IMG/VR virus record: IMGVR_UViG_2529292717_000013 | Reading direction: 5' to 3' (one strand) | Source of the DNA: a virus | Lineage: Duplodnaviria > Heunggongvirae > Uroviricota > Caudoviricetes | DNA length: 37,577 bases | Shown: piece after piece, positions 1 to 37,577 of the stretch | Layout of the letters: every line of letters begins with the position of its first letter | Position numbering within the stretch: position 1 is the first letter of the stretch | The notes under the pieces: model-generated | Told to the model about the DNA's origin: nothing | The model's input: the letters and a program-made list of their open reading frames with translations, nothing else | The model's database searches: none | Program-made: the position numbers and the translations under genes

Positions 1-1002
1 TTACCCTCTATTGTCAAAAGGGTTCAATTCAACAGCAGCCTCTAAATGACCTGGAGCAAAATGCGCATAACGCATAGTCATTTTTATATCGCTATGCCCC
101 AGTATTTTTTGCAACACAAGAATATTTCCGCCCCGCATCATAAAATGACTGGCAAACGTGTGACGTAGCACATGAGTTAATTGCCCATCAGGAAGCTCGA
201 TCTTCGCTCTCTTAATTGCAGCGTCAAAAGCCTCATAACATGGTGAAAATAGCGCTCCTCGTTTTTTAGGAAGCATAGCCTGCAATTGAGGTGAAATCGG
301 TACAGTGCGGTTCTTCTTTCCTTTAGTTTTAACAAATGTGATTCGACCGGGCAGTACTTGAGATTGCTTTAATCCTTCTGCTTCACTCCACCGAGCACCA
401 GTCGCAAGCCCAATACGGACAACAACCCCCAAATCTTTATTCCGTGACTCATCACACGCAATCAGAAGGCGTTCAATCTCATCTACATACAGAAACGCCA
501 GTTCCTTTTCTTCCTCACGAAACTTGCGAATACCAGTCAGGGGGTTTTCACCAGACCACTCCCCAAGGCGCTTCAGTTCGGCAAAAACAGCATGTAGATA
601 TGACTGCTCGCGATTAACGGTTGCTTCACTAAGTTTTTTCTTCCCCTTGGGATTCCATTCTCCTGATAGCCTTCTTTCCCGATAAGTAGCAAACATATTT
701 TTGTCAAACTGCGAAGCAAATGGATCTCCCAGCCTGGAACAAATCGCCTCAAGTTTGACTTTGCGCTCTGCACCAGAGGACAAGGTTTTACCGTACATCT
801 CAAACCAACGAGCAATCAACTCAGAAAGACGAGGACCAGAACCATCTTGAAACTCGTCTCCAACTCTACTATTCATTAAACGGCGCTCATAAGAGAGCGC
901 CTCACTTTTTGTCGCAAACTGTTTACGAATGCGTTTTCCCGATGCCCCGTAGGGATAACATTCGCAAAGCCATTTACCTGATGGAATCTTACGAACCGAC
1001 AT
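1..1002 (-). CDS. int: tyrosine integrase (phage integrase family)
   Basis: 333-aa ORF; C-terminal catalytic region with HxxR and a terminal Tyr motif (LRHTFASHF...MRYAHF); position at the prophage end. Confidence 0.9.
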   Translation of the reverse strand: MSVRKIPSGKWLCECYPYGASGKRIRKQFATKSEALSYERRLMNSRVGDEFQDGSGPRLSELIARWFEMYGKTLSSGAERKVKLEAICSRLGDPFASQFDKNMFATYRERRLSGEWNPKGKKKLSEATVNREQSYLHAVFAELKRLGEWSGENPLTGIRKFREEEKELAFLYVDEIERLLIACDESRNKDLGVVVRIGLATGARWSEAEGLKQSQVLPGRITFVKTKGKKNRTVPISPQLQAMLPKKRGALFSPCYEAFDAAIKRAKIELPDGQLTHVLRHTFASHFMMRGGNILVLQKILGHSDIKMTMRYAHFAPGHLEAAVELNPFDNRG

Positions 1003-1007
1003 TTTAG

Positions 1008-1313
1008 TTACTTATCACATAAATCAAATGCAGCCTTAGTGACATCCCCCAGACTCTTTTTTAACCCTGGGGCGGCATCATTATCTAGCCAAAATGGATT
1101 ATTGTTATCTAACGGTAACGCACCAAATGTTTTACCTTTTATTCGAGCCAAACCTGTAAGTGCATATAACTTATTATCGTCAAAATTCATTACATAAGGA
1201 TTACCATCAAGACACTGTAATTGAACCTCATCAGTATTAAATGGCCACACCCCATTGAAACTCTCACGTTCAATGGTTTTAAAAGGCATTGCGACGGCGG
1301 AAAAAGAAAACAT
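1008..1313 (-). CDS. hypothetical secreted/periplasmic protein, lysogeny-operon cargo; a signal peptide is encoded in the adjacent frame upstream
   Basis: 101-aa ORF; a start at about 1354 in the -1 frame encodes MKVKKVQLLVTFYLCFLF, a typical signal peptide, across a T5 homopolymer. No family recognised. Confidence 0.5.
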   Translation of the reverse strand: MFSFSAVAMPFKTIERESFNGVWPFNTDEVQLQCLDGNPYVMNFDDNKLYALTGLARIKGKTFGALPLDNNNPFWLDNDAAPGLKKSLGDVTKAAFDLCDK

Positions 1314-1383
1314 AGATAAAAAGTAACTAATAGTTGAACCTTTTTAACTTTCATATCATTACCTCAATTTAGCTCAAGTAAGA

Positions 1384-2034
1384 TTACAAATTAAAAAACG
1401 CTCTAGAAATGACACCGCCTACCAACCCCCCTACGCAGATAAAGAATATTATTTCTTTTGGATAAAGTCGGATTAATTCTGAAGCACGAAGTCGGACTTC
1501 TGGTAAGGTCGAACTCTCTGTGTGGCTTGATGCCGATTGTTGCTCTAACCACGACAATGCAGACTGTAACTGAGAACGAGTAAGATCGTTTAAACGTCCT
1601 GTACCGAAATTGATATGGCAATACCGCAGAAGTTTTTGTCGAAGTCCACAGTCTTCACTGTTACGTAGTAATAAACTTACAAGAGCCTTACAGGCATCAT
1701 GATCTTTACATCGCTCAAGCATTGCATGCAGAAAACTCTCCGCTGTTTTATATTGATTTACTGTCATATCATCAATACCAGCTACACCAATCTCCGCATG
1801 TACTTTTTGCCAAATAATAAACGCTTCAGTATTGCTAGCTTCTGCAATAGCAGCAACCAAGCTATTTAGCTCCTTACGCTGAGCCTTAAGCAAAGGGCGA
1901 TCGTCATCATCATTATTCGAAGGGATTGCGATATTGACGGTATGAGAACCATCATATCGCTCTATCTGAATATTCTTTTCGTGAAAATCACGCCCAGCAA
2001 CGCGATTGTTTGAACCGTTTGAGTTGACGGCCAT
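1384..2034 (-). CDS. hypothetical C-terminally membrane-anchored protein, lysogeny-operon cargo
   Basis: 216-aa ORF; hydrophobic C-terminal helix (IIFFICVGGLVGGVISRAFF); N-terminus shares the motif NNR(V/I)AGRD(F/Y)xE with the repressor C-terminus. Confidence 0.55.
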   Translation of the reverse strand: MAVNSNGSNNRVAGRDFHEKNIQIERYDGSHTVNIAIPSNNDDDDRPLLKAQRKELNSLVAAIAEASNTEAFIIWQKVHAEIGVAGIDDMTVNQYKTAESFLHAMLERCKDHDACKALVSLLLRNSEDCGLRQKLLRYCHINFGTGRLNDLTRSQLQSALSWLEQQSASSHTESSTLPEVRLRASELIRLYPKEIIFFICVGGLVGGVISRAFFNL

Positions 2035-2049
2035 GTCACCTCCCTACTA

Positions 2050-2454
2050 TCACCTGCCCTTAGTTTCGTTATAGTCACGACCAGCGATACGGTTATTACC
2101 ACCAGAAATATTTAACTCACGTCCTGATGGCTGAGTTTCCTTTTCACTGATCGCACCTTTTAAAGCCCCAATCACCGCGTTTTTCACATCTAACGAAGCT
2201 GCTCGAAAGCGAGTAATCAACTCCTGCTCATCATCGTTATAAGTTTCAGGTGAGTGAATTCCCAACACAACATACTGAACATCAAGGCCAAAACGAGACA
2301 GCGCTGCCAAATACGCAGCATCAGGAAAGCTATCTCCTTTCTCATATCTAAGCTGAGTTAGCTTTTTGACTCCACCAATGTCGCTCATGGCTACTTGACT
2401 AAGTCCCAATCTTTCCCTTTCCTCACGCAACCGCTGACCAATATCATTTTTCAT
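2050..2454 (-). CDS. HTH_XRE-family immunity repressor (C/CI-like)
   Basis: 134 aa; N-terminal HTH (QRLREERERLGLSQVAMSDIGGVKKLTQLRYEKG); divergent from the early operon, same strand as int. Confidence 0.8.
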   Translation of the reverse strand: MKNDIGQRLREERERLGLSQVAMSDIGGVKKLTQLRYEKGDSFPDAAYLAALSRFGLDVQYVVLGIHSPETYNDDEQELITRFRAASLDVKNAVIGALKGAISEKETQPSGRELNISGGNNRIAGRDYNETKGR

Positions 2455-2463
2455 ACAAAAACC

Positions 2464-2492
2464 TTGACAGGTATCTTTTTTGATACCAAAAT
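2464..2492 (+). promoter_or_regulatory. candidate early promoter (TTGACA-N17-CAAAAT) overlapping a perfect palindromic operator GGTATC-T6-GATACC
   Basis: Read directly in the 75-bp divergent region between the repressor and the first early gene. Confidence 0.4.
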
Positions 2493-2529
2493 GATTTCAC
2501 GAGCTATTAGATGATCACAATATACCACT

Positions 2530-2736
2530 ATGAAACAAGTTCTTCACGATACCAGATCACGCATTCCGCGTAACACCGCCACAGGTCCAAGACTGGCACT
2601 TCGGCTGTCCCTCGAGGAGCGAGCCGTCATTGATGAAATGGCAGCTAAAGAACAACGCTCATCCTCTAACATGGCGCGCATGATCTTCCTTCGCGGCCTA
2701 GAACTAACCCAGAAAGAACAAAACAAATCTTCCTGA
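2530..2736 (+). CDS. hypothetical early protein, first gene of the early operon (possible small regulator)
   Basis: 68-aa ORF immediately downstream of the switch region. Confidence 0.5.
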   Translation: MKQVLHDTRSRIPRNTATGPRLALRLSLEERAVIDEMAAKEQRSSSNMARMIFLRGLELTQKEQNKSS

Positions 2737-2752
2737 TCAAGAGGCTAGTGGG

Positions 2753-2956
2753 ATGTCAGGTATAACCATCAATATCAATGTGAATGCCCCCTATGTATCC
2801 CTGCAGAAATATGCAGAGATAACAGGTATCCCTCTTAATACATGCAAAAAGATGTTGGCTGACGGTCGAATTATTATCCGCCCCAAACGCGCCAAAATGG
2901 AAAAGCCTGAAGTAAACCTTGTGGCGATGTTAAAAGACGCTTTGACTAACAGCTAA
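2753..2956 (+). CDS. Cox/Apl-like HTH excisionase-regulator (tentative)
   Basis: 67 aa; HTH-like segment YVSLQKYAEITGIPLNTCKKMLADGRI; second position in the early operon. Confidence 0.5.
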   Translation: MSGITININVNAPYVSLQKYAEITGIPLNTCKKMLADGRIIIRPKRAKMEKPEVNLVAMLKDALTNS

Positions 2957-2977
2957 AACAATGAACAGAGCACCATC

Positions 2978-3328
2978 ATGAAAAAAAACGCTAATAATCC
3001 ATACTCCAAATTTCGTAATGGCGTAGAACGCCATGTACACCACGTCGCTACCAGTGCATCACGTAGTAACAGTCGCTATAACCTGAACGAGACGCACGCA
3101 ACACCGGATGGCCACGCTGTAAAACAAATCGGCGAGCATGCCTGGCTGATTGAGAAAGCTGGAATCGTGGTCCACAAATGCCCACGCAATCCGTTTACCG
3201 GAAACCGCATTTTTGCTCTAAGCAGTGGCGACAATCAGTTCGGGCAGGATTTCACATTATACGAAGCACTTCGCACGGTTGATCGTCTGCTTCGCGGGCA
3301 AAGTTTTATTAAACAGGCTGATTTATAA
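2978..3328 (+). CDS. hypothetical early protein
   Basis: 116-aa ORF in the early operon. Confidence 0.5.
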   Translation: MKKNANNPYSKFRNGVERHVHHVATSASRSNSRYNLNETHATPDGHAVKQIGEHAWLIEKAGIVVHKCPRNPFTGNRIFALSSGDNQFGQDFTLYEALRTVDRLLRGQSFIKQADL

Positions 3329-3338
3329 CAGGTGCTTT

Positions 3339-3626
3339 ATGACCAAAGACCATGCACAAGGTGTATTTATCCGTTTTATTGATTTTCGCGGTGAACTGTT
3401 ATTACGTGCATCCGCTATTGACGGAGTGACTCCGGCGGGTAAAAACGGAGCCGACGAAGCCACTTACGTTTATCTGAACGGCACGCGACTGCTTGTGGAA
3501 CTTCCGTACCAGACCGTACGAGAAATCATTAGCGAAGCTGAAAAGGCACGCCAGGTTAATGGCGATGAACCCTATATCGAAATTATTTGTATGGATTCAG
3601 AAGCTGAAATACAGAAAGCAGATTAA
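3339..3626 (+). CDS. hypothetical early protein
   Basis: ATG at 3339 in frame with the track ORF 3225..3626; 95 aa. Confidence 0.5.
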   Translation: MTKDHAQGVFIRFIDFRGELLLRASAIDGVTPAGKNGADEATYVYLNGTRLLVELPYQTVREIISEAEKARQVNGDEPYIEIICMDSEAEIQKAD

Positions 3627-3634
3627 AGGGCGTT

Positions 3635-3880
3635 GTGATGGGCAAAGAATATAAAACTCTCATTAACAAAGCACTTGAGCGTTTTTATTTTCGCTTAAGT
3701 GCATCAGGCGCTCATGCTGAACGTGCGGCCCGTGACTCATTGACCAGAGCAATCCGAAGTCTGTATGACGTAGCTTTTTACGCTGATGATCTGGATGCAC
3801 TTAACGAACTTTCCGAGCTGATCTGTGCCGCAGAATGCGGGGAACATATTGAACCGTATAAGCTGGGGAATATCGCATGA
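3635..3880 (+). CDS. hypothetical early protein
   Basis: 81-aa ORF. Confidence 0.5.
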   Translation: MMGKEYKTLINKALERFYFRLSASGAHAERAARDSLTRAIRSLYDVAFYADDLDALNELSELICAAECGEHIEPYKLGNIA

Positions 3881-3990
3881 GTATATTTATCTCATGGCTT
3901 GTTCTGATTATTTCGGTGGCCTGCGCTATTGGGATTATGCGAATTATTCATTCAATAAAAAAGATTGAACGCTTTTTCACTGGCGAATAA
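3877..3990 (+). CDS. small hydrophobic protein (37 aa), tentative
   Basis: ATGA overlap with the upstream stop; MSIFISWLVLIISVACAIGIMRIIHSIKKIERFFTGE has one predicted TM helix. Confidence 0.3.
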   Translation: MSIFISWLVLIISVACAIGIMRIIHSIKKIERFFTGE

Positions 3991-4076
3991 CAGAACAAAT
4001 AAAACCACAGATTAAATAAGAAAATGTAAAAACAATCCGCATTCGCGGAGGTATTCGCACACGCCAAGGAGGCGTA

Positions 4077-4280
4077 ATGGCAATTAAGCATTTTCCTGTC
4101 GTTCGTTTTACCTCCAGAGGGCGGGAATACGAAGTCGACGAACGCCTGATTACCACAATCGACAAACACCGTTCAGAAAAGGATGCACATCACATCTATC
4201 TCACTGACGGCACTTACTTCTGCGCCACGAATGTGGTGCGGGTGAACCTTATCCGACAGGTACAGGAGTCACGCAGATGA
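4077..4280 (+). CDS. hypothetical early protein
   Basis: 67-aa ORF with a strong RBS (AAGGAGG) upstream. Confidence 0.5.
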   Translation: MAIKHFPVVRFTSRGREYEVDERLITTIDKHRSEKDAHHIYLTDGTYFCATNVVRVNLIRQVQESRR

Positions 4281-4522
4281 CCATTCTGGACTATATTGCC
4301 GCCAATCCGGGGTGTAGCGGTGGAGAAATCGCCGCAGCACTGAATACCCCAACCACAGCCATTAATGCGGAGTTACGCCGACTCTGGCGCAGCGGTTCAG
4401 TCATAAGAAAAGAGCGCAAAACAGGCGGTCGCTTTTCTTACCAGATAAACCCGATGCCGTTCGGGTGTGGCAATCCACTTACCAACATGTTTAACCAGCT
4501 ACTGAAGGAAGCCAGAGCATGA
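4277..4522 (+). CDS. hypothetical early protein
   Basis: 81-aa ORF, translationally coupled (ATGA overlap). Confidence 0.5.
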   Translation: MTILDYIAANPGCSGGEIAAALNTPTTAINAELRRLWRSGSVIRKERKTGGRFSYQINPMPFGCGNPLTNMFNQLLKEARA

Positions 4523-4818
4523 GCGCCATCAACCACAAGGAATTACGCGAACTGGCGACTGACCTGCAACGAATGGCAACGCCTCAAAAATTACTGGCGT
4601 TTCGCGCAATGCTCTCGCCGTCTGCTGTGCTGGCACTGCTGGATGAGCTGGAGCACGCCAGAACCACACCTCTCGCCATTCGCCTGACGCTCCGTCATGA
4701 AATCGAGGATTTCTGCGCGACGTTGGAGGCGCCAGGCGAACCGGAAACGCCGGAAGCAATACAGCAAGAGCTGCTGCAACGCATTGACAAGGTTTTTGAT
4801 TTTTTTCTGAACCACTAA
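4519..4818 (+). CDS. hypothetical early protein
   Basis: 99-aa ORF, translationally coupled. Confidence 0.5.
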   Translation: MSAINHKELRELATDLQRMATPQKLLAFRAMLSPSAVLALLDELEHARTTPLAIRLTLRHEIEDFCATLEAPGEPETPEAIQQELLQRIDKVFDFFLNH

Positions 4819-4940
4819 GAAACCAGAACATGCACACACAAAAAAACCGCTTGCCATGCCGCAATCAGTCAGGTTACATTTCCGCTGCACCTCATAAAAC
4901 GGGTGCCGGGTTTCGCAGCCCGCTGACAAACGTAGCGCAC

Positions 4941-4962
4941 AACCGCGCCAGCGGTTTTTTTG
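4941..4962 (+). terminator. candidate rho-independent terminator (AACCGC-GCCA-GCGGTT + T7)
   Basis: Stem-loop followed by a T-run, about 120 bp after the 99-aa ORF. Confidence 0.4.
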
Positions 4963-5140
4963 TGCGTACTGTATCGCCACGTCTTTTTCGCATCTGAATT
5001 ATGGTGGGGCGTACGGGGCCGACTTCGGTCGGGCCGGGTTCTGCGTTTGCCGGTACTGCGAACCTCGTACGTCTCGCCACCCACAGTTTCGCAGCTCTGG
5101 ATGGTGAGTTTTCACAACTTACACACGTAGAGGCCACACC

Positions 5141-5371
5141 ATGGCAAACCGCAAACAGCACCGCGCTATCGCGGAGCGTCGTCACATCCAGACTGAAATC
5201 AACCGCAGACTTTCCCGCGCATCACGCGTCGCGCAAATCATGCACATCAATATGCTGCATGAGCGCAGCCACGCACTATCAAACATTTATTCCGCCTCTG
5301 TTTTCAGCTATCTGGCGGATGATCTGCACGAGCTTCAACAGCTCATCCAGCAGCAAAACAAACTCCATTAA
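5141..5371 (+). CDS. hypothetical protein
   Basis: 76-aa ORF. Confidence 0.4.
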   Translation: MANRKQHRAIAERRHIQTEINRRLSRASRVAQIMHINMLHERSHALSNIYSASVFSYLADDLHELQQLIQQQNKLH

Positions 5372-5522
5372 TTCCTGTTCCGGGCCTTTCCTGCACCTTG
5401 CGGCGGGAGGCCTTCGCACATCTGTAACAAGAGGATTGCCGCAATGATTCTCGCCAACGACTTTCTTGAATACCTGCTCAACACAGAACGTGATCTTGCC
5501 GTCGCGTGCGTGACGTTATGAC

Positions 5523-5807
5523 ATGTACCTGAAATCCCTGCCTGTACCGCAGCTCGCTGACGGAAAGATTGTTATTGATGGTCGCTACATGATTGACAGC
5601 CACGAGGGAAATTACAGGCTTTACCGCATTGAAGGTGGCACCCCGTCCGTTATTGGCATTTACCAGCGCCCATCCTCTGCAATCGTCGATGTGATTGCCG
5701 ACAGCATCCGCATCACACATCGCCATGCCGACACAGAAGACACCGTGCTGGAAATTCAGCGGCTGGCTACAGTCTGCCGCGACACCCTGAATGGCATGAC
5801 GAAGTAA
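5523..5807 (+). CDS. hypothetical protein immediately upstream of gene A
   Basis: 94-aa ORF. Confidence 0.5.
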   Translation: MYLKSLPVPQLADGKIVIDGRYMIDSHEGNYRLYRIEGGTPSVIGIYQRPSSAIVDVIADSIRITHRHADTEDTVLEIQRLATVCRDTLNGMTK

Positions 5808-5813
5808 ATCACT

Positions 5814-8633
5814 ATGACGGCAGAGTACATCAGGGACTGGCAACAACCGCGCCACGCAGTGGGGCGTGAAGGAACGGGGATCCCCGCTCCTGAATCCGCG
5901 CTTTCCTCCTGGCTGGATGCCTACCGGGCAGAGAACGAGCGCCGCCAGGAAATGGCTGATGCGGCGTTCTCCGCCACGCCGCTGGGCAACCTGATTAATA
6001 AAAGCCTGGACGCACAGGAAAAACAGGACAAAACCATCACACTGGCAGGAGACGCCAGAAAACAGGCACGTGGCGCGGTGGATGAAGCCATGGCCTCGCT
6101 GCGCCTGCTGCCGTCCTATCTGCGCGATCCGCTTATTCGCCACCTCTCCTTCCTGCGCAAAAAACAGGAAGCCGATCGCCGGAAAGGCAAAAAGAGCTGG
6201 CAGGCTGAACGCTACGCGCGCGGGACCCTGCGCAAAATATTCGAACGTCTGGATCGCACTGACGGGCGCTGGCTGACACCGGGTTATCGCTCCCTTGCCG
6301 GGCGCGAACGCCTGGACGATTTGCTTTACCTGCCGCAGCTCAACAAGCACCAGATACAGACGCTGGCCACCATGACGGCGGCGATGTTCAGCAGCACCTT
6401 CGAAAAACTCTGCGATGGCTTTGGCGCGACTGATGGCGAGCTGACCATGGATGTAACGCTGAAGGCTTATCAGATGCTGGCCCGCATGGCGTTACACCTG
6501 CACGCCATGCCTCCACATTATGACGCACTGACAACAGACAAAGACCGGAGGAACGAACCGGACACGGAGCTGCTGCCGGGCGCAATCCTTCGCTTGACCT
6601 GTGCGGAATGGTGGAAACGCAAACTATGGCTGTTGCGTTGTGAGTGGCGGGAAGAACAACTCCGCGCCGCCTGTCTGGTTTCCAGAAAAACATCCCCCTA
6701 TCTGAGCCAGGACGCGTTAAGCGAGTTTCGCGCACAGCGCGAGAAAACACGCGATTTCCTGAAAAGTTTCATGCTGGAAAATGAAGACGGGTTCACGATT
6801 GATCTCGAGACGGTGTATTACGCGGGAGTAAGTAACCCGGTTCACCGTAAGGCAGAAATGATGGCCACCATGAAGGGGCTGGAACTTCTGGCCGAAGCCC
6901 GTGGCGACAAAGCGGTGTTTCTGACTGTCACCTGCCCGTCAAAATACCACGCCACAACAGAGAACGGTCATCCGAACCCCAAATGGAACGGGGCCACCAT
7001 GCGCGACTCCAGCGATTACCTGGTTAACACGTTTTTTGCGGCGGTCCGCAAAAAACTGAACCGCGACGGCCTGCGCTGGTATGGCATCCGCACGGTGGAG
7101 CCTCACCATGACGGCACTGTGCACTGGCATATGATGGTCTTTGCACATCCGGACGAGATTGAAACCATCGTGTCCCACGTCTGCGATATTGCCATTCAGG
7201 AGCCGCCACGAGCTGGGCGATGACATAACTCCGCGTTTTAAGGCGGAGTACGTGACGGCTCAAAAGGCACACCAACCAGCTACATCGCCACCTACATCGG
7301 AAAGAACCTGGACAGCCGCGCCGTGGATGGCATCGACCCGAAAACGGGCAAGCCACGCGTTGACCACGAAACCGGAAAATCAATGGCCGAGAGCGTGGAA
7401 CGCGCCATCGGCTGGGCGCGCCTTCACCGGGTCCGCCAGTTCCAGTTCTTTGGCATCCCCTCCCGTCAGGTGTGGCGTGAACTCCGCCGCCTTGCCAGCC
7501 AGATGGCACGCAACCCGGAAGGCCCGCAACGGCTGAAGGATGACGCAATGGATGCGGTACTCGCTGCCGCTGATGCAGGATGTTTTGCCACCTACATAGA
7601 GAAACAGGGCGGCGTACTTGTTCCACGCAAAGACTACCTGATTCGCACCGCCTACGACCTCGCCGATGAGCTGAACGATTACGGCGAACAGAGCGTACAG
7701 ATTTACGGGATCTGGTCACCACTCATCGGGGAATCCTCCCGTGTGTGCACGCATCCGGATAACTGGAAGCTGGTAAGACGCAAACCGGAAGCGGAAGACA
7801 GCGCCCGCGAAAATGGTTTTGACCTTCAGGGCGGCCCTGCCGCCCCTTGGACTCGTGGCAATAACTGTCCCCGTGTACAGGAAACAGGCAACAGCGGGAC
7901 AGAACAGTCGAAAGAACGGCCAGCACCGTGGCCGCAGCTTCCTGACGGCGTTGAAGTGAACGAATGGATGCGCTCACTGAAACGGCACGAACGCCGGGCG
8001 CTGATGCGTTCGCTTCGTGACAAACAGGTAAAAAACAGCAGTGATGAAATGCAGAGCTGGACACAGAGCCGCAAACAGCAGCGGCCTTTGCCTGATAACC
8101 ACGAATTACTCGCTAAAGAATGGCGGGAGTCTGCCGAATCTCTCGGCCTGCATATCGGTGAACAGCAGATGCAGCACCTGCTACGGGGCGGCAGCCTGTA
8201 CGTTGACGGCAGCATCATTGCACCGCAGGGATATGAAATTGTACGCAAACCGGATACCCGCCCGGACAGCCGAATCACGCAGCTCTGGCAGCACCTGAGC
8301 CGTAATCACGGCGTAAGCAGCACGGAGATCCGCCATAACCCGGTCGCCAGCTATCTGGCACAGCTGGGGGCATCAGACCCCGAAGCCGCCGCACGCCTGG
8401 CATCCGCACTTCAGCAGGATCAGAACACCATGAAAACACCCGTTACCGTGCTTTCTGACATGCTGCGCGCCATCCGCGACGCAGAGCACGCACAGAGAAT
8501 CAGTGAAACCACTGAACGCGCCAGCCGCAAAGCAGACCTGCTGCAGGGTGGCCTGACCAGTGGAAACAAAAAACAGACAGAAACGGGATCCACAAATCCC
8601 GTAAATGAGCAAAAAACGCGCCGCGATATATGA
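5814..8633 (+). pseudogene. A: replication initiation endonuclease A (rolling-circle initiator, GPA family); frame interrupted at about 7195-7270
   Basis: Track ORFs 5814..7223 and 7323..8633 are in the same frame, separated by in-frame TGA (7221) and TAA (7239), while the +1 frame is open across the gap. HWHMMVF and YIATYIGKNLD motifs present. Confidence 0.8.
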
Positions 8634-8678
8634 AGCGCGCACAAAACAGGCGAAAGCGGGATTTAAAAATCCCGTAAA
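8583..8678. promoter_or_regulatory. candidate ParR-binding site / parMR promoter region (two palindromes with ATCCCG half-sites)
   Basis: ACGGGAT-N6-ATCCCGT and CGGGATTT-AA-AAATCCCG; the motif AAATCCCGTAAA occurs twice; about 35 bp upstream of parM. Confidence 0.35.
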
Positions 8679-8709
8679 CGGTTAATTAACCAACATAAGG
8701 AAAATCGAC

Positions 8710-9669
8710 ATGAAAATTTGTATCGACGACGGCTCCACCAACATCAAGCTGGCATGGACTGAGAACGGCGAACGCCGCAACGCCATCAGCCCGAACAGCT
8801 TCAAGTCGGAATGGTCTGCGCCGTTCGGTGGCACGCATCCCGCGAACTACATGCTTGATGGCGTGCGCTATGGCTTTGATCCGGTCAGCGATCGTTTTGT
8901 CCAGACGACTGACACGCAATACCAGTACAGCGATGTGAATGTAATCGCCATTCATCACGCGCTGGTCAAATCAGGCATCACGCCACAGGAGGTGGATGTG
9001 GTTGTCACCCTGCCACTGAGCGAGTATTTCGACACAAACGCACAGCCGGACATGGCCAACATCAACCGCAAAAAAGCGAACGTCATGCGCCCGGTGGAGT
9101 ACCAGAACGGCGAAGCATTCACTATCCGTAACGTACGGGTTATGCCTGAATCCATTCCGGCTGGCTTTAAGGCACTGGCTGACATGAGTCCGTTTGAATC
9201 CCTGCTGATTGTGGATTTGGGCGGAACCACGCTGGATGTGGCAAAGGTTCAGGGGCAGCTGGCAGGTATCAGCCAGGTGTTTTGCGATCCAAACGTAGGC
9301 GTTTCCCTGATGGCTGATGCCGTGCTGTCGGTGATGGCCACTAACGGTATGCGTACCAGTCACCACATCGCCAATACCATTATTGAGCACCGTCACGATG
9401 AAGCCTGGCTGCGCCAGCACATTCACAATGACGCGCATTACAACAGCCTGATGGCGGTTATTCGTGAAAAGGAGGAGACACTGAAACAACGAGTGATCCG
9501 CGCGCTGGCGGGTTTTTCCGGTTACGGGCGGGTGATGGTTGTCGGTGGAGGGGCGGAGATTGTGGCACCCGCTATCCGCGAAGCCTGCGGAGTTAATGCG
9601 ACTTTCATCGCGGACGGGGTGCCACAGTTTGCTCTGGTTAATGGGCTGTACGCAATGAACAAGGAGTAA
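8710..9669 (+). CDS. parM: actin-like segregation ATPase ParM/StbA
   Basis: 319 aa; N-terminus MKICIDDGSTNIKLAW and downstream blocks closely resemble plasmid R1 ParM as remembered. Confidence 0.85.
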   Translation: MKICIDDGSTNIKLAWTENGERRNAISPNSFKSEWSAPFGGTHPANYMLDGVRYGFDPVSDRFVQTTDTQYQYSDVNVIAIHHALVKSGITPQEVDVVVTLPLSEYFDTNAQPDMANINRKKANVMRPVEYQNGEAFTIRNVRVMPESIPAGFKALADMSPFESLLIVDLGGTTLDVAKVQGQLAGISQVFCDPNVGVSLMADAVLSVMATNGMRTSHHIANTIIEHRHDEAWLRQHIHNDAHYNSLMAVIREKEETLKQRVIRALAGFSGYGRVMVVGGGAEIVAPAIREACGVNATFIADGVPQFALVNGLYAMNKE

Positions 9670-9673
9670 ACCA

Positions 9674-9985
9674 ATGACGACACCAACCAGAAGAATAAGT
9701 TTCTATCTGAAGCCAGCTGCCGTCAAGAACGAAGGAGAAGCATGCGCATGGCTGGACAGCCTTACACCAGAAGCCCGCAAAAGCGGCCAACGCGTGGCTT
9801 TTCTGGCCGGGCTGGCACTTCTGAAGACGAATCCGGCAGAGGCTTACCGACTGGCCGCATGGGCTGATGATGAGATGTTACCTGTGACACAAATCAGCTC
9901 AAAAAAGTTTGAAGCACAGTCTGCACCAGTGGCTAAGATAACCAGCCAGATGGCTGGGAATATCCGGGCGTTATTTCCTGGGTAA
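9674..9985 (+). CDS. parR: ParR/StbB-like centromere-binding protein
   Basis: 103 aa; RRISFYLKP...AFLAGLALLKTNP...IRALFP resembles R1 ParR; immediately after parM. Confidence 0.7.
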   Translation: MTTPTRRISFYLKPAAVKNEGEACAWLDSLTPEARKSGQRVAFLAGLALLKTNPAEAYRLAAWADDEMLPVTQISSKKFEAQSAPVAKITSQMAGNIRALFPG

Positions 9986-10105
9986 AAGCATCTGCGCGAA
10001 AAATGCTCACATTTATAGAAACAGTATCATTCCATTTGGCGCACTTACTTCAATAATCGATCTGTTAAACAAATAGATTGTCTATTATCTATCGATTAAA
10101 ACGAT

Positions 10106-10170
10106 CAATTATCTTGACAGTAATGTGCCTTTTTGTAAGATCGTTCGCATTGTGAGCGACAAGATAATTG
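10106..10170 (+). promoter_or_regulatory. candidate promoter (TTGACA-N16-TAAGAT) bracketed by an 11-bp inverted repeat CAATTATCTTG / CAAGATAATTG
   Basis: Read directly; the -35 hexamer overlaps the left arm. Confidence 0.35.
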
Positions 10171-10247
10171 CGCGGCATTGTCCATGCAAAACGCCCCAAT
10201 AGCAGCAACTATTGGGGCGTAGAACTCGGTCGGACTCACTTAACCTG

Positions 10248-10331
10248 ATATGCGTGCCTTCCGAAGTAAATCAAAATGTGCGTCGTATATTTTATTGCTT
10301 ACACGCACCTCTGTAAAGGCACGCATATTTT
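10248..10331 (+). terminator. large hairpin (13-bp perfect inverted repeat ATATGCGTGCCTT, 55-nt spacer with nested inverted repeat) followed by a T-run; candidate attenuator in the ORF89 leader
   Basis: Inverted repeat arms at about 10248-10260 and 10316-10328, then TTTTT; ends about 20 bp before the ORF89 start. Confidence 0.4.
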
Positions 10332-10349
10332 TCCTATGAGGTAAATAAA

Positions 10350-10619
10350 GTGCGGGCTAAAACAGGTATTTGCAAGAATCCTCATCGTTATAACCCAACA
10401 TTTCTGTCTCTCCCTGAATATCAAGGACAAGAAGGTCGGCACAAATGCGCTGCCTGTGCTTTTGAGCTAGGCATAAAAGATGCGCTTGAAGGACGCGCTA
10501 TGGCTCAGAATGATTTAGTTTTAGCTAACATTCCGTTTAGCCAGGCTGGAACTGTAAGGCACAGAGATGCTTATGAAGCATATGTTCGTGGTTGGCGATT
10601 AATACACAGCAACAATTGA
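10350..10619 (+). CDS. hypothetical Cys/His-rich small protein (hotspot cargo)
   Basis: 89-aa ORF with GTG start and GAGG RBS; CKNPHRY...HKCAACAFE suggests metal binding. Confidence 0.5.
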   Translation: MRAKTGICKNPHRYNPTFLSLPEYQGQEGRHKCAACAFELGIKDALEGRAMAQNDLVLANIPFSQAGTVRHRDAYEAYVRGWRLIHSNN

Positions 10620-10627
10620 TATTTTTG

Positions 10628-10651
10628 AAGCGCCGATAAGGCGCTTTTTTT
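10628..10651 (+). terminator. rho-independent terminator (AAGCGCC-GATAA-GGCGCTT + T-run)
   Basis: Directly after the ORF89 stop. Confidence 0.6.
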
Positions 10652-11179
10652 GTTTGCACGATAGTGCACAAGTTTGCACAATTTTTTTGAACGACTTTTT
10701 GTACTTCCGGCCCGCGTGGCGGCTGGATCCGTCAAGGATCCGTACGTGCACAAAAAACGCGTTTTTTCTACGCGCAGGTGACGGGGGAACAGCCCGCGTT
10801 TCAGGGGGTAAATAGCATTCCCTGAACGATGTCGCAGAGACACAACAGAATGGCCATATTTCTCACGCTGAGCATGAAAAAGGCGTGAGGGCTTTTGATT
10901 TGATGGGGTGAAAGGTAAGGCCGTCAAAATCGCACTGAGGCAGCGAGAACATACAGTCAACGTGGTGGGATTGCGTAAGAGTCTGACCGTCGATGGTGGC
11001 GATAAACTGGAAGGCGTCGTGAAATTATCTGATTGATACAGGAGCTGGAGAGTCGGGGCATAAATTTTTTATGCCCCGGCGAAGCAGCAGACAAGCGAAG
11101 CGCGTCAGCGATACGGCACCTTGCCGACCATACTTCGTAAGTGCAAAATACGAGCAAAGAAATCAATGGAGGCTGTCTT

Positions 11180-11704
11180 ATGGTCATTAATTACAAGCAG
11201 TTAAGAGAAAAACGGGAGCAGGTAAAGGAGAGCTTTCGCCGCAATGAAGATCTGACCCCGCTTGTACGCCTTGCCCAGGGCATTGTTGATGCTTATGAAA
11301 TCTCGCTGGAGCTGCCATCACAGACCTGGACAGATAGCGACGGTAATCGCCAGCATTACGTTTCATGCGGACTGGAAGCAGCCGAAGGATTTCGCAGAAT
11401 GCCTTTATCTCAGATCCCTGCCGCTACCCCCAAAGCAAGGGGCGGCAATGATGAGCGAAAACTGATTTTCAGCATTGAGACAGTGGTTGACGACACACCT
11501 GGCGAAGTCGCCTTCGTGCATACTCCTCTTTCGATCGCAATGTATAACGATGAAATACAGGTTCGCGTTAATAATAATATCGTGCCACTTAAAGAAGGTA
11601 ATTCACCCTACACCACCGTTTGTGAAGCCATTCAATATTACGTTTTCTCTGAAATTGATAATCTCAAGCCTGACGGCACCCAGAAAATGGTTCAGCTCTG
11701 GTAA
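11180..11704 (+). CDS. hypothetical protein (hotspot cargo)
   Basis: 174 aa from the ATG at 11180 with a GGAGG RBS 7 nt upstream; no family recognised. Confidence 0.5.
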   Translation: MVINYKQLREKREQVKESFRRNEDLTPLVRLAQGIVDAYEISLELPSQTWTDSDGNRQHYVSCGLEAAEGFRRMPLSQIPAATPKARGGNDERKLIFSIETVVDDTPGEVAFVHTPLSIAMYNDEIQVRVNNNIVPLKEGNSPYTTVCEAIQYYVFSEIDNLKPDGTQKMVQLW

Positions 11705-11735
11705 AAAGGACAGCCCCATCACGGGGCTGTTTTTT
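11705..11735. terminator. bidirectional rho-independent terminator between ORF174 and Q
   Basis: A-run, ACAGCCCC-atcac-GGGGCTGT, T-run. Confidence 0.6.
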
Positions 11736-12765
11736 CATCAAGAAGAGCATAAGAGTTAAAACGGATCACCTCTTCGCCAAGCCAGTCATTGATGTGCTTC
11801 ATGGCCTCCATAACGGGCATCAGCTCGTTAATTGCGTAAACCCGCGCGGCCTTCTCCACATCACCAAACGCACTTTTTTCGCCCGGCATCGCCCCCATCA
11901 GTTGCGGCGGAACACGGTGCGCAGCCAGCACATCATCACGGGATGCCGCCTTAACATTCATGAACTCATCTTTTGCGGTGATCTGCTGGAACGGCAAAAT
12001 TTGCACCCCCTCTTTGCCCCCGTTGGGCGCATGAATGAGCACGTTTTTAAACGCACCACCACCACGTGCCCCCTGTAGCGTTTCTTTCAGGGAGTCCATG
12101 CTTTCGCGGTTTACCTGCGCTGCACCGATGTAGATGATGCACCCGGCGTGGGATCCGTTGTCGTAGTACAGTTTTCTGAACATGTCCGCCGAATGAGAAA
12201 GGCTGGCCGAGAGTAATGCGCCAAGATATTCCGGCATGCCGTAGATTTCCTGGTTAATATCCGGATTCATCAGGTGGCACACTTTGCCAGGACGAAACTG
12301 AAACGCGTCCTTGCCATCCTGCACATACCACCATGATTCAAGATCGCTTCCGCGTCGCATGTATTTCGCCAGGGCGTGCCGTAATTTAAGCGGTTCGCCG
12401 AGCATATTGCTCCGAAGCTCAAGGAATGCGTTACCGAACACAAACCAGTCCAGCGCCAGCGCCGAGAAATCCTGCCGGGAAAGCAGCGGGTGCGGAATAT
12501 AGCAGCCGAGCAATACATTGCGCTTAAAGTAAAGCGCAGACTGATGCCAGGACGTTTGCCGGGCAGCTCTTGCCAGACCGTACCAGTCCACCGGGGTTTC
12601 ATACCACCGCCCGTTATCAGCACAGTACATATTGTCCAGCAGGTCATGCCCGGTCAGGCGATAAGGACCATCAAATGTGAATGCACTGAGCGATGATTCT
12701 TTCCTGAGCGCATCAGCGAGATCAATGCGTGAACTCATGCGCACTTTTTTATTTTTTCTGCTCAT
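11719..12765 (-). CDS. Q: portal protein
   Basis: 348 aa; homology to P2 gpQ by recollection; adjacent to and co-oriented with the large terminase. Confidence 0.9.
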   Translation of the reverse strand: MSRKNKKVRMSSRIDLADALRKESSLSAFTFDGPYRLTGHDLLDNMYCADNGRWYETPVDWYGLARAARQTSWHQSALYFKRNVLLGCYIPHPLLSRQDFSALALDWFVFGNAFLELRSNMLGEPLKLRHALAKYMRRGSDLESWWYVQDGKDAFQFRPGKVCHLMNPDINQEIYGMPEYLGALLSASLSHSADMFRKLYYDNGSHAGCIIYIGAAQVNRESMDSLKETLQGARGGGAFKNVLIHAPNGGKEGVQILPFQQITAKDEFMNVKAASRDDVLAAHRVPPQLMGAMPGEKSAFGDVEKAARVYAINELMPVMEAMKHINDWLGEEVIRFNSYALLDEKTAP

Positions 12766-14516
12766 CAGAACTCCATAACCGTGAAACGCTCGTTTTCTCC
12801 TTCGCCGCCAATCGGTTCATTAATGACAGCAAGCATGGTTGCCCACGCAAGGTCGCCGTGGCTGATCCCCCTCGCTCGGTCCGTTTCGTAAGTGATAAAG
12901 CCGCCCGGTGTTTTCACCTTACGCACGGCGTTAAAGGCCGCGACCAGCTCGCGTTCGGCACGATCGTATTCCCACCGCCCGGCACGCATTATTTGCAGCA
13001 TTTTCAGTACCAGCGACCGTTTTGATGACAGCGTGAAGGTGTACGGAATAGCAGCAGGGAAAAACCGTTTCACTATCTGATAAACGGCATCCCCGTGCCC
13101 GCCAGTCGCATCAATGCCGATGTGTTCCACGTTGTAGCGACACGTGAACTCTTCAATGACTCTGGCCTGTTCTTCAAACTCCAGCCCCTGAACGCGTCGC
13201 GTCTCCACCGTTCGAAAACGGCCACCAGGAACAGCCGGAGGAACCACCACGGACACCGCGCCGCTGTCGCCGTTTCCACTGCTGCCGTTTGCGTCATACC
13301 CAATCCATACCGGACGATTCCCCATCGGGCGGGGAGCAAAAGGTTTCCAGTCTTTCCAGTCGTCGTATCCATCAACACCGCAGCCAATCAGGATATTCAG
13401 GTTAAATGCCGATTCCCCTTCGCGGACAAACTCACACATATAGAGATTGCGGAACTCGTCTTCGGTGTTTTCATCACGAATTTCATCAATATCGGTGTGT
13501 TTCCAGCCGTGATTAACCACATCTTCCAGCGTGACAATTTGCCGCCACGTCCGGTCGGGGCAGATAAGTCCGTTATGCAGCGTTTTCCAGTCCACAGAAA
13601 AACGCTGGCGTTTATGCGCGGCCTTTTTCTCGTTCCAGCGGTCGCCGTTCCAATAGACGTATGCCTCGTGCGTTTCGGTGGATGGCGTGGAGAAGTAGGT
13701 GCGCCGCAGTCCGCTGAGGGTTGCCATAGCGCCAGCCACCTTGCGCAGTTCAGCAAAGCGACTGACCCAGAAAAATTCATCAAAATAAAAATTGCCTGTG
13801 TAGGACTGTGCCGTCGCAGCAGAAGTACCGAGAAAATGCAGTTCTGCGCCGTTGGAGAGGATGATTTTATCGCCCCCTTTCAGCTCCACATCAACTTCAG
13901 CCGCGGCCTTCTGAATAATGCTTTTAAACTGGAACGCCTGACGACGCGACGCAGACAAAAAAATCTGGTTACGCTGGTAAGGTTGTGCCACATCGTCACG
14001 CAGCGCCATCAGCAGTGCTTCCTGTGCAAAATACCAGGTCGCCCCAATCTGTCGGGATTTCAGGATCATCCTGTTACGTATCCCGGCTTCACTGCAAAGG
14101 GTCAGGGAGTCAAACCAGCCCCGCTGATGCCACTCCAGCCTGCTGATGATTTTTTCCCGCAGTGCGGCAATCTGCTCCGGCGTGAAATGATTTTTAAGTT
14201 TTTTCGCCCGGCCTTTCTTTCCTGTGGCCGTCGCATCCGGCTGGCCATCATGCAGTTTTTTAAGCTGCCGGGTCAGCAGGTCTATTTCCTTAAAGTCACC
14301 ACCTGTTTTATTCTGTTTTTCAGTAAGCTGGATGAGGCGCGCATCGATGGACTGCGTGACACGCTGCACGGGTGGCGTTTCATCCCACTGGTCGCGTTTT
14401 TTCCACGCATAAATCGTGTTCGGGTTTATTCCCATCAGACGTGATATTTCTGCGGGCGGATAACCCTGCCAGTAAAGTTGCCGCGCACGCTGGCGCACAA
14501 AAGCGTCCTGAATCAT
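12765..14516 (-). CDS. P: terminase large (ATPase) subunit
   Basis: 583 aa; P2 gpP-like. Confidence 0.9.
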   Translation of the reverse strand: MIQDAFVRQRARQLYWQGYPPAEISRLMGINPNTIYAWKKRDQWDETPPVQRVTQSIDARLIQLTEKQNKTGGDFKEIDLLTRQLKKLHDGQPDATATGKKGRAKKLKNHFTPEQIAALREKIISRLEWHQRGWFDSLTLCSEAGIRNRMILKSRQIGATWYFAQEALLMALRDDVAQPYQRNQIFLSASRRQAFQFKSIIQKAAAEVDVELKGGDKIILSNGAELHFLGTSAATAQSYTGNFYFDEFFWVSRFAELRKVAGAMATLSGLRRTYFSTPSTETHEAYVYWNGDRWNEKKAAHKRQRFSVDWKTLHNGLICPDRTWRQIVTLEDVVNHGWKHTDIDEIRDENTEDEFRNLYMCEFVREGESAFNLNILIGCGVDGYDDWKDWKPFAPRPMGNRPVWIGYDANGSSGNGDSGAVSVVVPPAVPGGRFRTVETRRVQGLEFEEQARVIEEFTCRYNVEHIGIDATGGHGDAVYQIVKRFFPAAIPYTFTLSSKRSLVLKMLQIMRAGRWEYDRAERELVAAFNAVRKVKTPGGFITYETDRARGISHGDLAWATMLAVINEPIGGEGENERFTVMEF

Positions 14517-14670
14517 TGCTCCCCCTGAGTAATTACAGGAAGATTACCCGCGCGCGAAACCGTTCTCCTTAACCCCCTGTTCTGGCCGTTTTCTTACAAC
14601 AAAAGCCCTTTGTATCAGCCTGTTACGCTTTGCCATCATGACTGAAGAACCAGTCAGAGGGGCAAAAACT

Positions 14671-15507
14671 ATGGCTAATGAAAAAAAGACATCCCGCAAA
14701 AAGTTTCGCGTGGCTGTCTCCGGATCAACTGTTGATGGCCGTGAAATCAGTCCGGTGCATCTGCGTGAAGCCGCCGAGAACTTCAACCCGGATGTTTACG
14801 CTGCCCGCGTGAACGTTGAGCACTATCTCTCGCCATGCCCGTCAAGCGAATTTTCCGCAATGGGCGATGTCACCGCACTGAGTACGGAAGACATTACGGA
14901 AGGTCCGCTGGCCGGACGTACTGCGCTGTATGCAGAAATCGAACCGACCGAGCGCATGAAGCAGCTTGTCGCGGACGGCAAGAAAATCTATTCCAGTATC
15001 GAACTGCACCCGCAGTTCTCCGTTAACGGGCGCGCCTATCTGGTCGGGCTGGCGATGACCGACACCCCGGCAAGCCTGGGCACTGAGCGCCTGAAATTCA
15101 CGGCACAGCAACGTCAGGCGGTGATGACGTTCAACAGTGTCCAGGGTGAAGCACCGCTCATTTCCGAAGCCATCGAGTCTGAAATCATCGAAATGGCAGA
15201 ACAACGCCAGGAAGAAGGCACCCAGTGGTTTAACCGCGTAATGGGGATTATTGGTCGTGGCCGCAAAGCGGATGACGCCAGTTTCTCCCGTATTCAGGAA
15301 GCGGTGGAAGGCGTCGCAACGTCACAGGCCGACATTATCGACCGTTTTAATGTGCTGGAAACCCGCCATCAGCAGGACCGCCAGAAAATCACGTCACTGA
15401 CCACAGAGCTGACAGCACTGAAGGAAAAACTGCGCACGCAGGACGGCGATCCGCAGAACCGCTTCACCGCAACGGGCGCAGCCTCCGACCAGCTGGCTGA
15501 CTTCTGA
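14671..15507 (+). CDS. O: capsid scaffolding protein
   Basis: Start at the internal ATG 14671 (MANEKKTSRKKFRVAVSG...) after a GAGGGG RBS; P2 gpO-like. Confidence 0.8.
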   Translation: MANEKKTSRKKFRVAVSGSTVDGREISPVHLREAAENFNPDVYAARVNVEHYLSPCPSSEFSAMGDVTALSTEDITEGPLAGRTALYAEIEPTERMKQLVADGKKIYSSIELHPQFSVNGRAYLVGLAMTDTPASLGTERLKFTAQQRQAVMTFNSVQGEAPLISEAIESEIIEMAEQRQEEGTQWFNRVMGIIGRGRKADDASFSRIQEAVEGVATSQADIIDRFNVLETRHQQDRQKITSLTTELTALKEKLRTQDGDPQNRFTATGAASDQLADF

Positions 15508-15529
15508 TAAGACAAAGGAGCAAATTTTT

Positions 15530-16582
15530 ATGAATCTGGTGATGTCAGATATTACCCGCAACAAGCTGGGTTGCTATATGGCGCAGCAGGCGTCGCTTAA
15601 CAATATCCCGGTATCTGCACTGGTATCGCGATTTACCGTGGAACCCTCGGTGCAGCAGCGTTTTGAAAACGCAGTAAAGGAGAGCACTGAATTTACAAAA
15701 AAAATTAACGTGTTCGGTGTGACTGACCAGAAAGGCGAAAAAATCCTCCTGGACACCACCGGGCCGATTGCGCGCACGAATACCAGTTATGACGGCACAA
15801 AACGCCGTAACCCGAATAACGTGGTTGATCTGAAAAACCGCAAATACCAGTGCGAACAGGTGAACTACGACACGTTTATTTCGTATCCGCAGCTTGATGC
15901 CTGGGCGGCACACCCTGATTTTCAGTCCCGCGTCAGCACACAGATTGCCCGGCAGGTGGCGCTTGACCGCATCATGATCGGTTTCAACGGCACGTCTCAC
16001 GCGGATGAGTCCAACTTCAGCACTAACAAGCTGCTTCAGGACGTTAACGTGGGATGGCTGGAGCACATCAGAACCGACGCCAGCGAGCGCGTTATGAATG
16101 ATGTAACGCTGACCTCCCGCAACATGGACAACACCGTGGCGCACGCGGGTAAATATGCGAACGCTGATGCACTGGTACAGGACGCGCGCTCATCCCTGCT
16201 GGATGAATGGCACAAGGAAGCTGACGACCTCGTGGTGATTATGGGGCGCAACCTGTTTAACTCGCTGCGTCTGCCCGTGCTGAACAGCATCAGCGGCCAG
16301 AATCCCAATGCGGAATTACTTGCCGGACAGCTCATCCTGTCATCGCGCGCCATTGGCGGGCTGGATGTATTCCTTGCGCCGTTCTTCCCGGATGCAACGA
16401 TGCTGATCACCTCGTTCAACAACCTGTCAATTTACTGGCAGAAAGGAACAATGCGTCGCCTGATGAAAGACGAGCCGGAATACAACCGCATCGCCACCTA
16501 CCAGTCCATCAATGACGCTTATGTCGTTGAAGACTATGGCAAGTGCGCGATGGTCACTGGCCTGAAGTTCGCCGACAGCTAA
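15530..16582 (+). CDS. N: major capsid protein
   Basis: 350 aa; P2 gpN-like. Confidence 0.9.
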   Translation: MNLVMSDITRNKLGCYMAQQASLNNIPVSALVSRFTVEPSVQQRFENAVKESTEFTKKINVFGVTDQKGEKILLDTTGPIARTNTSYDGTKRRNPNNVVDLKNRKYQCEQVNYDTFISYPQLDAWAAHPDFQSRVSTQIARQVALDRIMIGFNGTSHADESNFSTNKLLQDVNVGWLEHIRTDASERVMNDVTLTSRNMDNTVAHAGKYANADALVQDARSSLLDEWHKEADDLVVIMGRNLFNSLRLPVLNSISGQNPNAELLAGQLILSSRAIGGLDVFLAPFFPDATMLITSFNNLSIYWQKGTMRRLMKDEPEYNRIATYQSINDAYVVEDYGKCAMVTGLKFADS

Positions 16583-16627
16583 TCACCTCACGGCGGGCAT
16601 CATGCCCGCCTGTAACGGAGAGAAAAA

Positions 16628-17422
16628 ATGATTACTCCTGCACAGCAACACTGGCAGAACGTGATGGCACAGCGCGCAGGCCGGGCGAATGAAGGCGTGG
16701 ACCATGCCGCGCGTACCGCGCATGAAGAGGTGCTGTATCGTCTGCGTCTGGCACAGGCCCGGCTTAAGGGCGTACAGGCCAGAAGCGCGAAAGCCGCCAT
16801 CAAAAAAGAGTTATTGCCGGACTTTTCCGGCTGGATTGAGGGAACGCTGGAGGCTGACGGCGGGCAGCAGGATGAAGTGATTGCCACGCTGATGGTGTGG
16901 GCGATTGACTGCGGCGATCTTCCGCTTGCGCTGCGTATTGGTGCTATGTGGTCCGTCACAACCTCATCATGCCGGATAACTTTGGACGTACTGCTGCCAC
17001 GGTACTGACCGAAGAAATCTGTAATCCGGTACTGACGCAGGCCGGGACGGATGCCGACGCGGATTTGTCCGCCTTTATCGAACCACTGGACACCCTCCGG
17101 GAGATTGTCACCGACCAGGACATGCCGGACGAAGTGCGCGCCAAATTATGCAAGCGTGCGCCTTTGCCCGCCGTGGCCTGAGATGCGGACAGCATGGCCT
17201 TCACTGAAGCTGCTGCGCGAAGCGATGCACCTGAACCCGAACGCAGGTGTGAAACGCGAGATTGCAACCCTTTCCCGCGCCCTGAAAAAAGCCGATTCCG
17301 CAGCCGCACCAGAAGATGCCAGCACACCGCAGGCGCAGGACGAAAGCAGCAAAAGTAAAAAGACAACGCGGAAGCCTGCAACACGAAAAACCACCGCGAC
17401 GCAGAAGGCGAAGCGCGGTTAA
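16628..17422 (+). pseudogene. M: terminase small (endonuclease) subunit; two frame changes at about 16945 and about 17178
   Basis: Three track ORFs (16628..17008, 16948..17181, 17051..17422) in frames 2/1/2 each match consecutive segments of gpM, including MPDEVRAKL and AGVKREI. Confidence 0.8.
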
Positions 17423-17525
17423 CGACTGACCCCGTCAGCGGGCGGCGTGCGCGGTGTTCCGGTTTGACTCCGTGACCGTTTACACCGCGCACCCACCGCC
17501 CGATTTTTTTCAGGAGTGAACCCCC

Positions 17526-18020
17526 ATGAGTATGGTTGCCAGAACTGAACCAAGACCCGCAGAGGACGACATCACCGATACCGATGATGGTGATACCCGT
17601 ATTTCAGCGGGTGCATTCTGGCCGGATATTGTGCTGCGTGAGCTGCGTCTGGCGATACGACTGCCGGGCCGTGTGACCACCTCCCGCCTGCTGCATACCG
17701 CCACCGGGGCAGTGGCACACGTTACCCGCGAGCTGGAAGCGTGGCAGCAGGAACAGCAGGCGGCTGGCCATCAGACGCTGGCCGATGTTCCGGCACCCGT
17801 AATTAACGGAGAAAGCGTCAATCTCTGGCACTGGCGCAATGCGGTTTACACCGCCACACGCGCCCTGATTCTGGAGCGTTACCGCGATGCGGACACAACG
17901 GACAAGGGCGACCGCCGGGCGGACGCACTGGATATACAGACATCGGATTTGTGGCGCGATGTGAGCTGGGCCATCTCTGACATTCTGTGCCGCCCGCGAA
18001 TCTTTGCGGAGTTGTGCTGA
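17526..18020 (+). CDS. L: head completion/stabilisation protein
   Basis: 164 aa; P2 gpL-like. Confidence 0.85.
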   Translation: MSMVARTEPRPAEDDITDTDDGDTRISAGAFWPDIVLRELRLAIRLPGRVTTSRLLHTATGAVAHVTRELEAWQQEQQAAGHQTLADVPAPVINGESVNLWHWRNAVYTATRALILERYRDADTTDKGDRRADALDIQTSDLWRDVSWAISDILCRPRIFAELC

Positions 18021-18220
18021 TGAAAGTGAAGGCACTGGAAGGCGACACCGTGGATTCGCTCTGTTTCCGGTACTACGGCACGACGCAGGGCGTCACCGAA
18101 AAGGTGCTGGATGCCAACCCCGGACTCTGTCAGCAGGTATTTCTGGACGCCGGGCAGGAAGTGGAGATGCCGGAGCCGGAGAAGAAGAAACGAGAAATGA
18201 TTCAGTTGTGGGGGGAGTAG
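18020..18220 (+). CDS. X: tail protein X
   Basis: 66 aa from the ATG at 18020 (MKVKALEGDTVDSLCFRYYG); P2 gpX-like. Confidence 0.75.
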   Translation: MKVKALEGDTVDSLCFRYYGTTQGVTEKVLDANPGLCQQVFLDAGQEVEMPEPEKKKREMIQLWGE

Positions 18221-18222
18221 CA

Positions 18223-18546
18223 GTGAGCACCATTCAAACAGGGATCACAGAGCAGGTTATTGCGTGGCTCTTTGACCACCTGCCAACGGTGTATGCAGTA
18301 GGCGCGGCGGTCAGCATTTCCGCGCTGATGAGTCTTTATGACGGACGAACACTGGTTCAGACCGTAACGGGATCGCTGGCGTGCGGCGTTCTTGCCATGG
18401 CCGTGGCCGGGTCGTTGCGCTTCTTCGGGTTTCCTGAAGATGCCGTGACGTTTATCGGCGCATCAATCGGTTTTATGGGTGCAGAGAAAGCACGCGACAA
18501 GGTTATTGCGGCCTTTAATCGCAGGGTGAAGGAGAAAGACGAATGA
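18223..18546 (+). CDS. holin (class I, lambda S-like)
   Basis: 107 aa from a GTG after a G-rich RBS; three hydrophobic segments and a C-terminal basic tail resembling lambda S. Confidence 0.55.
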   Translation: MSTIQTGITEQVIAWLFDHLPTVYAVGAAVSISALMSLYDGRTLVQTVTGSLACGVLAMAVAGSLRFFGFPEDAVTFIGASIGFMGAEKARDKVIAAFNRRVKEKDE

Positions 18547-18935
18547 GCAACACATTTAAATTCAGCAGCCGGAGCGAAAAGAATTTGCAGGGCGTAAATC
18601 CTGATCTGGTGAAAGTGACCCGACGAGCACTGGAAATCTCGGAAGTGGATTTTGGTATCACCGAAGGGTTGCGCAGCCGTTACCGCCAGAAGCAACTTGT
18701 GGCCACAGGTAAGAGCCAGACCATGAACAGCCGCCACCTTACGGGACATGCCGTGGATGTTGTGGCTTATATCGGCAGCCAGGTGTCATGGGAATGGCCG
18801 CTGTACGAAAAAATCGCAGCAGCATTCAGACAGGCCAGCCGGGAACTGAATATTCCGGTGGAATGGGGCGGCGACTGGAAGACCCTGAAAGACGGACCGC
18901 ATTTTCAGTTACCACACGGAGCCTATCCGGCATGA
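18543..18935 (+). CDS. endolysin, peptidase M15 family (L-Ala-D-Glu / D-Ala-D-Ala peptidase type)
   Basis: 130 aa; SRHLTGHAVDV ... H motif pattern typical of M15 zinc peptidases. Confidence 0.75.
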   Translation: MSNTFKFSSRSEKNLQGVNPDLVKVTRRALEISEVDFGITEGLRSRYRQKQLVATGKSQTMNSRHLTGHAVDVVAYIGSQVSWEWPLYEKIAAAFRQASRELNIPVEWGGDWKTLKDGPHFQLPHGAYPA

Positions 18936-19339
18936 AGCTCTGGCCCACGCTTGGCGTCGCTTTCCTTCTGATTGCCGCATGGGGAACATCCATGCGTCTG
19001 TCGTGGTCGCTGGGCCGGGAGAACGCCAGAAACGAAGCGCAGGCCAGCACCCTGAAAAGTACCGCCGACACCCTGAATATCATCAGCACCGGGGTACAGG
19101 ATATGCAGCAGGTGCTGGCGCAACTCCGCGTGGAAAATCAGCAACGCAATCAGGACGGAGAAGCCAGACGTGAACAGCTACGCAACGATATTGCAAAAGA
19201 TGAATGCGCCCACGCTTTGCCTGACGCTCGTTTTACTGACAGGTTGCGCAGGCACGCAGAACGCGCCACTGCCAGCGCCGTCAGTCCGGCTTATACCGCA
19301 GACGCTGACCATACCGGTAACGCCTCCCCCCTTCCCTGA
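18932..19339 (+). CDS. i-spanin (Rz/LysB-like)
   Basis: ATG at 18932 (ATGA overlap with the endolysin); N-terminal TM helix MKLWPTLGVAFLLIAAWG, then a coiled-coil-like region. Confidence 0.6.
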   Translation: MKLWPTLGVAFLLIAAWGTSMRLSWSLGRENARNEAQASTLKSTADTLNIISTGVQDMQQVLAQLRVENQQRNQDGEARREQLRNDIAKDECAHALPDARFTDRLRRHAERATASAVSPAYTADADHTGNASPLP

Positions 19340-19490
19340 CACTCCCACATGGGGAAATCTCGGTATATGGGGCGACCGCCTTCTGGATGCACTGGAAACC
19401 TGTAACGCGGATAAACGGGCCATTGAATTACTGGAACAGCGCAGGCTGCAACGACTGAACAACGAGGACAACAACCATGCTGAAAACTGA
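19200..19490 (+). CDS. o-spanin lipoprotein (Rz1/LysC-like)
   Basis: Starts inside the i-spanin in another frame; lipobox LLTGC after a signal sequence. Confidence 0.6.
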   Translation: MNAPTLCLTLVLLTGCAGTQNAPLPAPSVRLIPQTLTIPVTPPPFPDTPTWGNLGIWGDRLLDALETCNADKRAIELLEQRRLQRLNNEDNNHAEN

Positions 19491-19942
19491 TTCCCTGCGT
19501 GAAGCCATGACCCGTTCATGCCGATGGTGTCAGGCCAACCCGGAAAAATTCACCATTTTCGTGGAGAGCGGCAACATTGAAACGACCGGAGAAACGCCCT
19601 CGTTTGTTTAACGCTATCAGATGGTGATGTTTGTCATGGATTACGCCGGGGAGCTGGACGACCTCACGCTGCCGCTACTGGCGTGGTTATCCGAAAATCA
19701 GCCACAGTTGTTGCTCAATCCGGAGCGTAATCAGGACATCAAATTCTCCGCCGTTATCAATGACGATGACAGCGCCGATCTCCTGTTTACGCTCCCTCTG
19801 CGGGAACGCGTTCGCATACGCGCACAGTCAGGGGACACCGCAGGCAGAACACCTGCCGGAGCCAAAACCCCGTCTGCCATCTTCCGAAGGCGACTGGTCG
19901 CATGTATTCCAGGATGTGACGTGGGGTGAAAGCGATGGATAA
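19477..19942 (+). pseudogene. R: tail completion protein R; in-frame TAA at 19609-19611 plus a frame change near 19830-19860
   Basis: MLKTDSLR... N-terminus like gpR; the stop aligns with a K/E position of homologues; the C-terminal HLPEPKPRLPSSEG is in another frame. Confidence 0.7.
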
Positions 19943-20570
19943 GGCATTCACCCGCGTGGATGAAACCTTTGAGGCTATCCGCGACAGCCTGAATCAGCAG
20001 GCCATCAATAACATCGCCAGAAAGCTGGCACAGGATTTACGTCGCGCCCAGCAGGCACGTATCCGGTCACAGAAAGCGCCGGACGGGACTGCATGGACAC
20101 CACGCAGACGCCGCGTAACCCGGATACAGGAGCGTATTCGCTTTATCTGGAATAACGAAGCACGCACGCTGAAAAACTGGCATCACGACACGGGGAAATA
20201 CGGGCGAACCATCACCGGGTGGGATGAGGATAAAAACAGCATCCGCACGTTTTACCGGGATGACATCGACCGCTTTCTGGAAATACGCACCCGGCGCATC
20301 AACCAGGACAGCACAAAGCGCGTCCCCATGTTCGTAAAACTGCGCACCGCCCGCTACCTGAAAGCCCGTGCAGATGCTTCCGGTGTGACGGTGGGTTACA
20401 GCGGCGTGGCCGCACGTATTGCACGCGTTCATCAGTTCGGTGAGCGCGATCAGGTTGCGCCGGGCATTTTCACCGATTACCCGGTACGTGAGCTGTTGGG
20501 CATCAGTCAGGCAGATGAACGCCTGATTTATAACACGGTGCTGGGCCGGATTGCGGAGGCTGTACGGTGA
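19926..20570 (+). CDS. S: virion morphogenesis / tail completion protein S family
   Basis: 214 aa; N-terminal ARKLAQDLRRAQQARIRSQKAPDGTAWTP and C-terminal HQFGERD pattern of the gpS family; longer than canonical gpS. Confidence 0.65.
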   Translation: MKAMDKAFTRVDETFEAIRDSLNQQAINNIARKLAQDLRRAQQARIRSQKAPDGTAWTPRRRRVTRIQERIRFIWNNEARTLKNWHHDTGKYGRTITGWDEDKNSIRTFYRDDIDRFLEIRTRRINQDSTKRVPMFVKLRTARYLKARADASGVTVGYSGVAARIARVHQFGERDQVAPGIFTDYPVRELLGISQADERLIYNTVLGRIAEAVR

Positions 20571-21289
20571 GCGCAGAACTCATGCGACTGCTGAGCAATA
20601 TCATCCGCACCGGGATCATCTCTGAAGTTGATGAGAAGTCCTGGCGCGTGCGCGTTCGCAGCGGCGAACTGGAAACAGGCTGGTTGCGCTGGAACACCAC
20701 GCGCGCGGGAGCCTTCAATGTGTGGCTGCCGCCATCACCAGGCGAACAGGTGGTAATTGCCTGCATTGGCGGCAACCCGGAAACCGCCATGATAATTGGC
20801 AGCCTGTGGAGTGATGCCAGTCCGGCACCCGGCAAAAGCCTGAAAGAAATCGTGATCAGCGCGCCGGACGGCGCGGTGTTCCGCTACGACGCGGACGCAG
20901 GCGCACTGAGCGCCAGCGGCATGAAAACGGCCACTTTACAGGCATCCGTCAGCGTGAAACTGGATACGCCCGTCGTGGAATGCACAAACCTTCTGAGAAC
21001 GGCGACGCTTGACGTCACAAAAGGAGGAAAGATGAGCGGCAATATCACGCACAGCGGCGGCAACTTCACCTCAAACGGCATTACCGTGCATACGCATAAA
21101 CACGGTGGCGTGAAAGGCGGCGCGATTCGACAGGAGGCCCGCAGTGACAACCCGCTACACAGGAATGAATCCGGACGGAACGGGAAACCTGAACGATATG
21201 GAGCACCTGAAACAGTCAGTCAGGGACATCCTGACCACCCCGCTGGCAAGCCGGGTTATGCGACGGGAATATGGCAGCCTTGTGCCTGA
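20567..21289 (+). CDS. V: baseplate assembly protein V (spike); 3' end probably frame-shifted, true stop likely about 21147
   Basis: GNPETAMIIGSLWS and THKHGG motifs; the last ~45 codons of the observed ORF read through the W start and look non-protein-like. Confidence 0.8.
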   Translation: MSAELMRLLSNIIRTGIISEVDEKSWRVRVRSGELETGWLRWNTTRAGAFNVWLPPSPGEQVVIACIGGNPETAMIIGSLWSDASPAPGKSLKEIVISAPDGAVFRYDADAGALSASGMKTATLQASVSVKLDTPVVECTNLLRTATLDVTKGGKMSGNITHSGGNFTSNGITVHTHKHGGVKGGAIRQEARSDNPLHRNESGRNGKPERYGAPETVSQGHPDHPAGKPGYATGIWQPCA

Positions 21290-21493
21290 TTTGATTGACG
21301 AACCCATGAATAACACCACGCGTCTGCAATGCATGAGTGCTGCCGTGATTGCGCTGACACGATGGGAACCCCGCATTGCCCTGGATGCCATCGACGTTGT
21401 CTGGAAAGCGGGAGGCCGCGCCGGGGTGACCTGTCGGGCACTGTCATGCAGACCATGCAGAATGTTGAGTTAACCATCACGCTAAGGGAGTAA
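21144..21493 (+). CDS. W: baseplate protein W (gp25-like); frame change at a G-run near 21435
   Basis: MTTRYTGMNPDG...RVMRREYGS...WEPR typical of gpW; the conserved C-terminus DLSGTVMQTMQNVELTITLRE is in the adjacent frame, ending at 21493. Confidence 0.8.
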
Positions 21494-21496
21494 ATC

Positions 21497-22380
21497 ATGC
21501 CCGCCGTTGACCTTTCACAGTTACCGGACCCCGCCATCATCGCGGAGCCTGACTTTGAGGCAATTCTGGCTGACACAAAGGCCATGATGATTGCGGCTTA
21601 TCCCGCCGAACAGCGTGAAGCCGTTTCCGCCGCGCTGGAGCTGGAATCGGAACCCCTTAACGTTATCGCTCAAACCATGTCGTTTCGTGAAATGCTGTTA
21701 CGCCAGCGGGTTAACGAGGGTGCACGCGCCTGCATGTTAAGCCACAGCGCCGGGACAGACCTGGACAACCTCGCGGGCAATATGAACACAAAGCGCCTGG
21801 TTATCACTCCGGCAACGGATACCACCGACGCGGTGATGGAAGCGACACCTCGCTGAGACTGCGGGCGCAACGGGCGTAGACGGCCTGAGGTTGCTGGCCC
21901 GTCAGGGCATACGAGTATTTTGCCCGCAGCGCCAGCGGTCTGGTGCGTGATGCGCGGGCTATCAGTCCGTCTCCGGCAAATGTGACGGTTTCCATCCTGT
22001 CCACTGAAGGCGACGGCACGCAACGGAGGCGTTGCTTAATACCGTTCGCGCCGTTCTGAATGCAGAGGATACCCGCCCGGTGGCCGACCGCCTGACCGTA
22101 CAGAGTGCCAGAATCGTGACATGGCGGCTGAATGCAAAACTGTACTTTTACCCCGGCCCGGAATCCGAACCTATTCTGGCTGCGGCGGAATCGTCGTTCA
22201 GGAAGTGGCTGGCTGAGCAGGGGCTTATCGGTCAGGACGTGGCGTTGTCGCCATTGCTGCCGCACTGCATGTGCACGGTGTGCAACGCGTGGAGATAATC
22301 GAACCCACACAAATATGGCCATCAGCGACATACAGGCGGCGCGCTGTGAGTCTTCACCATCAGCGAAGGTGGGCGAATGA
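21497..22380 (+). pseudogene. J: baseplate protein J; at least five frame changes
   Basis: gpJ-like segments are found successively in frames 2, 1, 2, 1, 0, 2, 1 (for example MPAVDLSQLPDP..., RAYEYFARSASG..., LNAEDTRPVADRLTVQ..., ALHVHGVQRVE...). Confidence 0.8.
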
Positions 22381-22904
22381 GTAATTCACTGTTACCGCCA
22401 TCAGCCAGCATTTCATGCGTTGTGCCGAAGCTGTCGGAACCGCATTACAGACATCCCGGTAGACCTCAACACCTGTGGTCGCCGGATACCTGCCCGGTGC
22501 ATCTGCTGCCTTATCTCGCCTGGGCATTTTCCGTTGACCGCTGGGATCGCAACTGGCCGGAAGAGACAAAGCGACAGGTGATTCGTGATGCATGGCTGAT
22601 ACACCGACACAAGGGAACCATCAGCGCACTGCGCCGGGCCATTGAACCACTGGGATACCTCATTCGCGTGTCTGAGTGGTGGGAGTTCGGCGGAGAACCG
22701 GGAACATTTACCGTTGAAGTCGGCACGCTGGACAGTGGCGTGACGGAGGAAATGTATCTGGAAATGGAGCGGTTGATTGCTGATGCCCGCCCGGTCAGCC
22801 GCCACATGACAGGGCTGAATATCATTCAGGAGATCCCGGGAGATATTTTCGCGGCGGCAGCAACTTACGACGGCGAAGTCATTACCATTTATCCAGACGA
22901 TTAA
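22377..22904 (+). CDS. I: baseplate/tail-fibre attachment protein I
   Basis: 175 aa; NPDTCP..LLPYLAWAFSVDRWD...GYLI..EWWE pattern like P2 gpI. Confidence 0.85.
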   Translation: MSNSLLPPSASISCVVPKLSEPHYRHPGRPQHLWSPDTCPVHLLPYLAWAFSVDRWDRNWPEETKRQVIRDAWLIHRHKGTISALRRAIEPLGYLIRVSEWWEFGGEPGTFTVEVGTLDSGVTEEMYLEMERLIADARPVSRHMTGLNIIQEIPGDIFAAAATYDGEVITIYPDD

Positions 22905-22906
22905 GT

Positions 22907-25077
22907 ATGAGTACCACAACACGAAAATTTAAAACCGTTATCACCAATACGGGTGCAAAAAAATTAGCTCAGGCAGCCGCGCCAGATGGTAAGCCTGTCC
23001 GCCTGACTCATATGGCCGTGGGCGACGGTGGCGGCACGTTGCCCACACCAGACAGTAAGCAGACCCGTCTGGTGCATGAGGTGTGGCGACACACGTTAAT
23101 CGCGTCATCCTGGACGCAACACATCAGAACCGCATTATTGCGGAGCTGGTTATTCCTCCTGAAACGGGCGGATTCTGGATCCGGGAAATTGGTGTATTTG
23201 ATGAGCACGGCGATTTAATCGCGGTGGGCAATACTGCCGAAAGTTACAAACCAACCGTTGCCGAAGGGTCCGGACGTACACAAACATTTCGCACCATTCT
23301 GACCGTATCCAGCACTGCCACCGTGGCGCTTACCGTGGATAACACCATGGTGATGGCCACAGTGGATTACGTGGATGACAAACTGAAAGAGCATGAACAG
23401 TCACGACGTCACCCGGATGCCTCGCTGACCGCAAAAGGCTTTGTTCAACTCAGTAGCGCCACTAACAGCGATTCTGAAACGCTGGCTGCAACGCCGAAAG
23501 CGGTTAAGGCCGCGTATGACCTGGCTAACGGAAAATATACCGCTCAGGACGCCACGACGGCACGAAAAGGGATAGTCCAGCTCAGCAGTGCAACCAACAG
23601 CACGTCTGAAACGCTGGCAGCGACACCAAAAGCTGTTAAGGCGGTAATGGATGAAACGAACAAGAAAGCGCCCTTAAACAGTCCTGCGCTGACCGGAACA
23701 CCAACAACACCAACTGCGCCAAAAGGTACTAATAATACTCAGATCGCAAGTACGGCTTATGTGATGGCCGCGATTGCCGCCCTTGTAGACTCGTCGCCTG
23801 ACGCACTGAATACGCTGAACGAGTTAGCGGCGGCGCTGGGCAACGACCCGAATTTTGCGACCACCATGACTAACGCGCTTGCGGGTAAGCAACCGAAAGA
23901 TGCCACCCTGACGGCGCTGGCCGGGCTTGCTACTGCGGCAGACAGGTTTCCGTATTTTACGGGGAATGATGTCGCCAGCTTGGCAACCCTGACAAAAGTT
24001 GGGCGGGATATTCTTGCGAAATCGACCGTTGCCGCCGTTATCGAATACCTCGGTTTACAGGAAACGGTAAACAAGGCTGGTAACGCCGTTCAGCGTTCCG
24101 GCGATAAAATGACCGGAGAACTGAAAATTGGCACGATGAATGCGCTGCGAATTTTTAATGATGCCTTCGGTCTTATTTTCCGTCGTTCAGAAGAGTACCT
24201 TCATTTCATCCCTACGGCTGAAGGACAAGGCGAAAACGGTGATATCGGCCCATTAAGGCCATTCGCTATAAATCTGAGAACAGGTGCTATATCTGTCAGC
24301 CACGGGGCCAAAATTGATGGTGGGCTGGCGCTTGGTACAGATAACGCACTGGGCGGTAATTCCATTACTCTCGGAGATAACGACACTGGTATTAAACAGG
24401 GCGGCGACGGTGTCCTTTTATTCTATTCAAATGGACAACTGGCATTTGGGCTTCAACCCGCATCTGCTGATTTTTATAAGCGGGTTGCATATATTCATCA
24501 GGGAATAATTCCTGATGGAAGTGGCGCATTTGCAGACCAGTTGAATAATGCCACCGCGCCTTTTGTTCAGACGCAGTTTGCCTGGAATCCCACTCCTGGT
24601 GGTCATTACGTGCCGATAGTTAAGGGCTTGTCCATTCGCAATGGACAGGGCTATCCCGGCGCGGTCAGCTTTGGGTATTTACTGACAGAACAGTATGGAT
24701 TTCCGGTTCCATGTATTCATATGCGTGGCGATGGCGGTAATGATGCTTTATGGCAGTTTAACCCGAACGATAAATCCTTTATTTCACCGGGTGCTCTTAT
24801 TGCGGGTGGCGTCCATTATAACACCGATGGAAATATATTTGGTGGGTGCTGGGGTTCAAACTTAAATGATTACCTGAATAGTTCTTTTATCAGAAATGTG
24901 CGTCTGGGAGGCAGACGTTCTGACGTATTATATCGCGGAGGACTTTGCGAACCAGGTAATGGTCATGTGACAACAGGATTGCAAATTATTGGTGAGGTTG
25001 ATGGAGATGACTGGATGGTGTCACGACCACTACAAAAATACATTTATGGTAACTGGTATAACGTTGAACAGGCATAG
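22907..25077 (+). CDS. H: tail fibre protein H; one frame change near 23097 separates the N-terminal about 60 codons
   Basis: N-terminus MSTTTRKFKTVITNTGAKKLA...HEVWRH then IIAELVIPPE in the next frame; two copies of the tail-fibre repeat SSATNS(D/T)SETLAATPKAVKA. Confidence 0.85.
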
Positions 25078-25092
25078 CCATCAGGAGAATAT

Positions 25093-25620
25093 ATGCAACA
25101 TCTGAAAAATATTACCGCCGGAAACCCCAAAACCATTGAGCAGTATCAGCTTACGAAAAAAGCTGGCGTTATCTGGCTATATACAGAAGACGGTAAAAAC
25201 TGGTATGACGAATTAAAAAACTTTCAGGATGATACTTTAAAAATAGCTTATGACCAGAAGGGGATTATTCGTTGTATTGAGAAAGACGTATCAATGCTTA
25301 ACCCTGACGGGTTAAGTGTTGTTGAGTTACCGAATATAACAGCCAACCGTCGCGCCGATATCTCGGGAAACTGGAAGTTTCTGGATGGTAAAGTAGTAAA
25401 GCGGGAATATACAAAACAGGAACTGCAACAGCAGGCAGAGTTACAAAAAGCCGCTTTGCTTTCCGAAGCGGAGTCTGTGATTCAACCGCTGGAACGTGCT
25501 GTCAGACTGAATATGGCAACTGATGAGGAACGCACACGACTGGAATCATGGGAACGCTACAGCGTTATGGTCAGCCGTGTGGATACTGCAAAGCCTGAAT
25601 GGCCACAGAAACCAAAATAA
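25093..25620 (+). CDS. G: tail fibre assembly protein (Tfa, gpG-like)
   Basis: 175 aa; C-terminal [29 protein letters not shown] pattern of Tfa proteins. Confidence 0.8.
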
Positions 25621-25631
25621 CAACAAATTAA

Positions 25632-25652
25632 GGCCCGTACGGGCCTTTTCTT
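25632..25652 (+). terminator. rho-independent terminator (GGCCCG-TA-CGGGCC + T-run)
   Basis: Directly after the tfa stop. Confidence 0.6.
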
Positions 25653-25683
25653 ATTCTGGTGGTTCCGGGAATGTTACAGGAAG

Positions 25684-25839
25684 AACCAAATAGCAAGGCT
25701 GATCAAAAACGGTCATGACAGGAAACAACTGGCGATCATTTACGACATCGGCATATCGACGATTTATCGTTATCACCCTGTAGGCGATATACAGGCTGAA
25801 GAAACAACCAGGCAGACTCAGGAAAATGAAAACCGCTAA
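25684..25839 (+). pseudogene. C-terminal remnant (about 50 codons) of a Hin/Gin/Cin-type serine DNA invertase
   Basis: Translation NQIARLIKNGHDRKQLAIIYDIGISTIYRYHPV matches the C-terminal HTH of Hin (EQISRLLEKGHPRQQLAIIFGIGVSTLYRYFPA, recalled); no N-terminal catalytic domain upstream. Confidence 0.6.
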
Positions 25840-25858
25840 TCTGACCATTAGCGGTTTT
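25831..25858. terminator. bidirectional terminator (AACCGCTAAT ... ATTAGCGGTT + T-run)
   Basis: Perfect 10-bp stem after the stop of minus-strand U. Confidence 0.5.
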
Positions 25859-25865
25859 GCGTTAA

Positions 25866-26360
25866 TCAAAACAGCCCTTTAACGGAGCTGGCCGCGCTGT
25901 TAAGGGATGATGTGACCTTATCTTTGAAGCCGGACAGCATATCACTGAACGATGAGGATTGCAGGCGCTCCCGCAAATCCTCATCACAGCGTTCAAGGGT
26001 CAGTGAAAATTCTATCTTTTTCGCCTTACCGTAGCGATCAAACTCGGAGCGGGTCGTATTCGTTTCAGTCAGTACATACATGCCGTAAATCTGCCCGACA
26101 CCATCAATCAGAGGCCAGGGGCGTCCTGTATATGCCTGCGTGGTCAGCAACGAAAGCGACACTTCGCCACCTGTAATTTCAGGATAAAGCACACCAGAAA
26201 GAACGATGCGATCATCACCTGCACCGATATACTGCCAGCTTGCTGAACGGTTAACGCGTTCATTTTTCACATGCCGCCAGCTTTTGTTTTGCTGTAACTG
26301 CTGATGCGGCAGCGTGCGCAGCTCAAAAACAAACATGCCGTAGATCATCATCATGACCAT
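25866..26360 (-). CDS. U: tail protein U
   Basis: 164 aa; FVFELRTLPHQ...WRHV...G.PWPLIDG pattern of P2 gpU. Confidence 0.85.
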   Translation of the reverse strand: MVMMMIYGMFVFELRTLPHQQLQQNKSWRHVKNERVNRSASWQYIGAGDDRIVLSGVLYPEITGGEVSLSLLTTQAYTGRPWPLIDGVGQIYGMYVLTETNTTRSEFDRYGKAKKIEFSLTLERCDEDLRERLQSSSFSDMLSGFKDKVTSSLNSAASSVKGLF

Positions 26361-26366
26361 GACTCC

Positions 26367-29201
26367 TCAATCTTTATCGTAAAAACTGCCACGCCCGGCA
26401 CGGGCGCGCCGTTCCATTTCTGCCCTGACCATTTCACCGACCAGTTTCGCCAGTTCGCGGGGATTCTGTGTAACAACGTTATGCAGATGAACATGAATTT
26501 CACCGCCAAATCCGGAGGCAACAGGCTCCCGGTTACGGGAAGTTGCAGGAACTGATGCCACTGGAGATCGTATGGCCTCTGCCACCGGGCGGGAGCTGGC
26601 CGCAACAACAGGGACCAGCGCCGGAGGCAGCGGAGCCGGAACCACGGGTGTGATATTAATTGCGGGGGCAGGCTTACTGACCTGCGCAATCTTCCGCTCC
26701 TGCCACTCCCCACGAACGGCAAGTGCGCGGGGCAGGTTCTTAAAGACAATATCGCCGGGGCCAATACGTTTTTTCGTCTCATCAACCAGCTTACCTGTGT
26801 TATCAGCAATTTTGCTGAGTCTGCGTAGCGTACCGGTATTGCTGTCTGTGAGTGGTTTGTTGTCTTTGGGTTTATCACCTCCGGTGCCATTGCCATTTTC
26901 CACAGGCTTCGGCGGATTGATTTTCGCCAGGTCTCCCTGAAACAGAGCAACCTTGTCCTGAAGAATGGCCGCACGCTGTGCGTCTTCGATTTTCTTGCTC
27001 GCCCTTTCAGCTTCATCCGGAAGGACGCCAAGTTTTTCAAGTATCCACGCCAGCGTATCCAGTAGCATTTTTGCAGGTGTCAGAACAAGCTGTAACGCAC
27101 CGCCAAGAACGTTACCGAATATCTCGCCAGCACTGGTACATTTATCCAGCGTTTCCTTGCTGGACTCCATCGGTGACAGCAGCGATTTAAACCAGTTAAA
27201 CACCTGACTTATCCCGCTTCCGATTGCGTCAAAAACAGGACCAAACCGTTCAAAGGTTTCGCGTAACGGGGCCAGCCGCTCCATAATCCCGCTGAACACC
27301 CCGGCATAAAACGCCTTGATGGGTTCCCAGTATTTCCAGATGAGAACCGCCGCAGCCACAAACGCAGCAGCAATCAATCCGACCGGGCTGAACAGCGCCC
27401 CGATAGCGCCCCCCAGTAACGAAACGGAACCCGTCACCATTCCCCATAGTGCTGGCAGGAGCCTGACAGCATTCATTGATCCGGTCAGGAGAGAAAAACC
27501 AAGACGCAACGTGGCCAGCTTCCCGTGAAGCACTCCAATAACCAGCGACAACGAGCCAACCGTTGCAGTCATTGCCAGCAGCGCACCGCCTGCTATCAGT
27601 AACTGGCGCGTCAGTACCGGATGGGCCTGTGCCAGCGCCGTCACCTTTGAGACCACCCGCGTGAGCCACTGCGTGACAGAACGCAGCGGACCATCAATCA
27701 GATCTGCAATGCGGATACGCAGCCCTTCCCATGCACTGCCGAGTGATTTCAGGTCGCCATCAAGGTTATTGGCCATAACCTTTGCCGTGCGTTCAGCCTC
27801 ACCGCGTGCGCCCTCAAGTTCTTTTCTCAGTTTGGGCAGGGAGCCGTCACCCGCCGCATCAACGAGAGCCATAAACGACGTGAAAGCCTCTTCCCCGGCA
27901 ATGTCCTTAAAGAACGATACCCGGTCAACTTCCCCGTATTTGCGGGTGGCTTTATAAAGGTCAGCCAGCAGATCTTCCATCGGGCGCATTTTGCCGTTCG
28001 CATCAGAGACGGACACACCCAGCTCTTTCAGCGCCTCTGCTGCTGCCTTTGGCGGTGATGCCAGACGAGCCAGGCTGGCACGCATTGCCGTCCCGGCATC
28101 ACTCCCTCTGATACCCATATTCGCCAGCACGCCGCCATCGCTGCGCCTGCTCCAGCGATATTCCCAGCTTACCCGCCACCGGACCGCATATTTCATGGTT
28201 TCGCCCAGTGCGCGAAGGTCAGTGTTGGTACGGGTAAACGCTGCAGTGAGTGTGTCACCGACCCGGTCCATCTGGTCAGCGAAGGCCGAACTGCGTCAGG
28301 ATATTTGAGCCAATATCGCCGTCTCGCCAGTCCATACCGCCAGCCGTTGCCATGCTCACACGCCGGGAAGCGCAGCCTGAATGGCCTGCGGTGTGAAGCC
28401 AGCCATTGCCAGAAATGCCTGCCCACTGGCGGCATCGCCTGCGGTGAACTGCGTTTCAGAGCCAAGTTTTAACGCCTGCTCACGCAGCGCCTTAAACTGC
28501 GGGCTGTTTTTGTCGATTCGCGTCAGTGCCTGAACGCGGGACATCTCTTTCCCGAACCCGATCGCAGGCTGCAAAAAACGCCCGGCAGCATAGCTGCCAG
28601 CCGCTGTCGCACCAATTGCCAGCGCACCACCTGTTTTCAGTTTTCCCGCTGTTTCCTGCGCACGCGAATACCGCTCACGCGCCCGCGTTACACGCGCAAG
28701 CGACTGCCGTTCGCGTTCAAGCTGGTTGTTGTACTGCTCGGTGCGTCTGATGGCCTGCTGGATGGTGTTATCGCTGCCTGTCAGGGAAATGCCGTGGCGT
28801 TTCAGCTCTCCGCCAAGCTCCCGCATTTTCTGAATTTCCCGTGTGCGCGATTCATTCAGGCGTTCAAGCCGGGTGCTTAACTGCTGCATCAGCTTTTGTT
28901 GCTTTTCGCTGAGCACTGTACCCGTGCGTTGTAACTGATTAAGGGCGTTAAGCTGGCGTCGTGCTTTCACGATACCCGCATCCGCTTTACTGACAGCGTC
29001 GCGGGCGCGCTCAAATGAACGCGCCTGACGCTCGAGATTTTTGATCGCCCCCTGCGTTCGCTGGATGGAGTCACCAAACTGCCCCATCAGGCGGCGGGCG
29101 TTTTCGGCAGGCCGGGTCAGCCTGTCAACGGCGCTGAAAGCGACCCGGATATCAAGAGTCTTCATTGTCTGCATTCCCGCTGCGAAGTGCCGCCCGCTCA
29201 C
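26367..29201 (-). pseudogene. T: tail tape-measure protein T; compensating pair of frame changes at about 28285-28355
   Basis: Track ORFs 28356..29201 and 26367..28271 are in the same frame; the conserved segment between them (VSMATAGGMDWRDGDIGSNILTQFGL) is in another frame. Confidence 0.85.
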
Positions 29202-29681
29202 GCCAGCTAACCACTTCGCCGGGCGTCATCATGAAGATTTCGGCGGGCGACCAGTTAAAAATAACGGCAATATCTGCCACAAAGTCTTCTATGTGCTCAA
29301 AGCACACAACCGTGATCAGGCTTCCGTCGCCTGTTCGTTCTTCCCGCCAGAGTCCGCACCGCTCAAAAAATTTACGGCAACCACACATAACTGAATAAAG
29401 TCACGGGATGCCATTTTTTTGATCGTCACTTCATCCAGTCGCGGTGATGTCACGCGTGACAGCAGCGTAAACATGGATTCCGCTTTCAGATTCAGCACAT
29501 CAGACAACGACAAATCTCGCAGAGATCCAGCCTGCTCAATAGCTCCGGTGATCTCCACATACGTGATTTTTTCGCCGCCTCGCTCAATTGGTTGGGTAAG
29601 TTTTACGCCACGCTCACTGGTTTCTTTCACAGTGTCAGCAACGACCGTGTTTTCGGTATCGATGTTTTTCGTCTCTTTCAT
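29152..29681 (-). CDS. E+E': E+E' tail assembly chaperone produced by programmed -1 frameshift
   Basis: The E' frame (track ORF 29152..29388) is -1 relative to E and continues as FFERCGLWREER...WRERAALRSG after the heptamer T TTT TTG. Confidence 0.65.
29316..29681 (-). CDS. E: tail assembly chaperone E
   Basis: 121-aa ORF between T and FII; contains the slippery site near its 3' end. Confidence 0.75.
   Translation of the reverse strand: MKETKNIDTENTVVADTVKETSERGVKLTQPIERGGEKITYVEITGAIEQAGSLRDLSLSDVLNLKAESMFTLLSRVTSPRLDEVTIKKMASRDFIQLCVVAVNFLSGADSGGKNEQATEA
29364..29370 (-). promoter_or_regulatory. programmed -1 ribosomal frameshift slippery heptamer T_TTT_TTG (E to E')
   Basis: Coordinates derived from the E and E' codon phases; X_XXY_YYZ pattern in the E frame. 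Confidence 0.6.
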
Positions 29682-29735
29682 CAGGAAACTCCTTTCAGTC
29701 AGAGGCGACGCACTGCGCCGCCTGCATATTACTTA

Positions 29736-30248
29736 TCAGCCAAGCCCAAGCGCGGAACGGATGCGATCGGGCACAATGTCCTTGCCGTCCTTCCGGTAAA
29801 TGAAGTTCAGCAGGTCAATCTCCCACAACGGACGATCGTTAACACTCAGCTTGTAGTAGGTGTTTTTAATGGCGTAAGTGTGTGATGTGGCTTCGCCCTG
29901 TTTGGCTTCCCCCATATCAATTTCTGTCACACGTCCGCGCATTTCGACTTCATACAGGTCGCTTTCTGCATCGGTGTAGTATTCACCCGCAAAACGCAGC
30001 AGCGTGCCGTCAATCGTGCCGCCATACTTCAGGAACAGCTCACGAACTGCGCCCCCCATGACAAAGCTCGCATCAAGCGCGGAGTCGTCCAGACCGAGAT
30101 CAATACTTACCGCACCCATCATGCCACCACCCCGGTAGCTGTCGGTTTTGCGCGTCAGCTTAGGCAGAGTGACGGACGTCACCTTACCCACTTCGTTTTC
30201 ACCATCCACAAACAGCGTAAAAAAGCGAAGATGTTTTGGCACAGCCAT
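29736..30248 (-). CDS. FII: tail tube protein FII
   Basis: 170 aa; MAVPKHLRFFTLFVDGENEVG...YRGGGMMGAVSIDLGLDD like P2 FII. Confidence 0.85.
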   Translation of the reverse strand: MAVPKHLRFFTLFVDGENEVGKVTSVTLPKLTRKTDSYRGGGMMGAVSIDLGLDDSALDASFVMGGAVRELFLKYGGTIDGTLLRFAGEYYTDAESDLYEVEMRGRVTEIDMGEAKQGEATSHTYAIKNTYYKLSVNDRPLWEIDLLNFIYRKDGKDIVPDRIRSALGLG

Positions 30249-31429
30249 CAGGCACCTCCCAGCACCGCAAATGCAGGTTCAAAGTATTCATCAGTAAACG
30301 TCTGGTAAAGCTCCATGTCTTCCAGTGGCGGAACAGGCGTATATTTGTAGCGAATACGCACACGCCCCTGACGTAAATCCGTGGTGCTGTTATCCACCAC
30401 GTCATACCAGCACTCCGCGCCAATCAGTTTCCCGGCAGTAACCAGTGAATCCAGTTTTGCCCTGATGGCACTGATAACATCCTTCACGTTCGCAGGCGTC
30501 AGTGGACTGTCGATGGTTTCAAACTGCGCTTCTGCAATTGAATCAGCCAGCACCTGTGCGGTTCGGGTATACACCTCAAAGATGTAGGCGTTCGTTTCCG
30601 GTGTGCGGTTGCCCCAGAAGCGGAACCCGTTGCGACGAATAATGGTCGTGATTTCTTTGTTGTTGAGGCTGTTGGCATCGCTGTCTTCGGCCTGCAACGA
30701 CCAGAACACATGCCTCGACATCCCCAGCACATTTTTAACCGGAACGTTGGACAGCGATTTGTGCCAGCCCTGCTCATGGTCAATGTACGCACGAAGGCCG
30801 CACGCATAAGCAGGCGCGGGGAACGTTTCGTTTTCGCCACTTTTCGGGTTGTAGGCGATGAAGTCCGGCCATAAGAGCATCACCTCACGTTCGTTGAATT
30901 TCTGGCGGTAGGTAATCGCTTCAGCCATCGTGTTACAGCCGTGACATGAGGCATACACAAATGCGCGCAGTTTACCCGCAATCACGCACAGGGATTTTGT
31001 CACCGCCTCCGTGTCCAGCTCCGGCGCGGCCAGAATACGCGGACGGTATCCGATGCTTTCATCCTGCTCTGCAACAAGCAGCGCATACATCCCCGTATAG
31101 CTGCCGTCATCCTCAGAACCACCGATAACCAGTTGATCCTGCGTTTTCGTCTTCTTCTTTGTGTTCAGCCACGCGAACGACGATCACCTTTGTGCTCACC
31201 TGGTCTGCGATGGCCTTAAGCGCACGATAAAGCGTCCCCGTTGTCCGCATTTTCCCAGCACGTCATTGACGCGGGTCAGCAGTGTGGGCTTGTTCAGCGG
31301 GAACAGCTTCGCGTCCGCATCATCCGCCGTTGCCACGATACCGATAACGCTGGAATCAACATCGTTAATCGCTGTTACCAGGTCGGTATTTTCCGTAACA
31401 CGGGCACCATGAAAACGAGTTTCACTCAT
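30248..31429 (-). pseudogene. FI: tail sheath protein FI; compensating pair of frame changes at about 31140-31245
   Basis: Track ORFs 31196..31429 and 30248..31090 are in the same frame; the conserved middle segment (TLYRALKAIADQVSTKVIVVRVAEHKEEDENA) is in another frame. Confidence 0.85.
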
Positions 31430-31585
31430 AGCTTCAGCCCCTTGTATCCGTTAAATGATTCGGCAACAATCATCACCCACCACGCGCGTAATCTCACCCC
31501 TGCGCCGTTCTCCCGCCACGGCGACAACAAAAAGCAGTACCCCCCTCCGCACGCACATGCGACCATGCCGCACAGGGAGGGAAAG

Positions 31586-32689
31586 ATGACCGACACCACC
31601 ATGCAATTGCTCAGTCAGGGCACAGACCCCGTGAAAATGCCGGATTTTGATATTCTCGCCGAGGGTAAAACGCTGTCCGGCGTGGCAGAACGCCTGATGA
31701 GCCTGTCACTGACCGACAACCGGGGATTTGAGGCGGACCAGCTCACCATCACGCTGGATGATGCCGATGGCCAGTTGCAGCTACCGCCACGGGGCGCGCG
31801 TCTGACGGTTCTCATTGGCTGGAAAGGAGAACCGCTGACAGAAAAAGGCACTTACATTGTTGATGAAATCGCTCACGAAGGACCGCCGGACAGGCTGACT
31901 GTTTCAGCCAGAAGCGCAGATTTTCGGGATGAATTTAACGTTAAACGTGAGGTGTCCTGGCATGATGTGACCGTTGAGCGTGTGGTATCCGCCATCGCTC
32001 ATCGGTACGGTCTGAAACCGCAAATCAGCGAAATGCTGATGGATATCGAAATCGACCACGCCGACCAGACCGAAGAAAGCGACATGTCCTTCTTACGCGC
32101 ATGGCGGAAATGCTGGGCGCAATCACCACGGTAAAAAGCGGAATCTGTTATTCATATGCCGGCGGTGGCGTGAACGCACAGGGCCAGCCGTTGCCATCGT
32201 TCGCCATCACCGCAGCAGGGCGATCGCCATCAGTTCCGCATTGCTGACCGCGAAGCGTATACGGGGGTACGCGCTTACTGGCTTGATCTTAATTACGGGA
32301 AAAAGAAAAAAGTCAGCGTGAAACGCCGCAAACCGCCAAAACCCAAAAAGGAGAAAAGCAGCAGCCGTGAAGGTGATTATATGGAAGGCGCGGAAGGAAA
32401 TGTGTTTGTGTTACGCAAGACTTATCAGAACGAGCAGGCAGCAAGACGCGCAGCGGCGGCAAAGTGGCAGCAGCTACAACGCGGAGCCGCATCATTCTCC
32501 ATCACACTGGCACGTGGACGAGCAGAACTCTACCCCGAAATGCATGGCACGGTAACAGGATTTAAAAGCGAGATTGATAATCAGGACTGGATTATTGCAA
32601 AAGCCGGGCACACCATTGATAACAGCGGCTTTACCACGCAGCTTGAGCTTGAGGCAAAAATCCCGGAATGGATAGCGGAAACAGAGTGA
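31586..32689 (+). pseudogene. D: tail protein D (late control gene D family); compensating pair of frame changes at about 32095-32225
   Basis: Start at the ATG after a GGGAGGG RBS (MTDTTMQLLSQG...); conserved segments in frames 2, 1, 2; C-terminal part is track ORF 32318..32689. Confidence 0.8.
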
Positions 32690-32731
32690 GCAACTTAGAA
32701 TAGCGGCAGCACCACGTTAAGGGAGGTCGCT

Positions 32732-32992
32732 ATGTTCCGTTGTCCGCTTTGTGGCGCATCTGCCCGTATCCGCACCAGTCGTCCGGAAAATGATTCAAAC
32801 ACCGTGCGGCAAAAGTATTACCAGTGTAACAACCTGGAATGCGGCATAAGTTTCTCAACACTGGAAGCTTTCCATAAATTCACATCGAAACACGCCTCCG
32901 GCGTTCACTCATCAGAAGGTATCCCGTGGCATGAGCTGCCAGCTTCACACAGGGGAAACAATCAGATGAGTTTGCCTTTATCTCAGAATTAA
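32732..32992 (+). CDS. ogr: Ogr/Delta-type zinc-finger late transcription activator
   Basis: 86 aa; MFRCPLCGASARIRTSR...YYQCNNLECGISFSTLEAF matches the Ogr C-x2-C...C-x4-C pattern. Confidence 0.85.
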   Translation: MFRCPLCGASARIRTSRPENDSNTVRQKYYQCNNLECGISFSTLEAFHKFTSKHASGVHSSEGIPWHELPASHRGNNQMSLPLSQN

Positions 32993-33182
32993 CAGGCAGA
33001 ATTGCCGGAGTAACAAAAAAGCGATAGATTACGCGCGGGTGCCTTTCGGCTGATGGTCGGAGGGAATACCCGAAGGCCAGATGTGGAAAGGCCCCGGAAA
33101 ACATTTCTGTTTAACCGAGGCCCTAACCGTCTAACCTTAGCAAGTGATAGGTTAGCGCCTCCCTGAAAAAGGAGCAAGCGCT

Positions 33183-33323
33183 ATGTCGCAAAAATCGCTT
33201 ACGGCCATCACGTTCTGCGTGACGGCAATCCTCATCATCTGGATGCTGCACGGTTCGCTGTGCGAAATACGGATGAGCTTCTGGGGAGCGGAGTTTGCGG
33301 CGTTCTTACAGTGTAAGCAGTAA
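33183..33323 (+). CDS. hok: Hok/Gef-family type I toxin (small membrane protein)
   Basis: 46 aa (below the track cutoff): MSQKSLTAITFCVTAILIIWMLHGSLCEIRMSFWGAEFAAFLQCKQ, with N-terminal TM and SLCEIR / AAFL motifs as in Hok proteins. Confidence 0.7.
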   Translation: MSQKSLTAITFCVTAILIIWMLHGSLCEIRMSFWGAEFAAFLQCKQ

Positions 33324-33385
33324 GGAAACCGCGACGGGGGAGCAATCCCCCGTCAATCGGTTGCCAGGGTAAGGTCGATAAGGCA

Positions 33386-33396
33386 CCCTATCTCAC
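33386..33396. repeat. left copy of the 11-bp direct repeat CCCTATCTCAC (putative target-site duplication)
   Basis: Abuts the left inverted repeat; identical copy at 34896-34906. Confidence 0.5.
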
Positions 33397-33510
33397 CAAT
33401 GCCGTTCAGTTAGTTAAGGAATTGAGGTTCGATAGCCCGAACCTCGCGCAGAGGCAATATGACCGAAAGCCTGATTCCTTAATGCCCAAGATGAGTCTCT
33501 ATTCATAAAA
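33397..33510. repeat. left terminal inverted repeat of the cassette
   Basis: CAATGCCGTTCAGTTA...ATGAGTCTCTATTCATA; internally folds as TTAAGGAAT...[GAGGTTCG-ATAGCC-CGAACCTC]...ATTCCTTAA. Confidence 0.6.
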
Positions 33511-33732
33511 GCGCTTAACTACTCGACATTGGCGGTGTATCCCCCGCATTGTCTGAATGCCGCCTCTTACCTTTCGCGGTCAACTGACGACTTCTAGTTC
33601 TAGAACGCCTTGATTTTTTGTACTTGTACATTGAAAAATAACCATAAATTGTTAGCCTGTGCAGTAGACTCAGTGGCGGTAACTGGTCAGCATGAAGTGT
33701 AAAGTGAATAACGAAGCTCTAAAATTATAGGG

Positions 33733-34566
33733 ATGGTCATGAATAATAAGCTAAAGGTAATTGAGTTAAATAGTCTTGATCTGTTTCGTAAAGAATTACT
33801 AACTACTATAAAGCCAGAGAAAGTAGAGAAATTACTTAGATGGTATCTTCAATCATATGGCGGTGTTAATTTCAAGTTCGGTTATGACAGACCAATTTTT
33901 AGAGCGCGAAAGTGCCCAAATGAATGCGGATATAATAACATCAGTGAGATATATCCCCCTCCACCAGAAAAATGTAAAATAGGCCGAATGAATGATGATG
34001 GACAAGCTATCTTCTATGGCGCTTATAGTATCGGAACAGCTTTAGCCGAAATTAATGCAAAAGAAGGGGATTATGTTCACATAGCTCACTTTAAGATGCC
34101 GGAAAATTCAGAGTCTGGAATGCGATGTTTTGCTATCGGTGAGGTCTTTAATGTGTATCACGGTGTAAATACAATTTCAATTGAAGTGTTTAATGAAATT
34201 CGCGACATCATTAGCAGAATTGGTAAGGACGACATCCGAGCTTTGCTATCATATTTGTATATGGATGCCCTTTCTGCTGAGTTGCTTAATAGTATCAATG
34301 CCCATGAGGTAAATTATATTTACTCAAGAATTTTTTGCCGTCTTCTTCTTGATAAATACCCTGATGTTGATGGCCTTATTTATCCTAGCGCTAAAATAAA
34401 AGGGGCCTCAAATATCGCTTTGCGCACAGAAACAGTTAAATCGAGAATGCATTTAGTTGCTAATCTTGTGTTTAAAGTAAATAAAATTTATCCATATGGA
34501 ATAGTAGATTTCAGTATAGTAAAACAAGCCAAAGGACATACATCAGATGGGCGCATCGTTTGGTGA
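33733..34566 (+). CDS. RES-domain protein (putative NAD+-targeting toxin-like effector), solo
   Basis: 277 aa, AT-rich; GRMNDDGQAIFYGAYSIGTALAE and DGLIYPSAKIKGASNIALRT resemble the R...E...S motifs of RES domains (recalled). No adjacent Xre-type partner. Confidence 0.5.
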   Translation: MVMNNKLKVIELNSLDLFRKELLTTIKPEKVEKLLRWYLQSYGGVNFKFGYDRPIFRARKCPNECGYNNISEIYPPPPEKCKIGRMNDDGQAIFYGAYSIGTALAEINAKEGDYVHIAHFKMPENSESGMRCFAIGEVFNVYHGVNTISIEVFNEIRDIISRIGKDDIRALLSYLYMDALSAELLNSINAHEVNYIYSRIFCRLLLDKYPDVDGLIYPSAKIKGASNIALRTETVKSRMHLVANLVFKVNKIYPYGIVDFSIVKQAKGHTSDGRIVW

Positions 34567-34726
34567 GCCAAACTTTTAGTTAGCTGATTGAAAAACCGAT
34601 GCGTCAGTTTGCACTGCATGTGGTGTATGGGAAGCGCGGGCTTGTAGTGCAGGTCATTTCAGAAGAAGCTAACGAGAAAGCTTAGACATACTGTGACTAC
34701 TAAACAAGCAGAAAGCCCGTGTTTAT

Positions 34727-34746
34727 GGGGGGGAGGGGGGGGGGGG
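34727..34746. repeat. homopolymeric tract G7-A-G12
   Basis: Read directly; lies inside the cassette just internal to the right inverted repeat. Confidence 0.7.
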
Positions 34747-34785
34747 CAATCCCCACAACAGGCGATGTCGATTAGTTAATACACT

Positions 34786-34895
34786 TGTATGAATAGAGAC
34801 TCATTTTTGTGCATTAAGGAATCAGGCTTTCAGTCATCTTGCCTCTGCGCGAGGTTCGGGCTATCGAACCTCAATTCCTTAACTGAACTACATTG
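34786..34895. repeat. right terminal inverted repeat of the cassette
   Basis: Reverse complement aligns to the left repeat with a few mismatches and one 4-bp indel. Confidence 0.6.
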
Positions 34896-34906
34896 CCCTA
34901 TCTCAC
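34896..34906. repeat. right copy of the 11-bp direct repeat CCCTATCTCAC
   Basis: Abuts the right inverted repeat. Confidence 0.5.
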
Positions 34907-35093
34907 AGCTCTAAATGCAAAAATCCCATGAAACTGTGGGTATTTCATCACACACTGACACTGCTCTACCTTTCTATATGTATCACTCTAAACCAGTTAA
35001 TCAATTGGCACTTATCAACAACAAAAAATCTGATAAAATCAAAATGTTTTGTAACAAATTTCAGCTTGTAGTGTTCCAAAGGAGACGGATTAC

Positions 35094-35426
35094 ATGGCAT
35101 TAATCAAATGTCCTGAATGCCAGAAAGAGGTCAGCGATTCAGCATTATGTTGCCCTGCTTGTGGTAAACAACTGAAAAAACTTAAGCGTTCATTTTTTGG
35201 AAAACTCATTAAATGGGCTTTTATATTTTTTAATATTTTTATGATCTATACACTTTTAGTTGGACTAGGAGGCGCTGATGAAATAATAAACAATACCACA
35301 TCCGATGCCGAAAAAGCTGGGGCAGTTATTGGTACGGGCTTAGGTTTAATTGCCATTGGAGGCTTATGGGTTATTGGCGATATCATTATCGGAATTTTAG
35401 TATTTCTTACTAAACCAAAGGGATAA
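35094..35426 (+). CDS. zinc-ribbon membrane protein (N-terminal CPxC...CPxC, two TM helices)
   Basis: 110 aa; MALIKCPECQKEVSDSALCCPACGK then hydrophobic segments; AT-rich. Confidence 0.55.
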   Translation: MALIKCPECQKEVSDSALCCPACGKQLKKLKRSFFGKLIKWAFIFFNIFMIYTLLVGLGGADEIINNTTSDAEKAGAVIGTGLGLIAIGGLWVIGDIIIGILVFLTKPKG

Positions 35427-35430
35427 TAAA

Positions 35431-36324
35431 ATGAAAAATATGATTTTTTCTATAGGTGCATTATTTATATCAATTAGTGTACTGCCTGTTCACGCAGCAA
35501 CTGAACATAAGAATTTCAATGCAGTGCTCCAGTGCCGAGCGATAGAAAACAATAAAGACAGACTTTCTTGTTACGATAAGTCAATACAACCGACTCGAAC
35601 GAAAGTTGCTGACAAATTTGAAAGCAGGGATCAATGCCCTGATGAGAAAGATGATGACAAACGTTTATCTTGTTATGATCGTTTTTTTTCTCCAACATTT
35701 ACTCCATCTGTAAACTCAAAATCTAAAACGGAAAAGCTAGTAACAACAGAGGCTCAGCAACCAAATCTTTCTGAAATATCTAAATGCCGAGCAGAAAATG
35801 ATAAAGAAACCAGACTAAACTGCTACGATAAACTATTCCCACAGGATGAAGCTGTTCAATCTGAATCACAATTAGAGAAAGCCACAGATGCAGGAAAATG
35901 GCACACGTCCATTACTACATCGCCAATTGATGATTCGAAAAATGTAATTTTATCGTTAGAAAGTGATGATTATATCAGAACTCCATTTGGAGAAGCTGTT
36001 ACTCCCACTCTGTTTATAGCTTGCCGAGAAAAGAAAACCGAAGTATTTCTTAGTTGGGATGTATATTTAGGCCTTGAACAAACCAGCATGCTGTATCGTC
36101 TTGATAAACAGAAAGCAGTTGAAAGAAACTGGCTAATATCTACAGATACAAAGGCTGTTTTTTATAAAGGTAATGATATTGATTTCATAAGAAAACTTGC
36201 CAACTCACATAAAATGTACACAAAAATAACCCCCTATAATGAAAGCCCTGTAAGTGCAACTTTCAATTTAAGCGGCCTGTCAAATGCACTAAAACCGCTT
36301 CAAGATGCTTGTAACTGGAAATAG
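35431..36324 (+). CDS. secreted protein with three RL(S/N)CYD(K/R) repeats
   Basis: 297 aa; signal peptide MKNMIFSIGALFISISVLPVHAA; repeats DRLSCYDK, KRLSCYDR, TRLNCYDK; AT-rich; 4-bp gap to the upstream gene. Confidence 0.55.
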   Translation: MKNMIFSIGALFISISVLPVHAATEHKNFNAVLQCRAIENNKDRLSCYDKSIQPTRTKVADKFESRDQCPDEKDDDKRLSCYDRFFSPTFTPSVNSKSKTEKLVTTEAQQPNLSEISKCRAENDKETRLNCYDKLFPQDEAVQSESQLEKATDAGKWHTSITTSPIDDSKNVILSLESDDYIRTPFGEAVTPTLFIACREKKTEVFLSWDVYLGLEQTSMLYRLDKQKAVERNWLISTDTKAVFYKGNDIDFIRKLANSHKMYTKITPYNESPVSATFNLSGLSNALKPLQDACNWK

Positions 36325-36342
36325 TATATACCTCCCCAATAT

Positions 36343-36385
36343 CAGATGACAAAACGCCCGTGAAAACGGGCGTTTTGTCATCTGT
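36343..36385. terminator. long perfect hairpin (19-bp stem, GAAA loop), probable bidirectional terminator
   Basis: CAGATGACAAAACGCCCGT-GAAA-ACGGGCGTTTTGTCATCTG. Confidence 0.5.
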
Positions 36386-36581
36386 AACTCGAAAATGTGG
36401 TCATTGCGTGGACATACGATGATATAAATCCTTTTATATCAAAAGATTAAACCACTATTATTTTCCTCAACAAGGATTTTCACGTTTGTGTTACCTGTAT
36501 GAGACGAGAGTTAACCGGACAAGTGTGCCATAATCTCGCGGCCAGGCATACTTGCGAAGATTTCAGGTATAAGGATACGTA

Positions 36582-37577
36582 ATGATACAACCTATTTCCG
36601 GCCCTCCTCCTGGGCAACCACCAGGTCAGGGAGATAACCTGCCGTCTGGCGCGGGCAATCAGCCTTTATCCAGTCAGCAACGTACTTCGCTGGAAAGCTT
36701 AATGACGAAAGTGACCTCACTGACGCAACAGCAAAGAGCAGAACTGTGGGCGGGTATCAGGCACGATATTGGTCTGTCGGGAGATTCACCGCTGCTTTCG
36801 CGTCACTTCCCTGCCGCTGAGCATAATCTGGCGCAACGTCTGCTGGCCGCGCAAAAAAGCCATTCTGCCCGCCAGCTTTTAGCGCAATTAGGGGAGTATT
36901 TACGTCTGGGGAATAATCGTCAGGCGGTCACGGATTATATCCGTCATAACTTTGGTCAGACGCCGCTGAATCAGCTCTCACCGGAGCAATTAAAAACCAT
37001 TCTCACCCTGTTGCAGGAAGGGAAGATGGTTATTCCGCAACCACAGCAGCGCGAGGCGACCGACCGTCCTTTATTACCGGCGGAGCACAATGCGCTAAAA
37101 CAGCTGGTGACCAAACTTGCGGCGGCAACGGGGGAACCCAGCAAACAGATCTGGCAATCGATGCTGGAACTTTCCGGGGTGAAAGATGGCGAGTTAATTC
37201 CAGCGAAACTGTTTAACCATCTGGTGACCTGGCTACAGGCGCGTCAGACGCTAAGCCAGCAAAATACGCCGACGCTGGAATCACTACAGATGACGCTAAA
37301 ACAACCTTTAGATGCCAGTGAACTGGCGGCGTTATCGGCATATATCCAGCAAAAATATGGTCTTTCTGCGCAATCATCGCTTTCTTCTGCCCAGGCCGAG
37401 GATATTCTTAATCAGCTTTATCAACGGCGGGGTAAAGGGATTGATCCGCGTGTTATGCAACCGCTGCTTAATCCTTTTCCACCGATGATGGACACGTTGC
37501 AAAATATGGCAACGCGTCCCGCGCTGTGGATACTGTTAGTCGCGATTATCCTGATGCTGGTCTGGCTGGTTCGTTAA
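36582..37577 (+). CDS. flk: flagellar regulator Flk (C-terminally membrane-anchored)
   Basis: 331 aa; Pro/Gln-rich N-terminus MIQPISGPPPGQPPGQ and C-terminal TM anchor, matching E. coli Flk as remembered. Confidence 0.7.
   Translation: MIQPISGPPPGQPPGQGDNLPSGAGNQPLSSQQRTSLESLMTKVTSLTQQQRAELWAGIRHDIGLSGDSPLLSRHFPAAEHNLAQRLLAAQKSHSARQLLAQLGEYLRLGNNRQAVTDYIRHNFGQTPLNQLSPEQLKTILTLLQEGKMVIPQPQQREATDRPLLPAEHNALKQLVTKLAAATGEPSKQIWQSMLELSGVKDGELIPAKLFNHLVTWLQARQTLSQQNTPTLESLQMTLKQPLDASELAALSAYIQQKYGLSAQSSLSSAQAEDILNQLYQRRGKGIDPRVMQPLLNPFPPMMDTLQNMATRPALWILLVAIILMLVWLVR

Follow-up and report, generated by a model that had tools for sequence, protein, structure and literature searches.

Lysogeny modules of temperate phages are a known location of exclusion and moron genes with membrane or surface products, rexAB of lambda and the lactococcal sie genes being examples. 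The genetic switches of the P2 type (int-C-cox) and the 186 type (int-cI-apl/cII) combine divergent lysogenic and early operons (PMC3448106) and occupy the same genome position as the locus described here. Flk ('Fluke', RflH), which regulates the type III secretion switch of flagella in Salmonella and E. coli, keeps the export apparatus in its early-substrate mode and interacts with the C-terminal domain of FlhA in two-hybrid experiments, a function known only for the Salmonella protein (PMC13344023). YebY is located in the periplasm and has a disulfide between Cys48 and Cys113 (PMC8689200).

The window, i.e., the whole stretch of 37,577 nucleotides that was analyzed, has in common with the P2 and 186 types that int is last in the lysogenic operon and that a Cox-like gene lies opposite. 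Unlike these types, it has an XRE repressor of 134 amino acids whose tail bears a motif, an Arc-like gene ahead of the cox-like gene, and one fixed and one variable gene between repressor and int. The two genes account for a repressor-to-int interval of 1047 nt, as opposed to the direct adjacency of the P2 and 186 types. P88 itself is of the plain P2 type; since the plain int-C-cox arrangement is found both in P88 and in the prophage of W284, the module of the window represents an alternative immunity cassette.

A preliminary description of this DNA had placed two genes between int and the repressor on the same strand, and this arrangement is confirmed. ORF A (1008..1313) and ORF B (1384..2034) lie on the minus strand within the repressor-int operon, in the order repressor, Flk-like protein (ORF B), DUF2511 protein (ORF A) and int (Table 1). 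The genes follow one another closely: ORF B begins 15 nt after the repressor, the start of the intact allele of ORF A comes 29 nt after ORF B, and int comes 5 nt after ORF A. The two ORFs represent conserved coding sequences, ORF A matching phrog_2950 (E 4e-35) and ORF B phrog_5825, and these matches rule out chance ORFs. Among complete E. coli genomes, 511 of 5426 (~9%) carry the region, including ETEC H10407 and O157 strains, and the integrase is 100% identical to the yecA-adjoining integrase of ETEC-2264.

Table 1. Features of the repressor-int region and the host flk gene in the window
Feature	Positions	Strand	Basis
Tyrosine integrase, end of lysogeny operon	1..1002	-	Pfam Int_N E 5e-32, Phage_integrase E 2.5e-22
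DUF2511/YebY-family pseudogene	1008..1354	-	ORF 1008..1313 plus out-of-frame start at 1354
Homopolymer run, T5 on coding strand, one base short of intact T6	1318..1322	-	Alignment with ETEC H10407
Flk-like inner-membrane protein, tail-anchored (predicted), 216 aa	1384..2034	-	phrog_5825 E 2e-102
C-terminal transmembrane anchor (predicted), residues 192-214	1393..1461	-	AlphaFold helix 192-214
Flk_N helical domain, residues 40-166	1537..1917	-	
Flk-like N-terminal motif, residues 3-19, VNSNGSNNRVAGRDFHE	1978..2028	-	
Repressor/Flk-like spacer, 15 nt	2035..2049	-	Shine-Dalgarno GGGAGGTG ahead of Flk-like ATG
XRE-family HTH protein in immunity-repressor position, 134 aa	2050..2454	-	HTH and PHROG matches
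Repressor C-terminal tail motif, residues 114-130, LNISGGNNRIAGRDYNE	2065..2115	-	
Divergent control region, repressor versus early operon	2455..2529	.	Promoter-like site inside
Host flk gene	36582..37577	+	NCBIfam Flk equivalog, 502 bits, cut-off 353

The anatomy of the repressor, Flk-like, DUF2511 and int genes is consistent with a single operon from which the four would be co-transcribed, because a scan of the minus strand over positions 1..3000 gave no terminator-like site and only two promoter-like sites, both weak: 1108..1080 (9/12), inside ORF A, and 164..137 (9/12), inside int. The promoter scan did not identify a promoter of the repressor itself. The control region holds a plus-strand promoter-like TTGACA-17-CAAAAT at 2464..2492, and the repressor gene diverges from the Arc-like (2530..2736) and Cox-like (2753..2956) genes. 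We call the 134-residue protein a repressor by its position and family: its matches to Pfam HTH_31, HTH_19 and HTH_3 all stay under the cut-off, as do those to NCBIfam, and PHROG repressor/regulator families are matched at E 2.5e-14. Its single-sequence model has a pLDDT of 45.

The preliminary description recognized no family for either product, a view that has to be revised: ORF A belongs to DUF2511/YebY, and an Flk_N domain as in Flk is present in ORF B. Against the NCBIfam Flk profile (NF007987), ORF B scores 58.1 bits (E 8.6e-16), short of the equivalog cut-off of 353, with residues 37-166 aligned on profile positions 20-149 of 339. Alignment of ORF B with Flk by hhalign gives a probability of 97.4% and an E value of 1.3e-11, with 25% identity over 127 columns, and homologues of ORF B bear the precomputed PF27202, which is Flk_N. 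A Foldseek search of the PDB with the Flk-like model returned nothing under E 0.001, and the family profile found no match among solved structures. The C-terminal membrane anchoring that had also been proposed for ORF B gains support from the AlphaFold helix and from a hydrophobic C-terminus that is kept in the homologues, most of which stop directly after it. The bulk of the protein is predicted to reside on the cytoplasmic side of the inner membrane. BLASTP aligns ORF B with the Flk of the host gene in the window at 28% identity, the single phage domain matching both halves of host Flk. The island flanking this host gene is that of E. coli W284. Within the window, host flk adjoins a P2-like attachment region.

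The association of the Flk-like gene with the repressor is nearly invariable. In each of the 86 loci found via the Flk-like protein, an XRE repressor lies upstream in the same orientation, at a distance of 2-18 nt in 85 of them and of 88 nt in a decayed symbiont copy. In the reverse direction, 75 of the 77 loci found via the repressor have an Flk_N gene just downstream; of the two exceptions, one is cut by a contig end and the other has a zinc-ribbon membrane protein with the same N-terminal motif. Near-identical E. coli prophages make up many of these 163 loci, so that the independent lineages perhaps amount to a dozen. Among P2-like phages of Enterobacterales, the pairing is also present in prophages of Yersinia, Tatumella and Dickeya; it further occurs in Mu-like prophages of Pseudomonas (rve transposase, Mu Gp27) and in unclassified contigs. 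In a Ralstonia P2-like phage the repressor and Flk-like genes adjoin and are convergent, in Dickeya a secreted-protein gene lies between repressor and partner, and one Flk_N protein (locus L102) is without an HTH neighbor. The Pseudomonas-type gene occurs in no isolated phage of the GenBank set, and the viral scan with P0147 gave no match.

The repressor and its partner have a further feature in common, a motif of ~17-25 residues at the C-terminal tail of the former and the N-terminus of the latter. For the window pair, BLASTP finds 10/17 identities between tail and N-terminus, and the local score of 62 (z 9.2) is matched by 0/2000 shuffles. The motif at the Flk-like N-terminus is kept in relatives down to ~27% identity, and that of the tail is retained while the repressor body falls to 35-56% identity. 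The strict pattern NR.AGRD occurs in 81 of 86 repressor tails, and the remaining five are off by one or two residues. At least five variants exist (NR[VI]AGRD, NNVQIG, VGQ..G...G.I.I, F.A.RDIVN and QIAG..IY); tails and N-termini score 33-63 within a pair or class, compared with 12-33 between classes, and matching pairs reach shuffle z-scores of 4.2-13.6. In one Pseudomonas pair (L101), tail and N-terminus are without a match (z -0.1). Matching and co-variation of the motif within repressor/partner pairs are thereby established at the level of sequence. At locus L161 the same N-terminal motif is found on a zinc-ribbon membrane protein without an Flk_N domain, and hence the common denominator of the partners is the motif rather than this domain. 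Both motifs are unstructured in the monomer AlphaFold models; because its pLDDT is below 50, the Flk-like N-terminus is probably disordered when alone.

At 5 of the 9 residues that are identical between the repressor tail and the partner motif the codons differ, and an origin of the motif as a linker left by recombination or as a recent duplication of DNA is thereby rejected. A fusion of the repressor with its partner by read-through or frameshifting is rejected as well: the spacers of 2-18 nt are not consistently in frame, and the window has three stops, the TGA of the repressor being followed in frame by TAG TAG, as read from the sequence.

We read the observed gene order, family membership, frameshift, fixed linkage, variable slot and matching, co-varying motifs, with modest confidence, as a module that would couple the repressor to the membrane, accompanied by one exchangeable moron that is inactive here. 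The C-terminal anchor would hold the Flk-like protein at the cytoplasmic face of the inner membrane, and its disordered N-terminus would offer the same short motif as the C-terminal tail of the repressor. Direct binding mediated by the motif would be the most likely meaning of this match, whether its two copies pair like with like or compete for one site on the Flk_N domain. In either case, the membrane would tether or sense a fraction of the repressor pool, and this would set the amount of free repressor and hence the induction threshold or immunity. This suggests an undescribed link between the master switch of a prophage and the cell membrane. In the literature we found no described repressor/Flk-like pair and no account of DUF2511 in phages, the sole related remark being that of PMC8689200.

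The homology to Flk opens another explanation, which we consider quite unlikely: the phage protein may act as Flk does, binding the export gate at the C-terminal domain of FlhA and altering flagellar assembly or FlgM export in lysogens. Motility conversion or protection from flagellotropic phages would then be the outcome, with the shared motif being secondary. Besides the homology to the N-terminal domain of Flk, seen both by hhalign and against the host Flk of the window, the common C-terminal-anchor architecture and the role of Flk at the export apparatus are in line with such an activity. However, a score of 58 bits is far from the equivalog cut-off, and the phage protein has one copy of the domain as compared with two in Flk. 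Such an activity alone also leaves the strict linkage to the repressor and the co-varying motif unexplained, and the motif-bearing zinc-ribbon protein of L161 lacks Flk_N altogether.

The second gene of the operon behaves differently from the repressor-linked Flk-like gene. ORF A matches Pfam PF10709 (DUF2511) with 28.9 bits at a cut-off of 21, covers the phrog_2950 profile only from position 13, and aligns with the YebY structure 7N0J by phmmer at E 0.0027 (21 bits) with both cysteines in register. The intact allele encodes 115 amino acids with an N-terminus (MKVKKVQLLVTFLSMFSFSAVA/MPFK) that we judge by inspection to be a Sec signal peptide, and its Cys48 and Cys113 align with the cysteines of YebY. 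With the same modest confidence as for the module as a whole, the product of the intact gene can be described as a YebY-type periplasmic protein that is small and disulfide-bonded. In the window, a T5 run in place of the T6 of ETEC H10407 shifts the frame inside the signal peptide, so that the ORF at 1008..1313 begins within this peptide, and the start codon and n-region are split from the remainder; no complete signal peptide is left. The earlier prediction of a periplasmic protein thus applies to the secreted 115-residue allele and fails for the frameshifted copy at hand. An identical copy in ETEC-2264 is labeled a frameshifted pseudogene in RefSeq. Among complete E. coli genomes the T5 allele is confined to 3 of 454, and its presence in these three RefSeq genomes led us to reject a pure artefact of the window. 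The window has further indels that are absent from these three genomes.

Among relatives, the slot adjoining int contains DUF2511, BRCT-WYL, TerB/BRCT and others, amounting to at least eight unrelated gene types, or is empty. The Flk-like gene and int are 322-1850 nt apart across the 86-locus set and 220 nt apart in a Yersinia-type relative with an empty slot. DUF2511 is nearly restricted to the near-identical E. coli clade, in addition to loci L004, L056 and L081. The variability of the slot marks the DUF2511 gene as true cargo, and we take it, again leaning somewhat toward the favored explanation, to be an exchangeable moron that has been inactivated in the window copy. The Flk-like gene, in contrast, is best placed in the switch module, as it is invariably linked to the repressor across phage families and bears the co-varying terminal motif. 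The label of cargo, originally given to both genes, therefore suits the DUF2511 gene with its slot of 220-1850 nt and does not suit the Flk-like gene, which was retained in 86/86 and 75/77 loci.

It is these results that make it very doubtful that both genes are ordinary cargo of the lysogeny operon, i.e., that their products, located at the surface or in the membrane, serve to block superinfection or to bring about host conversion and have no role in the switch. The same-strand position between repressor and int is admittedly that of sie genes such as ltp of TP-J34 (PMC3952083), of the two products one is secreted when intact and the other membrane-anchored, the DUF2511 slot is variable, and DUF2511 genes have been noted beside recombinase and CI-repressor genes in Enterobacteriaceae (PMC8689200). 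Yet the Flk-like gene stays in place in P2-like as well as in Mu-like phages, and an exclusion role leaves the motif shared with the repressor unexplained. Moreover, the bulk of the Flk-like protein is expected, by the topology of Flk (PMC13344023), in the cytoplasm and not at the surface, the PADLOC defense models matched neither ORF A nor ORF B, and the DUF2511 copy of the window is frameshifted.

The shared motif itself brings to mind amyloid-type signaling or abortive-infection modules like Bab/Agp: one protein would nucleate a cross-beta fold of the motif and thereby template the other, leading to repressor aggregation (induction) or to activation of the membrane protein (cell death). BASS and Bab/Agp have as their hallmark a motif of ~20 residues, located C-terminally in one protein and N-terminally in the product of the adjacent gene (10.1101/2020.01.06.895854; 10.1101/2024.11.07.622273). 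In the motifs found here, G, N and Q are frequent and hydrophobic residues alternate; VQIG, present in one variant, resembles the G-phi-Q-phi-G core of BASS3/RHIM (10.1101/2020.01.06.895854), and the motifs are unstructured in the monomer models and modular over partner domains, as L161 illustrates. Nevertheless, this explanation is about as doubtful as that of plain cargo. The pair is devoid of cell-death effector domains, be it NLR, Bell or another; charged residues (RDYNE) abound in the enterobacterial variant; and Flk_N is a helical domain of the regulator type on a single anchor, not a pore former. Least probable of all is that the motif serves as a common tag recognized by some third factor (a protease or phage antirepressor, for example), with co-regulation or a membrane decoy and no mutual binding, since its exposed position at the termini of both proteins and the basic residues that end the repressor tails, as in many recognition tags, are offset by the need for a partner that co-varies with at least five variants across phage families and hosts and by the lack of a candidate gene conserved beside the pair.

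If the coupling of repressor and membrane is taken further, a self-recognizing, possibly amyloid-like motif might wire the master repressor to a membrane-anchored sensor, such that a signal from the membrane or the export gate would cause capture of the repressor and then induction or abortive death without SOS, with host Flk being a domesticated descendant. We regard this extended version as speculative and unlikely. Were it true, P2-like phages would share the module with Mu-like ones across several orders of proteobacteria. The membership of Flk in a mainly phage-borne family is suggestive as to its origin. Inputs other than SOS to the switches of temperate phages are still poorly understood, and the pair is compact, widespread and genetically tractable. 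Flk, for its part, is a long-known flagellar regulator with an unclear mechanism, and its one-domain phage relatives are simpler to study. In annotation, the int-proximal slot can be treated as a hotspot for small accessory genes, and the Flk-like gene should not be annotated as cargo.

The closest known relatives of ORF A are YebY/DUF2511 (PDB 7N0J) and MlbQ, the direct match to YebY being weak; unlike YebY, ORF A is prophage-borne and lies outside any yobA-yebZ-yebY copper operon. The N-terminal helical domain of Flk is homologous to ORF B, and Flk is cytoplasmic and held by a membrane anchor at its C-terminus (PMC13344023), as is predicted for the phage protein. The two differ in that Flk has 331-333 amino acids and two tandem domains, whereas the phage protein has 216 and one, in the N-terminal AGRD motif, which Flk lacks, and in the location of the phage gene behind the repressor of a prophage immunity operon. 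The genes of the window resemble ltp of TP-J34 (PMC3952083) in their lysogeny-module location, which would suit expression in the prophage, and in a membrane or surface product. Compared with ltp, rexAB and sie, the Flk-like gene is non-optional, is predicted to face the cytoplasm, has a motif in common with the repressor and is without a PADLOC match. BASS and Bab/Agp pairs likewise have a motif shared between the C-terminus and N-terminus of adjacent genes, which is portable and exists in several families. In these pairs, of which Bab/Agp is an Abi system of E. coli prophages, the partners are NLR, TPR-PIN or Bell proteins, an NLR-like protein or sensor being joined to a cell-death effector that targets the membrane (Bell/Bab). 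In the window pair, the partners are an HTH repressor and a predicted tail-anchored Flk_N protein, joined by a motif whose composition is only partly like that of BASS and Bab/Agp.

The window is a P88-like (Xuanwuvirus, Peduoviridae) prophage of E. coli, with Escherichia phage 520873 as its closest phage record. Its 1003..2049 stretch is found in 511/5426 complete E. coli genomes, nearly always on the chromosome and in one copy per genome. As the preliminary description stated, two genes lie between int and the repressor on one strand. Genes in this minus-strand row are 15, 29 and 5 nt apart, a ribosome-binding site precedes every start, and a scan of the lysogeny region found no minus-strand terminator, so that one operon from the repressor promoter to int is the natural reading of the sequence. 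Across 2035..2049 (-), the repressor stop TGA is followed by in-frame TAG TAG and by GGAGGTGAC; the Flk-like gene then starts with its ATG in the repressor's reading frame. A weak sigma-70-like site (ATAACA-17-GATAAT, 9/12) at 1108..1080 (-), within the DUF2511 gene and upstream of int, may serve int as an internal promoter or may match by chance.

Features of the prophage and its right flank
Feature	Position	Strand	Remark
int	1..1002	-	
ORF A (DUF2511/YebY)	1008..1313	-	
ORF B (Flk-like)	1384..2034	-	
XRE-HTH protein (repressor)	2050..2454	-	
Arc-like, Cox-like, DUF4761 genes	from 2530	opposite to the rows above	
Replication gene A	5814..8633	+	interrupted around 7200..7260
ParM/StbA-type gene	8710..9669	+	E 3e-82
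Tape-measure gene	26367..29201	-	two in-frame stops, codons 282 and 302
Tail sheath ORF	30248..31090	-	280 aa, 394 aa in W284; looks broken
Gene D region	31241..32689	+	two ORFs; looks broken
Right-end genes	32700..37577		ogr, Hok/Gef, RES-family NAD+ phosphorylase, zinc-ribbon protein, TagO/VasI-like, flk
Host flk, last gene	36582..37577	+	NCBIfam Flk equivalog, 502 bits, 331 aa

Two switch types have been described for P2-like phages, int-C-cox and int-cI-apl (PMC3448106), and P88 and the prophage of strain W284 follow the plain int-C-cox order. Whereas C lies next to int in these, the window has the Flk-like and DUF2511 genes in between. Its immunity cassette is hence an alternative, third type, and the Flk-like gene belongs to it as a constant part. 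In the Flk-like search set (86 loci: 6 species genomes and 80 IMG/VR contigs), an XRE repressor is encoded just upstream on the same strand in 86/86, with a gap of 2-18 nt in 85 loci and of 88 nt in one decayed symbiont copy. Conversely, among 77 loci found from repressor relatives, 75 have a Flk_N gene directly downstream; one ends at the contig edge, and in one (L161) a zinc-ribbon membrane protein gene takes its place. The Flk_N protein of L102 has no HTH neighbour, and in a Ralstonia phage the two genes are convergent. Dickeya carries an extra secreted-protein gene between them (135-137-aa family; L096:2520..2927, Dickeya zeae), and the same family occupies the slot before int in another phage (L075:4706..5119), so that the operon has more than one point of entry for accessory genes. 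No description of the repressor/Flk-like pairing was found in the searchable literature. The phage records that have it are all prophage-derived, none being an isolated, characterised phage.

The preliminary description recognised a family for neither protein, but both match one. ORF B (216 aa) matches phrog_5825 (E 2e-102) and the N-terminal part of the NCBIfam Flk model (E 8.6e-16, 58 bits; cut-off 353). Compared profile to profile with aligned true Flk proteins, residues 40-166 gave a probability of 97.4%, and ORF B homologues bear the precomputed Pfam family PF27202 (Flk_N). Identity to the host Flk of the same window is 28% over 124 aa. In the AlphaFold model (21-sequence alignment, mean pLDDT 70.7) the N-terminus (1-45) is disordered, residues 50-172 form a helical domain (pLDDT about 80), and a linker leads to the terminal helix 192-214. 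This helix is hydrophobic and the last element of the protein in most homologues, which agrees with the C-terminal membrane anchor predicted earlier. In 65 complete E. coli genomes flk adjoins a P2-like prophage insertion region (pdxB-flk), a position that fits a phage origin of flk.

The repressor C-terminal tail and the partner N-terminus share a short motif. In the window, the repressor ends in ...LNISGGNNRIAGRDYNETKGR and the Flk-like protein starts with MAVNSNGSNNRVAGRDFHEK... (10/17 identical). The local score is 62, where shuffles average 20.4 (z 9.2; 0/2000 shuffles as high). Different codons in 5/9 identical residues, with 27/39 nt identical, indicate that the likeness is kept at the protein level. 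The tail is retained while the repressor body falls to 35-56% identity among loci; 81/86 tails follow a strict pattern and the other five are off by one or two substitutions. The Flk-like N-terminal motif persists down to about 27% identity. Other lineages display a different motif, yet one that matches inside each pair, with tail versus N-terminus scores of 33-63 inside a pair or class and 12-33 between classes (shuffle z 4.2-13.6); in L101, tail and N-terminus do not match (z -0.1).

Motifs of repressor and partner in other lineages
Locus	Source	Repressor tail	Partner N-terminus
L093	Ralstonia P2-like phage	INGGSNNVQIGSV	ITDGNGNVQIGKV
L100	Pseudomonas Mu-like prophage	IHGDVGQYVEGPVDQTGITIQVG	IHGNVGQATSGDIHNYGIQINLA
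L099	Pseudomonas Mu-like prophage	similar to L100	similar to L100
L103	unclassified contig	QVFHGKVGQSIAGNVDQRG	QVFREDVGQAVAGDLVNSG
L104	unclassified contig	QTFNAPISGGEFAARDIVNHG	QEFNNQIHDGQFAGRDIVNNI
L169-L176	P2-like prophage contigs	NNTIRGEGQIAGGNIY	DNTAEQIAGRDIY

The zinc-ribbon membrane protein of L161 starts with MTDFNVGGNNNRVAGRDYHEH and the repressor upstream ends in FTVSGDNNRVAGRDYKGK (score 66, z 13.6); the motif is hence a portable module on membrane partners. This protein (L161:2880..3300, IMG/VR 2558860217_000004) has transmembrane segments and an N-terminal NNRVAGRDY behind an AGRD-tailed repressor. Downstream of a distant Flk_N gene, a small membrane protein (L098:707..1003) has the N-terminus VTVVGDNNITASGDLNIGLAEG, apparently a further motif of the same general kind.

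The slot between the Flk-like gene and int varies, with 322-1850 nt separating the two among the 86 loci. DUF2511 fills it throughout the near-identical E. coli clade and also in three further loci. Occupants elsewhere include a BRCT-WYL protein (in 12 loci), an acidic protein of 108 aa (in 7), a zinc-ribbon protein, a membrane protein of 244 aa and a TerB/BRCT protein, whereas a Yersinia-type relative has an empty gap of 220 nt there. BRCT-WYL, the commonest alternative (295 aa; N-terminal BRCT domain, WYL-like region), occurs in L007, L055, L066-L068, L072, L073 and others. The TerB/BRCT protein (298 aa) partially matches the candidate defence family PDC-S48, and the slot may be a small defence-gene hotspot. 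A predicted lipoprotein is the product of the gene that follows Flk_N in the Mu-like prophages of Pseudomonas (L099:3638..4165, L100:3613..4020), in parallel to the secreted DUF2511 protein of E. coli.

ORF A is assigned by profile to DUF2511/YebY (Pfam, 28.9 bits, cut-off 21; phrog_2950, E 4e-35), and both disulfide cysteines align with the YebY structure 7N0J (E 0.0027). YebY, a periplasmic, disulfide-bonded protein of unsettled function, is similar to MlbQ, a lantibiotic-resistance protein. That DUF2511 members adjoin recombinase and CI-repressor genes in Enterobacteriaceae was noted when YebY was described (PMC8689200). The phrog_2950 profile is matched only from position 13, because a T run inside the signal-peptide coding region is T5 in the window (plus-strand A run 1318..1322) and T6 in the aligned ETEC H10407. 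RefSeq marks the identical ETEC-2264 copy as frameshifted, and the T5 allele occurs in only 3/454 complete genomes. The intact allele encodes 115 aa with the N-terminus MKVKKVQLLVTFLSMFSFSAVA, by inspection a typical Sec signal. The "periplasmic protein" of the preliminary description hence suits the intact allele and not the frameshifted window copy; the DUF2511 gene is an ordinary moron, broken here.

Several frame-breaking indels, absent from close relatives, affect essential window genes (replication gene A, tape measure). Relative to ETEC-2264, gene A has lost 2 nt and, 51 nt further on, another 1 nt, so that the reading frame is briefly shifted and meets stops at codons 470 and 476. With several essential genes disrupted, this copy is probably defective, or the sequence bears indel errors. 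The left end (int and immunity cassette) is of the type next to yecA in ETEC-2264, and the right end of the type at pdxB-flk in W284, where the prophage has a plain C-cox switch and another int. The window has the look of two P88-like prophages recombined, or of a chimeric assembly; indels and ends together indicate a copy that is defective and recombinant, or imperfectly assembled. For a P2-like phage that integrates, the actin-like plasmid segregation gene of ParM/StbA type after gene A is unusual as an accessory; in W284 a partitioning/stability gene follows it.

Both motifs are terminal, unstructured in monomer models, co-varying between lineages and predicted to lie on the cytoplasmic side. 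Given these properties, direct association of the repressor with its membrane-anchored partner through the motifs would be the simplest explanation. The motifs might pair like with like, or both might bind one Flk_N site, the partner's own N-terminus acting as an internal mimic. The repressor would then be tethered or sensed at the membrane, which would set the level of free repressor. We lean slightly towards this core claim of repressor-membrane coupling through the motif, in which binding and the effect on the switch are what we infer.

The motif could instead work in an amyloid signalling pair, as do BASS motifs and the E. coli prophage Abi system Bab/Agp. The motif-pair gene arrangement is a genomic hallmark of both and one motif variant holds a RHIM-like VQIG, but the window pair lacks an NLR or Bell partner. 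Alternatively, a third factor could read the motif as a tag present on both proteins. In a further rival reading, ORF B would act on the flagellar export gate purely as Flk does; the early mode of the export apparatus is maintained by Flk, which also interacts with the C-terminal domain of FlhA (PMC13344023). ORF B resembles the N-terminal part of Flk, but far under the model cut-off. That both genes are plain cargo, as originally proposed, fits DUF2511, with its varying slot, and fails for the Flk-like gene, which is fixed beside the repressor.

Coupling of the repressor to a membrane partner would build on known principles, namely antirepression, membrane sequestration and motif-coupled gene pairs, and the logic of the module is open to direct testing. 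Regulators can be sequestered at the membrane, as Mlc is by PtsG, and the proposed tethering of the repressor resembles both this sequestration and antirepressor action.

What the first reader, a model, noticed from the sequence alone, without database searches (positions are those of the whole stretch)
1984..2100. Shared NNR(I/V)AGRD(F/Y)xE motif at the repressor C-terminus and the membrane-protein N-terminus
The repressor ends with NISGGNNRIAGRDYNETKGR and the adjacent 216-aa protein begins MAVNSNGSNNRVAGRDFHEKN. The DNA differs at synonymous positions, so the motif is conserved at the protein level rather than being a recent DNA duplication. It could be a common interaction, degradation or oligomerisation tag coupling repressor fate to the membrane protein.
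Basis: seen in the sequence. Interest (0 to 1): 0.5.

Follow-up and report, generated by a model that had tools for sequence, protein, structure and literature searches.

The report
Repressor tail matches membrane-protein head
The prophage repressor ends with a short peptide that closely resembles the start of the membrane protein encoded next to it; this tail/head pairing recurs and co-varies in P2-like and Mu-like phages of many proteobacteria, so the two proteins most likely dock on each other, a coupling I found described nowhere.

Summary
The 134-aa XRE repressor (2050-2454, -) ends LNISGGNNRIAGRDYNE-TKGR. The 216-aa protein encoded 15 nt downstream (1384-2034, -) begins M-AVNSNGSNNRVAGRDFHE (BLASTP E=3e-5).

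It is one case of a general pattern. In 47 non-redundant loci, the C-terminal tail of this repressor family matches the N-terminal head of the next gene's product. These include phages B3, BcepMu and KS10, and a P2-like prophage found in 520 of 5426 complete E. coli genomes. Tail and head change together between loci: the summed cognate score is 2247 against 1347 +/- 75 when partners are shuffled.

Codon use at shared residues is at the level expected by chance (116 identical codons against 114 expected). Selection therefore acts on the protein, and gene conversion is not the cause.

Both peptides are predicted disordered and sit on flexible linkers. Most partners are membrane proteins of unrelated architecture; here the partner is a Flk_N domain with a C-terminal anchor. 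Only this two-gene cassette is shared between P2-like and Mu-like phages.

Best reading: the peptides are a private docking pair that couples the immunity repressor to a membrane protein. The direction of control and the physical nature of the contact are untested. The contact could be a simple beta-strand pairing or an amyloid-like assembly.

The parts
2050..2454 (-). XRE-family immunity repressor, 134 aa. HTH at residues 5-64, two helices at 74-104, disordered tail at 107-134.
   Evidence: ORF. HTH_31/HTH_3 and phrog_8 matches. P22 C2-like HTH. AF2 pLDDT 80-96 for residues 1-104 and 41-51 for the tail. The gene is divergent from the Arc-like/Cox-like early genes.
2065..2115 (-). Tail motif, repressor residues 114-130: LNISGGNNRIAGRDYNE. 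Family consensus INVSGxGNRvAGRDyNE.
2053..2064 (-). Short basic C-terminal end after the motif (TKGR). In relatives it reads NKK, GKKKK or RRRKTK.
2035..2052 (-). Junction: TGA TAG TAG GGAGGTGAC, i.e. three in-frame stops followed by a ribosome-binding site. No terminator-like site. In many related loci the two genes overlap by ATGA.
1384..2034 (-). 216-aa tail-anchored membrane protein, the partner of the repressor.
   Evidence: ORF. phrog_5825 E=2e-102. Precomputed Pfam family PF27202 Flk_N.
1978..2028 (-). Head motif, partner residues 3-19: VNSNGSNNRVAGRDFHE.
1918..1977 (-). Second conserved, disordered-predicted part of the head, residues 20-39 (KNIQIERYDGSHTVNIAIPS). It may be a second pseudo-repeat.
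   Evidence: Nearly invariant columns in alignment A3. pLDDT below 50.
1519..1896 (-). Flk_N helical cytoplasmic domain, residues 47-172.
   Evidence: NCBIfam Flk match, E=8.6e-16, residues 37-166. AF2 pLDDT 79-94, six helices.
1390..1461 (-). C-terminal transmembrane anchor, residues 192-215.
   Evidence: Hydrophobic helix in the AF2 model. Conserved hydrophobic end in homologues.
2455..2529 (.). Switch region between the repressor gene and the early operon. Contains a promoter-like site at 2464-2492 (+) and short direct and inverted repeats.
   Evidence: These are consensus matches only.
2530..2956 (+). First early genes: Arc-like (2530-2736) and Cox-like (2753-2956).
   Evidence: phrog_3431 and phrog_575.
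1..1313 (-). Rest of the lysogeny operon: DUF2511-like gene (1008-1313, frameshifted relative to O157:H7) and the integrase (1-1002).
   Evidence: No terminator-like site between the genes.

Best explanation
The shared peptide is one allele of a co-evolving 'tail/head' docking pair. The disordered C-terminal tail of the prophage's XRE immunity repressor and the disordered cytoplasmic N-terminal head of the membrane protein encoded next in the operon recognise each other directly. The two peptides read alike in the same N-to-C order. They are rich in G, N, Q and alternating hydrophobic residues. The most likely contact is therefore a homotypic beta-strand (parallel, in-register or pseudo-symmetric) pairing that forms only on association.

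The result is a physical link between the lysis/lysogeny repressor and a membrane-anchored protein. My preferred functional reading is inferred, not shown. The membrane partner acts as a membrane-bound modulator of the repressor, by tethering, sequestering or releasing it. This would tie the switch of phages that lack an SOS-cleavable repressor to a membrane or envelope cue. The motif variants would keep each prophage's pair private.

Shown: the match, its conservation, its co-variation, protein-level selection, predicted disorder of both peptides, the operon arrangement, the immunity-locus position and the membrane nature of most partners.

Inferred: direct binding, the beta-type contact and the direction of control.
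For: 1. Match and conservation.

2. Co-variation.
- In 30 non-redundant loci from genomes, cognate tail/head scores sum to 1369 against 812 +/- 55 for shuffled partners (0 of 20000 shuffles reach it).
- With viral contigs and sequenced phages added, 47 pairs give 2247 against 1347 +/- 75, z=12.
- Outside the NRxAGRD class z=11; within it z=2.
- Examples: QQINGPISGGVAGRDFVQ / KQEINGDVEGGIAGRDIVR; YGNAQIGQASAGDIVN / FGGAQIDQAAAGDINN; B3 ISVTGDGNRTAGRDFHE / IEVTGSNNIVAGRDFIE; KS10 ASGSGITQVGSRVRI / ASGFGIIQVAGDLSI.

3. No DNA homogenisation: 116 of 248 identical residues use the same codon, against 113.8 expected.

4. Both peptides are predicted disordered although they are among the best conserved parts of the two proteins.

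5. Gene arrangement. The genes are adjacent, often overlapping by ATGA. No terminator-like site lies between them here.

6. Only the two-gene cassette is shared between P2-like and B3/BcepMu-like phages. The divergent gene is Arc/Cox in the first and Ner-like in the second. No third phage-encoded partner travels with it.

7. Repressor homologues without a tail are followed by unrelated genes without a head. No case of a head without a tail was seen.

8. 39 of 47 partners have a predicted TM segment by a strict test, with the head on the N-terminal side.

9. Different variants occur in the same host or strain.

10. For the regulator reading.
- A Flk_N-like subdomain is also fused to Rha-type and AntA/ORF6C antirepressor-type phage proteins. 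The best viral fold match is an ORF6C protein, a weak match at E=6e-3.
- Some partners have a coiled coil, a TM segment and a small periplasmic Cys-containing domain.
- The repressor has no peptidase domain.
Against: - No binding experiment or complex model exists. A two-chain prediction could not be run with the tools at hand.
- AF2 gives no structure for either peptide.
- Equimolar, translationally coupled synthesis fits a constitutive complex, as in toxin-antitoxin pairs, better than a conditional anti-repressor.
- The diversity of partners is what one expects of swappable effectors.
- A few repressors keep the tail with no partner, or with only a remnant of one (L011, L016, L028, L030, L055, L169, L170). 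The tail can therefore persist alone for some time.
- Within the enterobacterial NRxAGRD class, pair-specific matching is weak (z=2). 'Privacy' holds between classes, not between close relatives.
- The charged R and D are identical in both peptides, which is not ideal for in-register stacking.
Confidence: 0.6

Rival explanations
1. Amyloid-like (prion-type) signalling. The repressor tail acts as a template that converts the head of the membrane protein into a cross-beta fold and so switches on a membrane effector. That effector would cause abortive infection or cell death, as with fungal NWD2/HET-S, bacterial NLR/Bell pairs and E. coli Agp/Bab.
For: - The hallmark used to discover amyloid signalling motifs is a short motif of about 20 residues shared by the termini of products of adjacent genes (papers read). 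That hallmark is present here.
- The composition is G/N/Q-rich with alternating hydrophobic residues.
- Both motifs sit on flexible linkers and are predicted disordered in the monomer.
- Heads often carry two or three pseudo-repeats while tails carry one, for example BcepMu gp18 and L003. HET-S (two repeats) and NWD2 (one) show the same arrangement.
- The partners are membrane proteins.
- A system of this kind in a prophage region of E. coli has been described.
Against: - The orientation is reversed: the motif is at the C-terminus of the putative sensor and the N-terminus of the membrane protein.
- The 'sensor' is a small DNA-binding repressor, not an oligomerising NLR or TGP protein.
- The partners are already membrane-anchored and show no Bell/HeLo-like domain.
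- The Flk_N domain looks regulatory rather than pore-forming.
- There is no match to PADLOC defence models.
- No fibril or aggregation evidence can be obtained here.
Confidence: 0.2
2. Toxin-antitoxin-like control. The repressor also serves as an antitoxin whose tail holds the membrane protein inactive. Loss or titration of the repressor then frees the membrane protein. Triggers could be induction, prophage loss, or an incoming phage's antirepressor or operators. This is a 'guard' of the repressor.
For: - The layout is that of a type II TA pair: an upstream HTH protein with a disordered C-terminal tail and a downstream gene that is overlapping or closely coupled.
- Downstream modules are diverse and swappable.
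- The tail ends in a basic stretch reminiscent of ClpX C-terminal recognition signals such as that of MuA (own knowledge).
- Genes expressed in the lysogen next to repressors are often defence or exclusion genes.
- In beetrevirus Fc02 the gene after repC is co-transcribed in the lysogen.
Against: - There is no significant match to a known toxin or antitoxin family: MqsA_antitoxin E=0.085 in Pfam, a TIGR03830 MqsA-family hit at 21.7 bits against a cut-off of 61.8 that covers only HTH residues 5-48, and no PADLOC match for the partner.
- Every motif-bearing locus whose flanks could be classified lies at the immunity locus of a prophage, and none was seen as a free module in a chromosomal island; the plasmid search gave only three hits, whose context I did not examine.
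- A TA pair does not need the two peptides to look alike.
Confidence: 0.2
3. Tail mimicry. The tail normally docks on a site of the repressor itself (its core, or a neighbouring dimer) or on operator DNA. The membrane protein's head imitates the tail and competes for that site. Head and tail would then never touch each other. This is comparable to SinI, which takes the place of a SinR subunit.
For: - Same-order sequence similarity is what a competitor for one binding site would show.
- Co-variation would follow because the site lies in the same repressor.
- SinI/SinR is a precedent for an antagonist that shares the oligomerisation motif of an XRE repressor and is encoded next to it (own knowledge).
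Against: - AF2 does not dock the tail on the repressor core in any of five models; tail pLDDT is 41-51.
- Repressor homologues without a tail exist, so the core does not need a tail.
- No SinI-type domain is found and no helix is predicted in the motif.
Confidence: 0.12
4. Both peptides are recognised by a common third party in the host, such as a protease, adaptor, chaperone or membrane-targeting factor. This is the 'degradation tag' reading.
For: - Both peptides are disordered termini.
- The C-terminal tail of the phage Mu repressor controls its ClpXP and Lon degradation (own knowledge).
- A basic C-terminal end follows the tail motif.
Against: - The motif varies widely among phages of one host species and even one strain, while tail and head stay matched.
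- The same NRxAGRD class serves in E. coli (P2-like) and P. aeruginosa (B3).
- No third gene travels with the cassette.
Confidence: 0.05
5. A leftover of a recent local duplication or gene conversion, or a chance resemblance, with no function.
For: The two copies lie within 90 nt of each other.
Against: - Codon identity is at the chance level over 248 shared residues in 26 loci.
- The motif is conserved and co-varies across Gamma- and Betaproteobacteria.
- BLASTP E=3e-5.
Confidence: 0.01

Closest known systems
Amyloid signalling motif pairs: fungal NWD2/HET-S, bacterial BASS1-10 in NLR/Bell pairs, and BASS11 in E. coli Agp/Bab.
   Same: A motif of about 20 residues is shared by the termini of the products of adjacent genes. 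One partner targets the membrane. The motifs sit on linkers, are G/N/Q-rich and fall into distinct families. Effectors often carry more repeats than the other partner.
   Different: - The motif is at the C-terminus of a small XRE repressor and the N-terminus of an already anchored membrane protein.
- No NLR or TGP sensor is present and no Bell/HeLo domain is found.
- The locus is the phage immunity switch, not a defence island.
- Amyloid formation is untested.
- The papers I read do not mention HTH or XRE partners.
SinI/SinR (and SlrA/SlrR) of Bacillus subtilis.
   Same: An XRE-type repressor and the product of a neighbouring gene share the repressor's C-terminal association motif. The small partner acts through that shared motif.
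   Different: - The Sin motif is a helical hook; here the motif is predicted disordered and beta-prone, and no SinI domain is found.
- The partner here is a membrane protein encoded downstream in the same operon.
- The context is a prophage.
Type II toxin-antitoxin operons with HTH-XRE antitoxins.
   Same: The gene order is the same, with translational coupling. The C-terminal tail of the DNA-binding protein is disordered and is the likely contact with the downstream product.
   Different: - Antitoxin tails do not resemble their toxins.
- No known toxin family is matched.
- The module is tied to the immunity locus of P2-like and Mu-like phages.
Flk, the flagellar export regulator of Salmonella and E. 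coli.
   Same: The window's partner shares the Flk_N helical domain and the C-terminal membrane anchor facing the cytoplasm.
   Different: - It scores 58 bits against a family cut-off of 353.
- It is 216 aa rather than about 330 aa.
- It is encoded in a prophage.
- True Flk proteins start MQPxSGP and have no head motif.
Lambda cI-rexA-rexB and other genes expressed from the lysogen next to the repressor gene.
   Same: A membrane protein is co-transcribed with the immunity repressor in the lysogen.
   Different: No sequence relation exists, and Rex proteins share no motif with CI.

Membership tests
Amyloid signalling motif pair (FASS/BASS type) | A short motif shared by the products of adjacent genes. 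| tested here: met
Amyloid signalling motif pair (FASS/BASS type) | The motif lies at the N-terminus of an oligomerising receptor (NLR, STAND or TGP) and at the C-terminus of the effector. | tested here: not met
   The motif is at the C-terminus of a 134-aa XRE protein and at the N-terminus of the membrane protein.
Amyloid signalling motif pair (FASS/BASS type) | The effector carries a HeLo, Hell, Bell or Bab-type membrane-targeting death domain. | tested here: not met
   The Pfam scans of the window's partner and of 10 other partners returned no such domain; whether the library copy holds Bell-type models was not checked. The partners are TM-anchored proteins of other kinds.
Amyloid signalling motif pair (FASS/BASS type) | The motif forms amyloid fibrils, behaves as a prion-forming domain and cross-seeds. 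| not testable with these tools
   This needs peptides with ThT, EM or ssNMR, or in vivo foci assays.
Amyloid signalling motif pair (FASS/BASS type) | A match to one of the published BASS1-11 profiles. | not tested
   The profiles and sequences are not in the papers' held text.
SinI/SinR-type antagonist pair | An XRE repressor and the product of an adjacent gene share the repressor's C-terminal association motif. | tested here: met
SinI/SinR-type antagonist pair | The motif is the helical-hook Sin domain. | tested here: not met
   No SinI domain is found in Pfam. The tail is predicted without a helix, pLDDT 41-51.
Type II toxin-antitoxin (XRE antitoxin) | An upstream HTH gene that is coupled to, or overlaps, the downstream gene. 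| tested here: met
   The gap is 15 nt here and the genes overlap by 4 nt (gap -4) in many loci.
Type II toxin-antitoxin (XRE antitoxin) | The downstream product is toxic and is neutralised by the upstream one. | not testable with these tools
   This needs expression experiments.
Type II toxin-antitoxin (XRE antitoxin) | Homology to a known toxin or antitoxin family. | tested here: not met
   MqsA_antitoxin E=0.085 in Pfam. A TIGR03830 MqsA-family hit at 21.7 bits against a cut-off of 61.8, covering HTH residues 5-48 only. PADLOC gives only weak HTH hits and nothing for the partner.
Flk (flagella biosynthesis regulator) | Flk_N domain. | tested here: met
   NCBIfam NF007987, E=8.6e-16, residues 37-166. 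Precomputed Pfam family PF27202 Flk_N.
Flk (flagella biosynthesis regulator) | A full-length equivalog score (at least 353 bits) and a length of about 330 aa. | tested here: not met
   58.1 bits and 216 aa.
Flk (flagella biosynthesis regulator) | A C-terminal membrane anchor. | tested here: met
Temperate-phage immunity repressor (CI/C type) | An HTH protein encoded divergently from the early lytic operon, next to the integration or transposition genes. | tested here: met
   The window, P2-like loci and Mu-like loci. B3 ORF18, BcepMu gp17 and KS10 gp13 are annotated as repressors.
Temperate-phage immunity repressor (CI/C type) | It confers immunity and represses the early promoter. | not testable with these tools
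   Shown only for RepC of the related beetrevirus Fc02. I could not obtain that sequence, so its membership in this family is not verified.

The most novel reading that the evidence does not exclude
The tail and head are a new class of prion-like or amyloid signalling motif. A phage immunity repressor would then be one end of a cross-beta relay to a membrane protein. Either the state of the lysogeny switch is passed to the membrane as an effector or abortive response, or the state of the membrane is passed to the switch, causing induction. The signal would travel by templated folding of a 17-25 residue peptide. The many motif classes would act as insulated channels in polylysogens.
Probability: 0.22. 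Interest if true: 0.9.

Novelty: new variant of a known kind. Interest (0 to 1): 0.74.

Why it matters
The cassette is common. It occurs in about one in ten complete E. coli genomes, including many O157:H7 strains. It is also present in the long-known transposable phages B3, BcepMu and KS10, whose downstream genes have no assigned function.

It suggests that many P2-like and Mu-like repressors, which lack an SOS-cleavable domain, are wired to a membrane protein through a short matched peptide pair. That wiring would be a new input or output of the lysis/lysogeny decision.

The motif classes offer a ready set of orthogonal peptide pairs. The hypothesis can be tested directly with peptides, two-hybrid assays, motif swaps and deletions. 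If the contact proves to be amyloid-like, amyloid signalling would extend from NLR-type immune receptors to transcriptional repressors of phages.

Tried and rejected
- Chance or a recent duplication: rejected by the BLASTP E-value, conservation, co-variation and the codon test.
- Known defence system: PADLOC gave nothing for the partner and only weak HTH hits for the repressor.
- Fold of the partner: Foldseek against the PDB gave nothing significant, and a PDB sequence search gave nothing. BFVD gave only a weak ORF6C hit. The AlphaFold-database library was not available.
- Complex prediction of tail plus head: not possible. The structure tool takes one chain made of window or database sequences. 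The two ORFs are separated by three stops, and I found no natural fusion among the homologues.
- Literature: full-text searches for the peptide strings found two unrelated papers. Searches for Flk with prophage and repressor, for B3-like repressors, and for amyloid signalling with HTH or prophage found no description of this pairing. The KS10 paper lists gp12 as 'no significant match'.
- Phage Fc02 (validated repressor RepC plus downstream e4): its sequence was not in the phage collection under the queries I tried. Its membership in this family is unverified.
- A third conserved gene as a common partner: none found.
- Read-through fusion of the two ORFs: unlikely, given three stops here and different frames or overlaps elsewhere.
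Full report
**Observation.** The window is a P2-like prophage, 97% identical to Escherichia phage 520873 over bases 1000-2800. On the minus strand lie the integrase (1-1002), a DUF2511-like gene (1008-1313), a 216-aa ORF (1384-2034) and a 134-aa XRE-type HTH protein (2050-2454). The HTH gene is divergent from an Arc-like and a Cox-like gene. The HTH protein ends ...RELNISGGNNRIAGRDYNETKGR. After TGA TAG TAG GGAGGTGAC, the next ORF begins MAVNSNGSNNRVAGRDFHEKN. BLASTP of the two proteins finds only this stretch: 10/17 identical, 15/17 positive, E=3e-5. The DNA differs at synonymous positions.

**Conservation.** All 120 listed homologues of the 216-aa protein (59-98% identity) start M.VNS.G..NR.AGRDF.EN.IQID.FDGRHTINIAIPS. 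They come from Escherichia, Klebsiella, Serratia, Enterobacter, Citrobacter, Erwinia and others. This head is among the best conserved parts of the protein. About 60 of the closest repressor homologues end (I/V)N(V/I)(S/T)G.G.R(V/I)AGRD(Y/F).E.KK. They come from Yersinia, Serratia, Klebsiella, Salmonella, Dickeya, Pectobacterium, Erwinia and Hafnia. More distant repressor homologues have other G/N/Q-rich tails, such as FHGSVGQ..., NGQISAGNIYNN and GVGQQFNGPVG.V.SGDV.N. These usually end in a run of K or R.

**The key result.** I fetched 80 genomic loci that encode relatives of the repressor and read the gene downstream of each. Where the repressor carries such a tail, the next ORF starts with a peptide that resembles that tail in the same order; five of these loci had no partner (see Exceptions). 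The gap to the next ORF is usually -4 to +30 nt and is often an ATGA overlap. The resemblance follows the variant:

- QQINGPISGGVAGRDFVQ / KQEINGDVEGGIAGRDIVR (L013)
- KQVFKGSVSGVAGRDVVK / KQTFKGPVGDVAGNDVVK (L017)
- YGNAQIGQASAGDIVN / FGGAQIDQAAAGDINN (L018)
- IFNGDISGQFAGNQIINN / EFNGTAQGQFSSRDIINI (L012)

The same holds in sequenced phages:

- B3 ORF18/ORF20: ISVTGDGNRTAGRDFHE / IEVTGSNNIVAGRDFIE
- BcepMu gp17/gp18: QVFHGSVGQAVKVEGN / QEFNKPVGQAIQAGEAN
- KS10 gp13/gp12: ASGSGITQVGSRVRI / ASGFGIIQVAGDLSI

**Statistics.**
- For 30 non-redundant motif-bearing loci, the summed local alignment score of cognate tail/head pairs is 1369, against 812 +/- 55 for shuffled partners. None of 20000 shuffles reaches it.
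- After adding IMG/VR contigs and the phages, 47 pairs give 2247 against 1347 +/- 75, z=12.
- The signal is mostly between motif classes. It is z=11 outside the NRxAGRD class and z=2 within it.
- At 248 positions where tail and head share a residue (26 loci), the same codon is used 116 times, against 113.8 expected from codon usage. The likeness is therefore kept by selection on the peptides. Gene conversion or recent duplication does not explain it.

**Context.** All motif-bearing loci whose flanks could be classified are prophages. They are either P2-like, with integrase and a gpA-like gene (Enterobacterales, Aeromonas), or B3/BcepMu-like transposable phages. The latter carry transposase, MuB, Ner-like, Gam, GemA, Mor and a Mu-type portal gene. 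They occur in Pseudomonas, Gilliamella, Pectobacterium, Bordetella, Burkholderia, Rhodocyclaceae and others.

In both phage types the XRE gene sits where the immunity repressor sits, divergent from the first early gene. That gene is Arc/Cox-like in the P2-like phages and Ner-like in the Mu-like ones. Only the repressor-partner cassette is common to the two types.

B3 ORF18, BcepMu gp17 and KS10 gp13 are annotated as repressors. In the beetrevirus Fc02 the repressor RepC at this position was validated genetically. The accessory gene after it, e4, is co-transcribed in the lysogen and has no known function (PMC9936078). I could not obtain the Fc02 sequence, so I cannot say that RepC and e4 carry the motif.

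The window's cassette occurs in 520 of 5426 complete E. coli genomes, including many O157:H7 strains. In the one O157:H7 genome examined (strain 2149) it lies next to yecA.

**The two proteins.** AF2 models the repressor as an HTH domain (residues 5-64) plus two helices (74-104) with confidence. The tail (107-134) has pLDDT 41-51. The HTH resembles that of P22 C2.

The partner has four parts:
- a head with pLDDT below 50 (residues 1-40);
- a confident helical domain (47-172);
- a linker;
- a C-terminal transmembrane helix (192-215).

The helical domain matches the Flk flagellar regulator (NCBIfam E=8.6e-16, far below the equivalog cut-off) and is Pfam PF27202 Flk_N.

An exhaustive profile search finds only 136 representatives at 50% identity. 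Genuine Flk proteins (MQPxSGP..., 320-430 aa) lack the head. The short prophage-type members carry heads of many classes. A Flk_N-like subdomain is also fused to Rha and AntA/ORF6C phage regulatory proteins. The best viral fold match is an ORF6C protein, a weak match.

Partners in other loci are unrelated to Flk_N:
- two-TM proteins;
- a zinc ribbon plus TM segments;
- a coiled coil, a TM segment and a small periplasmic Cys domain;
- a few without a TM segment (KS10 gp12, L059, L033).

By a strict hydropathy test, 39 of 47 partners have at least one TM segment. Several of the rest have short hydrophobic C-terminal ends.

**Interpretation.** A peptide pair that is disordered alone, strongly conserved, similar in the same order, co-varying and under protein-level selection is best explained by mutual recognition.

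- A host factor that reads both peptides is unlikely. Different classes coexist in one species or strain: KS10 and BcepMu in B. cenocepacia J2315 (PMC2628397), and two classes each in P. aeruginosa and Pectobacterium. One class also serves in both E. coli and P. aeruginosa.
- A third phage protein is unlikely because nothing else travels with the cassette.
- Independent self-association of each protein would not require a match.

I therefore take direct docking of tail on head as the most likely mechanism. It is probably a parallel or pseudo-symmetric beta pairing. I cannot exclude that the head mimics the tail and competes for a site on the repressor itself.

**Function (inferred).** Homologues without a tail also lack a head-bearing neighbour. 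The tail therefore exists for the partner.

Two directions of control are possible. I slightly prefer that the membrane protein modulates the repressor by tethering, sequestering or releasing it. The reasons are:
- these repressors have no self-cleavage domain;
- Flk_N-like modules occur in antirepressor-type phage proteins;
- Flk itself is a membrane-anchored regulator;
- some partners look like transmembrane signalling proteins.

The opposite direction has the repressor holding or triggering a membrane effector, either like a toxin-antitoxin pair or like amyloid signalling. It is supported by the TA-like gene layout, by the swappable partners and by the precedent of matched motifs in NWD2/HET-S, NLR/Bell and Agp/Bab. 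None of this can be settled without experiments.

**Comparison with known systems.** The closest concept is amyloid signalling between products of adjacent genes. The shared-motif feature is met. The receptor type, the orientation and the effector domain are not met, and fibril formation is untested. SinI/SinR shares the logic of a neighbour that carries the repressor's association motif, but its helical Sin domain is absent here. The type II TA layout is met, while homology and toxicity are not shown. The partner is not Flk; it only shares the Flk_N domain.

I found no paper that describes this tail/head match. I rate it a new variant of a known kind.

**Exceptions and limits.**
- Five repressors with tails have no recognisable partner (L011, L016, L028, L030, L055).
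- In L016, L169 and L170 only the periplasmic end of a partner remains.
- Start codons of some partners were chosen by best match to the tail. This slightly favours the cognate score in that subset. The first set used the first start found.
- Permutation tests ignore phylogeny. However, relatedness alone does not make a tail resemble a head.

Noticed in passing
window 4887-4961 (+) and 4997-5084 (+): Rfam matches above gathering score to isrK (69.6 bits) and C4 antisense RNA (80.4 bits). They lie inside the early operon, upstream of two small ORFs (5141-5371, phrog_3688; 5523-5807, phrog_3237) and the gpA-like replication gene. This resembles the RNA-controlled icd/ant module of P1 or the IsrK region of Gifsy-1. 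It could be a separate antirepressor route in this P2-like phage.
   Followed up: partly
window 1008-1354 (-): The DUF2511-like gene is split. Compared with E. coli O157:H7 strain 2149, one T is missing from a T-run near 1320-1325, so the signal peptide (ORF 1190-1354) is out of frame with the mature part (1008-1313). This could be a pseudogene, a slippage site or a sequencing error.
   Followed up: yes
window 2035-2052 (-): The repressor gene ends with three consecutive in-frame stop codons (TGA TAG TAG). The partner gene follows in the same frame after a strong ribosome-binding site.
   Followed up: yes
window 2440-2545: The switch region holds a promoter-like site for the early operon (TTGACA-17-CAAAAT, 2464-2492). 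It also holds a 19-nt imperfect inverted repeat (2443-2461 / 2477-2495) and direct repeats ATACCAAAATGA / ATACCACTATGA 39 nt apart. These are candidate operators.
   Followed up: no
P0346 and P0370 (database proteins): A Flk_N-like subdomain is fused to Phage_pRha in P0346 and to AntA plus ORF6C antirepressor domains in P0370. This hints that part of Flk_N is a module of phage regulatory proteins.
   Followed up: partly
L016, L169 and L170, downstream of the repressor gene: In Janthinobacterium-type Mu-like prophages the repressor keeps its tail (QMVFHGKVGQQIHGDI...). Only the C-terminal periplasmic CxFDGKAYTxG piece of a partner gene is left.
   Followed up: partly
P0279, P0284, P0298, P0304 and P0305 (database proteins): Some Flk_N membrane proteins carry an extra N-terminal helix (M..DERLAKLAE.L) before a different G/N-rich motif (IKVKGAGN.INVGGTQVN). 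Their neighbouring genes were not examined.
   Followed up: no

Follow-up and report, generated by a model that had tools for sequence, protein, structure and literature searches.

The interrupted replication gene A of a P88-like prophage in ETEC Escherichia coli 2867750 is very probably a draft consensus error

GpA proteins are HUH-type rolling-circle initiators, which nick the replication origin and bind the 5' end via a tyrosine, a mechanism known from phage P2. The closest described member of the P2 gene A family (HUH endonuclease superfamily) for the present locus is GpA of phage P88 (gp16, 'replication endonuclease', YP_009113059.1, 940 aa). We analysed a window of 37,577 nt, which contains a P2-like prophage of the P88 group with the integrase at its left end and the E. 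coli host genes RES, TagO and flk on its right. Over the first 25 kb of the window, 79% of the sequence could be aligned with P88 at 97.0% identity, and the gene order from int to ogr is collinear. The gpA coding region (5814-8633, + strand), assigned to a replication initiator and HUH nicking endonuclease of a P88-like (Xuanwuvirus, Peduoviridae) prophage on the basis of P88 identity and of the Pfam family Phage_GPA, shares 97.4% nt identity with P88 gp16 over the full length. The HUH motif, the Y-x-x-x-Y motif and the domain match are common to both, and the neighbours are also alike, with a gp15-like gene upstream of gpA and ParM and a partition protein downstream. Unlike P88 GpA, however, gpA of the window has three bases fewer, its domain is cut at position 280 of 321 and its two motifs are separated by two stops.

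Two prophages at the yecA site, in E. coli ETEC-2264 (the closest relative with a closed genome) and H10407, were also compared. Both share the left junction of the window (yecA-int) and encode an intact 935-aa replication endonuclease, and the window is 100% identical to ETEC-2264 over positions 1-5000 and 8000-17000. In contrast to the window, these prophages carry none of the 44 single-base dropouts described below, and their right junction differs (ogr-hok-tRNA Leu/Cys/Gly-pgsA). The third system for comparison is the collapsed-repeat consensus error of short-read drafts. Such errors are restricted to repeated DNA and fall where the copies differ, with alternation of two alleles from SNP to SNP and a contig path jumping between copies, all of which are shared by the window.

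Translation from the ATG at 5814 proceeds through VEPHHDGTVHWH to IAIQEPPRAGR, where a TGA is met (7221-7223, + strand). The same frame then reads HNSAF up to a TAA (7239-7241, + strand), beyond which it continues into GTPTSYIATYIGKNLD, while the +1 frame contains no stop from 7141 to 7536. The two stops and the open +1 frame had been described in the initial annotation and were confirmed by our translation. The +1-frame product at 7204-7251 is RHELGDDITPRFKAEY, a stretch that intact P88 GpA has without any difference, and alignment with P88 placed the GpA residues RHELGDDITPRFKAEY(V) in an out-of-frame stretch from 7204 to 7253 (+ strand). The stops are thus due to an excursion of the frame rather than to two nonsense substitutions, as had been supposed.

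As written, the gene is divided into two ORFs. ORF1 (5814-7223, + strand, 469 aa, deposited as EMV59254.1) ends at the TGA at 7221 and contains the HUH motif, the H-W-H (7122-7130, + strand) of HHDGTVHWH (7104-7130), without the catalytic tyrosines. ORF2 (7323-8633, + strand, 436 aa, deposited as EMV59255.1) starts with GTG and corresponds to the C-terminal half of GpA. A search with ORF1 gave a match to Phage_GPA (PF05840) of 377 bits (cut-off 31.4) covering profile positions 1-280 of 321, compared with 429 bits and positions 1-321 for intact P88 GpA, whereas ORF2 alone matched no Pfam family. The Y-x-x-x-Y catalytic tyrosine motif, YIATY, lies in the original frame at 7281-7295 (+ strand); like the HUH motif, it was read from the translation. 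With the TGA at 7221 and the TAA at 7239 between them, the two motifs are not part of one polypeptide. The initiator is therefore not encoded intact in this record, in agreement with the initial annotation, and gpA as written is certainly non-functional. From its family membership, the gene would be expected to encode a site-specific nicking endonuclease for the phage origin that becomes covalently attached.

Alignments with P88, ETEC prophages and a further four phage records revealed that the lesion consists of three single bases that are absent in comparison with every intact homologue, giving a gene of 2820 nt instead of the 2823 nt of intact homologues. Two non-adjacent A residues are missing at 7201/7202 (+ strand), where CAG GAA GAC CGC has become CAGGA-G-CCGC and the frame moves to +1. 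The third base is missing at 7253/7254 (+ strand), where GT[C/A/T]GAC has become GTGAC and the original frame is regained. The frame is therefore shifted by -2 and then by -1, with a net loss of 3 nt, or one codon. The 17 codons in between are displaced to the +1 frame, so the entry frame meets the TGA and the TAA, and these codons sit between the HUH and Y-x-x-x-Y motifs. The initial annotation had proposed a pair of compensating 1-nt indels; the frame does leave and return as proposed, but through three 1-nt deletions rather than two indels. When the three bases were restored, a single 940-aa ORF was obtained in which the Phage_GPA domain is complete and organised as in P88, with both motifs together.

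All three dropout sites in gpA are polymorphic columns in a panel of 120 IMG/VR loci. The first column at 7201/7202 is divided between GAA and GAG (114:6) and the second between GAC and GGC (118:2), and the column at 7253 contains C in 94, A in 22 and T in one of the panel sequences. The panel includes an allele, CAGGAGGGCC, with G at both of the 7201/7202 sites. Comparing CAGGAGGGCC with CAGGAAGACC and removing both differing columns yields exactly the CAGGAGCC of the record. Around the break the sequence is a mosaic of two known alleles, one like that of ETEC-2264 and the other like that of L030, which change over from SNP to SNP with zero private bases. Over gpA as a whole, at least six parent switches were required, even with 129 candidate parents.

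The break appears to be private to this record. A 161-nt query (7150-7310) found none of 1305 complete-genome E. coli records at ≥99% identity, meaning that none of them has the break; the best E. coli matches were 161/164, with the three gaps as the sole differences. Exact scans with both deletion junctions gave no match in genome_contigs or in viral_contigs (IMG/VR), and an exact scan with the first junction gave none in metagenome_contigs; the source contig is itself absent from these collections. A pattern search of IMG/VR at the first site yielded 120 loci, and all of these contain both bases, a spacing that the pattern itself required. EMV59254.1 and EMV59255.1 each occur on one contig only, AQDF01000042.1, among ~15 billion proteins. 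A conserved two-ORF organisation, which had been named as the alternative that would overturn the idea of a broken gene, is thus contradicted by the E. coli records and by the IMG/VR junction scans. In two other phage records of the group, 520873 and 503458 (NC_049344 and NC_049341), small indels here and there in gpA have led to its annotation in 3-4 pieces. These indels are at other positions (e.g. 6159 and 7031) than in the present record, so that a split gpA is not a conserved organisation. Neither of the two 940-aa GpA proteins that repair could give was present as an exact sequence in the protein collection, a result that fits a chimeric consensus and a unique allele equally well and does not discriminate between them.

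Similar dropouts were found across the prophage. Compared with ETEC-2264 and three further relatives, the window has 44 deletion events (47 bases) that are private to it and zero private insertions, and at least 12 phage genes are broken (gp15-like, A, M, R/S, V, W, J, I, H, tape measure, sheath and D). The events are grouped in patches, of which gpA (7201-7253) is one. Two private 1-nt dropouts (5502-5512, + strand) lie in the P88 gp15-like gene upstream of gpA, with a net change of -2 nt; the two columns vary within the IMG/VR panel and the gaps are present in none of 81 panel members. Further patches were located in gpM, encoding the terminase small subunit (16944-17200, + strand, net -6 nt), in a gpR/S-like tail gene (19817-19823, + strand, net -2 nt), and from the baseplate genes V, W and J through tail gene I to the start of the tail fibre gene H (21121-23094, + strand), where 15 bases are missing. 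The tape measure gene (28133-28357, - strand) has lost nine bases in 225 nt, and the last patch (31147-32218) comprises losses in the sheath gene (3 nt), in the RBS of gpD (31583) and in gpD itself (6 nt). The host flanks on the two sides (4187 nt on the left and 4176 nt on the right, ~8.4 kb) contain zero 1-nt gaps.

The positions of the dropouts follow the differences between related prophages. In total, 29 of the 44 deletions fall at columns where four relatives differ, against a background of 3.2% of aligned columns (binomial P = 6e-33); here the relatives stand in for the putative second prophage copy of strain 2867750, making this a test of inter-copy difference by proxy. Gap placement at the polymorphic dropouts is unambiguous, as the bases on either side agree in every sequence. 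The other 15 dropped bases are non-polymorphic among the four relatives, while in the IMG/VR panel all five dropouts near gpA are on polymorphic columns. At four dropped columns in the tape measure gene (28133, 28144, 28185 and 28357) and three in the baseplate J gene (21878, 21889 and 21906), the yecA-site relatives L007 and L009 differ from the flk-site relative L010.

The path of the source contig is also informative. The window derives from contig AQDF01000042.1 of the draft assembly GCA_000354815.2 of ETEC E. coli 2867750, a CS7 ETEC strain (PMC6301781). A literature search for the WGS accession AQDF00000000 returned nothing, and the strain name was found only in a phage-susceptibility paper without assembly details. 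The left neighbour of the prophage in the contig is tyrP-yecA, as in ETEC-2264 and H10407. The yecA prophage of ETEC-2264 ends on its right in ogr-hok-hyp-tRNA Leu/Cys/Gly-pgsA, whereas the window from ~32,930 is a near-exact match to the flk-site prophage of CH4804, used here as the flk-site proxy, and runs into hok-RES-Zn ribbon-TagO-flk. The zone in which the contig ceases to follow the yecA-site prophages and takes up the flk-site prophage, with hok, RES, TagO and flk in the host flank beyond, was placed approximately at 32850-32980. A distance of ~470 kb, with genes such as accD and folC, separates yecA from flk in ETEC-2264, where the two loci are in direct orientation, so a genuine join would have removed a large piece of essential DNA. 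The contig path is thus inconsistent with a viable chromosome, and the simpler reading is that the assembly entered one prophage and exited a similar second one. ETEC-2264 itself was considered as a strain with a second P88-like prophage at pdxB/flk, but pdxB abuts flk there and this was ruled out.

We therefore consider it very probable that the break in gpA is a draft consensus error produced when two co-resident P88-like prophages were merged. Strain 2867750 would hold two closely related prophages, at yecA and at pdxB/flk, and the draft assembly would have joined reads from both into one contig over their common stretches. At some of the sites where the copies differ, the consensus may have written a gap in place of either base. 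Such an origin is consistent with the clean unique flanks, with errors at inter-copy differences (by proxy) and with the non-viable contig path. The interruption is best not taken for a real feature. The gene itself is a standard gpA for a phage group that is well known, and in the real phage its product is most likely an intact protein of 940 aa. A plain sequence error, which the initial annotation had itself allowed for, is the better explanation given the SNP-site dropouts and the mismatched flanks, and the implied view of a defect specific to gpA of a prophage is not upheld, since the 44 dropouts lie in at least 12 phage genes, at SNP sites and between impossible host flanks. Accordingly, EMV59254.1 and EMV59255.1, both entered as 'bacteriophage replication A family protein', and at least 11 other broken phage genes of the contig should not be taken as evidence for a defective prophage or a split GpA. 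The value of the observation lies in quality control, not in biology: deletion-only dropouts at inter-copy SNPs, clean flanks and mismatched junctions form a practical signature of collapsed prophage pairs.

Generic low quality of the sequence, with random base-calling or polishing errors in thinly covered patches and no second prophage copy, is an unlikely explanation. Deletion-only, patchy events that are mostly outside homopolymers would be compatible with it, and so would records 520873 and 503458, in which gpA is fragmented elsewhere. However, polymorphic columns were struck 20 times above expectation, the 8.4 kb of host flank was spared, and the mismatched flanks are left unexplained. 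Two particular forms of such error were ruled out. Most of the dropped bases stand alone in the reference (run length 1), and homopolymer or 454-type errors were rejected on this ground; and only three of 112 private substitutions are within 60 nt of a deletion, showing that substitutions are not clustered with the deletions, as low-quality patches with miscalls would require.

Real pseudogenisation appears quite improbable as well. On this account the prophage is defective and decaying, the three 1-nt deletions in gpA are true and rolling-circle initiation no longer takes place, which would accord with the non-functional state of gpA as written. Real lesions do occasionally occur in related prophages of closed genomes: in ETEC-2264 a DUF2511 gene is frameshifted and a tail gene contains an internal stop, and in H10407 an IS30 lies in gpD. 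Neutral decay, however, yields far more substitutions than indels, whereas the window has 44 deletions against zero insertions and essentially no private substitutions nearby. The mutation spectrum is thus not a mixed one, and the positions track polymorphism; with the P value given above, the deletions coincide with inter-phage SNP sites, and we know of no mutational process that targets deletions to such sites. No lesion is shared with relatives or other records, the host flanks are clean, and the contig topology is non-viable. Were the lesions real, they would leave the prophage incapable of replication, and its mutational pattern would be without precedent; the evidence points strongly in the opposite direction.

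It is conceivable, though highly improbable, that the deletions are real and arose in a hybrid formed by recombination between two co-resident P88-like prophages, in which error-prone repair of heteroduplex mismatches removed single bases at those mismatches; the product would be a phage unable to replicate, its -1 lesions lying exactly where SNPs had been. A gpA that functions as two ORFs or is recoded, by a programmed frameshift out and back or as a split initiator, can be given almost no credence, since, despite an open +1 frame that encodes conserved residues, it would require two opposite-sense shifts within 52 nt in an arrangement found in neither the 1305 E. coli records nor the IMG/VR scans, where the first-site loci are full-length within the spacing searched for, and unrelated structural genes are broken by the same dropouts.

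Two further observations concern the distribution of the dropouts. Long phage stretches, for example from 7300 to 16900, are free of them; for these, the merging of two prophages would have to be supplemented by assuming that the copies do not differ there or were resolved. In seven of the 12 genes (A, M, J, I, T, sheath and D, which are all the genes with at least three bases lost) the net loss is divisible by 3. The merging of two prophages does not predict these multiple-of-three losses, and they were treated as coincidence (binomial ~P = 0.07). In six of the seven genes premature stops lie inside the shifted stretches, demonstrating that the losses are not functional compensation and ruling out selection for frame restoration.

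Losses of single bases in the window were not confined to gpA, the replication initiator gene. Beyond its three missing bases, 41 further private deletion events were detected, in which bases are absent from the window only, compared with ETEC-2264 and three further relatives (39 × 1 nt and 2 × 2 nt). Besides gpA, these private deletions lie in patches at 5502-5512, 16944-17200, 19817-19823, 21121-23094, 28133-28357 and 31147-32218, and they disrupt no fewer than 11 further phage genes (gp15-like, M, R/S, V, W, J, I, H, tape measure, sheath and D); an additional event, at 31583, falls in the RBS of gene D. In each gene that has lost three or more bases, the loss is divisible by three (A 3, M 6, J 9, I 3, T 9, sheath 3 and D 6), and the frame-shifted stretches still hold premature stops in six of these seven genes. 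The multiples of three are possibly a coincidence, and no explanation for them was found.

Contig AQDF01000042.1 joins the left, yecA-side junction of one P88-like prophage to the right, flk-side junction of another (hok-RES-Zn ribbon-TagO-flk), with the change from yecA-type to flk-type prophage sequence near 32850-32980. Because a closed relative has the two junction sites approximately 470 kb from each other and in direct orientation, the contig (window 1-37577) is probably chimeric. At the prophage end, an ORF for a Hok/Gef-family toxin adjoins ogr and is followed by a RES-domain gene (NAD+ phosphorylase type), a zinc-ribbon gene, TagO and then flk, the toxin and later genes being covered by 33183-33320 and 33739-34563.

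The N-terminal half of gpA (6532-6552) displays a 15-nt in-frame length polymorphism relative to the prophages of the ETEC strains ETEC-2264 and H10407; the window carries the P88-type long form (940 aa), whereas the two strains encode 935 aa. In the RefSeq phage records 520873 (L005, NC_049344) and 503458 (L006, NC_049341), small indels scattered through gpA have led to its annotation as three to four separate proteins, and these indels likely reflect sequence-quality problems there too. Two genes follow immediately 3' of gpA, at 8710-9985, as they do in P88: one for a ParM-like actin-type segregation ATPase of 319 aa, the other for a small partition protein of 103 aa. Together they constitute a plasmid-type partition module within an integrating P2-like phage.

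The tail-fibre region (23083-25866) has a sequence unlike that of its relatives, and most of 24,090-25,690 gave no alignment of ≥93% identity with the four relatives compared. The DNA invertase and the second fibre/assembly cassette that P88, ETEC-2264 and H10407 possess are absent from this region, in which the invertase is represented solely by a 46-aa invertase-like remnant with 70% identity.

Follow-up and report, generated by a model that had tools for sequence, protein, structure and literature searches.

We lean toward the reading that the parMR genes of P88-like phages belong to a complete R1-family type II partition (ParMRC) cassette, which is fixed in the phage backbone and partitions excised or not-yet-integrated circles. 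Partition of the circular genome in this state was the most likely role that we inferred for parMR. The cassette was examined in a stretch of viral DNA of 37,577 nucleotides, here called the window (IMG/VR record IMGVR_UViG_2529292717_000013). Judged from its genes, the window is an integrating P88-like (Xuanwuvirus, Peduoviridae) P2-type prophage of E. coli, and this agrees with a preliminary description of the sequence, which had proposed an integrative P2-like prophage. The presence of an integrase, gene A, and portal gene Q indicated a P2-like prophage, and Pfam matches were obtained for int, A, sheath, D, and Ogr. Both the gene set and its order were of the P2 type (int, C, cox, A, Q, P, O, N, M, the tail genes, and ogr), with chromosomal integration. 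The window was 94 to 97% identical in DNA sequence to P88, 520873, and other Xuanwuvirus records. The integrase gene adjoins yecA in H10407, Sakai Sp13, and phage 520873, and the integration site was on the yecA side, as in Sakai Sp13 and H10407. The features discussed below are listed in Table 1.

Table 1. Positions of the features in the window (position 1 is its first nucleotide)
Feature	Position	Strand	Basis or remark
Tyrosine integrase	1-1002	-	Pfam Int_N, Phage_integrase
Gene A, P2-type rolling-circle replication endonuclease	5814-8633	+	Pfam Phage_GPA, 9e-113
Homologue of the P2 ori nick region, GCCGCCCCTTG/GACTCGTGGCAATAACTGT	7818-7869	+	Protein and DNA alignments with P2
Candidate centromere repeat 1: A-tract, then palindrome ACGGGAT-N6-ATCCCGT (8583-8602)	8567-8605		Inside the last codons of gene A
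Candidate centromere repeat 2: A-tract, then palindrome CGGGATTT-N2-AAATCCCG (8657-8674)	8640-8678		
parM, putative actin-like segregation ATPase, 319 aa	8710-9669	+	Pfam, PDB, phrog_691
parR, putative adaptor of the ParR/StbB family, 103 aa	9674-9985	+	PF10784, profile match to 2jd3
Variable cargo (the real hotspot), between parR and Q	9986-11718	+	Locus comparison
Consensus sigma-70 promoter of the cargo	10114-10141	+	Flanked by an 11-bp inverted repeat, 10106-10116 / 10160-10170
Cargo ORFs	10350-10619; 11141-11704	+	
Portal gene Q	11719-12765		P2-like gene set
hok/sok-like post-segregational killing locus, downstream of ogr	33037-33323	+	PF01848, Rfam sok

The preliminary description had recognized a clear ParM ATPase and a ParR adaptor. 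This was borne out by profile searches, in which the proteins fell into the ParM and ParR families (PF06406, PF21523, and PF10784) and not into another actin-fold family. ParM matched StbA_N (3e-82) and the ParM C-terminal domain (2e-68) of Pfam, so that the ParM-specific N- and C-terminal domains were both present, with scores far above the cutoffs (PF06406, 274.6 bits; PF21523, 230.2 bits). In the PDB, residues 2 to 316 matched ParM of plasmid R1 (1mwk; E = 8.5e-93), and the phage family matched was phrog_691, "partition protein." The ParM nucleotide-binding motifs DDGSTNIK, DLGGTTLD, and GGGAE, found in the contexts IDDGSTNIKL (phosphate 1, DxGxxxxK), IVDLGGTTLDV (phosphate 2, DxGGxT), and VVGGGAEIV (adenosine, GGG), all aligned with R1 ParM in a HMMER alignment. 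The window ParM was about 52% identical to R1 ParM and the closest plasmid ParMs, and no plasmid member of the phage ParM clade exceeded this level, the phage's own copies aside. NCBIfam returned only subthreshold matches for ParM and none for ParR, and PADLOC assigned none of ParM, ParR, and the two cargo ORFs to a defense system.

ParR scored 83.4 bits against PF10784 (Plasmid_stab_B; cutoff of 25), a family that also takes in the R1-type ParR (103 bits). A PDB search with the single ParR sequence gave no match. An alignment profile, in which 2 of the 14 rows were plasmid ParRs, matched ParR of pB171 (2jd3) over positions 5 to 71 (E = 8e-9). The phage protein consists of a conserved N-terminal domain (residues 1 to 65) with the motif RRISFYLKP, a variable linker (about residues 66 to 90), and a conserved C-terminal tail. 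This tail reads N-I-x-x-[LF]-F-P in all phage alleles. It aligned with the C termini of IncI/K-type ParRs, and one alignment out of two also matched it to the R1 ParR C terminus. Identity to plasmid ParRs was 25 to 31%. An AF2 monomer model of ParR made from a 16-sequence alignment was poor (mean pLDDT of 56) and displayed three helices and then, after a disordered linker, a helix at the C terminus, but no strand; the lack of a strand in a monomer model would be expected for an obligate dimer. The ParR fold is thus backed by homology and not by the model. In the ORF list, the stop codon of parM and the start codon of parR were separated by a 4-nt gap, and the same close arrangement was found in all relatives compared. 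According to these results, the two proteins are genuine R1-family ParM and ParR, close structural homologues of the plasmid proteins.

In the preliminary description, parMR was placed at the tin/old hotspot position, where P2-like phages normally have accessory or defense genes. A survey of the locus across P2-like prophages confirmed that parMR lies between A and Q, but not that it is an interchangeable cassette: it was a constant element beside A, and the cargo started after parR. The order A-parM-parR-[variable]-Q was the same in E. coli, Escherichia albertii, Salmonella, Cronobacter, Citrobacter phage phiSM, and Hafnia. A scan of genome contigs with ParM found three near-identical loci only; the distant P2-like lineages were reached via ParR homologues and their contigs. 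A parM gene with at least 95% identity was present in 1,279 genomes, versus 1,355 with the P88-type A gene, while the first 400 nt after parR fell into at least 25 sequence types among 82 loci. Therefore, parMR belongs to the fixed backbone, where it goes together with the P88-type A gene, and is not interchangeable cargo; the 3' part of parR is where, or within which, the variable hotspot begins. The repeats at 10060-10170, once proposed as a second ParR site, belong to this variable part. They were absent from most relatives that keep parMR, were confined to one cargo type, contained no CGGGA/TCCCG half-sites, and overlapped a consensus promoter; they thus look like a promoter/operator of the cargo, not a ParR site.

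Both genes of the module are under purifying selection, with dN/dS values of 0.04 to 0.10 for parM and 0.19 to 0.34 for parR. The parM ORF was intact in 89 of 90 related loci, and parR was truncated in one locus and ran off the contig ends in three. Several parR alleles were found, with 55 to 98% identity. The gene was mosaic, and its alleles were so deeply diverged that synonymous divergence was saturated, whereas dS of parM was about 0.1.

Two palindromes of 18 to 20 bp, with the common form CGGGA-N8-TCCCG, were found 36 to 126 nt upstream of parM. They had been pointed out before as a possible centromere, and they proved to be conserved and located where type II centromeres sit; in R1 and pSK41, parC is directly upstream of parM (as summarized in PMC4489591). 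Each palindrome is part of a 39-nt direct repeat, and the two repeats start 73 bp apart, a constant spacing of about seven helical turns. Gene A, whose stop codon is at 8631-8633, contains the left palindrome in its 3' end, and the second one ends 36 nt before the start codon of parM. As a control for the palindrome search, shuffled sequence gave a mean of 1.04 matches per window when one mismatch was allowed. Across nine lineages, as distant as Hafnia, the GGGA/TCC cores were unchanged and the spacers were variable. The arms were mostly conserved among 89 loci, with ATCCTG in the right arm of site 2 as a common variant, and the outer C-G pair was broken in Salmonella (site 1) and Hafnia (both sites), with the core kept. 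Since the overall variation of 8567-8709 was not lower than that of parM third codon positions and an arm variant was common, the conservation is position specific rather than strong over the whole region. In P2, a phage without parMR, the region between A and cos did not contain the palindromes. A search of the window with the P2 cos 19-mer, allowing up to 5 mismatches, gave chance matches only.

The parC of R1-type plasmids is made of two blocks of 10- to 11-bp direct iterons and is without the CGGGA/TCCCG motif. Compared with such arrays, a candidate with two sites may be incomplete or may not be a centromere. It is possible, although we doubt it, that the palindromes are bound by some other phage regulator, form terminator hairpins on the minus strand, or are sites of RNA processing, with the true parC elsewhere or lost and ParMR acting differently as a result. 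Apart from the small number of sites, this is suggested by the minus strand of the first palindrome, which scored as a hairpin followed by a T-run, and by the C-to-T change in one arm, after which a G-U pair would persist in RNA. However, no minus-strand gene reads into the palindrome region, and no compensatory changes were seen; where the outer pair differed, it was simply broken and the core stayed. RNA hairpins were set aside on the latter ground. The fixed spacing and the position just upstream of parM, matching that of parC in R1 and pSK41, also argue for a centromere. If confirmed, the two-palindrome site would be an unusually small type II centromere.

A replication origin was also considered for the palindromes and was ruled out, because the homologue of the P2 ori nick site is found at about position 7850, roughly 730 nt upstream. 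The nick is marked at 29892 in the P2 record, and its counterpart in the window was placed by protein and DNA alignments. Gene A itself is directly upstream of parM on the same strand. Compared with the intact A of H10407 and P88, the gene in the window had three 1-nt deletions at about 7200 to 7265, resulting in two in-frame stops, and the window's own copy may therefore be unable to replicate. No sigma-70 promoter candidate above 7/12 was found in 8480-8712 by consensus scoring, which could miss a nonconsensus promoter, and no plus-strand terminator was found between A and parM. Because of the lack of a recognizable sigma-70 promoter upstream, parMR is probably cotranscribed with A. In R1 and pB171, an autoregulated parMR promoter is embedded in parC; none was recognizable as a sigma-70 promoter in the candidate parC, and thus autoregulation by ParR is not evident.

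We then considered where the cassette is found. This parM was present in about 24% of complete E. coli genomes, and 1,441 of its 1,443 copies in 5,426 such genomes were chromosomal. The stable plasmid state suggested in the preliminary description is thus not what the databases show. In a plasmid database, seven matches to parM were obtained, two of which were inspected. One, pZ1323PEC0009-2, is a 34.4-kb circle corresponding to a whole P88-like genome, and the other is linear, IS riddled, and 26.8 kb long; the remaining five matches are in records of 228 kb to 1.4 Mb. When the integrase region of the 34.4-kb circle was searched against the E. coli collection without the circle's own assembly, all 311 matches were chromosomal and in other strains. 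Among 50,697 phage records, an R1-family ParM was found only in P88-like phages and in D6, which we take to be a P1-like phage-plasmid. The cassette is also carried by Sakai Sp13, a defective O157 prophage with a ParM 98% identical to that of the window and an intact gene A, which has lost its head genes and kept parMR intact. Sp13 is reported to excise and circularize spontaneously and to be amplified about 30-fold on mitomycin C (PMC2669165). Together with the 34.4-kb circle, this speaks for an extrachromosomal phase. Finally, the hok/sok-like locus matched Hok/Gef (PF01848) with 29.9 bits (cutoff of 22) and Rfam sok with 43.6 bits (E = 2e-8), the latter being under the gathering score of 59. 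The locus may work together with parMR to keep the element from being lost.

In the partition mechanism that we propose, ParR dimers would bind the two palindromes as a minimal parC, and the conserved C-terminal tail of ParR would capture the ends of ParM-ATP filaments, whose growth would separate two circular copies of the phage genome by pushing. The genes would be read from the early lytic operon along with A, and production of the proteins would thus be limited to times at which the genome is derepressed and extrachromosomal, either after infection and before integration or after excision. Both daughter cells would then receive a circle, which would increase lysogenization and decrease prophage curing, and the hok/sok-like locus would penalize loss of the element. 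P2-type replication is of the rolling-circle type and normally leads to lysis, so the phase in which partition is needed is hypothetical. More tentatively, P88-like phages might have a regular, selected extrachromosomal phase (establishment of lysogeny, spontaneous excision, or a carrier state), in which circles made by rolling-circle replication would be segregated by ParMRC via a minimal centromere of two palindromes that extends into the end of the replication gene, with the hok/sok killer as a backup. No functional study was found in the literature on P88, Xuanwuvirus, or P2-like phages with ParM.

Other roles of the cassette have to be weighed against partition of transient circles. A heritable plasmid-prophage lifestyle, maintained by ParMRC as an alternative to integration, was raised in the preliminary description, which named a co-opted function as the other choice, and plasmid maintenance was suggested by Rousset et al. 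in 2022 (PMC9122126). The deposition of a complete P88-like genome as a circular "plasmid," the hok/sok-like locus in the same prophage, and the finding of R1-family ParM in D6 as the only other phage are in line with it. We consider it unlikely, however, given the chromosomal location of nearly all parM copies and an integrase that is always present and intact. The only replication function seen was a rolling-circle initiator, without a copy-control replicon. As for the inspected plasmid matches, one was linear and IS riddled, and a lone circular record can also arise by spontaneous induction in the sequenced culture.

It is likewise improbable that ParMR acts in the lytic cycle and not in inheritance, positioning or transporting replicating phage DNA for replication or packaging as AlpAC does in CGP3. 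The place of parMR, which directly follows A as the last part of the early replication operon and has no recognizable promoter of its own, would suit such a role, and a prophage actin-like protein is needed for efficient viral DNA replication (PMC4446434, PMC5539076). However, P2 and most P2-like phages replicate well without parMR, which only the P88-like phages have, and the intact parMR of Sp13, despite the loss of the head genes, agrees better with selection for maintenance than with selection for virion yield. The adjacent gpA-gpQ anti-phage hotspot (PMC9122126) and the mosaic, deeply diverged parR alleles could instead suggest a weapon or moron, through ParR/parC partition incompatibility with, or silencing of, plasmids or competing P88-like phages. 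This is very improbable, since PADLOC gave no match, phage ParR is so distant from plasmid ParRs, and the iteron arrays of plasmid parC do not have CGGGA/TCCCG. Moreover, the parR alleles do not look like specificity variants, since neither the RRISFYLKP motif nor the palindromes differ between them, and simple incompatibility does not need strong purifying selection on the ParM motor.

The phage cassette resembles ParMRC of R1/NR1 (parA/stb, with relatives on IncF and IncI plasmids and pB171) in having cis repeats followed by parM and then parR, in a ParM with the same ATP-binding motifs, and in a PF10784 ParR whose N-terminal domain is conserved and whose C-terminal tail aligned with plasmid ParR C termini. 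Unlike the plasmid systems, it is carried by an integrating phage. Its ParR is shorter (103 aa, versus 116 to 147 aa in plasmids) because of a shorter linker, and its cis region consists of two palindromes instead of two iteron blocks and is without a recognizable embedded promoter. The pairing of parMRC with a hok/sok-like locus in a prophage resembles the stability toolkit of plasmid R1. The best functional analogy is srpMRC of the SXT/R391 integrative and conjugative elements (ICEs), a type II partition system whose expression accompanies that of the excision and replication functions and whose target is the transient circle (Carraro et al., 2015; PMC4489591). Like P88-type parMR, it is found in an element that is normally integrated in the chromosome, and the inheritance benefit proposed here would match the service it provides to that element. 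In contrast, the relationship of SrpM and SrpR to R1 ParMR is only distant, their host element is a conjugative one that uses oriT and a relaxase for replication, and the function of srpMRC was shown experimentally, whereas that of P88-type parMR is deduced. AlpAC/alpS of the Corynebacterium prophage CGP3, in which the actin-like AlpC aids viral DNA replication and transport (PMC4446434, PMC5539076), is similar in that both a filament-forming actin-like protein and a DNA-binding adaptor are encoded by an integrated prophage. The actin-like AlpC is divergent, whereas the P88-type ParM is close to the R1 type and has a canonical ParR.

The presence of parMR in P2-like prophages is already known. 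In Sp13, ECs_2634 and ECs_2635 were annotated years ago as stbA and "plasmid partition protein," and Rousset et al. reported a putative partition system in P2-like prophages and voiced the plasmid idea (PMC9122126). These reports concern the same system and do not analyze its centromere, the selection on it, its expression, or its linkage to the A type. What is new here is the linkage to the A type, the selection on the genes, the distinction of the palindromes from ori, the lack of a recognizable promoter, the assignment of 10060-10170 to the cargo, and the hok/sok-like locus. Since both the presence of the genes and the idea of plasmid maintenance have been published, the value of the finding lies in function. 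That a partition motor is under strong purifying selection in a prophage of about 24% of complete E. coli genomes implies a problem of inheritance for the circle when it is excised or not yet integrated, and the role of parMR bears on how temperate phages avoid abortive lysogeny and curing. If true, a partition role in these phages would extend to phages the blurring between plasmids and integrative elements shown for SXT/R391.

By its sequence, the window is a P88-like P2-type prophage (genus Xuanwuvirus, Peduoviridae) with 99.9% identity to prophages of ETEC H10407 and other strains. In the region studied here, it showed 94-97% identity to phages P88, 520873, 503458, P884B11, PhiR44_2, and Chuche and to Citrobacter phage phiSM, all of which already carry annotations for ParM and a partition protein. 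The co-directional ORFs parM and parR fill the interval 8583-9985. The parM product matched two ParM-specific Pfam domains, StbA_N (3e-82) and the ParM C-terminal domain (2e-68), and aligned over its whole length with the sequence of the plasmid R1 ParM crystal structure (1mwk; E=8.5e-93), with the nucleotide-binding motifs DDGSTNIK, DLGGTTLD, and GGGAE in register. The parR product scored 83 bits for PF10784 (Plasmid_stab_B; cut-off, 25), and this family also takes in the R1-type ParR of an IncF plasmid (103 bits). In addition, a phage ParR alignment profile, which included two plasmid ParRs, matched the pB171 ParR structure 2jd3 ("StbB") with E=8e-9. The profile searches therefore assigned the proteins to ParM and ParR rather than to a non-ParM actin family, and both the observation and the identification made in the preliminary description stood. 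PHROGs already places both proteins in "partition protein" families, and parM and parR are annotated in RefSeq and phage records as well; the finding of parMR is already known and restates a published remark. No functional study of this parMR system was found in the literature. Rousset et al. (2022; PMC9122126) analyzed 18,150 loci of the gpA-gpQ type, the interval between the replication endonuclease gene A and the portal gene Q, and had already suggested plasmid maintenance.

Features of the prophage, with positions in the window
Feature	Position	Details
Tyrosine integrase	1-1002	
Repressor-like HTH gene		present
Gene A	5814-8633	stop codon 8631-8633
Direct repeat, copy 1	8567-8605	39 nt
Palindrome 1	8583-8602	ACGGGAT-N6-ATCCCGT; within repeat copy 1
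Direct repeat, copy 2	8640-8678	39 nt; starts 73 bp from start of copy 1
Palindrome 2	8657-8674	CGGGATTT-N2-AAATCCCG; within repeat copy 2
parM	8710-9669 (+)	319 aa; ParM Pfam domains, R1 ParM alignment
parR	9674-9985 (+)	103 aa; starts 4 nt past parM end; PF10784
Inverted repeat, perfect, 11 bp	10106-10116 / 10160-10170	either side of the promoter
Consensus promoter	10114-10141	TTGACA-16-TAAGAT
Cargo ORF	10350-10619	phrog_3941, PHROG family of unknown function
Cargo ORF	11141-11704	phrog_5091, PHROG family of unknown function
Portal gene Q	11719-12765	
Ogr gene	32732-32992	
sok match (Rfam)	33037-33196	43.6 bits, under gathering score 59; just upstream of Hok/Gef ORF
Hok/Gef toxin ORF	33183-33323	PF01848, 29.9 bits, cut-off 22
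RES-domain protein	33733-34566	beyond ogr, near right end
Zinc-ribbon membrane protein	35094-35426	beyond ogr, near right end
VasI-like protein	35431-36324	beyond ogr, near right end

Several other features of the prophage were seen. Compared with H10407 and P88, gene A lacked three single bases in a stretch of about 60 nt (7200-7265); these deletions shifted and then restored the frame and created two stop codons. At 30248-32689, the sheath gene, with an ORF of 280 aa, and gene D, present as two ORFs, appeared split too. Either the prophage is decaying or the assembly contains many indel errors. Two Rfam matches above the gathering score, to isrK (4887-4961) and C4 antisense RNA (4997-5084), fell in the early region ahead of ORF 5001-5447. 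The genes at 33733-36324 look like a second cargo region beside the attachment site.

The order A-parM-parR-variable segment-Q was kept in E. coli, E. albertii, Salmonella, Cronobacter, Citrobacter phage phiSM, and Hafnia, and one Hafnia-type contig had a nearly empty gap between parR and Q. In 82 loci whose parMR was intact, the 400 nt immediately past parR comprised 25 unrelated sequence types, and DNA similarity to relatives ended either at codon 18 of parR or at its stop codon. In P2, gene A is followed by orf91, tin, and old. Although physically between A and Q, parMR is constant and forms the left border of the tin/old hotspot. The preliminary description was thus right about the position but not about variable cargo, since parMR is constant next to A. 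It had also taken repeats at 10060-10170 for a possible ParR site. These repeats lie within the variable cargo, are missing from most relatives that retain parMR, overlap a consensus promoter, and have no CGGGA/TCCCG half-sites, all of which speaks against that proposal; they are best read as the promoter/operator of cargo gene 10350-10619. Neither this ORF nor the one at 11141-11704 had a match in Pfam, NCBIfam, or PADLOC, and both are candidate accessory or defense genes. On the minus strand, a promoter-like site (TTTACA-17-TAAAAT, 10317-10289) preceded a GC-rich hairpin of 13 bp with a U-run (10220-10185; fold z-score, -3.4), so that 10180-10320 could encode a small RNA of about 100 nt antisense to the 5' leader of the same cargo gene.

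Repeat finding upstream of parM gave two direct repeats, each an A-rich stretch followed by a palindrome, the left one lying within the final codons of gene A. Both palindromes share the core CGGGA-N8-TCCCG. With one mismatch allowed, shuffled sequence gave about one core match per window; here, two exact copies adjoin the upstream side of parM. In nine lineages, including a Hafnia lineage with a parM synonymous divergence of 0.59, neither the GGGA and TCC cores nor the 73-bp spacing changed, while the palindrome-internal spacers differed. Across 89 loci, a common variant was ATCCTG in the right arm of site 2, and the mean variability of 8567-8709 (0.035) was about equal to that of parM third codon positions (0.037). 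Therefore, conservation is position-specific and not region-wide. The compared lineages and loci showed no compensatory changes in the palindrome arms, and the outer C-G pair was lost outright at site 1 in Salmonella and at both sites in Hafnia, which argues against an RNA hairpin and favors a DNA site. A replication origin was excluded, because the homologue of the P2 nick is about 730 nt upstream of the palindromes: the nick at 29892 of the P2 record, 427 nt ahead of the end of gene A, corresponded by protein and DNA alignments to about 7850 in the window (GCCGCCCCTTG / GACTCGTGGCAATAACTGT in the window versus GCCGCGCCTCG / GAGTCCTGTCAATAACTGT in P2). P2, which is without parMR, had no CGGGA-N8-TCCCG site from B to cos.

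Repeat blocks around a gap with the promoter in the middle are the classical parC layout. Upstream of the R1-type, IncI/K-type, and Klebsiella IncF-type parM genes, we found such blocks, made of 10-12-bp direct repeats on either side of a gap, whereas the phage region has two palindromes instead. The palindromes, earlier put forward as a candidate centromere, are plausible parC sites; that they are not the centromere seems to us somewhat unlikely. The best sigma-70 promoter candidate in the 230 nt upstream of parM scored at most 7 of 12, and no plus-strand terminator was found between A and parM. We infer that parMR would share the early lytic promoter with A and because of this would be silent in a repressed lysogen.

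Both genes were largely intact: the parM ORF in 89 of 90 loci, and parR at full length in all but one of the fully covered loci. Pairwise dN/dS was 0.04-0.10 for parM and 0.19-0.34 for parR. Several ParR alleles (55-98% identity) aligned in three parts, namely, a conserved domain to about residue 65 with an invariant N-terminal motif (RRISFYLKP), a hypervariable linker (about residues 66-90), and a conserved C-terminal motif, N-I-x-x-(L/F)-F-P. The last aligned with the C termini of plasmid ParRs of the IncI/K type, and one alignment also paired it with KKNAMKLIN, the tail of R1 ParR; in R1, the C-terminal tail is the ParM-binding part of ParR. The AF2 monomer model of ParR was poor (pLDDT, 56), and its predicted secondary structure (three helices, a disordered linker, and a C-terminal helix) agrees with this layout. 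Neither the N-terminal motif nor the palindromes differ between alleles, so a single DNA specificity is probably common to all of them. parR (9674-9985) is also mosaic, similarity to many relatives ending at codon 18 or the stop codon, and between alleles its synonymous divergence was saturated (dS of about 1.7) versus about 0.1 for the neighboring parM. Therefore, the gpA-gpQ hotspot has its left recombination boundary inside parR.

Among 5,426 complete E. coli genomes, parM was matched in 1,303 (1,279 at a coverage of at least 80%), and 1,441 of the 1,443 placements were chromosomal, the other 2 being on plasmids. For the P88-type A gene, the 3' half was found at a coverage of at least 80% in 1,355 genomes; therefore, parM accompanies this A type in about 94% of the genomes that have it. 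ParR of the window type occurred in only 7 of 72,556 plasmid-database records, every time as part of the phage itself: five large records (228 kb to 1.4 Mb), a 26.8-kb linear fragment riddled with IS elements, and a 34.4-kb circular whole P88-like genome. The thousands of plasmid ParMs were about 40-52% identical to the phage ParM, none closer, and among 50,697 phage records, R1-family ParM was confined to P88-like phages and D6, which we take to be a P1-like phage-plasmid. We consider it unlikely that parMR serves a true plasmid lifestyle. A 226-kb contig labeled Vagococcus sp., a Gram-positive bacterium (L010; NZ_JBQPOM010000071.1), carried both palindromes and a P88-like ParM 97% identical to that of E. 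coli; the label probably reflects contamination or a mislabeled assembly.

Sp13 of E. coli Sakai has the same cassette (ECs_2634, annotated "stbA," and ECs_2635, "plasmid partition protein"), with a ParM 98% identical to that of the window, an intact gene A, and the palindromes, and its head genes were lost to IS elements. Sp13 is reported to excise and circularize spontaneously, and mitomycin C to raise its circular form about 30-fold and to induce early genes (Asadulghani et al. 2009, PMC2669165). Therefore, the form of a replicating circle does exist for a P88-type element with parMR. Among the analogues studied by experiment, srpMRC of the SXT/R391 integrative conjugative elements comes closest; it is coexpressed with excision functions and stabilizes the element once excised (PMC4489591). 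A second precedent, AlpAC of prophage CGP3, belongs to the lytic cycle; a role of parMR in positioning lytic DNA has, in our estimate, the same low probability as a plasmid lifestyle, and a role in incompatibility or conflict is very unlikely. A hok/sok-like type I toxin-antitoxin locus (33037-33323) was also seen directly downstream of ogr; hok/sok is the other stability locus of R1, so that the prophage has homologues of both R1 loci. Annotation also places a Hok/Gef gene in the circular P88-like record NZ_CP148288.1 and a MokW-like one at the end of phage 520873.

The likeliest role of parMR, to which we give slightly better than an even chance, would be partition of the circular phage genome during transient extrachromosomal phases.

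Follow-up and report, generated by a model that had tools for sequence, protein, structure and literature searches.

The locus in a P2-like prophage

The window, by which we mean the whole 37,577-bp stretch of DNA analysed, is a P88/P2-like Escherichia coli prophage. The locus described here lies in the cargo hotspot of this prophage, with parMR on one side and the portal gene on the other, and in published surveys of the P2 defence hotspot the cargo of the window is named only 'hypothetical'. The cargo gene (10350..10619, plus strand) encodes an 89-aa protein of the phrog_3941 family and starts with a GTG codon at 10350, 8 nt downstream of a Shine-Dalgarno sequence, GAGG (10338..10341, plus strand). 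An intrinsic terminator on the same strand (10627..10652), consisting of a hairpin at 10627-10647 and a T-run, closes the cassette. A two-gene system that would include the 187-aa ORF was rejected because phage 520873 keeps the cassette without that ORF, and a retron-like ncRNA was rejected because there is no reverse transcriptase gene among the genes examined around the locus.

Upstream of the gene we identified a sense sigma-70-type promoter (10114..10141, plus strand), made up of TTGACA at 10114-10119, a 16-bp spacer and TAAGAT at 10136-10141 (10 of 12 matches), with a predicted transcription start at approximately 10148-10150; homologous sense promoters were also called in the leaders L135, L041 and L037. 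The promoter is bracketed by an 11-bp perfect inverted repeat (CAATTATCTTG at 10106-10116 and CAAGATAATTG at 10160-10170), and both elements lie where the original prediction had placed them. Together with 10081-10090, the repeat amounts to three copies of TCWATTATCT. This 'operator' repeat is confined to the E. coli lineage and is absent from the leaders of other lineages. TCWATTATCT repeats are also absent upstream of parM, where different repeats occur, and the possibility that the locus is a parC centromere for the neighbouring ParMR genes was therefore rejected. Two GATC (Dam) sites accompany the promoter, one at 10103..10106, 7 nt upstream of the -35 hexamer, and one at 10139..10142, which overlaps the -10 hexamer and shares its last three bases (TAAGATC). 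GATC is thus found both next to and within the hexamers, the arrangement looked for in a Dam-regulated promoter, and GATC sites are dense at the locus (3 within 84 nt vs 2.4 per kb over the window).

An RNA from this promoter is predicted to carry a structured 5' untranslated leader of approximately 200 nt (10148..10349, plus strand), with a fold z score of -3.7. It includes P2, a GC-rich hairpin (10191..10220) with a 12-bp stem (10191-10202/10209-10220) and a loop of 6, and P3, a large hairpin (10248..10328, plus strand) with a perfect basal stem of 13 bp (10248-10260/10316-10328) and an inner hairpin (10278-10283/10302-10307). A T-run (T 10329-10332) follows P3 directly. The first of these hairpins had been predicted as a GC hairpin with its U-run on the minus strand, and its stem was confirmed; the second, described as a large hairpin built on a 13-bp perfect inverted repeat with a T-run before the start codon, is likewise present. 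In the whole window there are 8 distinct perfect inverted repeats of at least 11 bp with a gap of at most 60, and 3 of the 8 fall within the approximately 230 nt of 10106-10328. Dinucleotide shuffles gave a mean of 0.77 such 11-mers per window, so the density of repeats is far above chance.

Conservation of the leader and of a minus-strand promoter

The leader in the window represents one lineage of a cassette found in E. coli, Salmonella, Providencia/Proteus, Pantoea-like and Gilliamella phages. It spans no fewer than five bacterial genera and occurs in phages of three types (P2-like, lambdoid and P22-like). The parts held in common are the upstream GATC, the hairpins P1, P2 and P3 with compensatory changes, and an antisense promoter within P3. 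The same leader stands in front of a Zn-motif protein, a Bro-N protein or a DUF1883 protein, and because these cargoes are unrelated we consider the leader a candidate cargo-independent control module. An nhmmer profile of the other leaders did not detect the E. coli leader, which is too diverged, while a covariance model (R1) gave its sole match in the window at 10181-10263 on the plus strand (E = 0.0019), with the E. coli leader aligned in the P2 part only. Judged from this comparison of leaders, the predicted hairpins are part of a portable control cassette of many temperate phages that is previously undescribed; literature searches and the P2-hotspot surveys consulted yielded no description of either the leader RNA or the protein.

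The P1-P2-P3 architecture is seen in the minimum-energy folds of all lineages. Within one lineage, 82.9% of cells were paired, compared with 32-48% when the partners were slid, and the covariation score of 0.183 exceeded the 0.120 obtained in shuffles, with none of 500 shuffles reaching 0.183. Across lineages, 94.5% were paired, both-sided changes occurred in 12 of 25 pairs and the score was 0.319 vs 0.107; the alignment behind these cross-lineage counts was fitted to the model and is thereby biased towards the structure. The 36 E. coli-type copies are nearly invariant and therefore contribute no covariation. RNAalifold on a MAFFT alignment of all lineages placed the arms out of register and paired two invariant GATCs, and per-lineage and model-fitted alignments were used instead. 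The P2 stem covaries across lineages, and the basal stem of P3 is retained with differing sequences in four lineages. Read on the opposite strand, the U-G wobbles of this basal stem would become A-C mismatches, and P3 is therefore a structure of the sense RNA.

Among the aligned leaders, only the E. coli and Providencia versions have a U-run behind P3, and the Pantoea-like and Gilliamella leaders lack it. Transcription termination at P3 is thus not conserved, and the mark of an intrinsic-terminator attenuator, a GC-rich stem with a U-run retained among homologues, was not found. A transcription attenuator would nevertheless account for the 13-bp perfect stem that runs at once into T 10329-10332. 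In such a scheme P3 and its UUUUU would stop most sense transcripts before the ORF, and read-through would need a factor, be it an antisense RNA, a protein or an antiterminator, to keep P3 from folding; the Providencia/Proteus leaders, in which a small hairpin that has a U-rich tail and immediately precedes the start codon was called terminator-like, could be read in the same way. However, the base of the P3 stem is AU-rich and its 'loop' measures 55 nt, and the scheme contradicts itself, since antisense pairing would let transcription through and at the same time occlude the start site. We regard an attenuator as unlikely.

Because of the A-run at 10188-10191 on the plus strand, P2 carries a U-run on the minus strand and therefore resembles the terminator of an antisense RNA, in addition to being a hairpin of the sense leader. 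The minus-strand U-run is present in every lineage (UUUUG, UUUCCCUUAU and UUUUCCUUUUGUG), and the minus strand at 10180-10285 folds with a z score of -3.4. The tails of these antisense terminators are short, with 3-4 U before a C or G, and a simple terminator scan gives no call.

The matching promoter lies inside P3, where a minus-strand promoter (10289..10317, TTTACA-17-TAAAAT) was found; it had been overlooked in the original prediction. All 31 distinct leaders, from four lineages, keep a -35 of TTTAC[A/T], a spacer of exactly 17 bp and a -10 of TA[A/G]N[A/C]T, and the promoter also occurs in a Salmonella P22-like phage and in E. coli lambdoid prophages. In a 30-sequence alignment with a mean column identity of 62%, GTAAAG (-35; 10313-10318 in the window) and positions 1, 2 and 6 of the -10 are invariant columns. 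The original prediction had offered attenuation or antisense control; the retention of this promoter supports the antisense part at the level of comparative sequence evidence, whereas the T-run that would speak for termination at the large hairpin is not conserved.

From the promoter calls, the minus-strand fold and the conservation, we predict a cis-antisense RNA of approximately 95 nt (10187..10283, minus strand), the 5' part of which would be complementary to the P3 5' arm and the linker and the 3' part of which would be the P2' terminator hairpin. The terminator-like hairpin with a U-run on the minus strand, as originally described, fits as the terminator of this RNA. The invariants in P3 could also be a constraint on RNA sequence, if the sense leader were a protein-, ligand- or temperature-responsive RNA switch that works with no antisense RNA. 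P1-P3 covary and are sense-strand structures, and the P3 region is very strongly conserved within lineages, both of which such a switch would explain. The bases that stay fixed across lineages, on the other hand, are precisely the -35 hexamer and positions 1, 2 and 6 of the -10, with a spacing of exactly 17 bp, while their neighbours vary, and the U-run of P2 sits on the minus strand. Rfam, at gathering and permissive thresholds, returned no family for the leader, and its sub-threshold matches were limited to the hairpin against the terminator parts of sar and ctRNA. Taken together, these observations make an RNA switch lacking an antisense partner distinctly improbable, and the antisense reading is retained below.

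The GATC sites point to a further level of control. A GATC located 6-7 nt upstream of the sense -35 is invariant in every leader found, and it was kept in 10 of 10 leaders retrieved by a pattern lacking that site; the TAnGATC arrangement at the -10 is frequent in other leaders, albeit not universal. Given the conserved GATC next to the sense -35 and that in the sense -10, Dam methylation may act as a second, DNA-level control. Within P3, GATC is invariant in the other lineages, with GATC-centred palindromes (GAGATCTC and GTGATCAC) in three of them, and the E. coli P3 has no GATC. It could be argued from the invariant upstream GATC, the GATC overlapping the -10, the palindromes and the three TCWATTATCT copies flanking the promoter in the E. 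coli lineage that the whole locus is a DNA-level switch. The repeats and GATC would then be bound by a repressor or by a protein sensitive to methylation, as in a Dam-dependent epigenetic or phase-variable promoter, and the hairpins would be incidental to operators that happen to be palindromic. Yet the stem sequences change while pairing is kept, G-U pairs on the sense strand would be senseless for a protein site on duplex DNA, and the 11-bp repeat is not conserved outside E. coli. We therefore judge a purely DNA-level switch very unlikely; such control can also coexist with the RNA model instead of replacing it.

A proposed antisense-driven switch at the start region

The predicted antisense RNA (approximately 10283-10187) overlaps neither the Shine-Dalgarno sequence nor the start codon, and any effect on translation would have to be exerted through the structure of the leader. 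In the window, a segment of the P3 3' arm (10318..10326, plus strand; GGCACGCAU) can alternatively pair with the start region at 10350-10358 (GUGCGGGCU). The energy of this duplex is -11.2 kcal/mol vs -7.6 ± 2.0 for the shuffled arm, a marginal difference (p about 0.06). Against shuffled controls, pairing between the start region and either the P3 3' arm or the adjacent downstream segment was significant in 10 of the 16 leaders tested. In several leaders the P3 5' arm copies the start region (GGCUAGAAUG vs GGCAUUAGAAUG). The leader can hence be drawn in mutually exclusive structures, in which the P3 3' arm or the adjacent segment pairs with either the 5' arm or the start region. In the Pantoea-like lineage a separate hairpin sequesters the Shine-Dalgarno sequence even with P3 formed, and the default state there may therefore be off.

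In the model that we propose, the sigma-70 promoter at 10114-10141 would give an mRNA whose leader of approximately 200 nt folds into P2 and P3, and the convergent minus-strand promoter in P3 (10317..10289) would give the antisense RNA of approximately 95 nt, which would cross the P3 5' arm and the linker and stop at the P2 hairpin and its U-run (about 10187). When the antisense RNA is absent, the arms of P3 would pair with each other and leave the ribosome-binding and start region free. When it is present and pairs with the leader, the P3 5' arm would be titrated away, and as a consequence the freed 3' arm would pair with the start region (10318-10326 with 10350-10358), occluding the start site and blocking translation; the leader/antisense duplex would probably also be exposed to RNase III. 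An antisense RNA from the conserved promoter in the leader thus probably turns off translation of the downstream accessory gene. Acting together, the antisense and Dam controls would keep the cargo silent in an established, fully methylated lysogen, while expression would be possible on newly arrived or newly replicated DNA.

We consider the complete leader/antisense switch with added Dam control to be reasonably well founded in the conserved sequence elements, and we would favour it over its negation. These elements, with their conservation and covariation, are what the sequences show; the existence of the antisense RNA, the sense in which it acts and the part played by Dam are inferred from them. 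To the same degree, we lean towards viewing the region 10100-10650 as a self-contained accessory-gene ('moron') cassette of the P2-like prophage, expressed under a conserved leader/antisense module.

The cargo protein and comparison with known systems

By its sequence relationships, the 89-aa ORF encodes a genuine protein and belongs to a widespread family: residues 4-89 match positions 1-86 of the 86-position profile of phrog_3941, a phage family of unknown function, with E = 6.3e-49. A word-indexed protein search returned near-identical proteins only, and relatives were collected with an exhaustive search. The family consists of two-half-repeat proteins with the motif C-x3-H...H-x-C-x2-C. 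Calling the ORF Cys/His-rich, as had been done originally, overstates its content (3 Cys, 4 His), although C8, H12, H31, C33 and C36 are invariant or nearly so in the family.

Outside phages, members of the family are either encoded next to restriction-modification genes of the DpnII type (GATC) or joined to defence-type nucleases. A D12-methylase/DpnII gene cluster lies beside the small gene at 38 of 81 loci, and the most frequent Pfam families among 112 neighbouring proteins are D12 methylase (11), N6_N4 methylase (8), PDDEXK_11 (7) and DpnII (6). Relatives of the domain form fusions with nucleases from candidate defence systems (PDC-S36, PD-T4-1-like and HNH). As a small protein inside or at the head of restriction-modification operons, the family resembles the restriction-modification controller (C) proteins, and at one locus the small gene directly follows a classical HTH_3 C-like gene. 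It differs from them in that the 89-aa protein has no helix-turn-helix, none being found by Pfam, and has instead the Cys/His motif and a confident model (pLDDT 91.7) with no fold match. Since the family member also occurs as the N-terminal module of nucleases, the evidence points away from a classical C protein and towards a putative domain for the recognition of DNA or its modification.

The tight control of the 89-aa gene and its hotspot position may be compatible with a defence or toxic role. A type I toxin-antitoxin or abortive infection system, with the 89-aa protein as the toxin and the antisense RNA as the antitoxin, would agree with the predicted cis-antisense RNA, the location in the P2 defence hotspot and the fusions of domain relatives to candidate defence nucleases, but it is highly improbable given that the same leader drives Bro-N and DUF1883 genes, that the cargo varies between leaders and is here an 89-aa soluble-type protein (a type I toxin usually has fewer than 60 aa), that restriction-modification loci of many bacteria encode the protein as an ordinary part of the operon, and that PADLOC gave no match. 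A leader peptide or a type I toxin within the leader itself was rejected as well, since no small ORF (leader peptide or hydrophobic toxin) is conserved on either strand of the leaders.

The leader therefore stands as an RNA element absent from Rfam, with a testable mechanism and a clear sequence signature. As the cassette appears to be cargo-independent, it would flag tightly controlled phage genes and could be used to find new antirepressors, anti-restriction or defence factors. Its cargo in the window comes from a widespread, uncharacterised Cys/His-motif family tied to GATC-type restriction-modification and candidate defence nucleases. If the GATC sites matter, the cassette would show in a phage the joint epigenetic and antisense control known from IS10 and F-like plasmids. 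It is tempting to speculate further, although we hold this to be doubtful, that the cassette is a new, portable 'double lock' built from Dam-sensitive promoters and a cis-antisense RNA that flips a three-part RNA switch. On this view it would time the Zn-motif protein, Bro-N antirepressor-like and DUF1883 genes to phage DNA that is unmethylated or has just been replicated, and would silence, in trans, the cassette of superinfecting relatives. The commonest cargo would be a novel domain for recognising DNA or its modification, taken over from DpnII-type (GATC) systems and PDC-S36-like nucleases and acting on GATC methylation or restriction.

Several known systems combine some of these features. 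In IS10/Tn10, pIN/RNA-IN vs pOUT/RNA-OUT and Dam methylation of pIN control the transposase. The predicted arrangement at the locus shares with it the convergent sense and antisense promoters, a short stable antisense RNA that limits translation of a nearly silent gene, and a GATC in the sense -10 region that ties expression to the methylation state of the DNA. RNA-OUT, however, pairs directly with the 5' end and RBS of RNA-IN, whereas here the overlap would end approximately 55 nt upstream of the Shine-Dalgarno sequence and act by a structural switch; no match to IS10 RNA-OUT occurs at the locus, and there is no sequence or Rfam relationship. In F-like plasmids, transcription of finP, which acts on traJ, is Dam-dependent. 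An antisense RNA directed against a structured 5' leader and a Dam-sensitive promoter, both predicted here, recall this system, but FinP covers the traJ RBS and needs FinO, and there is no sequence relationship.

Among phages, secondary-immunity RNAs control antirepressors in P22 (sar/ant) and in P1/P7 (c4/icd-ant). As predicted for the cassette, an accessory gene is shut off in the lysogen by a small RNA of the phage, and one alternative cargo of the cassette is a Bro-N protein, a domain family of many antirepressors. In contrast, sar directly overlaps the RBS of ant, and c4 is a sense RNA that undergoes processing. The Rfam sar model (RF00262) scored 22 bits against a gathering score of 43, with the terminator hairpin only. 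A C4 antisense RNA (RF01695) is present elsewhere in the same prophage, at 4997-5084, and 10050-10700 gave no match to C4 even at E values up to 10.

Countertranscript-driven attenuation is known for the rep genes of the plasmids pT181, pIP501 and pAMbeta1. There the setting is a replicon and here a phage accessory gene, and the inhibitory hairpin of the plasmids is a true terminator, whereas a terminator-like hairpin is found here in the Providencia/Proteus leaders only and the alternative helix in the window covers the start codon and has no U-run; the Rfam ctRNA_pGA1 match was weak (22 bits vs a threshold of 45) and involved the terminator hairpin only. The likeness to pT181 and pIP501 lies in the proposed logic, i.e., an antisense RNA complementary to the leader well upstream of the RBS, the binding of which would free a segment to form an inhibitory hairpin downstream, with preemptor and inhibitor as the two alternatives.

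Sense and antisense elements of the cassette

The original prediction described a promoter, inverted repeats, a GC hairpin and a large hairpin upstream of an 89-aa ORF, and all were recovered where it had placed them. The promoter scan calls a sense promoter (TTGACA-16 bp-TAAGAT, 10114-10119/10136-10141, + strand), bracketed by an 11-bp perfect inverted repeat (10106-10116/10160-10170). Further downstream lie the GC hairpin P2 with its 12-bp stem (10191-10202/10209-10220), the large 13-bp inverted repeat of hairpin P3 (10248-10260/10316-10328) with a T-run on its 3' side (10329-10332), a GAGG Shine-Dalgarno (SD) sequence (10338-10341), a GTG start codon (10350), the ORF (10350-10619) and an intrinsic terminator (10627-10647). 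The same scan added an element absent from the prediction, a minus-strand promoter within the large hairpin (TTTACA-17-TAAAAT, 10317..10289). Three of the eight perfect inverted repeats of at least 11 bp (gap of at most 60) in the whole window fall at this locus, against a shuffled-sequence expectation for such 11-mers of 0.77 per window; their clustering is not due to chance. Folding is also more stable than that of shuffled sequence on both strands (z = -3.7 and -3.4). Apart from the leader locus, the strongest inverted repeat of the window is a long perfect one at 36343-36384, where overlapping 13-mers add up to arms of roughly 19 nt or more, separated by a short gap.

The window is a P88-like (Xuanwuvirus, P2-like) E. 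coli prophage, in which a replication gene and a ParM/StbB partition pair precede the cassette and portal and terminase genes follow it; this position is the P2 cargo hotspot (Rousset et al., supplementary table). A 711-bp region of the locus is present at 95-99.9% identity in 166 of 5426 complete E. coli genomes as well as in phage 520873, and most of the top-listed E. coli records matching it have no annotated gene beneath the match. The cassette stands alone, because the adjoining 187-aa ORF (11141-11704, +; phrog_5091, unknown function; without a match in Pfam and PADLOC searches) is missing from phage 520873. As this ORF is found in some relatives (E2855) and not in that phage, it is a second, independent hotspot cargo. 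Similarity to other P2/P88-like phages restarts directly 3' of the cassette terminator (10628-10700), and the last base of the linear genome record of Xuanwuvirus P884B11 corresponds to position 10699; judged from this record end, the cassette therefore probably lies ~100-600 bp from the cos end of virion DNA.

Elsewhere in the prophage, the ParM (StbA) and StbB/ParR-like partition genes occupy 8710-9985, and two copies of AAATCCCGTAAA just upstream of parM (8596-8607 and 8668-8679) may be the centromere. The gpA-like replication gene (5814-8633, +) is divided: a 469-aa ORF with a Phage_GPA domain (5814-7223) is followed by one of 436 aa (7323-8633), the latter matching the C-terminal half of phrog_91 and phrog_6857 (852-855-position profiles). 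It is annotated as three CDS in phage 520873 and as a pseudogene in one E. coli genome, and the split may represent a pseudogene, a frameshift or an insertion. The early region carries phage regulatory RNA of another, known type, with gathering-level Rfam matches to isrK (4887-4961, +, 69.6 bits) and, in tandem, C4 antisense RNA (4997-5084, +, 80.4 bits); the ORFs just 3' of these (5001-5447 and 5523-5807) have no Pfam family.

A structured leader shared among lineages

The upstream regions of homologues in Providencia, Proteus, Gilliamella and Pantoea phages have the same element order as the E. coli version and little identity with it in sequence. The module begins with a GATC placed 6-7 nt before the -35 hexamer of the promoter; the transcript then opens with hairpin P1, followed in the 3' direction by a purine-rich segment, AAGGGAAA (GCAAAA in the E. 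coli leader), the GC-rich P2, an A-rich linker, the long P3 with an invariant GTAAAG on its 3' side, the SD and the start codon. A viral-contig scan for the conserved promoter pattern yielded 34 true instances, a second pattern from the P3 region identified 36 contigs, and the Pantoea-like leader type occurs in 21 E. coli genomes. The cargo behind the leader is most often the Zn-motif protein, replaced in other cases by a Bro-N protein (233 aa) or a DUF1883 protein (87 aa), which makes the leader a cargo-independent control module. When two Providencia loci were compared by eye, the leader was less changed than the coding sequence. Divergence is greatest in the E. coli leader: a sequence profile of the other leaders missed it, and a covariance model built from Pantoea-like leaders had 10181-10263 (+) as its sole hit in the whole window (E = 0.0019), with the P2 part alone aligning. 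Its putative membership therefore comes mainly from the cargo family, the order and spacing of elements, the arrangement of GATC relative to the -35 and the GTAAAG-based antisense promoter.

Minimum-energy folds contain P1, P2 and P3 in all lineages. The Pantoea-like lineage has 82.9% of its cells paired, compared with 32-48% when the partners are slid, both sides are changed in 13 pairs, and the covariation score of 0.183 (0.120 shuffled) was reached by none of 500 shuffles. A three-lineage alignment gave 94.5% paired cells, changes on both sides in 12 of 25 pairs and a covariation score of 0.319 versus 0.107, figures that represent an upper view because the alignment was fitted to the model and leans towards structure. 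The basal stem of P3 is retained with quite different sequences, its 5' and 3' arms being AUAUGCGUGCCUU and AAGGCACGCAUAU in E. coli, GAAUGUUUU and AAAGCGUUC in the Pantoea-like lineage, CAGGGUUUACA and UGUAAAGCCCUG in Providencia, and GGGCUUUAU and GUAAAGCCC in Gilliamella. Since its frequent U-G pairs would be A-C mismatches on the opposite strand, P3 is a structure of the sense RNA.

Attenuation or antisense control had been proposed for this leader, and the evidence divides the two: the T-run after P3 is not conserved, whereas a minus-strand TTTAC[A/T]-exactly 17 bp-TA[A/G]N[A/C]T is retained in 31 of 31 distinct leaders. Invariant columns of a 30-sequence alignment include the -35 hexamer (GTAAAG) and, within the -10, exactly positions 1, 2 and 6, while the bases in between vary; the promoter scan calls the antisense promoter in the window, Gilliamella and Providencia loci. 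The antisense transcript would start within P3 (near 10281-10283 in the window) and cross the complement of the P3 5' arm and the linker before reaching P2, which on the minus strand is followed by U-rich tails (UUUUG, UUUCCCUUAU, UUUUCCUUUUGUG). Termination at P2 would explain both the GC hairpin with a minus-strand U-run noted in the original prediction, now accounted for as the 3' end of the predicted antisense RNA, and the conserved sense-strand GGGAAA upstream of P2. Folding of this ~95-nt RNA gives a weakly structured 5' half and a strong 3' hairpin. The strict terminator scan did not call the short tails as terminators, which is where the model is weakest.

The GATC upstream of the -35 is invariant in all lineages, including ten leaders found with a pattern lacking this site, nine of which carry TAGGATC at the -10 hexamer (TAAGATC in the window). 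In three lineages P3 also keeps a palindrome centred on GATC close to the antisense start, which the E. coli P3 lacks, and the window locus has three GATC within 84 nt versus 2.4 per kb overall. IS10 pIN and finP are precedents for Dam-sensitive promoters, and the GATC sites suggest that the sense promoter may be Dam-sensitive too. The proposed inverted-repeat operator around the promoter is present but not conserved, being confined to the E. coli lineage. Together with a further copy at 10081, this 11-bp repeat makes up three copies of TCWATTATCT flanking the sense promoter (10081-10171; 10081 and 10105 direct, 10162 inverted), again in this lineage only, which could be a lineage-specific protein site.

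The cargo family and its neighbourhoods

The 89-aa ORF is a real gene, with a full-length match to phrog_3941 (E = 6e-49). An exhaustive protein search gave 172 cluster representatives, mainly of 80-100 aa, whose alignment (A1) shows two half-repeats, LPxxQGxxGRHKCxxCA[YF]ExG and LPxSQAGxxRH[KR]xxxxAYxxGY; C8, H12, R30, G41, Q65 and R70 are invariant and H31, C33 and C36 nearly so. The conserved Cys/His residues look like a metal site. Weak sub-threshold Pfam matches were seen to ribosome modulation factor in five A1 members (best E = 0.0016) and to Phage_186_Fil in three, and a phage 'ribosome modulation factor' is among the non-significant BFVD matches of the structure model md59dcb25842d; these may reflect only a common AYxxGYxxG helix motif.

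The domain is also fused to NOV_C nucleases matching the candidate defence families PDC-S36 and PD-T4-1, to an HNH nuclease, to DndB/DpdB-like proteins and to a WYL protein (fusion proteins P0065, P0068, P0076, P0047 and P0020), which suggests a DNA- or modification-recognition module. It is N-terminal, in some cases as two tandem copies, in the NOV_C (PADLOC PDC-S36/PD-T4-1) and HNH nucleases, and C-terminal in the DpdB/DndB-like and WYL proteins.

Across 80 genome loci from many phyla, the only recurrent neighbours of the small gene are restriction-modification genes (D12-class adenine methylase, DpnII endonuclease, N6_N4 methylase, PDDEXK_11 and type II endonuclease), a set that is the DpnII (GATC) cassette. 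Outside phages the gene sits in restriction-modification operons, with a D12 methylase and PDDEXK_11, DpnII or a 425-aa type II endonuclease (loci L050 2731-3252, L055, L056, L075, L086-L091 and L102), and a Moraxella locus has an HTH_3 controller-like gene directly 5' of it. Phage copies are solitary and at cargo positions. In the window this is the P2 hotspot; Providencia lambdoid phages carry the gene on the opposite strand, between Q and the lysis genes; lambdoid prophages of E. coli have it in the nin region; and in BIS08P22, a P22-like phage of Salmonella, it lies directly 3' of the c2 repressor gene. In the latter (locus L238), a 'hypothetical protein' annotated directly after c2 (UWV16653.1, 3165-3401) overlaps the cassette promoter and leader (3270-3495) and is probably not a gene.

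A predicted start-site switch and its relatives

When the leaders were folded without the P3 5' arm, the 3' arm paired with the translation start region: GUGUAAAGCCCUG with the SD and AUG in Providencia, an extended 3' arm with AGAGG...AUG in Gilliamella, and 10318-10326 (GGCACGCAU) with 10350-10358 (GUGCGGGCU) in the window. The duplex energy was better than that of 500 arm shuffles in 10 of 16 leaders (p <= 0.014), the window value being -11.2 versus -7.6 +/- 2.0 kcal/mol (p about 0.06). The 5' arm of several leaders copies the start region (GGCUAGAAUG versus GGCAUUAGAAUG), the classic anti-anti-RBS arrangement. The Pantoea-like SD lies in a separate hairpin adjoining P3 that folds even with P3 intact, thus the balance of the switch may differ there.

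The best-supported model is a sense mRNA with a structured leader, from which a convergent ~95-nt cis-antisense RNA would remove the P3 5' arm, allowing the 3' arm to close the start site, possibly with Dam controlling the promoters as well. The observations comprise sequence, conservation and predicted folding; every further step of the model is inferred. Termination-based attenuation at P3, an RNA switch without antisense RNA and a purely DNA-level Dam/operator switch explain the locus less well, each giving a poorer account of the exact promoter invariants combined with sense-strand covariation. The same holds for a type I toxin-antitoxin system. Under the antisense-controlled switch, the cargo would stay silent once the lysogen is established, and likewise in superinfecting relatives, and could be expressed on new or replicating DNA, a pattern that would suit an antirepressor-type or anti-restriction/defence-type cargo.

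Both the RNA and the protein are undescribed in the literature searched and the P2-hotspot papers checked. Functionally, the module is similar to IS10 RNA-IN/RNA-OUT with Dam, to FinP/traJ, to the attenuators driven by countertranscripts in pT181-type plasmids and to sar and c4, the immI RNAs of phages. Its predicted antisense RNA does not overlap the RBS and its inhibitory structure does not appear to be a conserved terminator; as the leader also has no match among Rfam models, the module stands outside all of them, as a putative new family of RNA that would work by a familiar type of mechanism, on a portable cassette whose cargo is an uncharacterised family linked to GATC restriction-modification.

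Follow-up and report, generated by a model that had tools for sequence, protein, structure and literature searches.

A predicted P2-family cos site and a separate hairpin module next to the portal gene of a P88-like prophage

Introduction

The cohesive ends of phage P2 have an overhang of 19 nt, compared to 12 nt in phage λ. The λ cos site consists of a nicking site (cosN) and of cosB, whose R3, R2 and R1 boxes are bound by the small terminase subunit gpNu1, with a bend introduced by IHF. For P2-type cos, the minimal fragment is reportedly ~125 bp long.

Within the P2 family, cos sites have been described for P2, 186 and P4, and a 55-bp core common to P2 and P4 is attributed to Ziermann & Calendar 1990 (Gene 96:9; cited in PMC5694545, PMC3931495, PMC9122126 and PMC9594776). 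In P2-like prophages generally, cos lies between gpA and gpQ (Rousset et al., PMC9122126), and P2 satellites, including P4, have only cos in common with their helper (PMC9122126). Cargo genes can occupy the interval between cos and the portal gene, as with ctx in phiCTX and ORF1–4 of phiRSY1 (PMC5694545), and the retrons Ec67 and Ec86 lie between cos and the terminator in 186-like prophages (Dodd & Egan 1996, cited in PMC5694545). Our literature search returned no cos described for P88 or for the genus Xuanwuvirus.

Here, we analyse a stretch of 37,577 nucleotides (IMG/VR record IMGVR_UViG_2529292717_000013; hereafter, the window). An earlier note on its sequence had singled out positions 10652–11140 as one non-coding region dense in repeats and hairpins, which might encode a structured non-coding RNA or form an array of protein-binding sites, with ParR and the neighbouring hotspot proteins as suggested binders. 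We place a P2-family cos site in this region. Such elements are known, yet none has been annotated in this lineage, and the finding will not surprise a specialist.

Results

The region sits between the variable right-end genes and the portal gene

The window, which has the same layout as Escherichia phage 520873, is a P88-like prophage of the genus Xuanwuvirus (family Peduoviridae). Its gene order runs from a replication gene through ParM and ParR (PF06406 and PF10784 in Pfam), the plus-strand cargo ORF 10350–10619 (phrog_3941), the cos/hairpin region and a second cargo ORF, probably at 11180–11704, to the genes for the portal (11719–12765) and the large terminase subunit (12765–14516), both on the minus strand. 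P2-type terminase genes are present (PF06056 and PF03237/PF17289, gpP-like; PF05944, gpM-like). The region is thus flanked by the gpA/variable right-end part on one side and by the 3′ end of the converging portal gene (gpQ) on the other, as P2-family cos sites are, and the interval between the variable right-end genes and the portal 3′ end holds cos in the P2 and 186 records. Elsewhere in the window, two Rfam families matched above their gathering scores, the isrK Hfq-binding RNA at 4887–4961 (69.6 bits) and, directly after it, the C4 antisense RNA at 4997–5084 (80.4 bits), which form a P1/P7-type immunity RNA pair within a P2-like prophage.

The earlier note had treated the region as a single element, and it proved to be a composite of three: a predicted cos site, a spacer and a hairpin module. 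The features that we assign to it and to its flanks are as follows.

10627..10651, plus strand: intrinsic terminator of cargo ORF 10350–10619, GAAGCGCC-GATAA-GGCGCTT followed by a T-run (terminator scan)
10655..10679, plus strand: boxes R1–R3, TGCAC at 10655, 10665 and 10675, exactly 10 bp apart; putative terminase recognition array
10680..10746, plus strand: R3–R4 spacer, fixed at 67 nt, with a T7 run at 10682–10688 and the imperfect inverted repeat CCGGCC-N8-GGCTGG at 10704–10723
10747..10757, plus strand: box R4, TGCAC and an A-run; left end of the stretch matching the P2/P4 55-bp core
10758..10776, plus strand: spacer from R4 to the cut site, with the inverted repeat CGCGT (10758–10762) / ACGCG (10770–10774)
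10777..10795, plus strand: predicted cohesive-end core (cosN equivalent), GGTGACGGGGGAACAGCCC, G-rich; cut positions predicted to within about 2 nt
10796..10807, plus strand: right flank of the core, GCGTTTCAGGGG, also conserved; beyond it, genera are no longer similar
10808..11036, no strand assigned: lineage-specific spacer under weak constraint, with a 42-aa ORF at 10908–11036 and, overlapping its left edge, the TTCAGGG/CCCTGAA hairpin (10800–10826)
11040..11108, minus strand: long-hairpin module, the stem-loop CGGGGCATAAA-TTT-TTTATGCCCCG at 11054–11078 with its flanks
11109..11718, plus strand: cargo cassette that separates the hairpin module from the portal stop codon; its likely ORF is 11180–11704, phrog_5091

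The left edge of the conserved module is marked by the terminator at 10627–10651, which is itself outside cos. On the right, the non-coding region probably extends past the end at 11140 given earlier to 11180, where an ATG, the likely ORF start, is preceded by GGAGG at 11168–11172. The overlapping minus-strand ORFs at 10571–10960 and 10957–11187, said earlier to look spurious, have no Pfam or PHROG match.

Every motif listed by the earlier note was found within 10652–11140: GTTTGCAC at 10652 and 10672; TGCACAA at 10665, 10675 and 10747; GGATCCGT at 10725 and 10736, which form GGATCCGT-CAA-GGATCCGT at 10725–10743 within the R3–R4 spacer; the 16-bp perfect palindrome AAAAAACGCGTTTTTT at 10752–10767; TTCAGGG at 10800 with its partner CCCTGAA at 10820; and GGGGCATAAA at 11055 with its partner TTTATGCCCC at 11068. 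Not all of these motifs are meaningful, however, because the GGATCCGT repeat, scored as an inverted repeat, did not exceed chance (p about 0.08), the perfect palindrome is private to the window allele (relatives read A7-CGCG-(C/T)-T5), and the TTCAGGG/CCCTGAA hairpin is broken in one relative (L001) and missing from other genera. The second GGATC of the GGATCCGT pair is the only one retained outside the E. coli lineage.

Four TGCAC boxes and a G-rich core have the layout of a P2-family cos site

Sequence comparison predicts, with high confidence, that positions 10655–10807 are the cos site, or DNA-packaging site, of this P88-like prophage. The earlier suggestion of a protein-binding site array fits this left third of the region, which combines phased repeats with a conserved P2-family cos layout. 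To define that layout, which was derived in this analysis from P2, P4 and 186, we joined the ends of the three phage records and counted distances from the first base of the annotated 19-nt cohesive ends; it consists of four boxes with a 67-nt gap between the third and the fourth. In the window, TGCAC boxes stand at −122, −112, −102 and −30 relative to the core, and the phased array TGCAC-N5-TGCAC-N5-TGCAC is found a single time in the window and in none of 100 shuffles. TGCACAA was not enriched across the window (6 found vs 9.6 expected), yet three of the six copies lie within 89 bp. TGCAC itself is under-represented in the window (69 found vs 113.7 ± 10.9 expected from shuffles), and the four cos boxes account for six of the 69 counts, since the palindrome GTGCAC, which forms boxes 2 and 4, is counted once on each strand.

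The core GGTGACGGGGGAACAGCCC occurs once in the window (0.01 expected at three or fewer mismatches), and only 1 of its 19 columns varies among close relatives. The window contains no P2-identical cos (three or fewer mismatches). The overhang length and cut sites could differ from those of P2, because the core has mismatches to the P2 end at 6 of 19 positions and a 1-nt indel relative to relatives with GGCGAGG-type cores. No phage record began or ended at the core, and none of the 80 listed IMG/VR loci with an exact core, most of them prophage-derived, had a contig end there.

Between R4 and the core, sequence varies among genera and the distance is 29–32 nt; read on the minus strand, 10758–10776 is a hairpin with a T-run after it. 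In the R3–R4 spacer, the GC-rich inverted repeat was above chance in P4 and in loci with GGCGAGG-type cores and was not above chance in the window lineage. A candidate IHF site at the T-run after R3 was dropped, as its spacing, judged by eye, was off by one.

The cos layout is conserved across genera and in a satellite-type island

The region is carried by ~1,150 of 5,426 complete E. coli genomes. In most E. coli copies the match begins exactly at 10655, the first base of R1, whatever the left-hand cargo, and left of this position the sequence differs among relatives with different cargo. We also fetched 52 portal-linked loci from other species. Among these, 24 loci with portals 65–78% identical to that of the window, from genera that include Citrobacter, Edwardsiella, Serratia, Kosakonia, Pantoea and Erwinia, match only over about 10654–10810, and blastn matches from other genera stop at about 10798–10810. 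The full four-box layout was present in 33 of the 52 loci, where the core is either GGTGACGGGGG or the P2-like GGCGAGGCGGGGG. Each of the 22 GGTGAC-type loci among these 33 (from 20 or so genera) had an identical or nearly identical core, and the GGCGAGGCGGGGG cores of related loci are intermediate between the window core and that of P2. The layout was also found in 108 of 114 IMG/VR loci that have an exact core and enough flanking sequence. All 37 distinct sequences, with P2, P4 and 186 among them, had a gap of 67 nt between R3 and R4, as did 106 of the 108 IMG/VR loci.

Mean column identity was highest in R4 (0.99), followed by R1–R3 (0.89), the core (0.79) and the R3–R4 spacer (0.66), and was 0.43 in the 25 nt upstream of the array. 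Among ten close relatives, the fraction of variable columns was 0.05 in the core, 0.09 in the R1–R3 stretch and 0.32–0.34 across 10796–11036; in the portal gene of the same ten relatives it was 0.06 at second and 0.51 at third codon positions.

The cos module also occurs in an element that shares nothing else with the window. A satellite-type island in E. coli M15 (locus L068; NZ_CP185789.1, 4376167–4390323) has a cos at 7001–7157 of the locus, which is 78.8% identical to the window over the equivalent of 10655–10810, the only part in common, and which keeps the four-box layout. The island adjoins hpt/can, has GGTTACA iterons at ~6470–6760, and encodes an HTH regulator, an Icd-like protein, an 889-aa toprim primase, an integrase, an ogr/delta-like zinc finger, PemK/MazF and a 423-aa homologue of the P2-family major capsid protein (PF05125); neither a portal nor a terminase gene is annotated in it. 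The island variant of cos recurs, at 90% identity or more, in about 56 E. coli records. That a satellite island has only the cos module in common with the window supports a role in packaging, just as P4 shares only cos with P2.

These comparisons bear on what binds the boxes. ParM and ParR are encoded ~700 bp upstream of the repeats, and phased short repeats are typical of parC, so the boxes might in principle be a parC-like centromere, or an operator array for ParR or for cargo proteins. The same array is found at the same distances from cos in P2, P4 and 186, however, where the annotation flanking cos has no ParM/ParR genes, and it recurs in two relatives whose annotated flanks lack ParM (L059 and L063) and in the satellite-type island. 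It tracks the portal gene and cos rather than the left-hand cargo, and there are other candidates nearer parMR. We give this explanation almost no weight. The protein that binds the TGCAC boxes is likely to be terminase and not ParR.

The candidates nearer parMR lie in the 360-bp non-coding stretch that follows parR (9986–10349), which has two promoter-like sites and three perfect inverted repeats (10106–10116/10160–10170, 10191–10202/10209–10220 and 10248–10260/10316–10328). A parC-type or regulatory site is more plausibly placed here than in the region at 10652–11140.

The boxes could also be promoter or operator elements of the adjacent cargo genes. In P2, the old–tin transcript starts ~25–50 bp from three TGCAT boxes, and the boxes overlap the old–tin promoter region, where they may act in transcription. 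In the window, by contrast, there is no minus-strand gene to the left of the boxes, where ORF 10350–10619 is on the plus strand and has its own terminator; no promoter-like site was found; and the distances between boxes and cos are fixed across elements with unrelated neighbours. Thus, a promoter or operator function is most unlikely, and recognition by terminase remains our preferred reading of the boxes.

A drifting spacer separates cos from a conserved hairpin module

Positions 10808–11036 are not part of cos and constitute a drifting spacer, whose sequence is missing from other genera. The plus-strand GC skew across 10850–11050 is +0.3 to +0.36, and leftward read-through from the portal gene would therefore be C-rich and G-poor, like a Rho-utilisation region; this skew suggests that Rho-dependent termination might protect cos.

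The 42-aa ORF within the spacer (10908–11036) is annotated as a hypothetical protein in three phage records (P88, P884B11 and PhiR44_2) and is intact in most close relatives, as would be expected if it were a real small protein gene. Its variable sites are nevertheless distributed 14:16:13 over the three codon positions, with no bias, and the frame is interrupted by a stop codon in one relative (L006) and by a frameshift in another (L061) and has lost its stop codon in a third (L059). It has no Pfam or PHROG family, it starts with GTG and lacks a clear Shine–Dalgarno sequence, and it too is missing from other genera. We regard it as extremely improbable that this ORF is a gene, and read 10808–11036 as spacer.

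The long-hairpin module at 11040–11108 behaves differently from its surroundings. Of 1,184 E. coli records, 1,122 match it at 95% identity or more, so that it is better conserved than cos itself, and 2 of its 72 columns vary among close relatives. An 83-nt piece that contains the hairpin at 11054–11078 folded with z = −3.58, and none of 200 shuffles folded as well. Changes in the stem are compensated, including one G–T position, in loci L069 (2501–2565) and L070 (2501–2568), and these compensated copies lie in another P2-like prophage and in an integrative element. The copy in the integrative element is 79% identical and is located upstream of a replication gene of the STY4528 family. In two further loci (L081 and L093), the left flank GCTGCTTCGCC is the exact complement of the right flank GGCGAAGCAGC, giving arms of 21 bp.

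In most relatives, the module is positioned 27 nt past the portal stop codon, in the place of the P2 terminator tQ, and other genera have a GC hairpin and a T-run after the portal stop. The 11054–11078 stem is followed by no U-run on either strand, so it does not conform to the definition of an intrinsic (rho-independent) terminator, although its position matches that of P2 tQ and it may act like one. On the basis of this position, 11040–11108 is probably the 3′ hairpin, and a putative terminator or stabiliser, of the terminase–portal operon.

These results also bear on the earlier suggestion of a structured non-coding RNA, which could be an sRNA or a cis-regulatory leader. The region does contain several hairpins, of which the 11054–11078 stem is very stable and keeps its pairing by compensation, and the module around it varies less than the neighbouring sequence. 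The suggestion found no support, however, for most of the region. No Rfam family matched within the region at its gathering threshold (at E ≤ 10, the best match scored 18.7 bits against a threshold of 40), and no sigma-70-like promoter was found within 10652–11140. The interval 10796–11054 folded no better than shuffles (z of −1.25 on the plus and +0.61 on the minus strand), and 10796–11036 is the most variable stretch. The left part is conserved in P2, P4 and 186 as spacing of DNA and not as pairing, and the hairpin module is more simply explained as the 3′ hairpin of the portal operon. An RNA spanning the region is therefore very unlikely, and what survives of the suggestion is confined to 11040–11108, where pairing is kept.

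A second cargo site lies between cos and the portal gene

Similarity between the window and most relatives breaks off at 11108 and resumes in the portal gene. The intervening cassette has its own terminator-like hairpin at 11710–11730 (terminator scan), and the window, PhiR44_2 and a Salmonella locus all have a phrog_5091 gene interposed between hairpin module and portal stop codon. The interval from core to portal was 607–946 bp in 14 of 106 IMG/VR loci and 209–347 bp in the others. In E. coli B771 (L059), an unrelated 236-aa ORF (1761–2471) is found instead on the cos side of the hairpin. Judging by these sequences, the cos–portal interval is a second, smaller cargo site.

Discussion

The constant length of the R3–R4 spacer, compared to the drift of its sequence, suggests that a single nucleoprotein complex forms on both sites, with the DNA between them bent or wrapped. 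We propose that a P2-type terminase, whose small subunit is gpM-like and whose large subunit is gpP-like, would recognise the array of TGCAC boxes, with R1–R3 one helical turn apart and R4 and its A-tract exactly 72 bp beyond. The large subunit would then introduce staggered nicks about 25–30 bp past R4, within the core GGTGACGGGGGAACAGCCC, and, by analogy with P2, the products would be 19-nt 5′ cohesive ends. The binding protein, the exact cuts and the geometry of this complex are proposals that we infer from the observed location, layout and limits of conservation of the site and from its presence in a satellite-type island, and any terminator activity of the hairpin is likewise putative.

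Compared with the intact 266-aa gene of phage 520873, the gpM-like small-terminase gene of the window (16628–17425) lacks 1 nt near each of 16944 and 17153 and 2 nt near each of 17181 and 17200. These four deletions disrupt the frame over ~85 codons, and PF05944 matched only at profile positions 1–71 of 130. None of 1,064 E. coli genomes with the gene has these deletions (best match 98.1%, 361 vs 367 nt). The frameshifted copy may reflect a packaging-defective prophage that is unable to use its own cos, or errors of assembly or sequencing.

Placing cos at 10655–10807 has several consequences. In ~1,150 of 5,426 complete E. coli genomes, the site is currently left blank or overlaid with spurious "hypothetical protein" calls. 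Its placement divides the gpA–portal hotspot into two compartments, which matters for delimiting cargo and defence cassettes. Four boxes and a spacer of fixed length make up a testable layout for recognition by P2-type terminases, and the cos variant could decide which satellites are mobilised, and which cosmids are packaged, by a P88-like helper.

A broader reading, which we offer tentatively and consider rather less probable than its negation, joins three proposals. The TGCAC boxes and GGTGACGGGGGAACAGCCC core might define a packaging-specificity class apart from P2, 186 and P4, with satellites of its own, such as the E. coli M15-type island with its P2-family capsid gene. The invariant distance of 72 bp between the starts of R3 and R4 might reflect an undescribed architectural need, for example DNA wrapped once round the terminase ring. 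Separately, the 11040–11108 hairpin might be a mobile RNA or DNA structural module and not a plain terminator.

Comparison with known cos sites

The predicted site resembles the cos sites of P2, 186 and P4 in its position between the variable right-end genes and the portal 3′ end, in its four TGCAY boxes and in its 67-nt R3–R4 spacer. With P2 and P4 it also has in common an R4 box followed by an A-run, a short hairpin and a G-rich core flanked by GCGC. The terminase genes of the window are of the P2 type. In P2 and P4, the distance from the fourth box to the GCGCGC after the 19-mer is 55 bp, which matches the published 55-bp core. The end-points and order of that core in P2/P4 (TGCAT-TAAAA, hairpin, 19-mer, GCGCGC) are kept in the window as TGCAC and an A-run at −30, a short inverted repeat, the core and GCG, and its inner 20 nt are unrelated, so that the likeness is one of layout and not of sequence.

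The boxes are TGCAT in P2, P4 and 186, at −123/−124, −111, −101 and −29, whereas they are TGCAC in the window, at −122, −112, −102 and −30; R4 in the three phages is TGCATTAAAA. The spacing from R1 to R2 is 12–13 bp in P2, P4 and 186 compared to 10 bp in the window. The stretch from R4 to the core is unrelated in sequence to that of P2 and P4, which have the GC hairpin CCGCCCCG..AAGCGGGCGG in the place of the inverted repeat at 10758–10776. The P2 end, GGCGAGGCGGGGAAAGCAC, shares 13 of 19 bases with the window core and differs at 6, and the cohesive ends of P2, P4 and 186 are annotated, whereas those of the window lineage are predicted from sequence. The published ends of two other P2-like phages, phiRSA1 (GGTGAGGCGGGG...) and Smp131, resemble the window core. 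The distance from cos to the portal gene is ~190 bp in P2 and 186, ~330 bp in the window lineage and 942 bp in the window.

The window also resembles other P2-like cargo hotspots, in that ORF 11180–11704 lies between cos and the portal gene and relatives have either an empty site or a different ORF there. The cassette of the window is located between the hairpin and the portal stop codon, whereas the cargo of the E. coli B771 locus is on the cos side of the hairpin, as the retrons are. The λ cos site is alike in logic, with a nicking site, short repeats on one side that recruit terminase, and bending between the repeats. It has no sequence similarity to the predicted site and is served by other terminase families, however, and the resemblance is thus a functional analogy and not membership of one family. 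Membership lies instead with the cos sites of P2, 186 and P4, to which the four boxes, the 67-nt spacer and the G-rich core assign the predicted site.

What the first reader, a model, noticed from the sequence alone, without database searches (positions are those of the whole stretch)
11180..11704. Unknown 174-aa protein occupying the last slot of the A-Q hotspot
It has its own RBS and a bidirectional terminator, lies in the slot where P2 carries tin/old, and matches no family I recognise. Together with ORF89 it is a candidate anti-phage or accessory function.
Basis: inference. Interest (0 to 1): 0.5.

Follow-up and report, generated by a model that had tools for sequence, protein, structure and literature searches.

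The report
Uncharacterised prophage moron beside portal gene
The 174-codon gene is real: it is a self-contained accessory cassette inserted next to the portal gene of a P2-like E. coli prophage, and it belongs to a phage-only protein family of unknown function that is a plausible but untested player in conflicts between phages.

Summary
ORF174 (11180-11704, +) is a real gene. It has a GGAGG ribosome-binding site, a verified two-way terminator and pN/pS of about 0.12. The window is a P88-like (Xuanwuvirus) P2-type prophage.

ORF174 is an insertion/deletion cassette (about 11109-11737). It sits between the portal stop codon and an older hairpin that follows the portal gene, on the portal side of the putative cos site. 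P2's tin/old lie on the other side of cos. The cassette is present in 397 of the 1142 complete E. coli genomes that carry the flanking block. Only 74 of those also carry ORF89, so the two genes are not a unit.

The protein is phrog_5091. It has no Pfam, NCBIfam, PADLOC or PDB sequence match, and a confident AlphaFold model has no significant fold match. It is soluble, mildly acidic and has no catalytic motif.

Relatives occur only in temperate phages of Enterobacterales, at many different late-operon positions, with no conserved partner. They nearly always carry their own terminator (18 of 20). This is a classic moron.

Its function is unproven. The best guess is a prophage-expressed single-protein exclusion factor (about 0.35). 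Counter-defence and non-immune roles remain open. The gene is listed as "hypothetical" in a published hotspot catalogue, and a machine-learning predictor flags a probable allele as defensive, but it has never been tested.

The parts
11109..11737 (+). The inserted cassette (moron): putative promoter, ribosome-binding site, ORF174 and terminator. Boundaries are good to within a few bases.
   Evidence: It is absent from phage 520873 and P88_4B11, where the conserved block ...GCGTCAG joins the portal 3' end directly. It is present in PhiR44_2 and 569R5. It is present in 397 of 1142 E. coli genomes that carry the flanking block. GC is 0.474 against 0.516 for the window; GC3 is 0.48 against 0.59-0.60 for portal and terminase.
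11121..11149 (+). Putative sigma-70 promoter: TTGCCG, 17-nt spacer, CAAAAT (8 of 12 matches).
   Evidence: It is below the threshold of the scanning tool and was found by eye and by script. The 63%-identical Salmonella homologue keeps TTGTCT-17-CAAAAT at the same distance from the ATG, although the spacer has diverged. This is inferred, not shown.
11168..11172 (+). Ribosome-binding site GGAGG, 7 nt before the ATG.
   Evidence: Read directly from the sequence. GGAG is conserved upstream of homologues.
11180..11704 (+). ORF174 coding sequence, 174 aa, family phrog_5091.
   Evidence: AlphaFold model with pLDDT 89.7 and pTM 0.80: a helical hairpin, an antiparallel sheet and a C-terminal helix.
11705..11736 (.). 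Two-way intrinsic terminator shared by ORF174 and the portal-terminase operon.
   Evidence: (I15).
11719..12765 (-). Portal gene Q. Its last five codons and stop lie inside the cassette (…LLDEKTAP* here, against …LLDTQPTS* or …LLDIQPTS* in phages without the cassette).
11054..11078 (.). Perfect 11+11 hairpin (CGGGGCATAAA/TTTATGCCCCG). It sits just downstream of the portal stop in phages without ORF174 and occupies the position of P2's tQ. It has no T-run.
   Evidence: (I14).
10652..10796 (.). Putative cos/packaging element: TTGCAC/GTGCAC repeats and a GC-rich centre, within the 458-bp conserved non-coding block 10655-11112.
   Evidence: It is conserved between this window and a diverged Salmonella P2-like prophage while the flanks differ. 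The block is present in 1142 of 5426 E. coli genomes. The virion-derived record P88_4B11 starts at about window 10700. P2 has analogous TGCAT repeats to the right of its cos. Calling it cos is an inference.

Best explanation
ORF174 is a moron, meaning a self-contained accessory transcription unit (weak sigma-70-type promoter, GGAGG, ORF, two-way terminator). It was inserted exactly at the 3' end of the portal gene of a P88-like P2-type prophage, on the portal side of the putative cos site. It encodes a soluble, mildly acidic protein of about 20 kDa from a phage-restricted family (phrog_5091). The predicted fold is an N-terminal helical hairpin, an antiparallel sheet and a long C-terminal helix, with no conserved catalytic residues and no conserved partner gene. 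Most likely it is made from the repressed prophage, like P2 old and tin, and acts on its own as a stoichiometric binder of a protein or nucleic-acid target. Its most probable role is to exclude superinfecting phages (single-protein defence). Shown: the gene is real, its anatomy, the insertion polymorphism, its independence from ORF89, the travelling terminator and the phage-only distribution. Inferred: the promoter, expression in the lysogen, binding rather than catalysis, and the defence role. The 0.35 confidence refers to the defence role. The anatomical (moron) part is about 0.9.
For: The insertion/deletion has clean boundaries, and the slot has only two states, empty or ORF174. The terminator is verified on both strands. 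18 of 20 family members in unrelated contexts carry a terminator within about 120 nt downstream, against 41 of 228 control ORF ends (p = 8e-11). The -35/-10 boxes are conserved in the Salmonella homologue. GC and GC3 are lower than in the neighbouring genes. pN/pS is 0.12-0.13. The gene is convergent with the late Q-P operon, so late transcription cannot drive it. It lies in the gpA-gpQ hotspot, where 3 of 8 further systems that were tested (besides old-tin) defended (PMC9122126). A 174-aa E. coli hypothetical, WP_000236487.1, is probably an allele, because the alleles seen here are WP_000236489, 492, 493 and 495. DefensePredictor gives it log-odds 4.65, above the strict cut-off of 4 (PMC13092281). 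There is no transmembrane segment, pI is about 5, and no invariant acid/His/Cys set exists across 51 diverse members.
Against: No homology to any known defence protein (PADLOC) or to Tin. No phenotype data exist. Defence genes are usually shared with plasmids and chromosomal islands, but this family is found essentially only in prophages: 2 of 72,556 plasmid records, and every one of about 25 examined contexts is a phage. Many relatives sit co-directionally inside late operons, which would suit a lytic-cycle function. The promoter match is weak (8 of 12). The DefensePredictor score is marginal, may partly reflect the genomic neighbourhood, and refers to an accession whose sequence I could not check. 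The copy in ETEC H10407 is disrupted by IS1, so the gene is dispensable.
Confidence: 0.35

Rival explanations
1. Counter-defence or takeover protein that benefits the phage itself. It would be a small inhibitor that binds and neutralises a host or satellite immunity component during infection or induction.
Confidence: 0.2
2. A lysogenic-conversion or regulatory accessory protein unrelated to phage-phage conflict, for example one that modulates host physiology or stress responses, or fine-tunes prophage maintenance.
For: Moron architecture is generic for lysogenic-conversion genes. The capping-protein/FP-domain-like topology suggests a dimerising scaffold or adaptor. The gene is enriched in pathogenic E. 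coli lineages among the best hits (ETEC, O111), although this was not tested statistically.
Against: There is no signal peptide or membrane segment and no DNA-binding motif or Pfam hit. The hotspot position and the machine-learning score favour immunity.
Confidence: 0.2
3. Packaging or morphogenesis helper tied to cos, the portal or the terminase.
For: It is adjacent to the portal and the putative cos here, and in E. coli L025 and Salmonella L026. It is close to terminase genes in L004, L005, L006 and L017.
Against: It is absent from functional close relatives (P88, 520873). Other relatives sit after Q, in tail or baseplate clusters, or right after gpA. The slot is empty in about 65% of P88-like prophages.
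Confidence: 0.05
4. One reading: a multi-part system made of ORF89, the upstream RNA region and ORF174.
For: They are neighbours in this window and in 74 complete E. coli genomes. The arrangement is listed in Rousset Table S5.
Against: ORF174 occurs without ORF89 in 323 of 397 genomes and with other cargos. ORF89 occurs without ORF174 (phage 520873). The two are separated by a terminator and the putative cos block. The profile comparison shows no relation.
Confidence: 0.03

Closest known systems
P2 old and tin (lysogenic-conversion exclusion genes in the gpA-gpQ interval)
   Same: Non-essential cargo of a P2-type prophage in the cos-proximal gpA-gpQ interval. P2's old-tin unit has its own transcript start, and ORF174 appears to have its own promoter. 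Tin, like ORF174, is a single soluble protein.
   Different: No sequence relation to Tin (hhalign probability 0.4%) and no PADLOC hit. In P2, old and tin lie between A and cos, whereas ORF174 lies between the putative cos and Q, an interval that in P2 holds only the terminator tQ. No phenotype is known.
Morons of lambdoid and other temperate phages (promoter-gene-terminator units; concept from background knowledge)
   Same: Presence/absence between otherwise collinear genomes, its own terminator, atypical base composition, many insertion sites and dispensability.
   Different: The promoter is only inferred. Here the cassette also supplies the terminator and the last five codons of the portal gene.
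phrog_5091 / RefSeq hypothetical proteins WP_000236489, 493 and 495
   Same: Full-length match (E 1.4e-66). All 51 diverse relatives tested fall in this family.
   Different: Nothing. This is the family, and it has no assigned function.
DefensePredictor 'predicted novel defence genes' (PMC13092281)
   Same: A 174-aa E. coli hypothetical protein with an adjacent accession number scores log-odds 4.65, above the cut-off of 4.
   Different: It is not among the cloned or validated units (no hit in the tables of tested units). The identity of that accession with ORF174 rests on length and accession adjacency only.
Actin capping protein subunits and the FP dimerisation domain (PI31/Fbxo7)
   Same: The order of elements is the same: N-terminal helices, an antiparallel sheet and a long C-terminal helix lying on the sheet.

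Membership tests
Moron (autonomous accessory unit in a temperate phage) | Present or absent between otherwise collinear phage genomes, with sharp boundaries | tested here: met
   Alignment with phages 520873, PhiR44_2 and 569R5. 397 of 1142 E. coli genomes carry it, and the rest have the block abutting the portal gene.
Moron (autonomous accessory unit in a temperate phage) | Its own transcription terminator | tested here: met
   Hairpin plus T-run, z -5.9. 18 of 20 relatives have one against 41 of 228 controls, p = 8e-11.
Moron (autonomous accessory unit in a temperate phage) | Its own promoter, active in the lysogen | tested here: inconclusive
   TTGCCG-17-CAAAAT is 8 of 12 and was missed by the scan. 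It is conserved in the Salmonella homologue. Promoter-like sites occur upstream of 9 of 20 relatives against 49 of 203 controls, p = 0.04. Activity cannot be tested here.
Moron (autonomous accessory unit in a temperate phage) | Base composition differs from the neighbouring genes | tested here: met
   GC 0.474 against 0.53-0.54 for portal and terminase; GC3 0.48 against 0.59-0.60.
P2 gpA-gpQ hotspot defence system (Rousset et al. 2022) | Encoded between replication gene A and portal gene Q of a P2-like prophage | tested here: met
   Alleles WP_000236495 and WP_000236489 are listed in Table S5 of PMC9122126.
P2 gpA-gpQ hotspot defence system (Rousset et al. 2022) | Homology or domain shared with a known or candidate defence protein | tested here: not met
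   PADLOC-DB gives 0 hits. There are no Pfam or NCBIfam hits.
P2 gpA-gpQ hotspot defence system (Rousset et al. 2022) | Measured protection against phages | not testable with these tools
   It is not among the systems tested in PMC9122126 (no hit in Table S2) or PMC13092281.
P2 Tin | Sequence or profile similarity to Tin | tested here: not met
   hhalign probability 0.4%.
P2 tin/old slot (between A and cos) | Located on the A side of the cos site | tested here: not met
   The gene lies on the portal side of the conserved cos-like element 10652-10796. In P2, cos is at 1-19, Q at 187-1221 and old/tin at 30684-33380. The cos assignment in this window is inferred.
Two-gene system ORF89 + ORF174 | Consistent co-occurrence of the two genes | tested here: not met
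   74 of 397 genomes. Each gene is also found without the other.
Anti-CRISPR-type counter-defence locus | Adjacent helix-turn-helix (Aca-like) regulator; significant structural match to a known inhibitor | tested here: not met
phrog_5091 | Full-length profile match | tested here: met
   E 1.4e-66, residues 1-168 against profile positions 1-164 of 164. 51 of 51 relatives match.

The most novel reading that the evidence does not exclude
ORF174 is the founding characterisable member of a new single-protein immunity or anti-immunity family. It has a fold with no solved relative and spreads among temperate phages of Enterobacterales as a terminator-insulated cassette. It would act by binding, not catalysis, on a conserved phage or host component. 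It would also mark the cos-Q junction of P88-like phages as a separate two-state cargo site, distinct from the classical tin/old side of the hotspot.
Probability: 0.4. Interest if true: 0.55.

Novelty: new member of a known kind. Interest (0 to 1): 0.38.

Why it matters
About 7% of complete E. coli genomes (397 of 5426), including ETEC and O111 lineages, carry this gene. It is also one of the commonest unannotated entries in the published P2 hotspot catalogue. It is a single small gene with no partner, no known domain and no solved structural relative. A positive plating assay would therefore add a mechanistically new, easily studied one-protein system to the phage-conflict repertoire. It would also show that the portal side of cos is a cargo site. 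A negative result would be informative too, because it would help calibrate hotspot- and machine-learning-based defence predictions at marginal scores.

Tried and rejected
1. Pfam, NCBIfam and PADLOC scans of ORF174 and of 51 relatives gave nothing above noise.

2. A PDB sequence search with the single protein hit designed helical-repeat proteins (E down to 4e-7, residues 124-168). With the family profile these hits vanish, so I treat them as compositional artefacts.

4. The P2 cos 19-mer is not in the window at up to 3 mismatches, and BLAST of the P2 cos region against the block finds nothing significant. The cos assignment therefore rests on conservation with Salmonella and on one record's start point.

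5. Rfam finds no RNA family in 9500-12000 apart from a sub-threshold hit on a hairpin.

6. No P2-type late-promoter dyad (TGT-N12-ACA) was seen by eye upstream of ORF174.

7. The genome-contig scan returned only 3 loci, and two alignment-based locus searches failed for lack of conserved stretches.

8. I could not confirm the sequence of WP_000236487.1. Four further genome look-ups gave only alleles 489 and 495 and WP_115763421.

9. Literature searches for phrog_5091 and WP_000236495 found no paper.

Full report
**The observation.** The window is a P2-type prophage of the P88 group (Xuanwuvirus, Peduoviridae). The region is 97% identical to Escherichia phage 520873 and 91-95% identical to P88, PhiR44_2 and others. 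It is 99.9% identical to prophages in ETEC and other E. coli strains. The gene order is replication gene A, ParM (8710-9669), ParR-like (9674-9985), ORF89 (10350-10619), a terminator (10627-10647), a 458-bp conserved non-coding block (10655-11112), ORF174 (11180-11704), a hairpin, then portal Q (11719-12765, -) and terminase P (12765-14516, -).

ORF174 starts at ATG 11180, 7 nt after GGAGG (11168-11172). The longer GTG-11141 reading frame is not supported, because the ten full-length close homologues aligned start at the same position (MVINY, or MTVNY in the most distant one). The hairpin at 11705-11735 is flanked by an A-run and a T-run and folds strongly on both strands (-21.5 and -18.2 kcal/mol, z -5.9 and -5.1). 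The portal stop codon lies inside it. Against 97%-identical alleles the gene shows 9-10 synonymous and 4 non-synonymous differences (pN/pS 0.12-0.13).

**Anatomy: an insertion at the portal 3' end.** Alignment with related phages shows that the conserved block ends at ...GCGTCAG (about 11108). In phages 520873 and P88_4B11 this sequence contains the portal stop codon, so the portal gene abuts the block. In this window, and in PhiR44_2 and 569R5, about 630 bp are inserted there. The insert brings a putative promoter, the ribosome-binding site, ORF174, the two-way terminator and a replacement for the last five portal codons (…EKTAP* instead of …TQPTS* or …IQPTS*).

Just upstream of the insertion point is a perfect 11+11 hairpin (11054-11078). 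In phages without the insert it follows the portal stop, in the position of P2's terminator tQ.

Among 5426 complete E. coli genomes, 1142 carry the block and 397 carry block plus ORF174. In all 17 sampled rows of the rest, the portal gene overlaps the end of the block. The site therefore appears to have two states, empty or ORF174. The cassette is lower in GC (0.474; GC3 0.48) than portal and terminase (0.53-0.54; GC3 0.59-0.60).

**Position relative to cos.** The first about 150 bp of the block (10652-10796) are conserved in a diverged Salmonella P2-like prophage whose flanks differ: TTTGCACGATAGTGCACAAnTTTGCACAATTTTTTTGA…GCGCGCAGGTGACGGGGGAACAGCCC. The record for P88_4B11 starts at about window 10700. 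P2 has analogous TGCAT repeats just to the right of its cos.

I infer that cos lies near 10712-10735. This is not shown. The P2 cos 19-mer itself is absent, and BLAST shows no significant similarity. If the inference is right, ORF174 lies between cos and Q. In P2 that interval (1-187) holds only tQ, and old and tin are on the other side of cos. The gene is therefore inside the gpA-gpQ hotspot as operationally defined by Rousset et al. (PMC9122126), but it is not in the tin/old position.

**Independence from ORF89.** ORF174 is found with other upstream cargos:
- five small genes in PhiR44_2;
- a different set in 569R5;
- DUF4760 plus a hypothetical protein in strain E41-1;
- an HTH-peptidase M78 protein in Salmonella.

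ORF89 occurs without ORF174 in phage 520873. Only 74 genomes have both genes. A terminator and the putative cos block separate them. They are not a unit.

**The protein family.** ORF174 matches phrog_5091 over its full length (E 1.4e-66) and nothing in Pfam, NCBIfam or PADLOC. A word-indexed search found only Enterobacteriaceae relatives. An exhaustive profile search found 89 cluster representatives, nearly all single-domain proteins of 155-185 aa. All 51 that I aligned also match phrog_5091, and none matches Pfam convincingly. All named members are 'hypothetical' and come from Enterobacterales: Escherichia, Salmonella, Yersinia, Trabulsiella, Lelliottia, Edwardsiella, Serratia, Sodalis, Rosenbergiella and Xenorhabdus.

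Conserved motifs are SLxLP…W.D..G…PYV, TV(I/V)DD.P.GG and EVC..IK. There is no invariant set of catalytic-type residues. The protein is mildly acidic (pI 5.0, family median 5.1) and has no hydrophobic segment.

**Genomic contexts of relatives.** Closer relatives (47-63% identity) are also in P2-type prophages:
- directly next to the portal gene and convergent with it, in E. coli L025 and Salmonella L026/L027;
- right after gpA and before HicAB and Phd-Fic modules, in Trabulsiella.

Distant relatives sit in quite different phages and places:
- after antiterminator Q and before the lysis genes (L007, L013, L014, L024);
- between the spanin or lysis genes and the terminase (L004, L017);
- before HNH and the small terminase subunit (L005, L006);
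- between the tail assembly chaperone and the tape measure of a myovirus (shown for L018; L021-L023 have the same gene-size pattern);
- within a baseplate cluster (L015);
- next to a PixA gene (L016);
- after an antirepressor (L019).

No partner gene is conserved. In 18 of 20 loci a terminator-like hairpin plus T-run follows within about 120 nt, against 41 of 228 for other ORF ends in the same loci (p = 8e-11). Promoter-like sites are only mildly enriched upstream (9 of 20 against 49 of 203, p = 0.04). However, the window's TTGCCG-17-CAAAAT is kept as TTGTCT-17-CAAAAT at the same distance from the ATG in Salmonella, despite a diverged spacer.

The family is essentially absent from plasmids (2 of 72,556 records, both 97.7% identical to ORF174). 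It is rare among deposited phage genomes: 4 P88-like phages of 50,697 records, plus one weak hit. These are the properties of a promiscuous, self-insulated moron of temperate phages.

**What it most likely does.** Shown: it is a dispensable, selected, autonomous single-gene unit encoding a soluble protein that does not look like an enzyme. Inferred: it is expressed from the prophage, because it is convergent with the late operon and has its own signals, as P2 old and tin do.

The position in the hotspot raises the prior for immunity. In Rousset et al., old-tin plus 3 of 8 further P2 systems defended. In a later survey, 15% of unknown P2 proteins (32% when genomic context is considered) carry a machine-learning defence signal (PMC13586616). 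DefensePredictor lists a 174-aa/525-nt E. coli hypothetical protein, WP_000236487.1, at log-odds 4.65 (range 4.25-4.91), above its strict cut-off of 4. It is labelled 'predicted novel defense gene' and was not cloned (PMC13092281). ORF174 alleles seen here are WP_000236489, 492, 493 and 495, so 487 is very probably another allele, but I could not check its sequence.

I therefore favour a single-protein exclusion factor acting by binding (0.35). The phage-only distribution and the late-operon sites of relatives keep a counter-defence role alive (0.2). A non-immune conversion or regulatory role is equally possible (0.2). A packaging role (0.05) and the ORF89-coupled system (0.03) are unlikely.

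**Comparison with known systems and novelty.** It works like a moron, and it sits in a known hotspot. It is not a member of any known defence or anti-defence family. It is already catalogued as 'hypothetical' in Rousset Table S5: at least 167 loci for WP_000236495, and this window's exact arrangement StbA + Plasmid_stab_B + WP_001390707 + WP_000236489. It is also catalogued as phrog_5091. No paper in the searchable library mentions either identifier. I rate it a new, uncharacterised member of a known kind (hotspot or moron cargo). Interest is moderate: it is common, simple and structurally orphan, but nothing about it is surprising for a P2 hotspot until a phenotype is shown.

Noticed in passing
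window 7195-7260 (within gpA, 5814-8633): Relative to phage P88, the replication gene A has a 2-nt deletion near 7202 and a 1-nt deletion near 7255. These put about 53 nt out of frame and create stop codons at 7221-7223 and about 7239. The ORF finder therefore splits gpA into 5814-7223 and 7323-8633. Either the prophage is replication-defective or these are sequencing errors.
   Followed up: partly
window 10652-10796 (within conserved block 10655-11112): A 458-bp non-coding block is conserved next to the portal gene in 1142 of 5426 E. coli genomes. Its first 150 bp (TTGCAC/GTGCAC repeats and a GC-rich core) are also conserved in a diverged Salmonella P2-like prophage. This is probably the cos/terminase recognition region rather than an RNA gene. 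There is no Rfam hit.
   Followed up: partly
window 10908-11036 (+): A 42-codon ORF annotated in RefSeq (WP_000676503) and in several phage records shows pN/pS of 0.97 against P88_4B11 (9 non-synonymous and 3 synonymous changes). The portal gene shows 0.01. It is probably not a protein-coding gene.
   Followed up: yes
L008 4061-5201 (E. coli SEC470 / ETEC H10407, NC_017633): In the prototype ETEC strain H10407, ORF174 is interrupted by an IS1 element. A 130-aa truncated product is annotated (WP_000236492).
   Followed up: no
window 8710-9985 and 9986-10349: A ParM/ParR (StbA/Plasmid_stab_B) partition module sits in a chromosomally integrated P2-type prophage. It is followed by a low-GC (0.39) stretch with perfect inverted repeats (10106-10116/10160-10170; 10248-10260/10316-10328), a strong hairpin (10191-10220) and promoter-like sites on both strands. 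This could be a centromere or a regulatory region for ORF89.
   Followed up: no
L007, L013, L014, L020-L024 (about 40 nt upstream of the aligned start): Many distant family members have a conserved upstream ATG with a strong AGGTGGT ribosome-binding site. It gives a 12-residue N-terminal extension (MLIRN…MEK.) that the E. coli P2-type subfamily lacks. The downstream ATGGAG then serves both as codons and as a ribosome-binding site.
   Followed up: partly
window 11719-11736 (-): The cassette replaces the last five residues of the portal protein (EKTAP here, against TQPTS or IQPTS in phages without it) and supplies a canonical terminator for the portal-terminase operon. The older hairpin at 11054-11078 has no T-run.
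   Followed up: partly
L028 5738-7053 (Trabulsiella guamensis P2-like prophage): In this prophage the ORF174 homologue sits directly after gpA and is followed by HicB-type and Phd-Fic/Doc toxin-antitoxin modules. This is a different cargo layout of the same hotspot.
   Followed up: no
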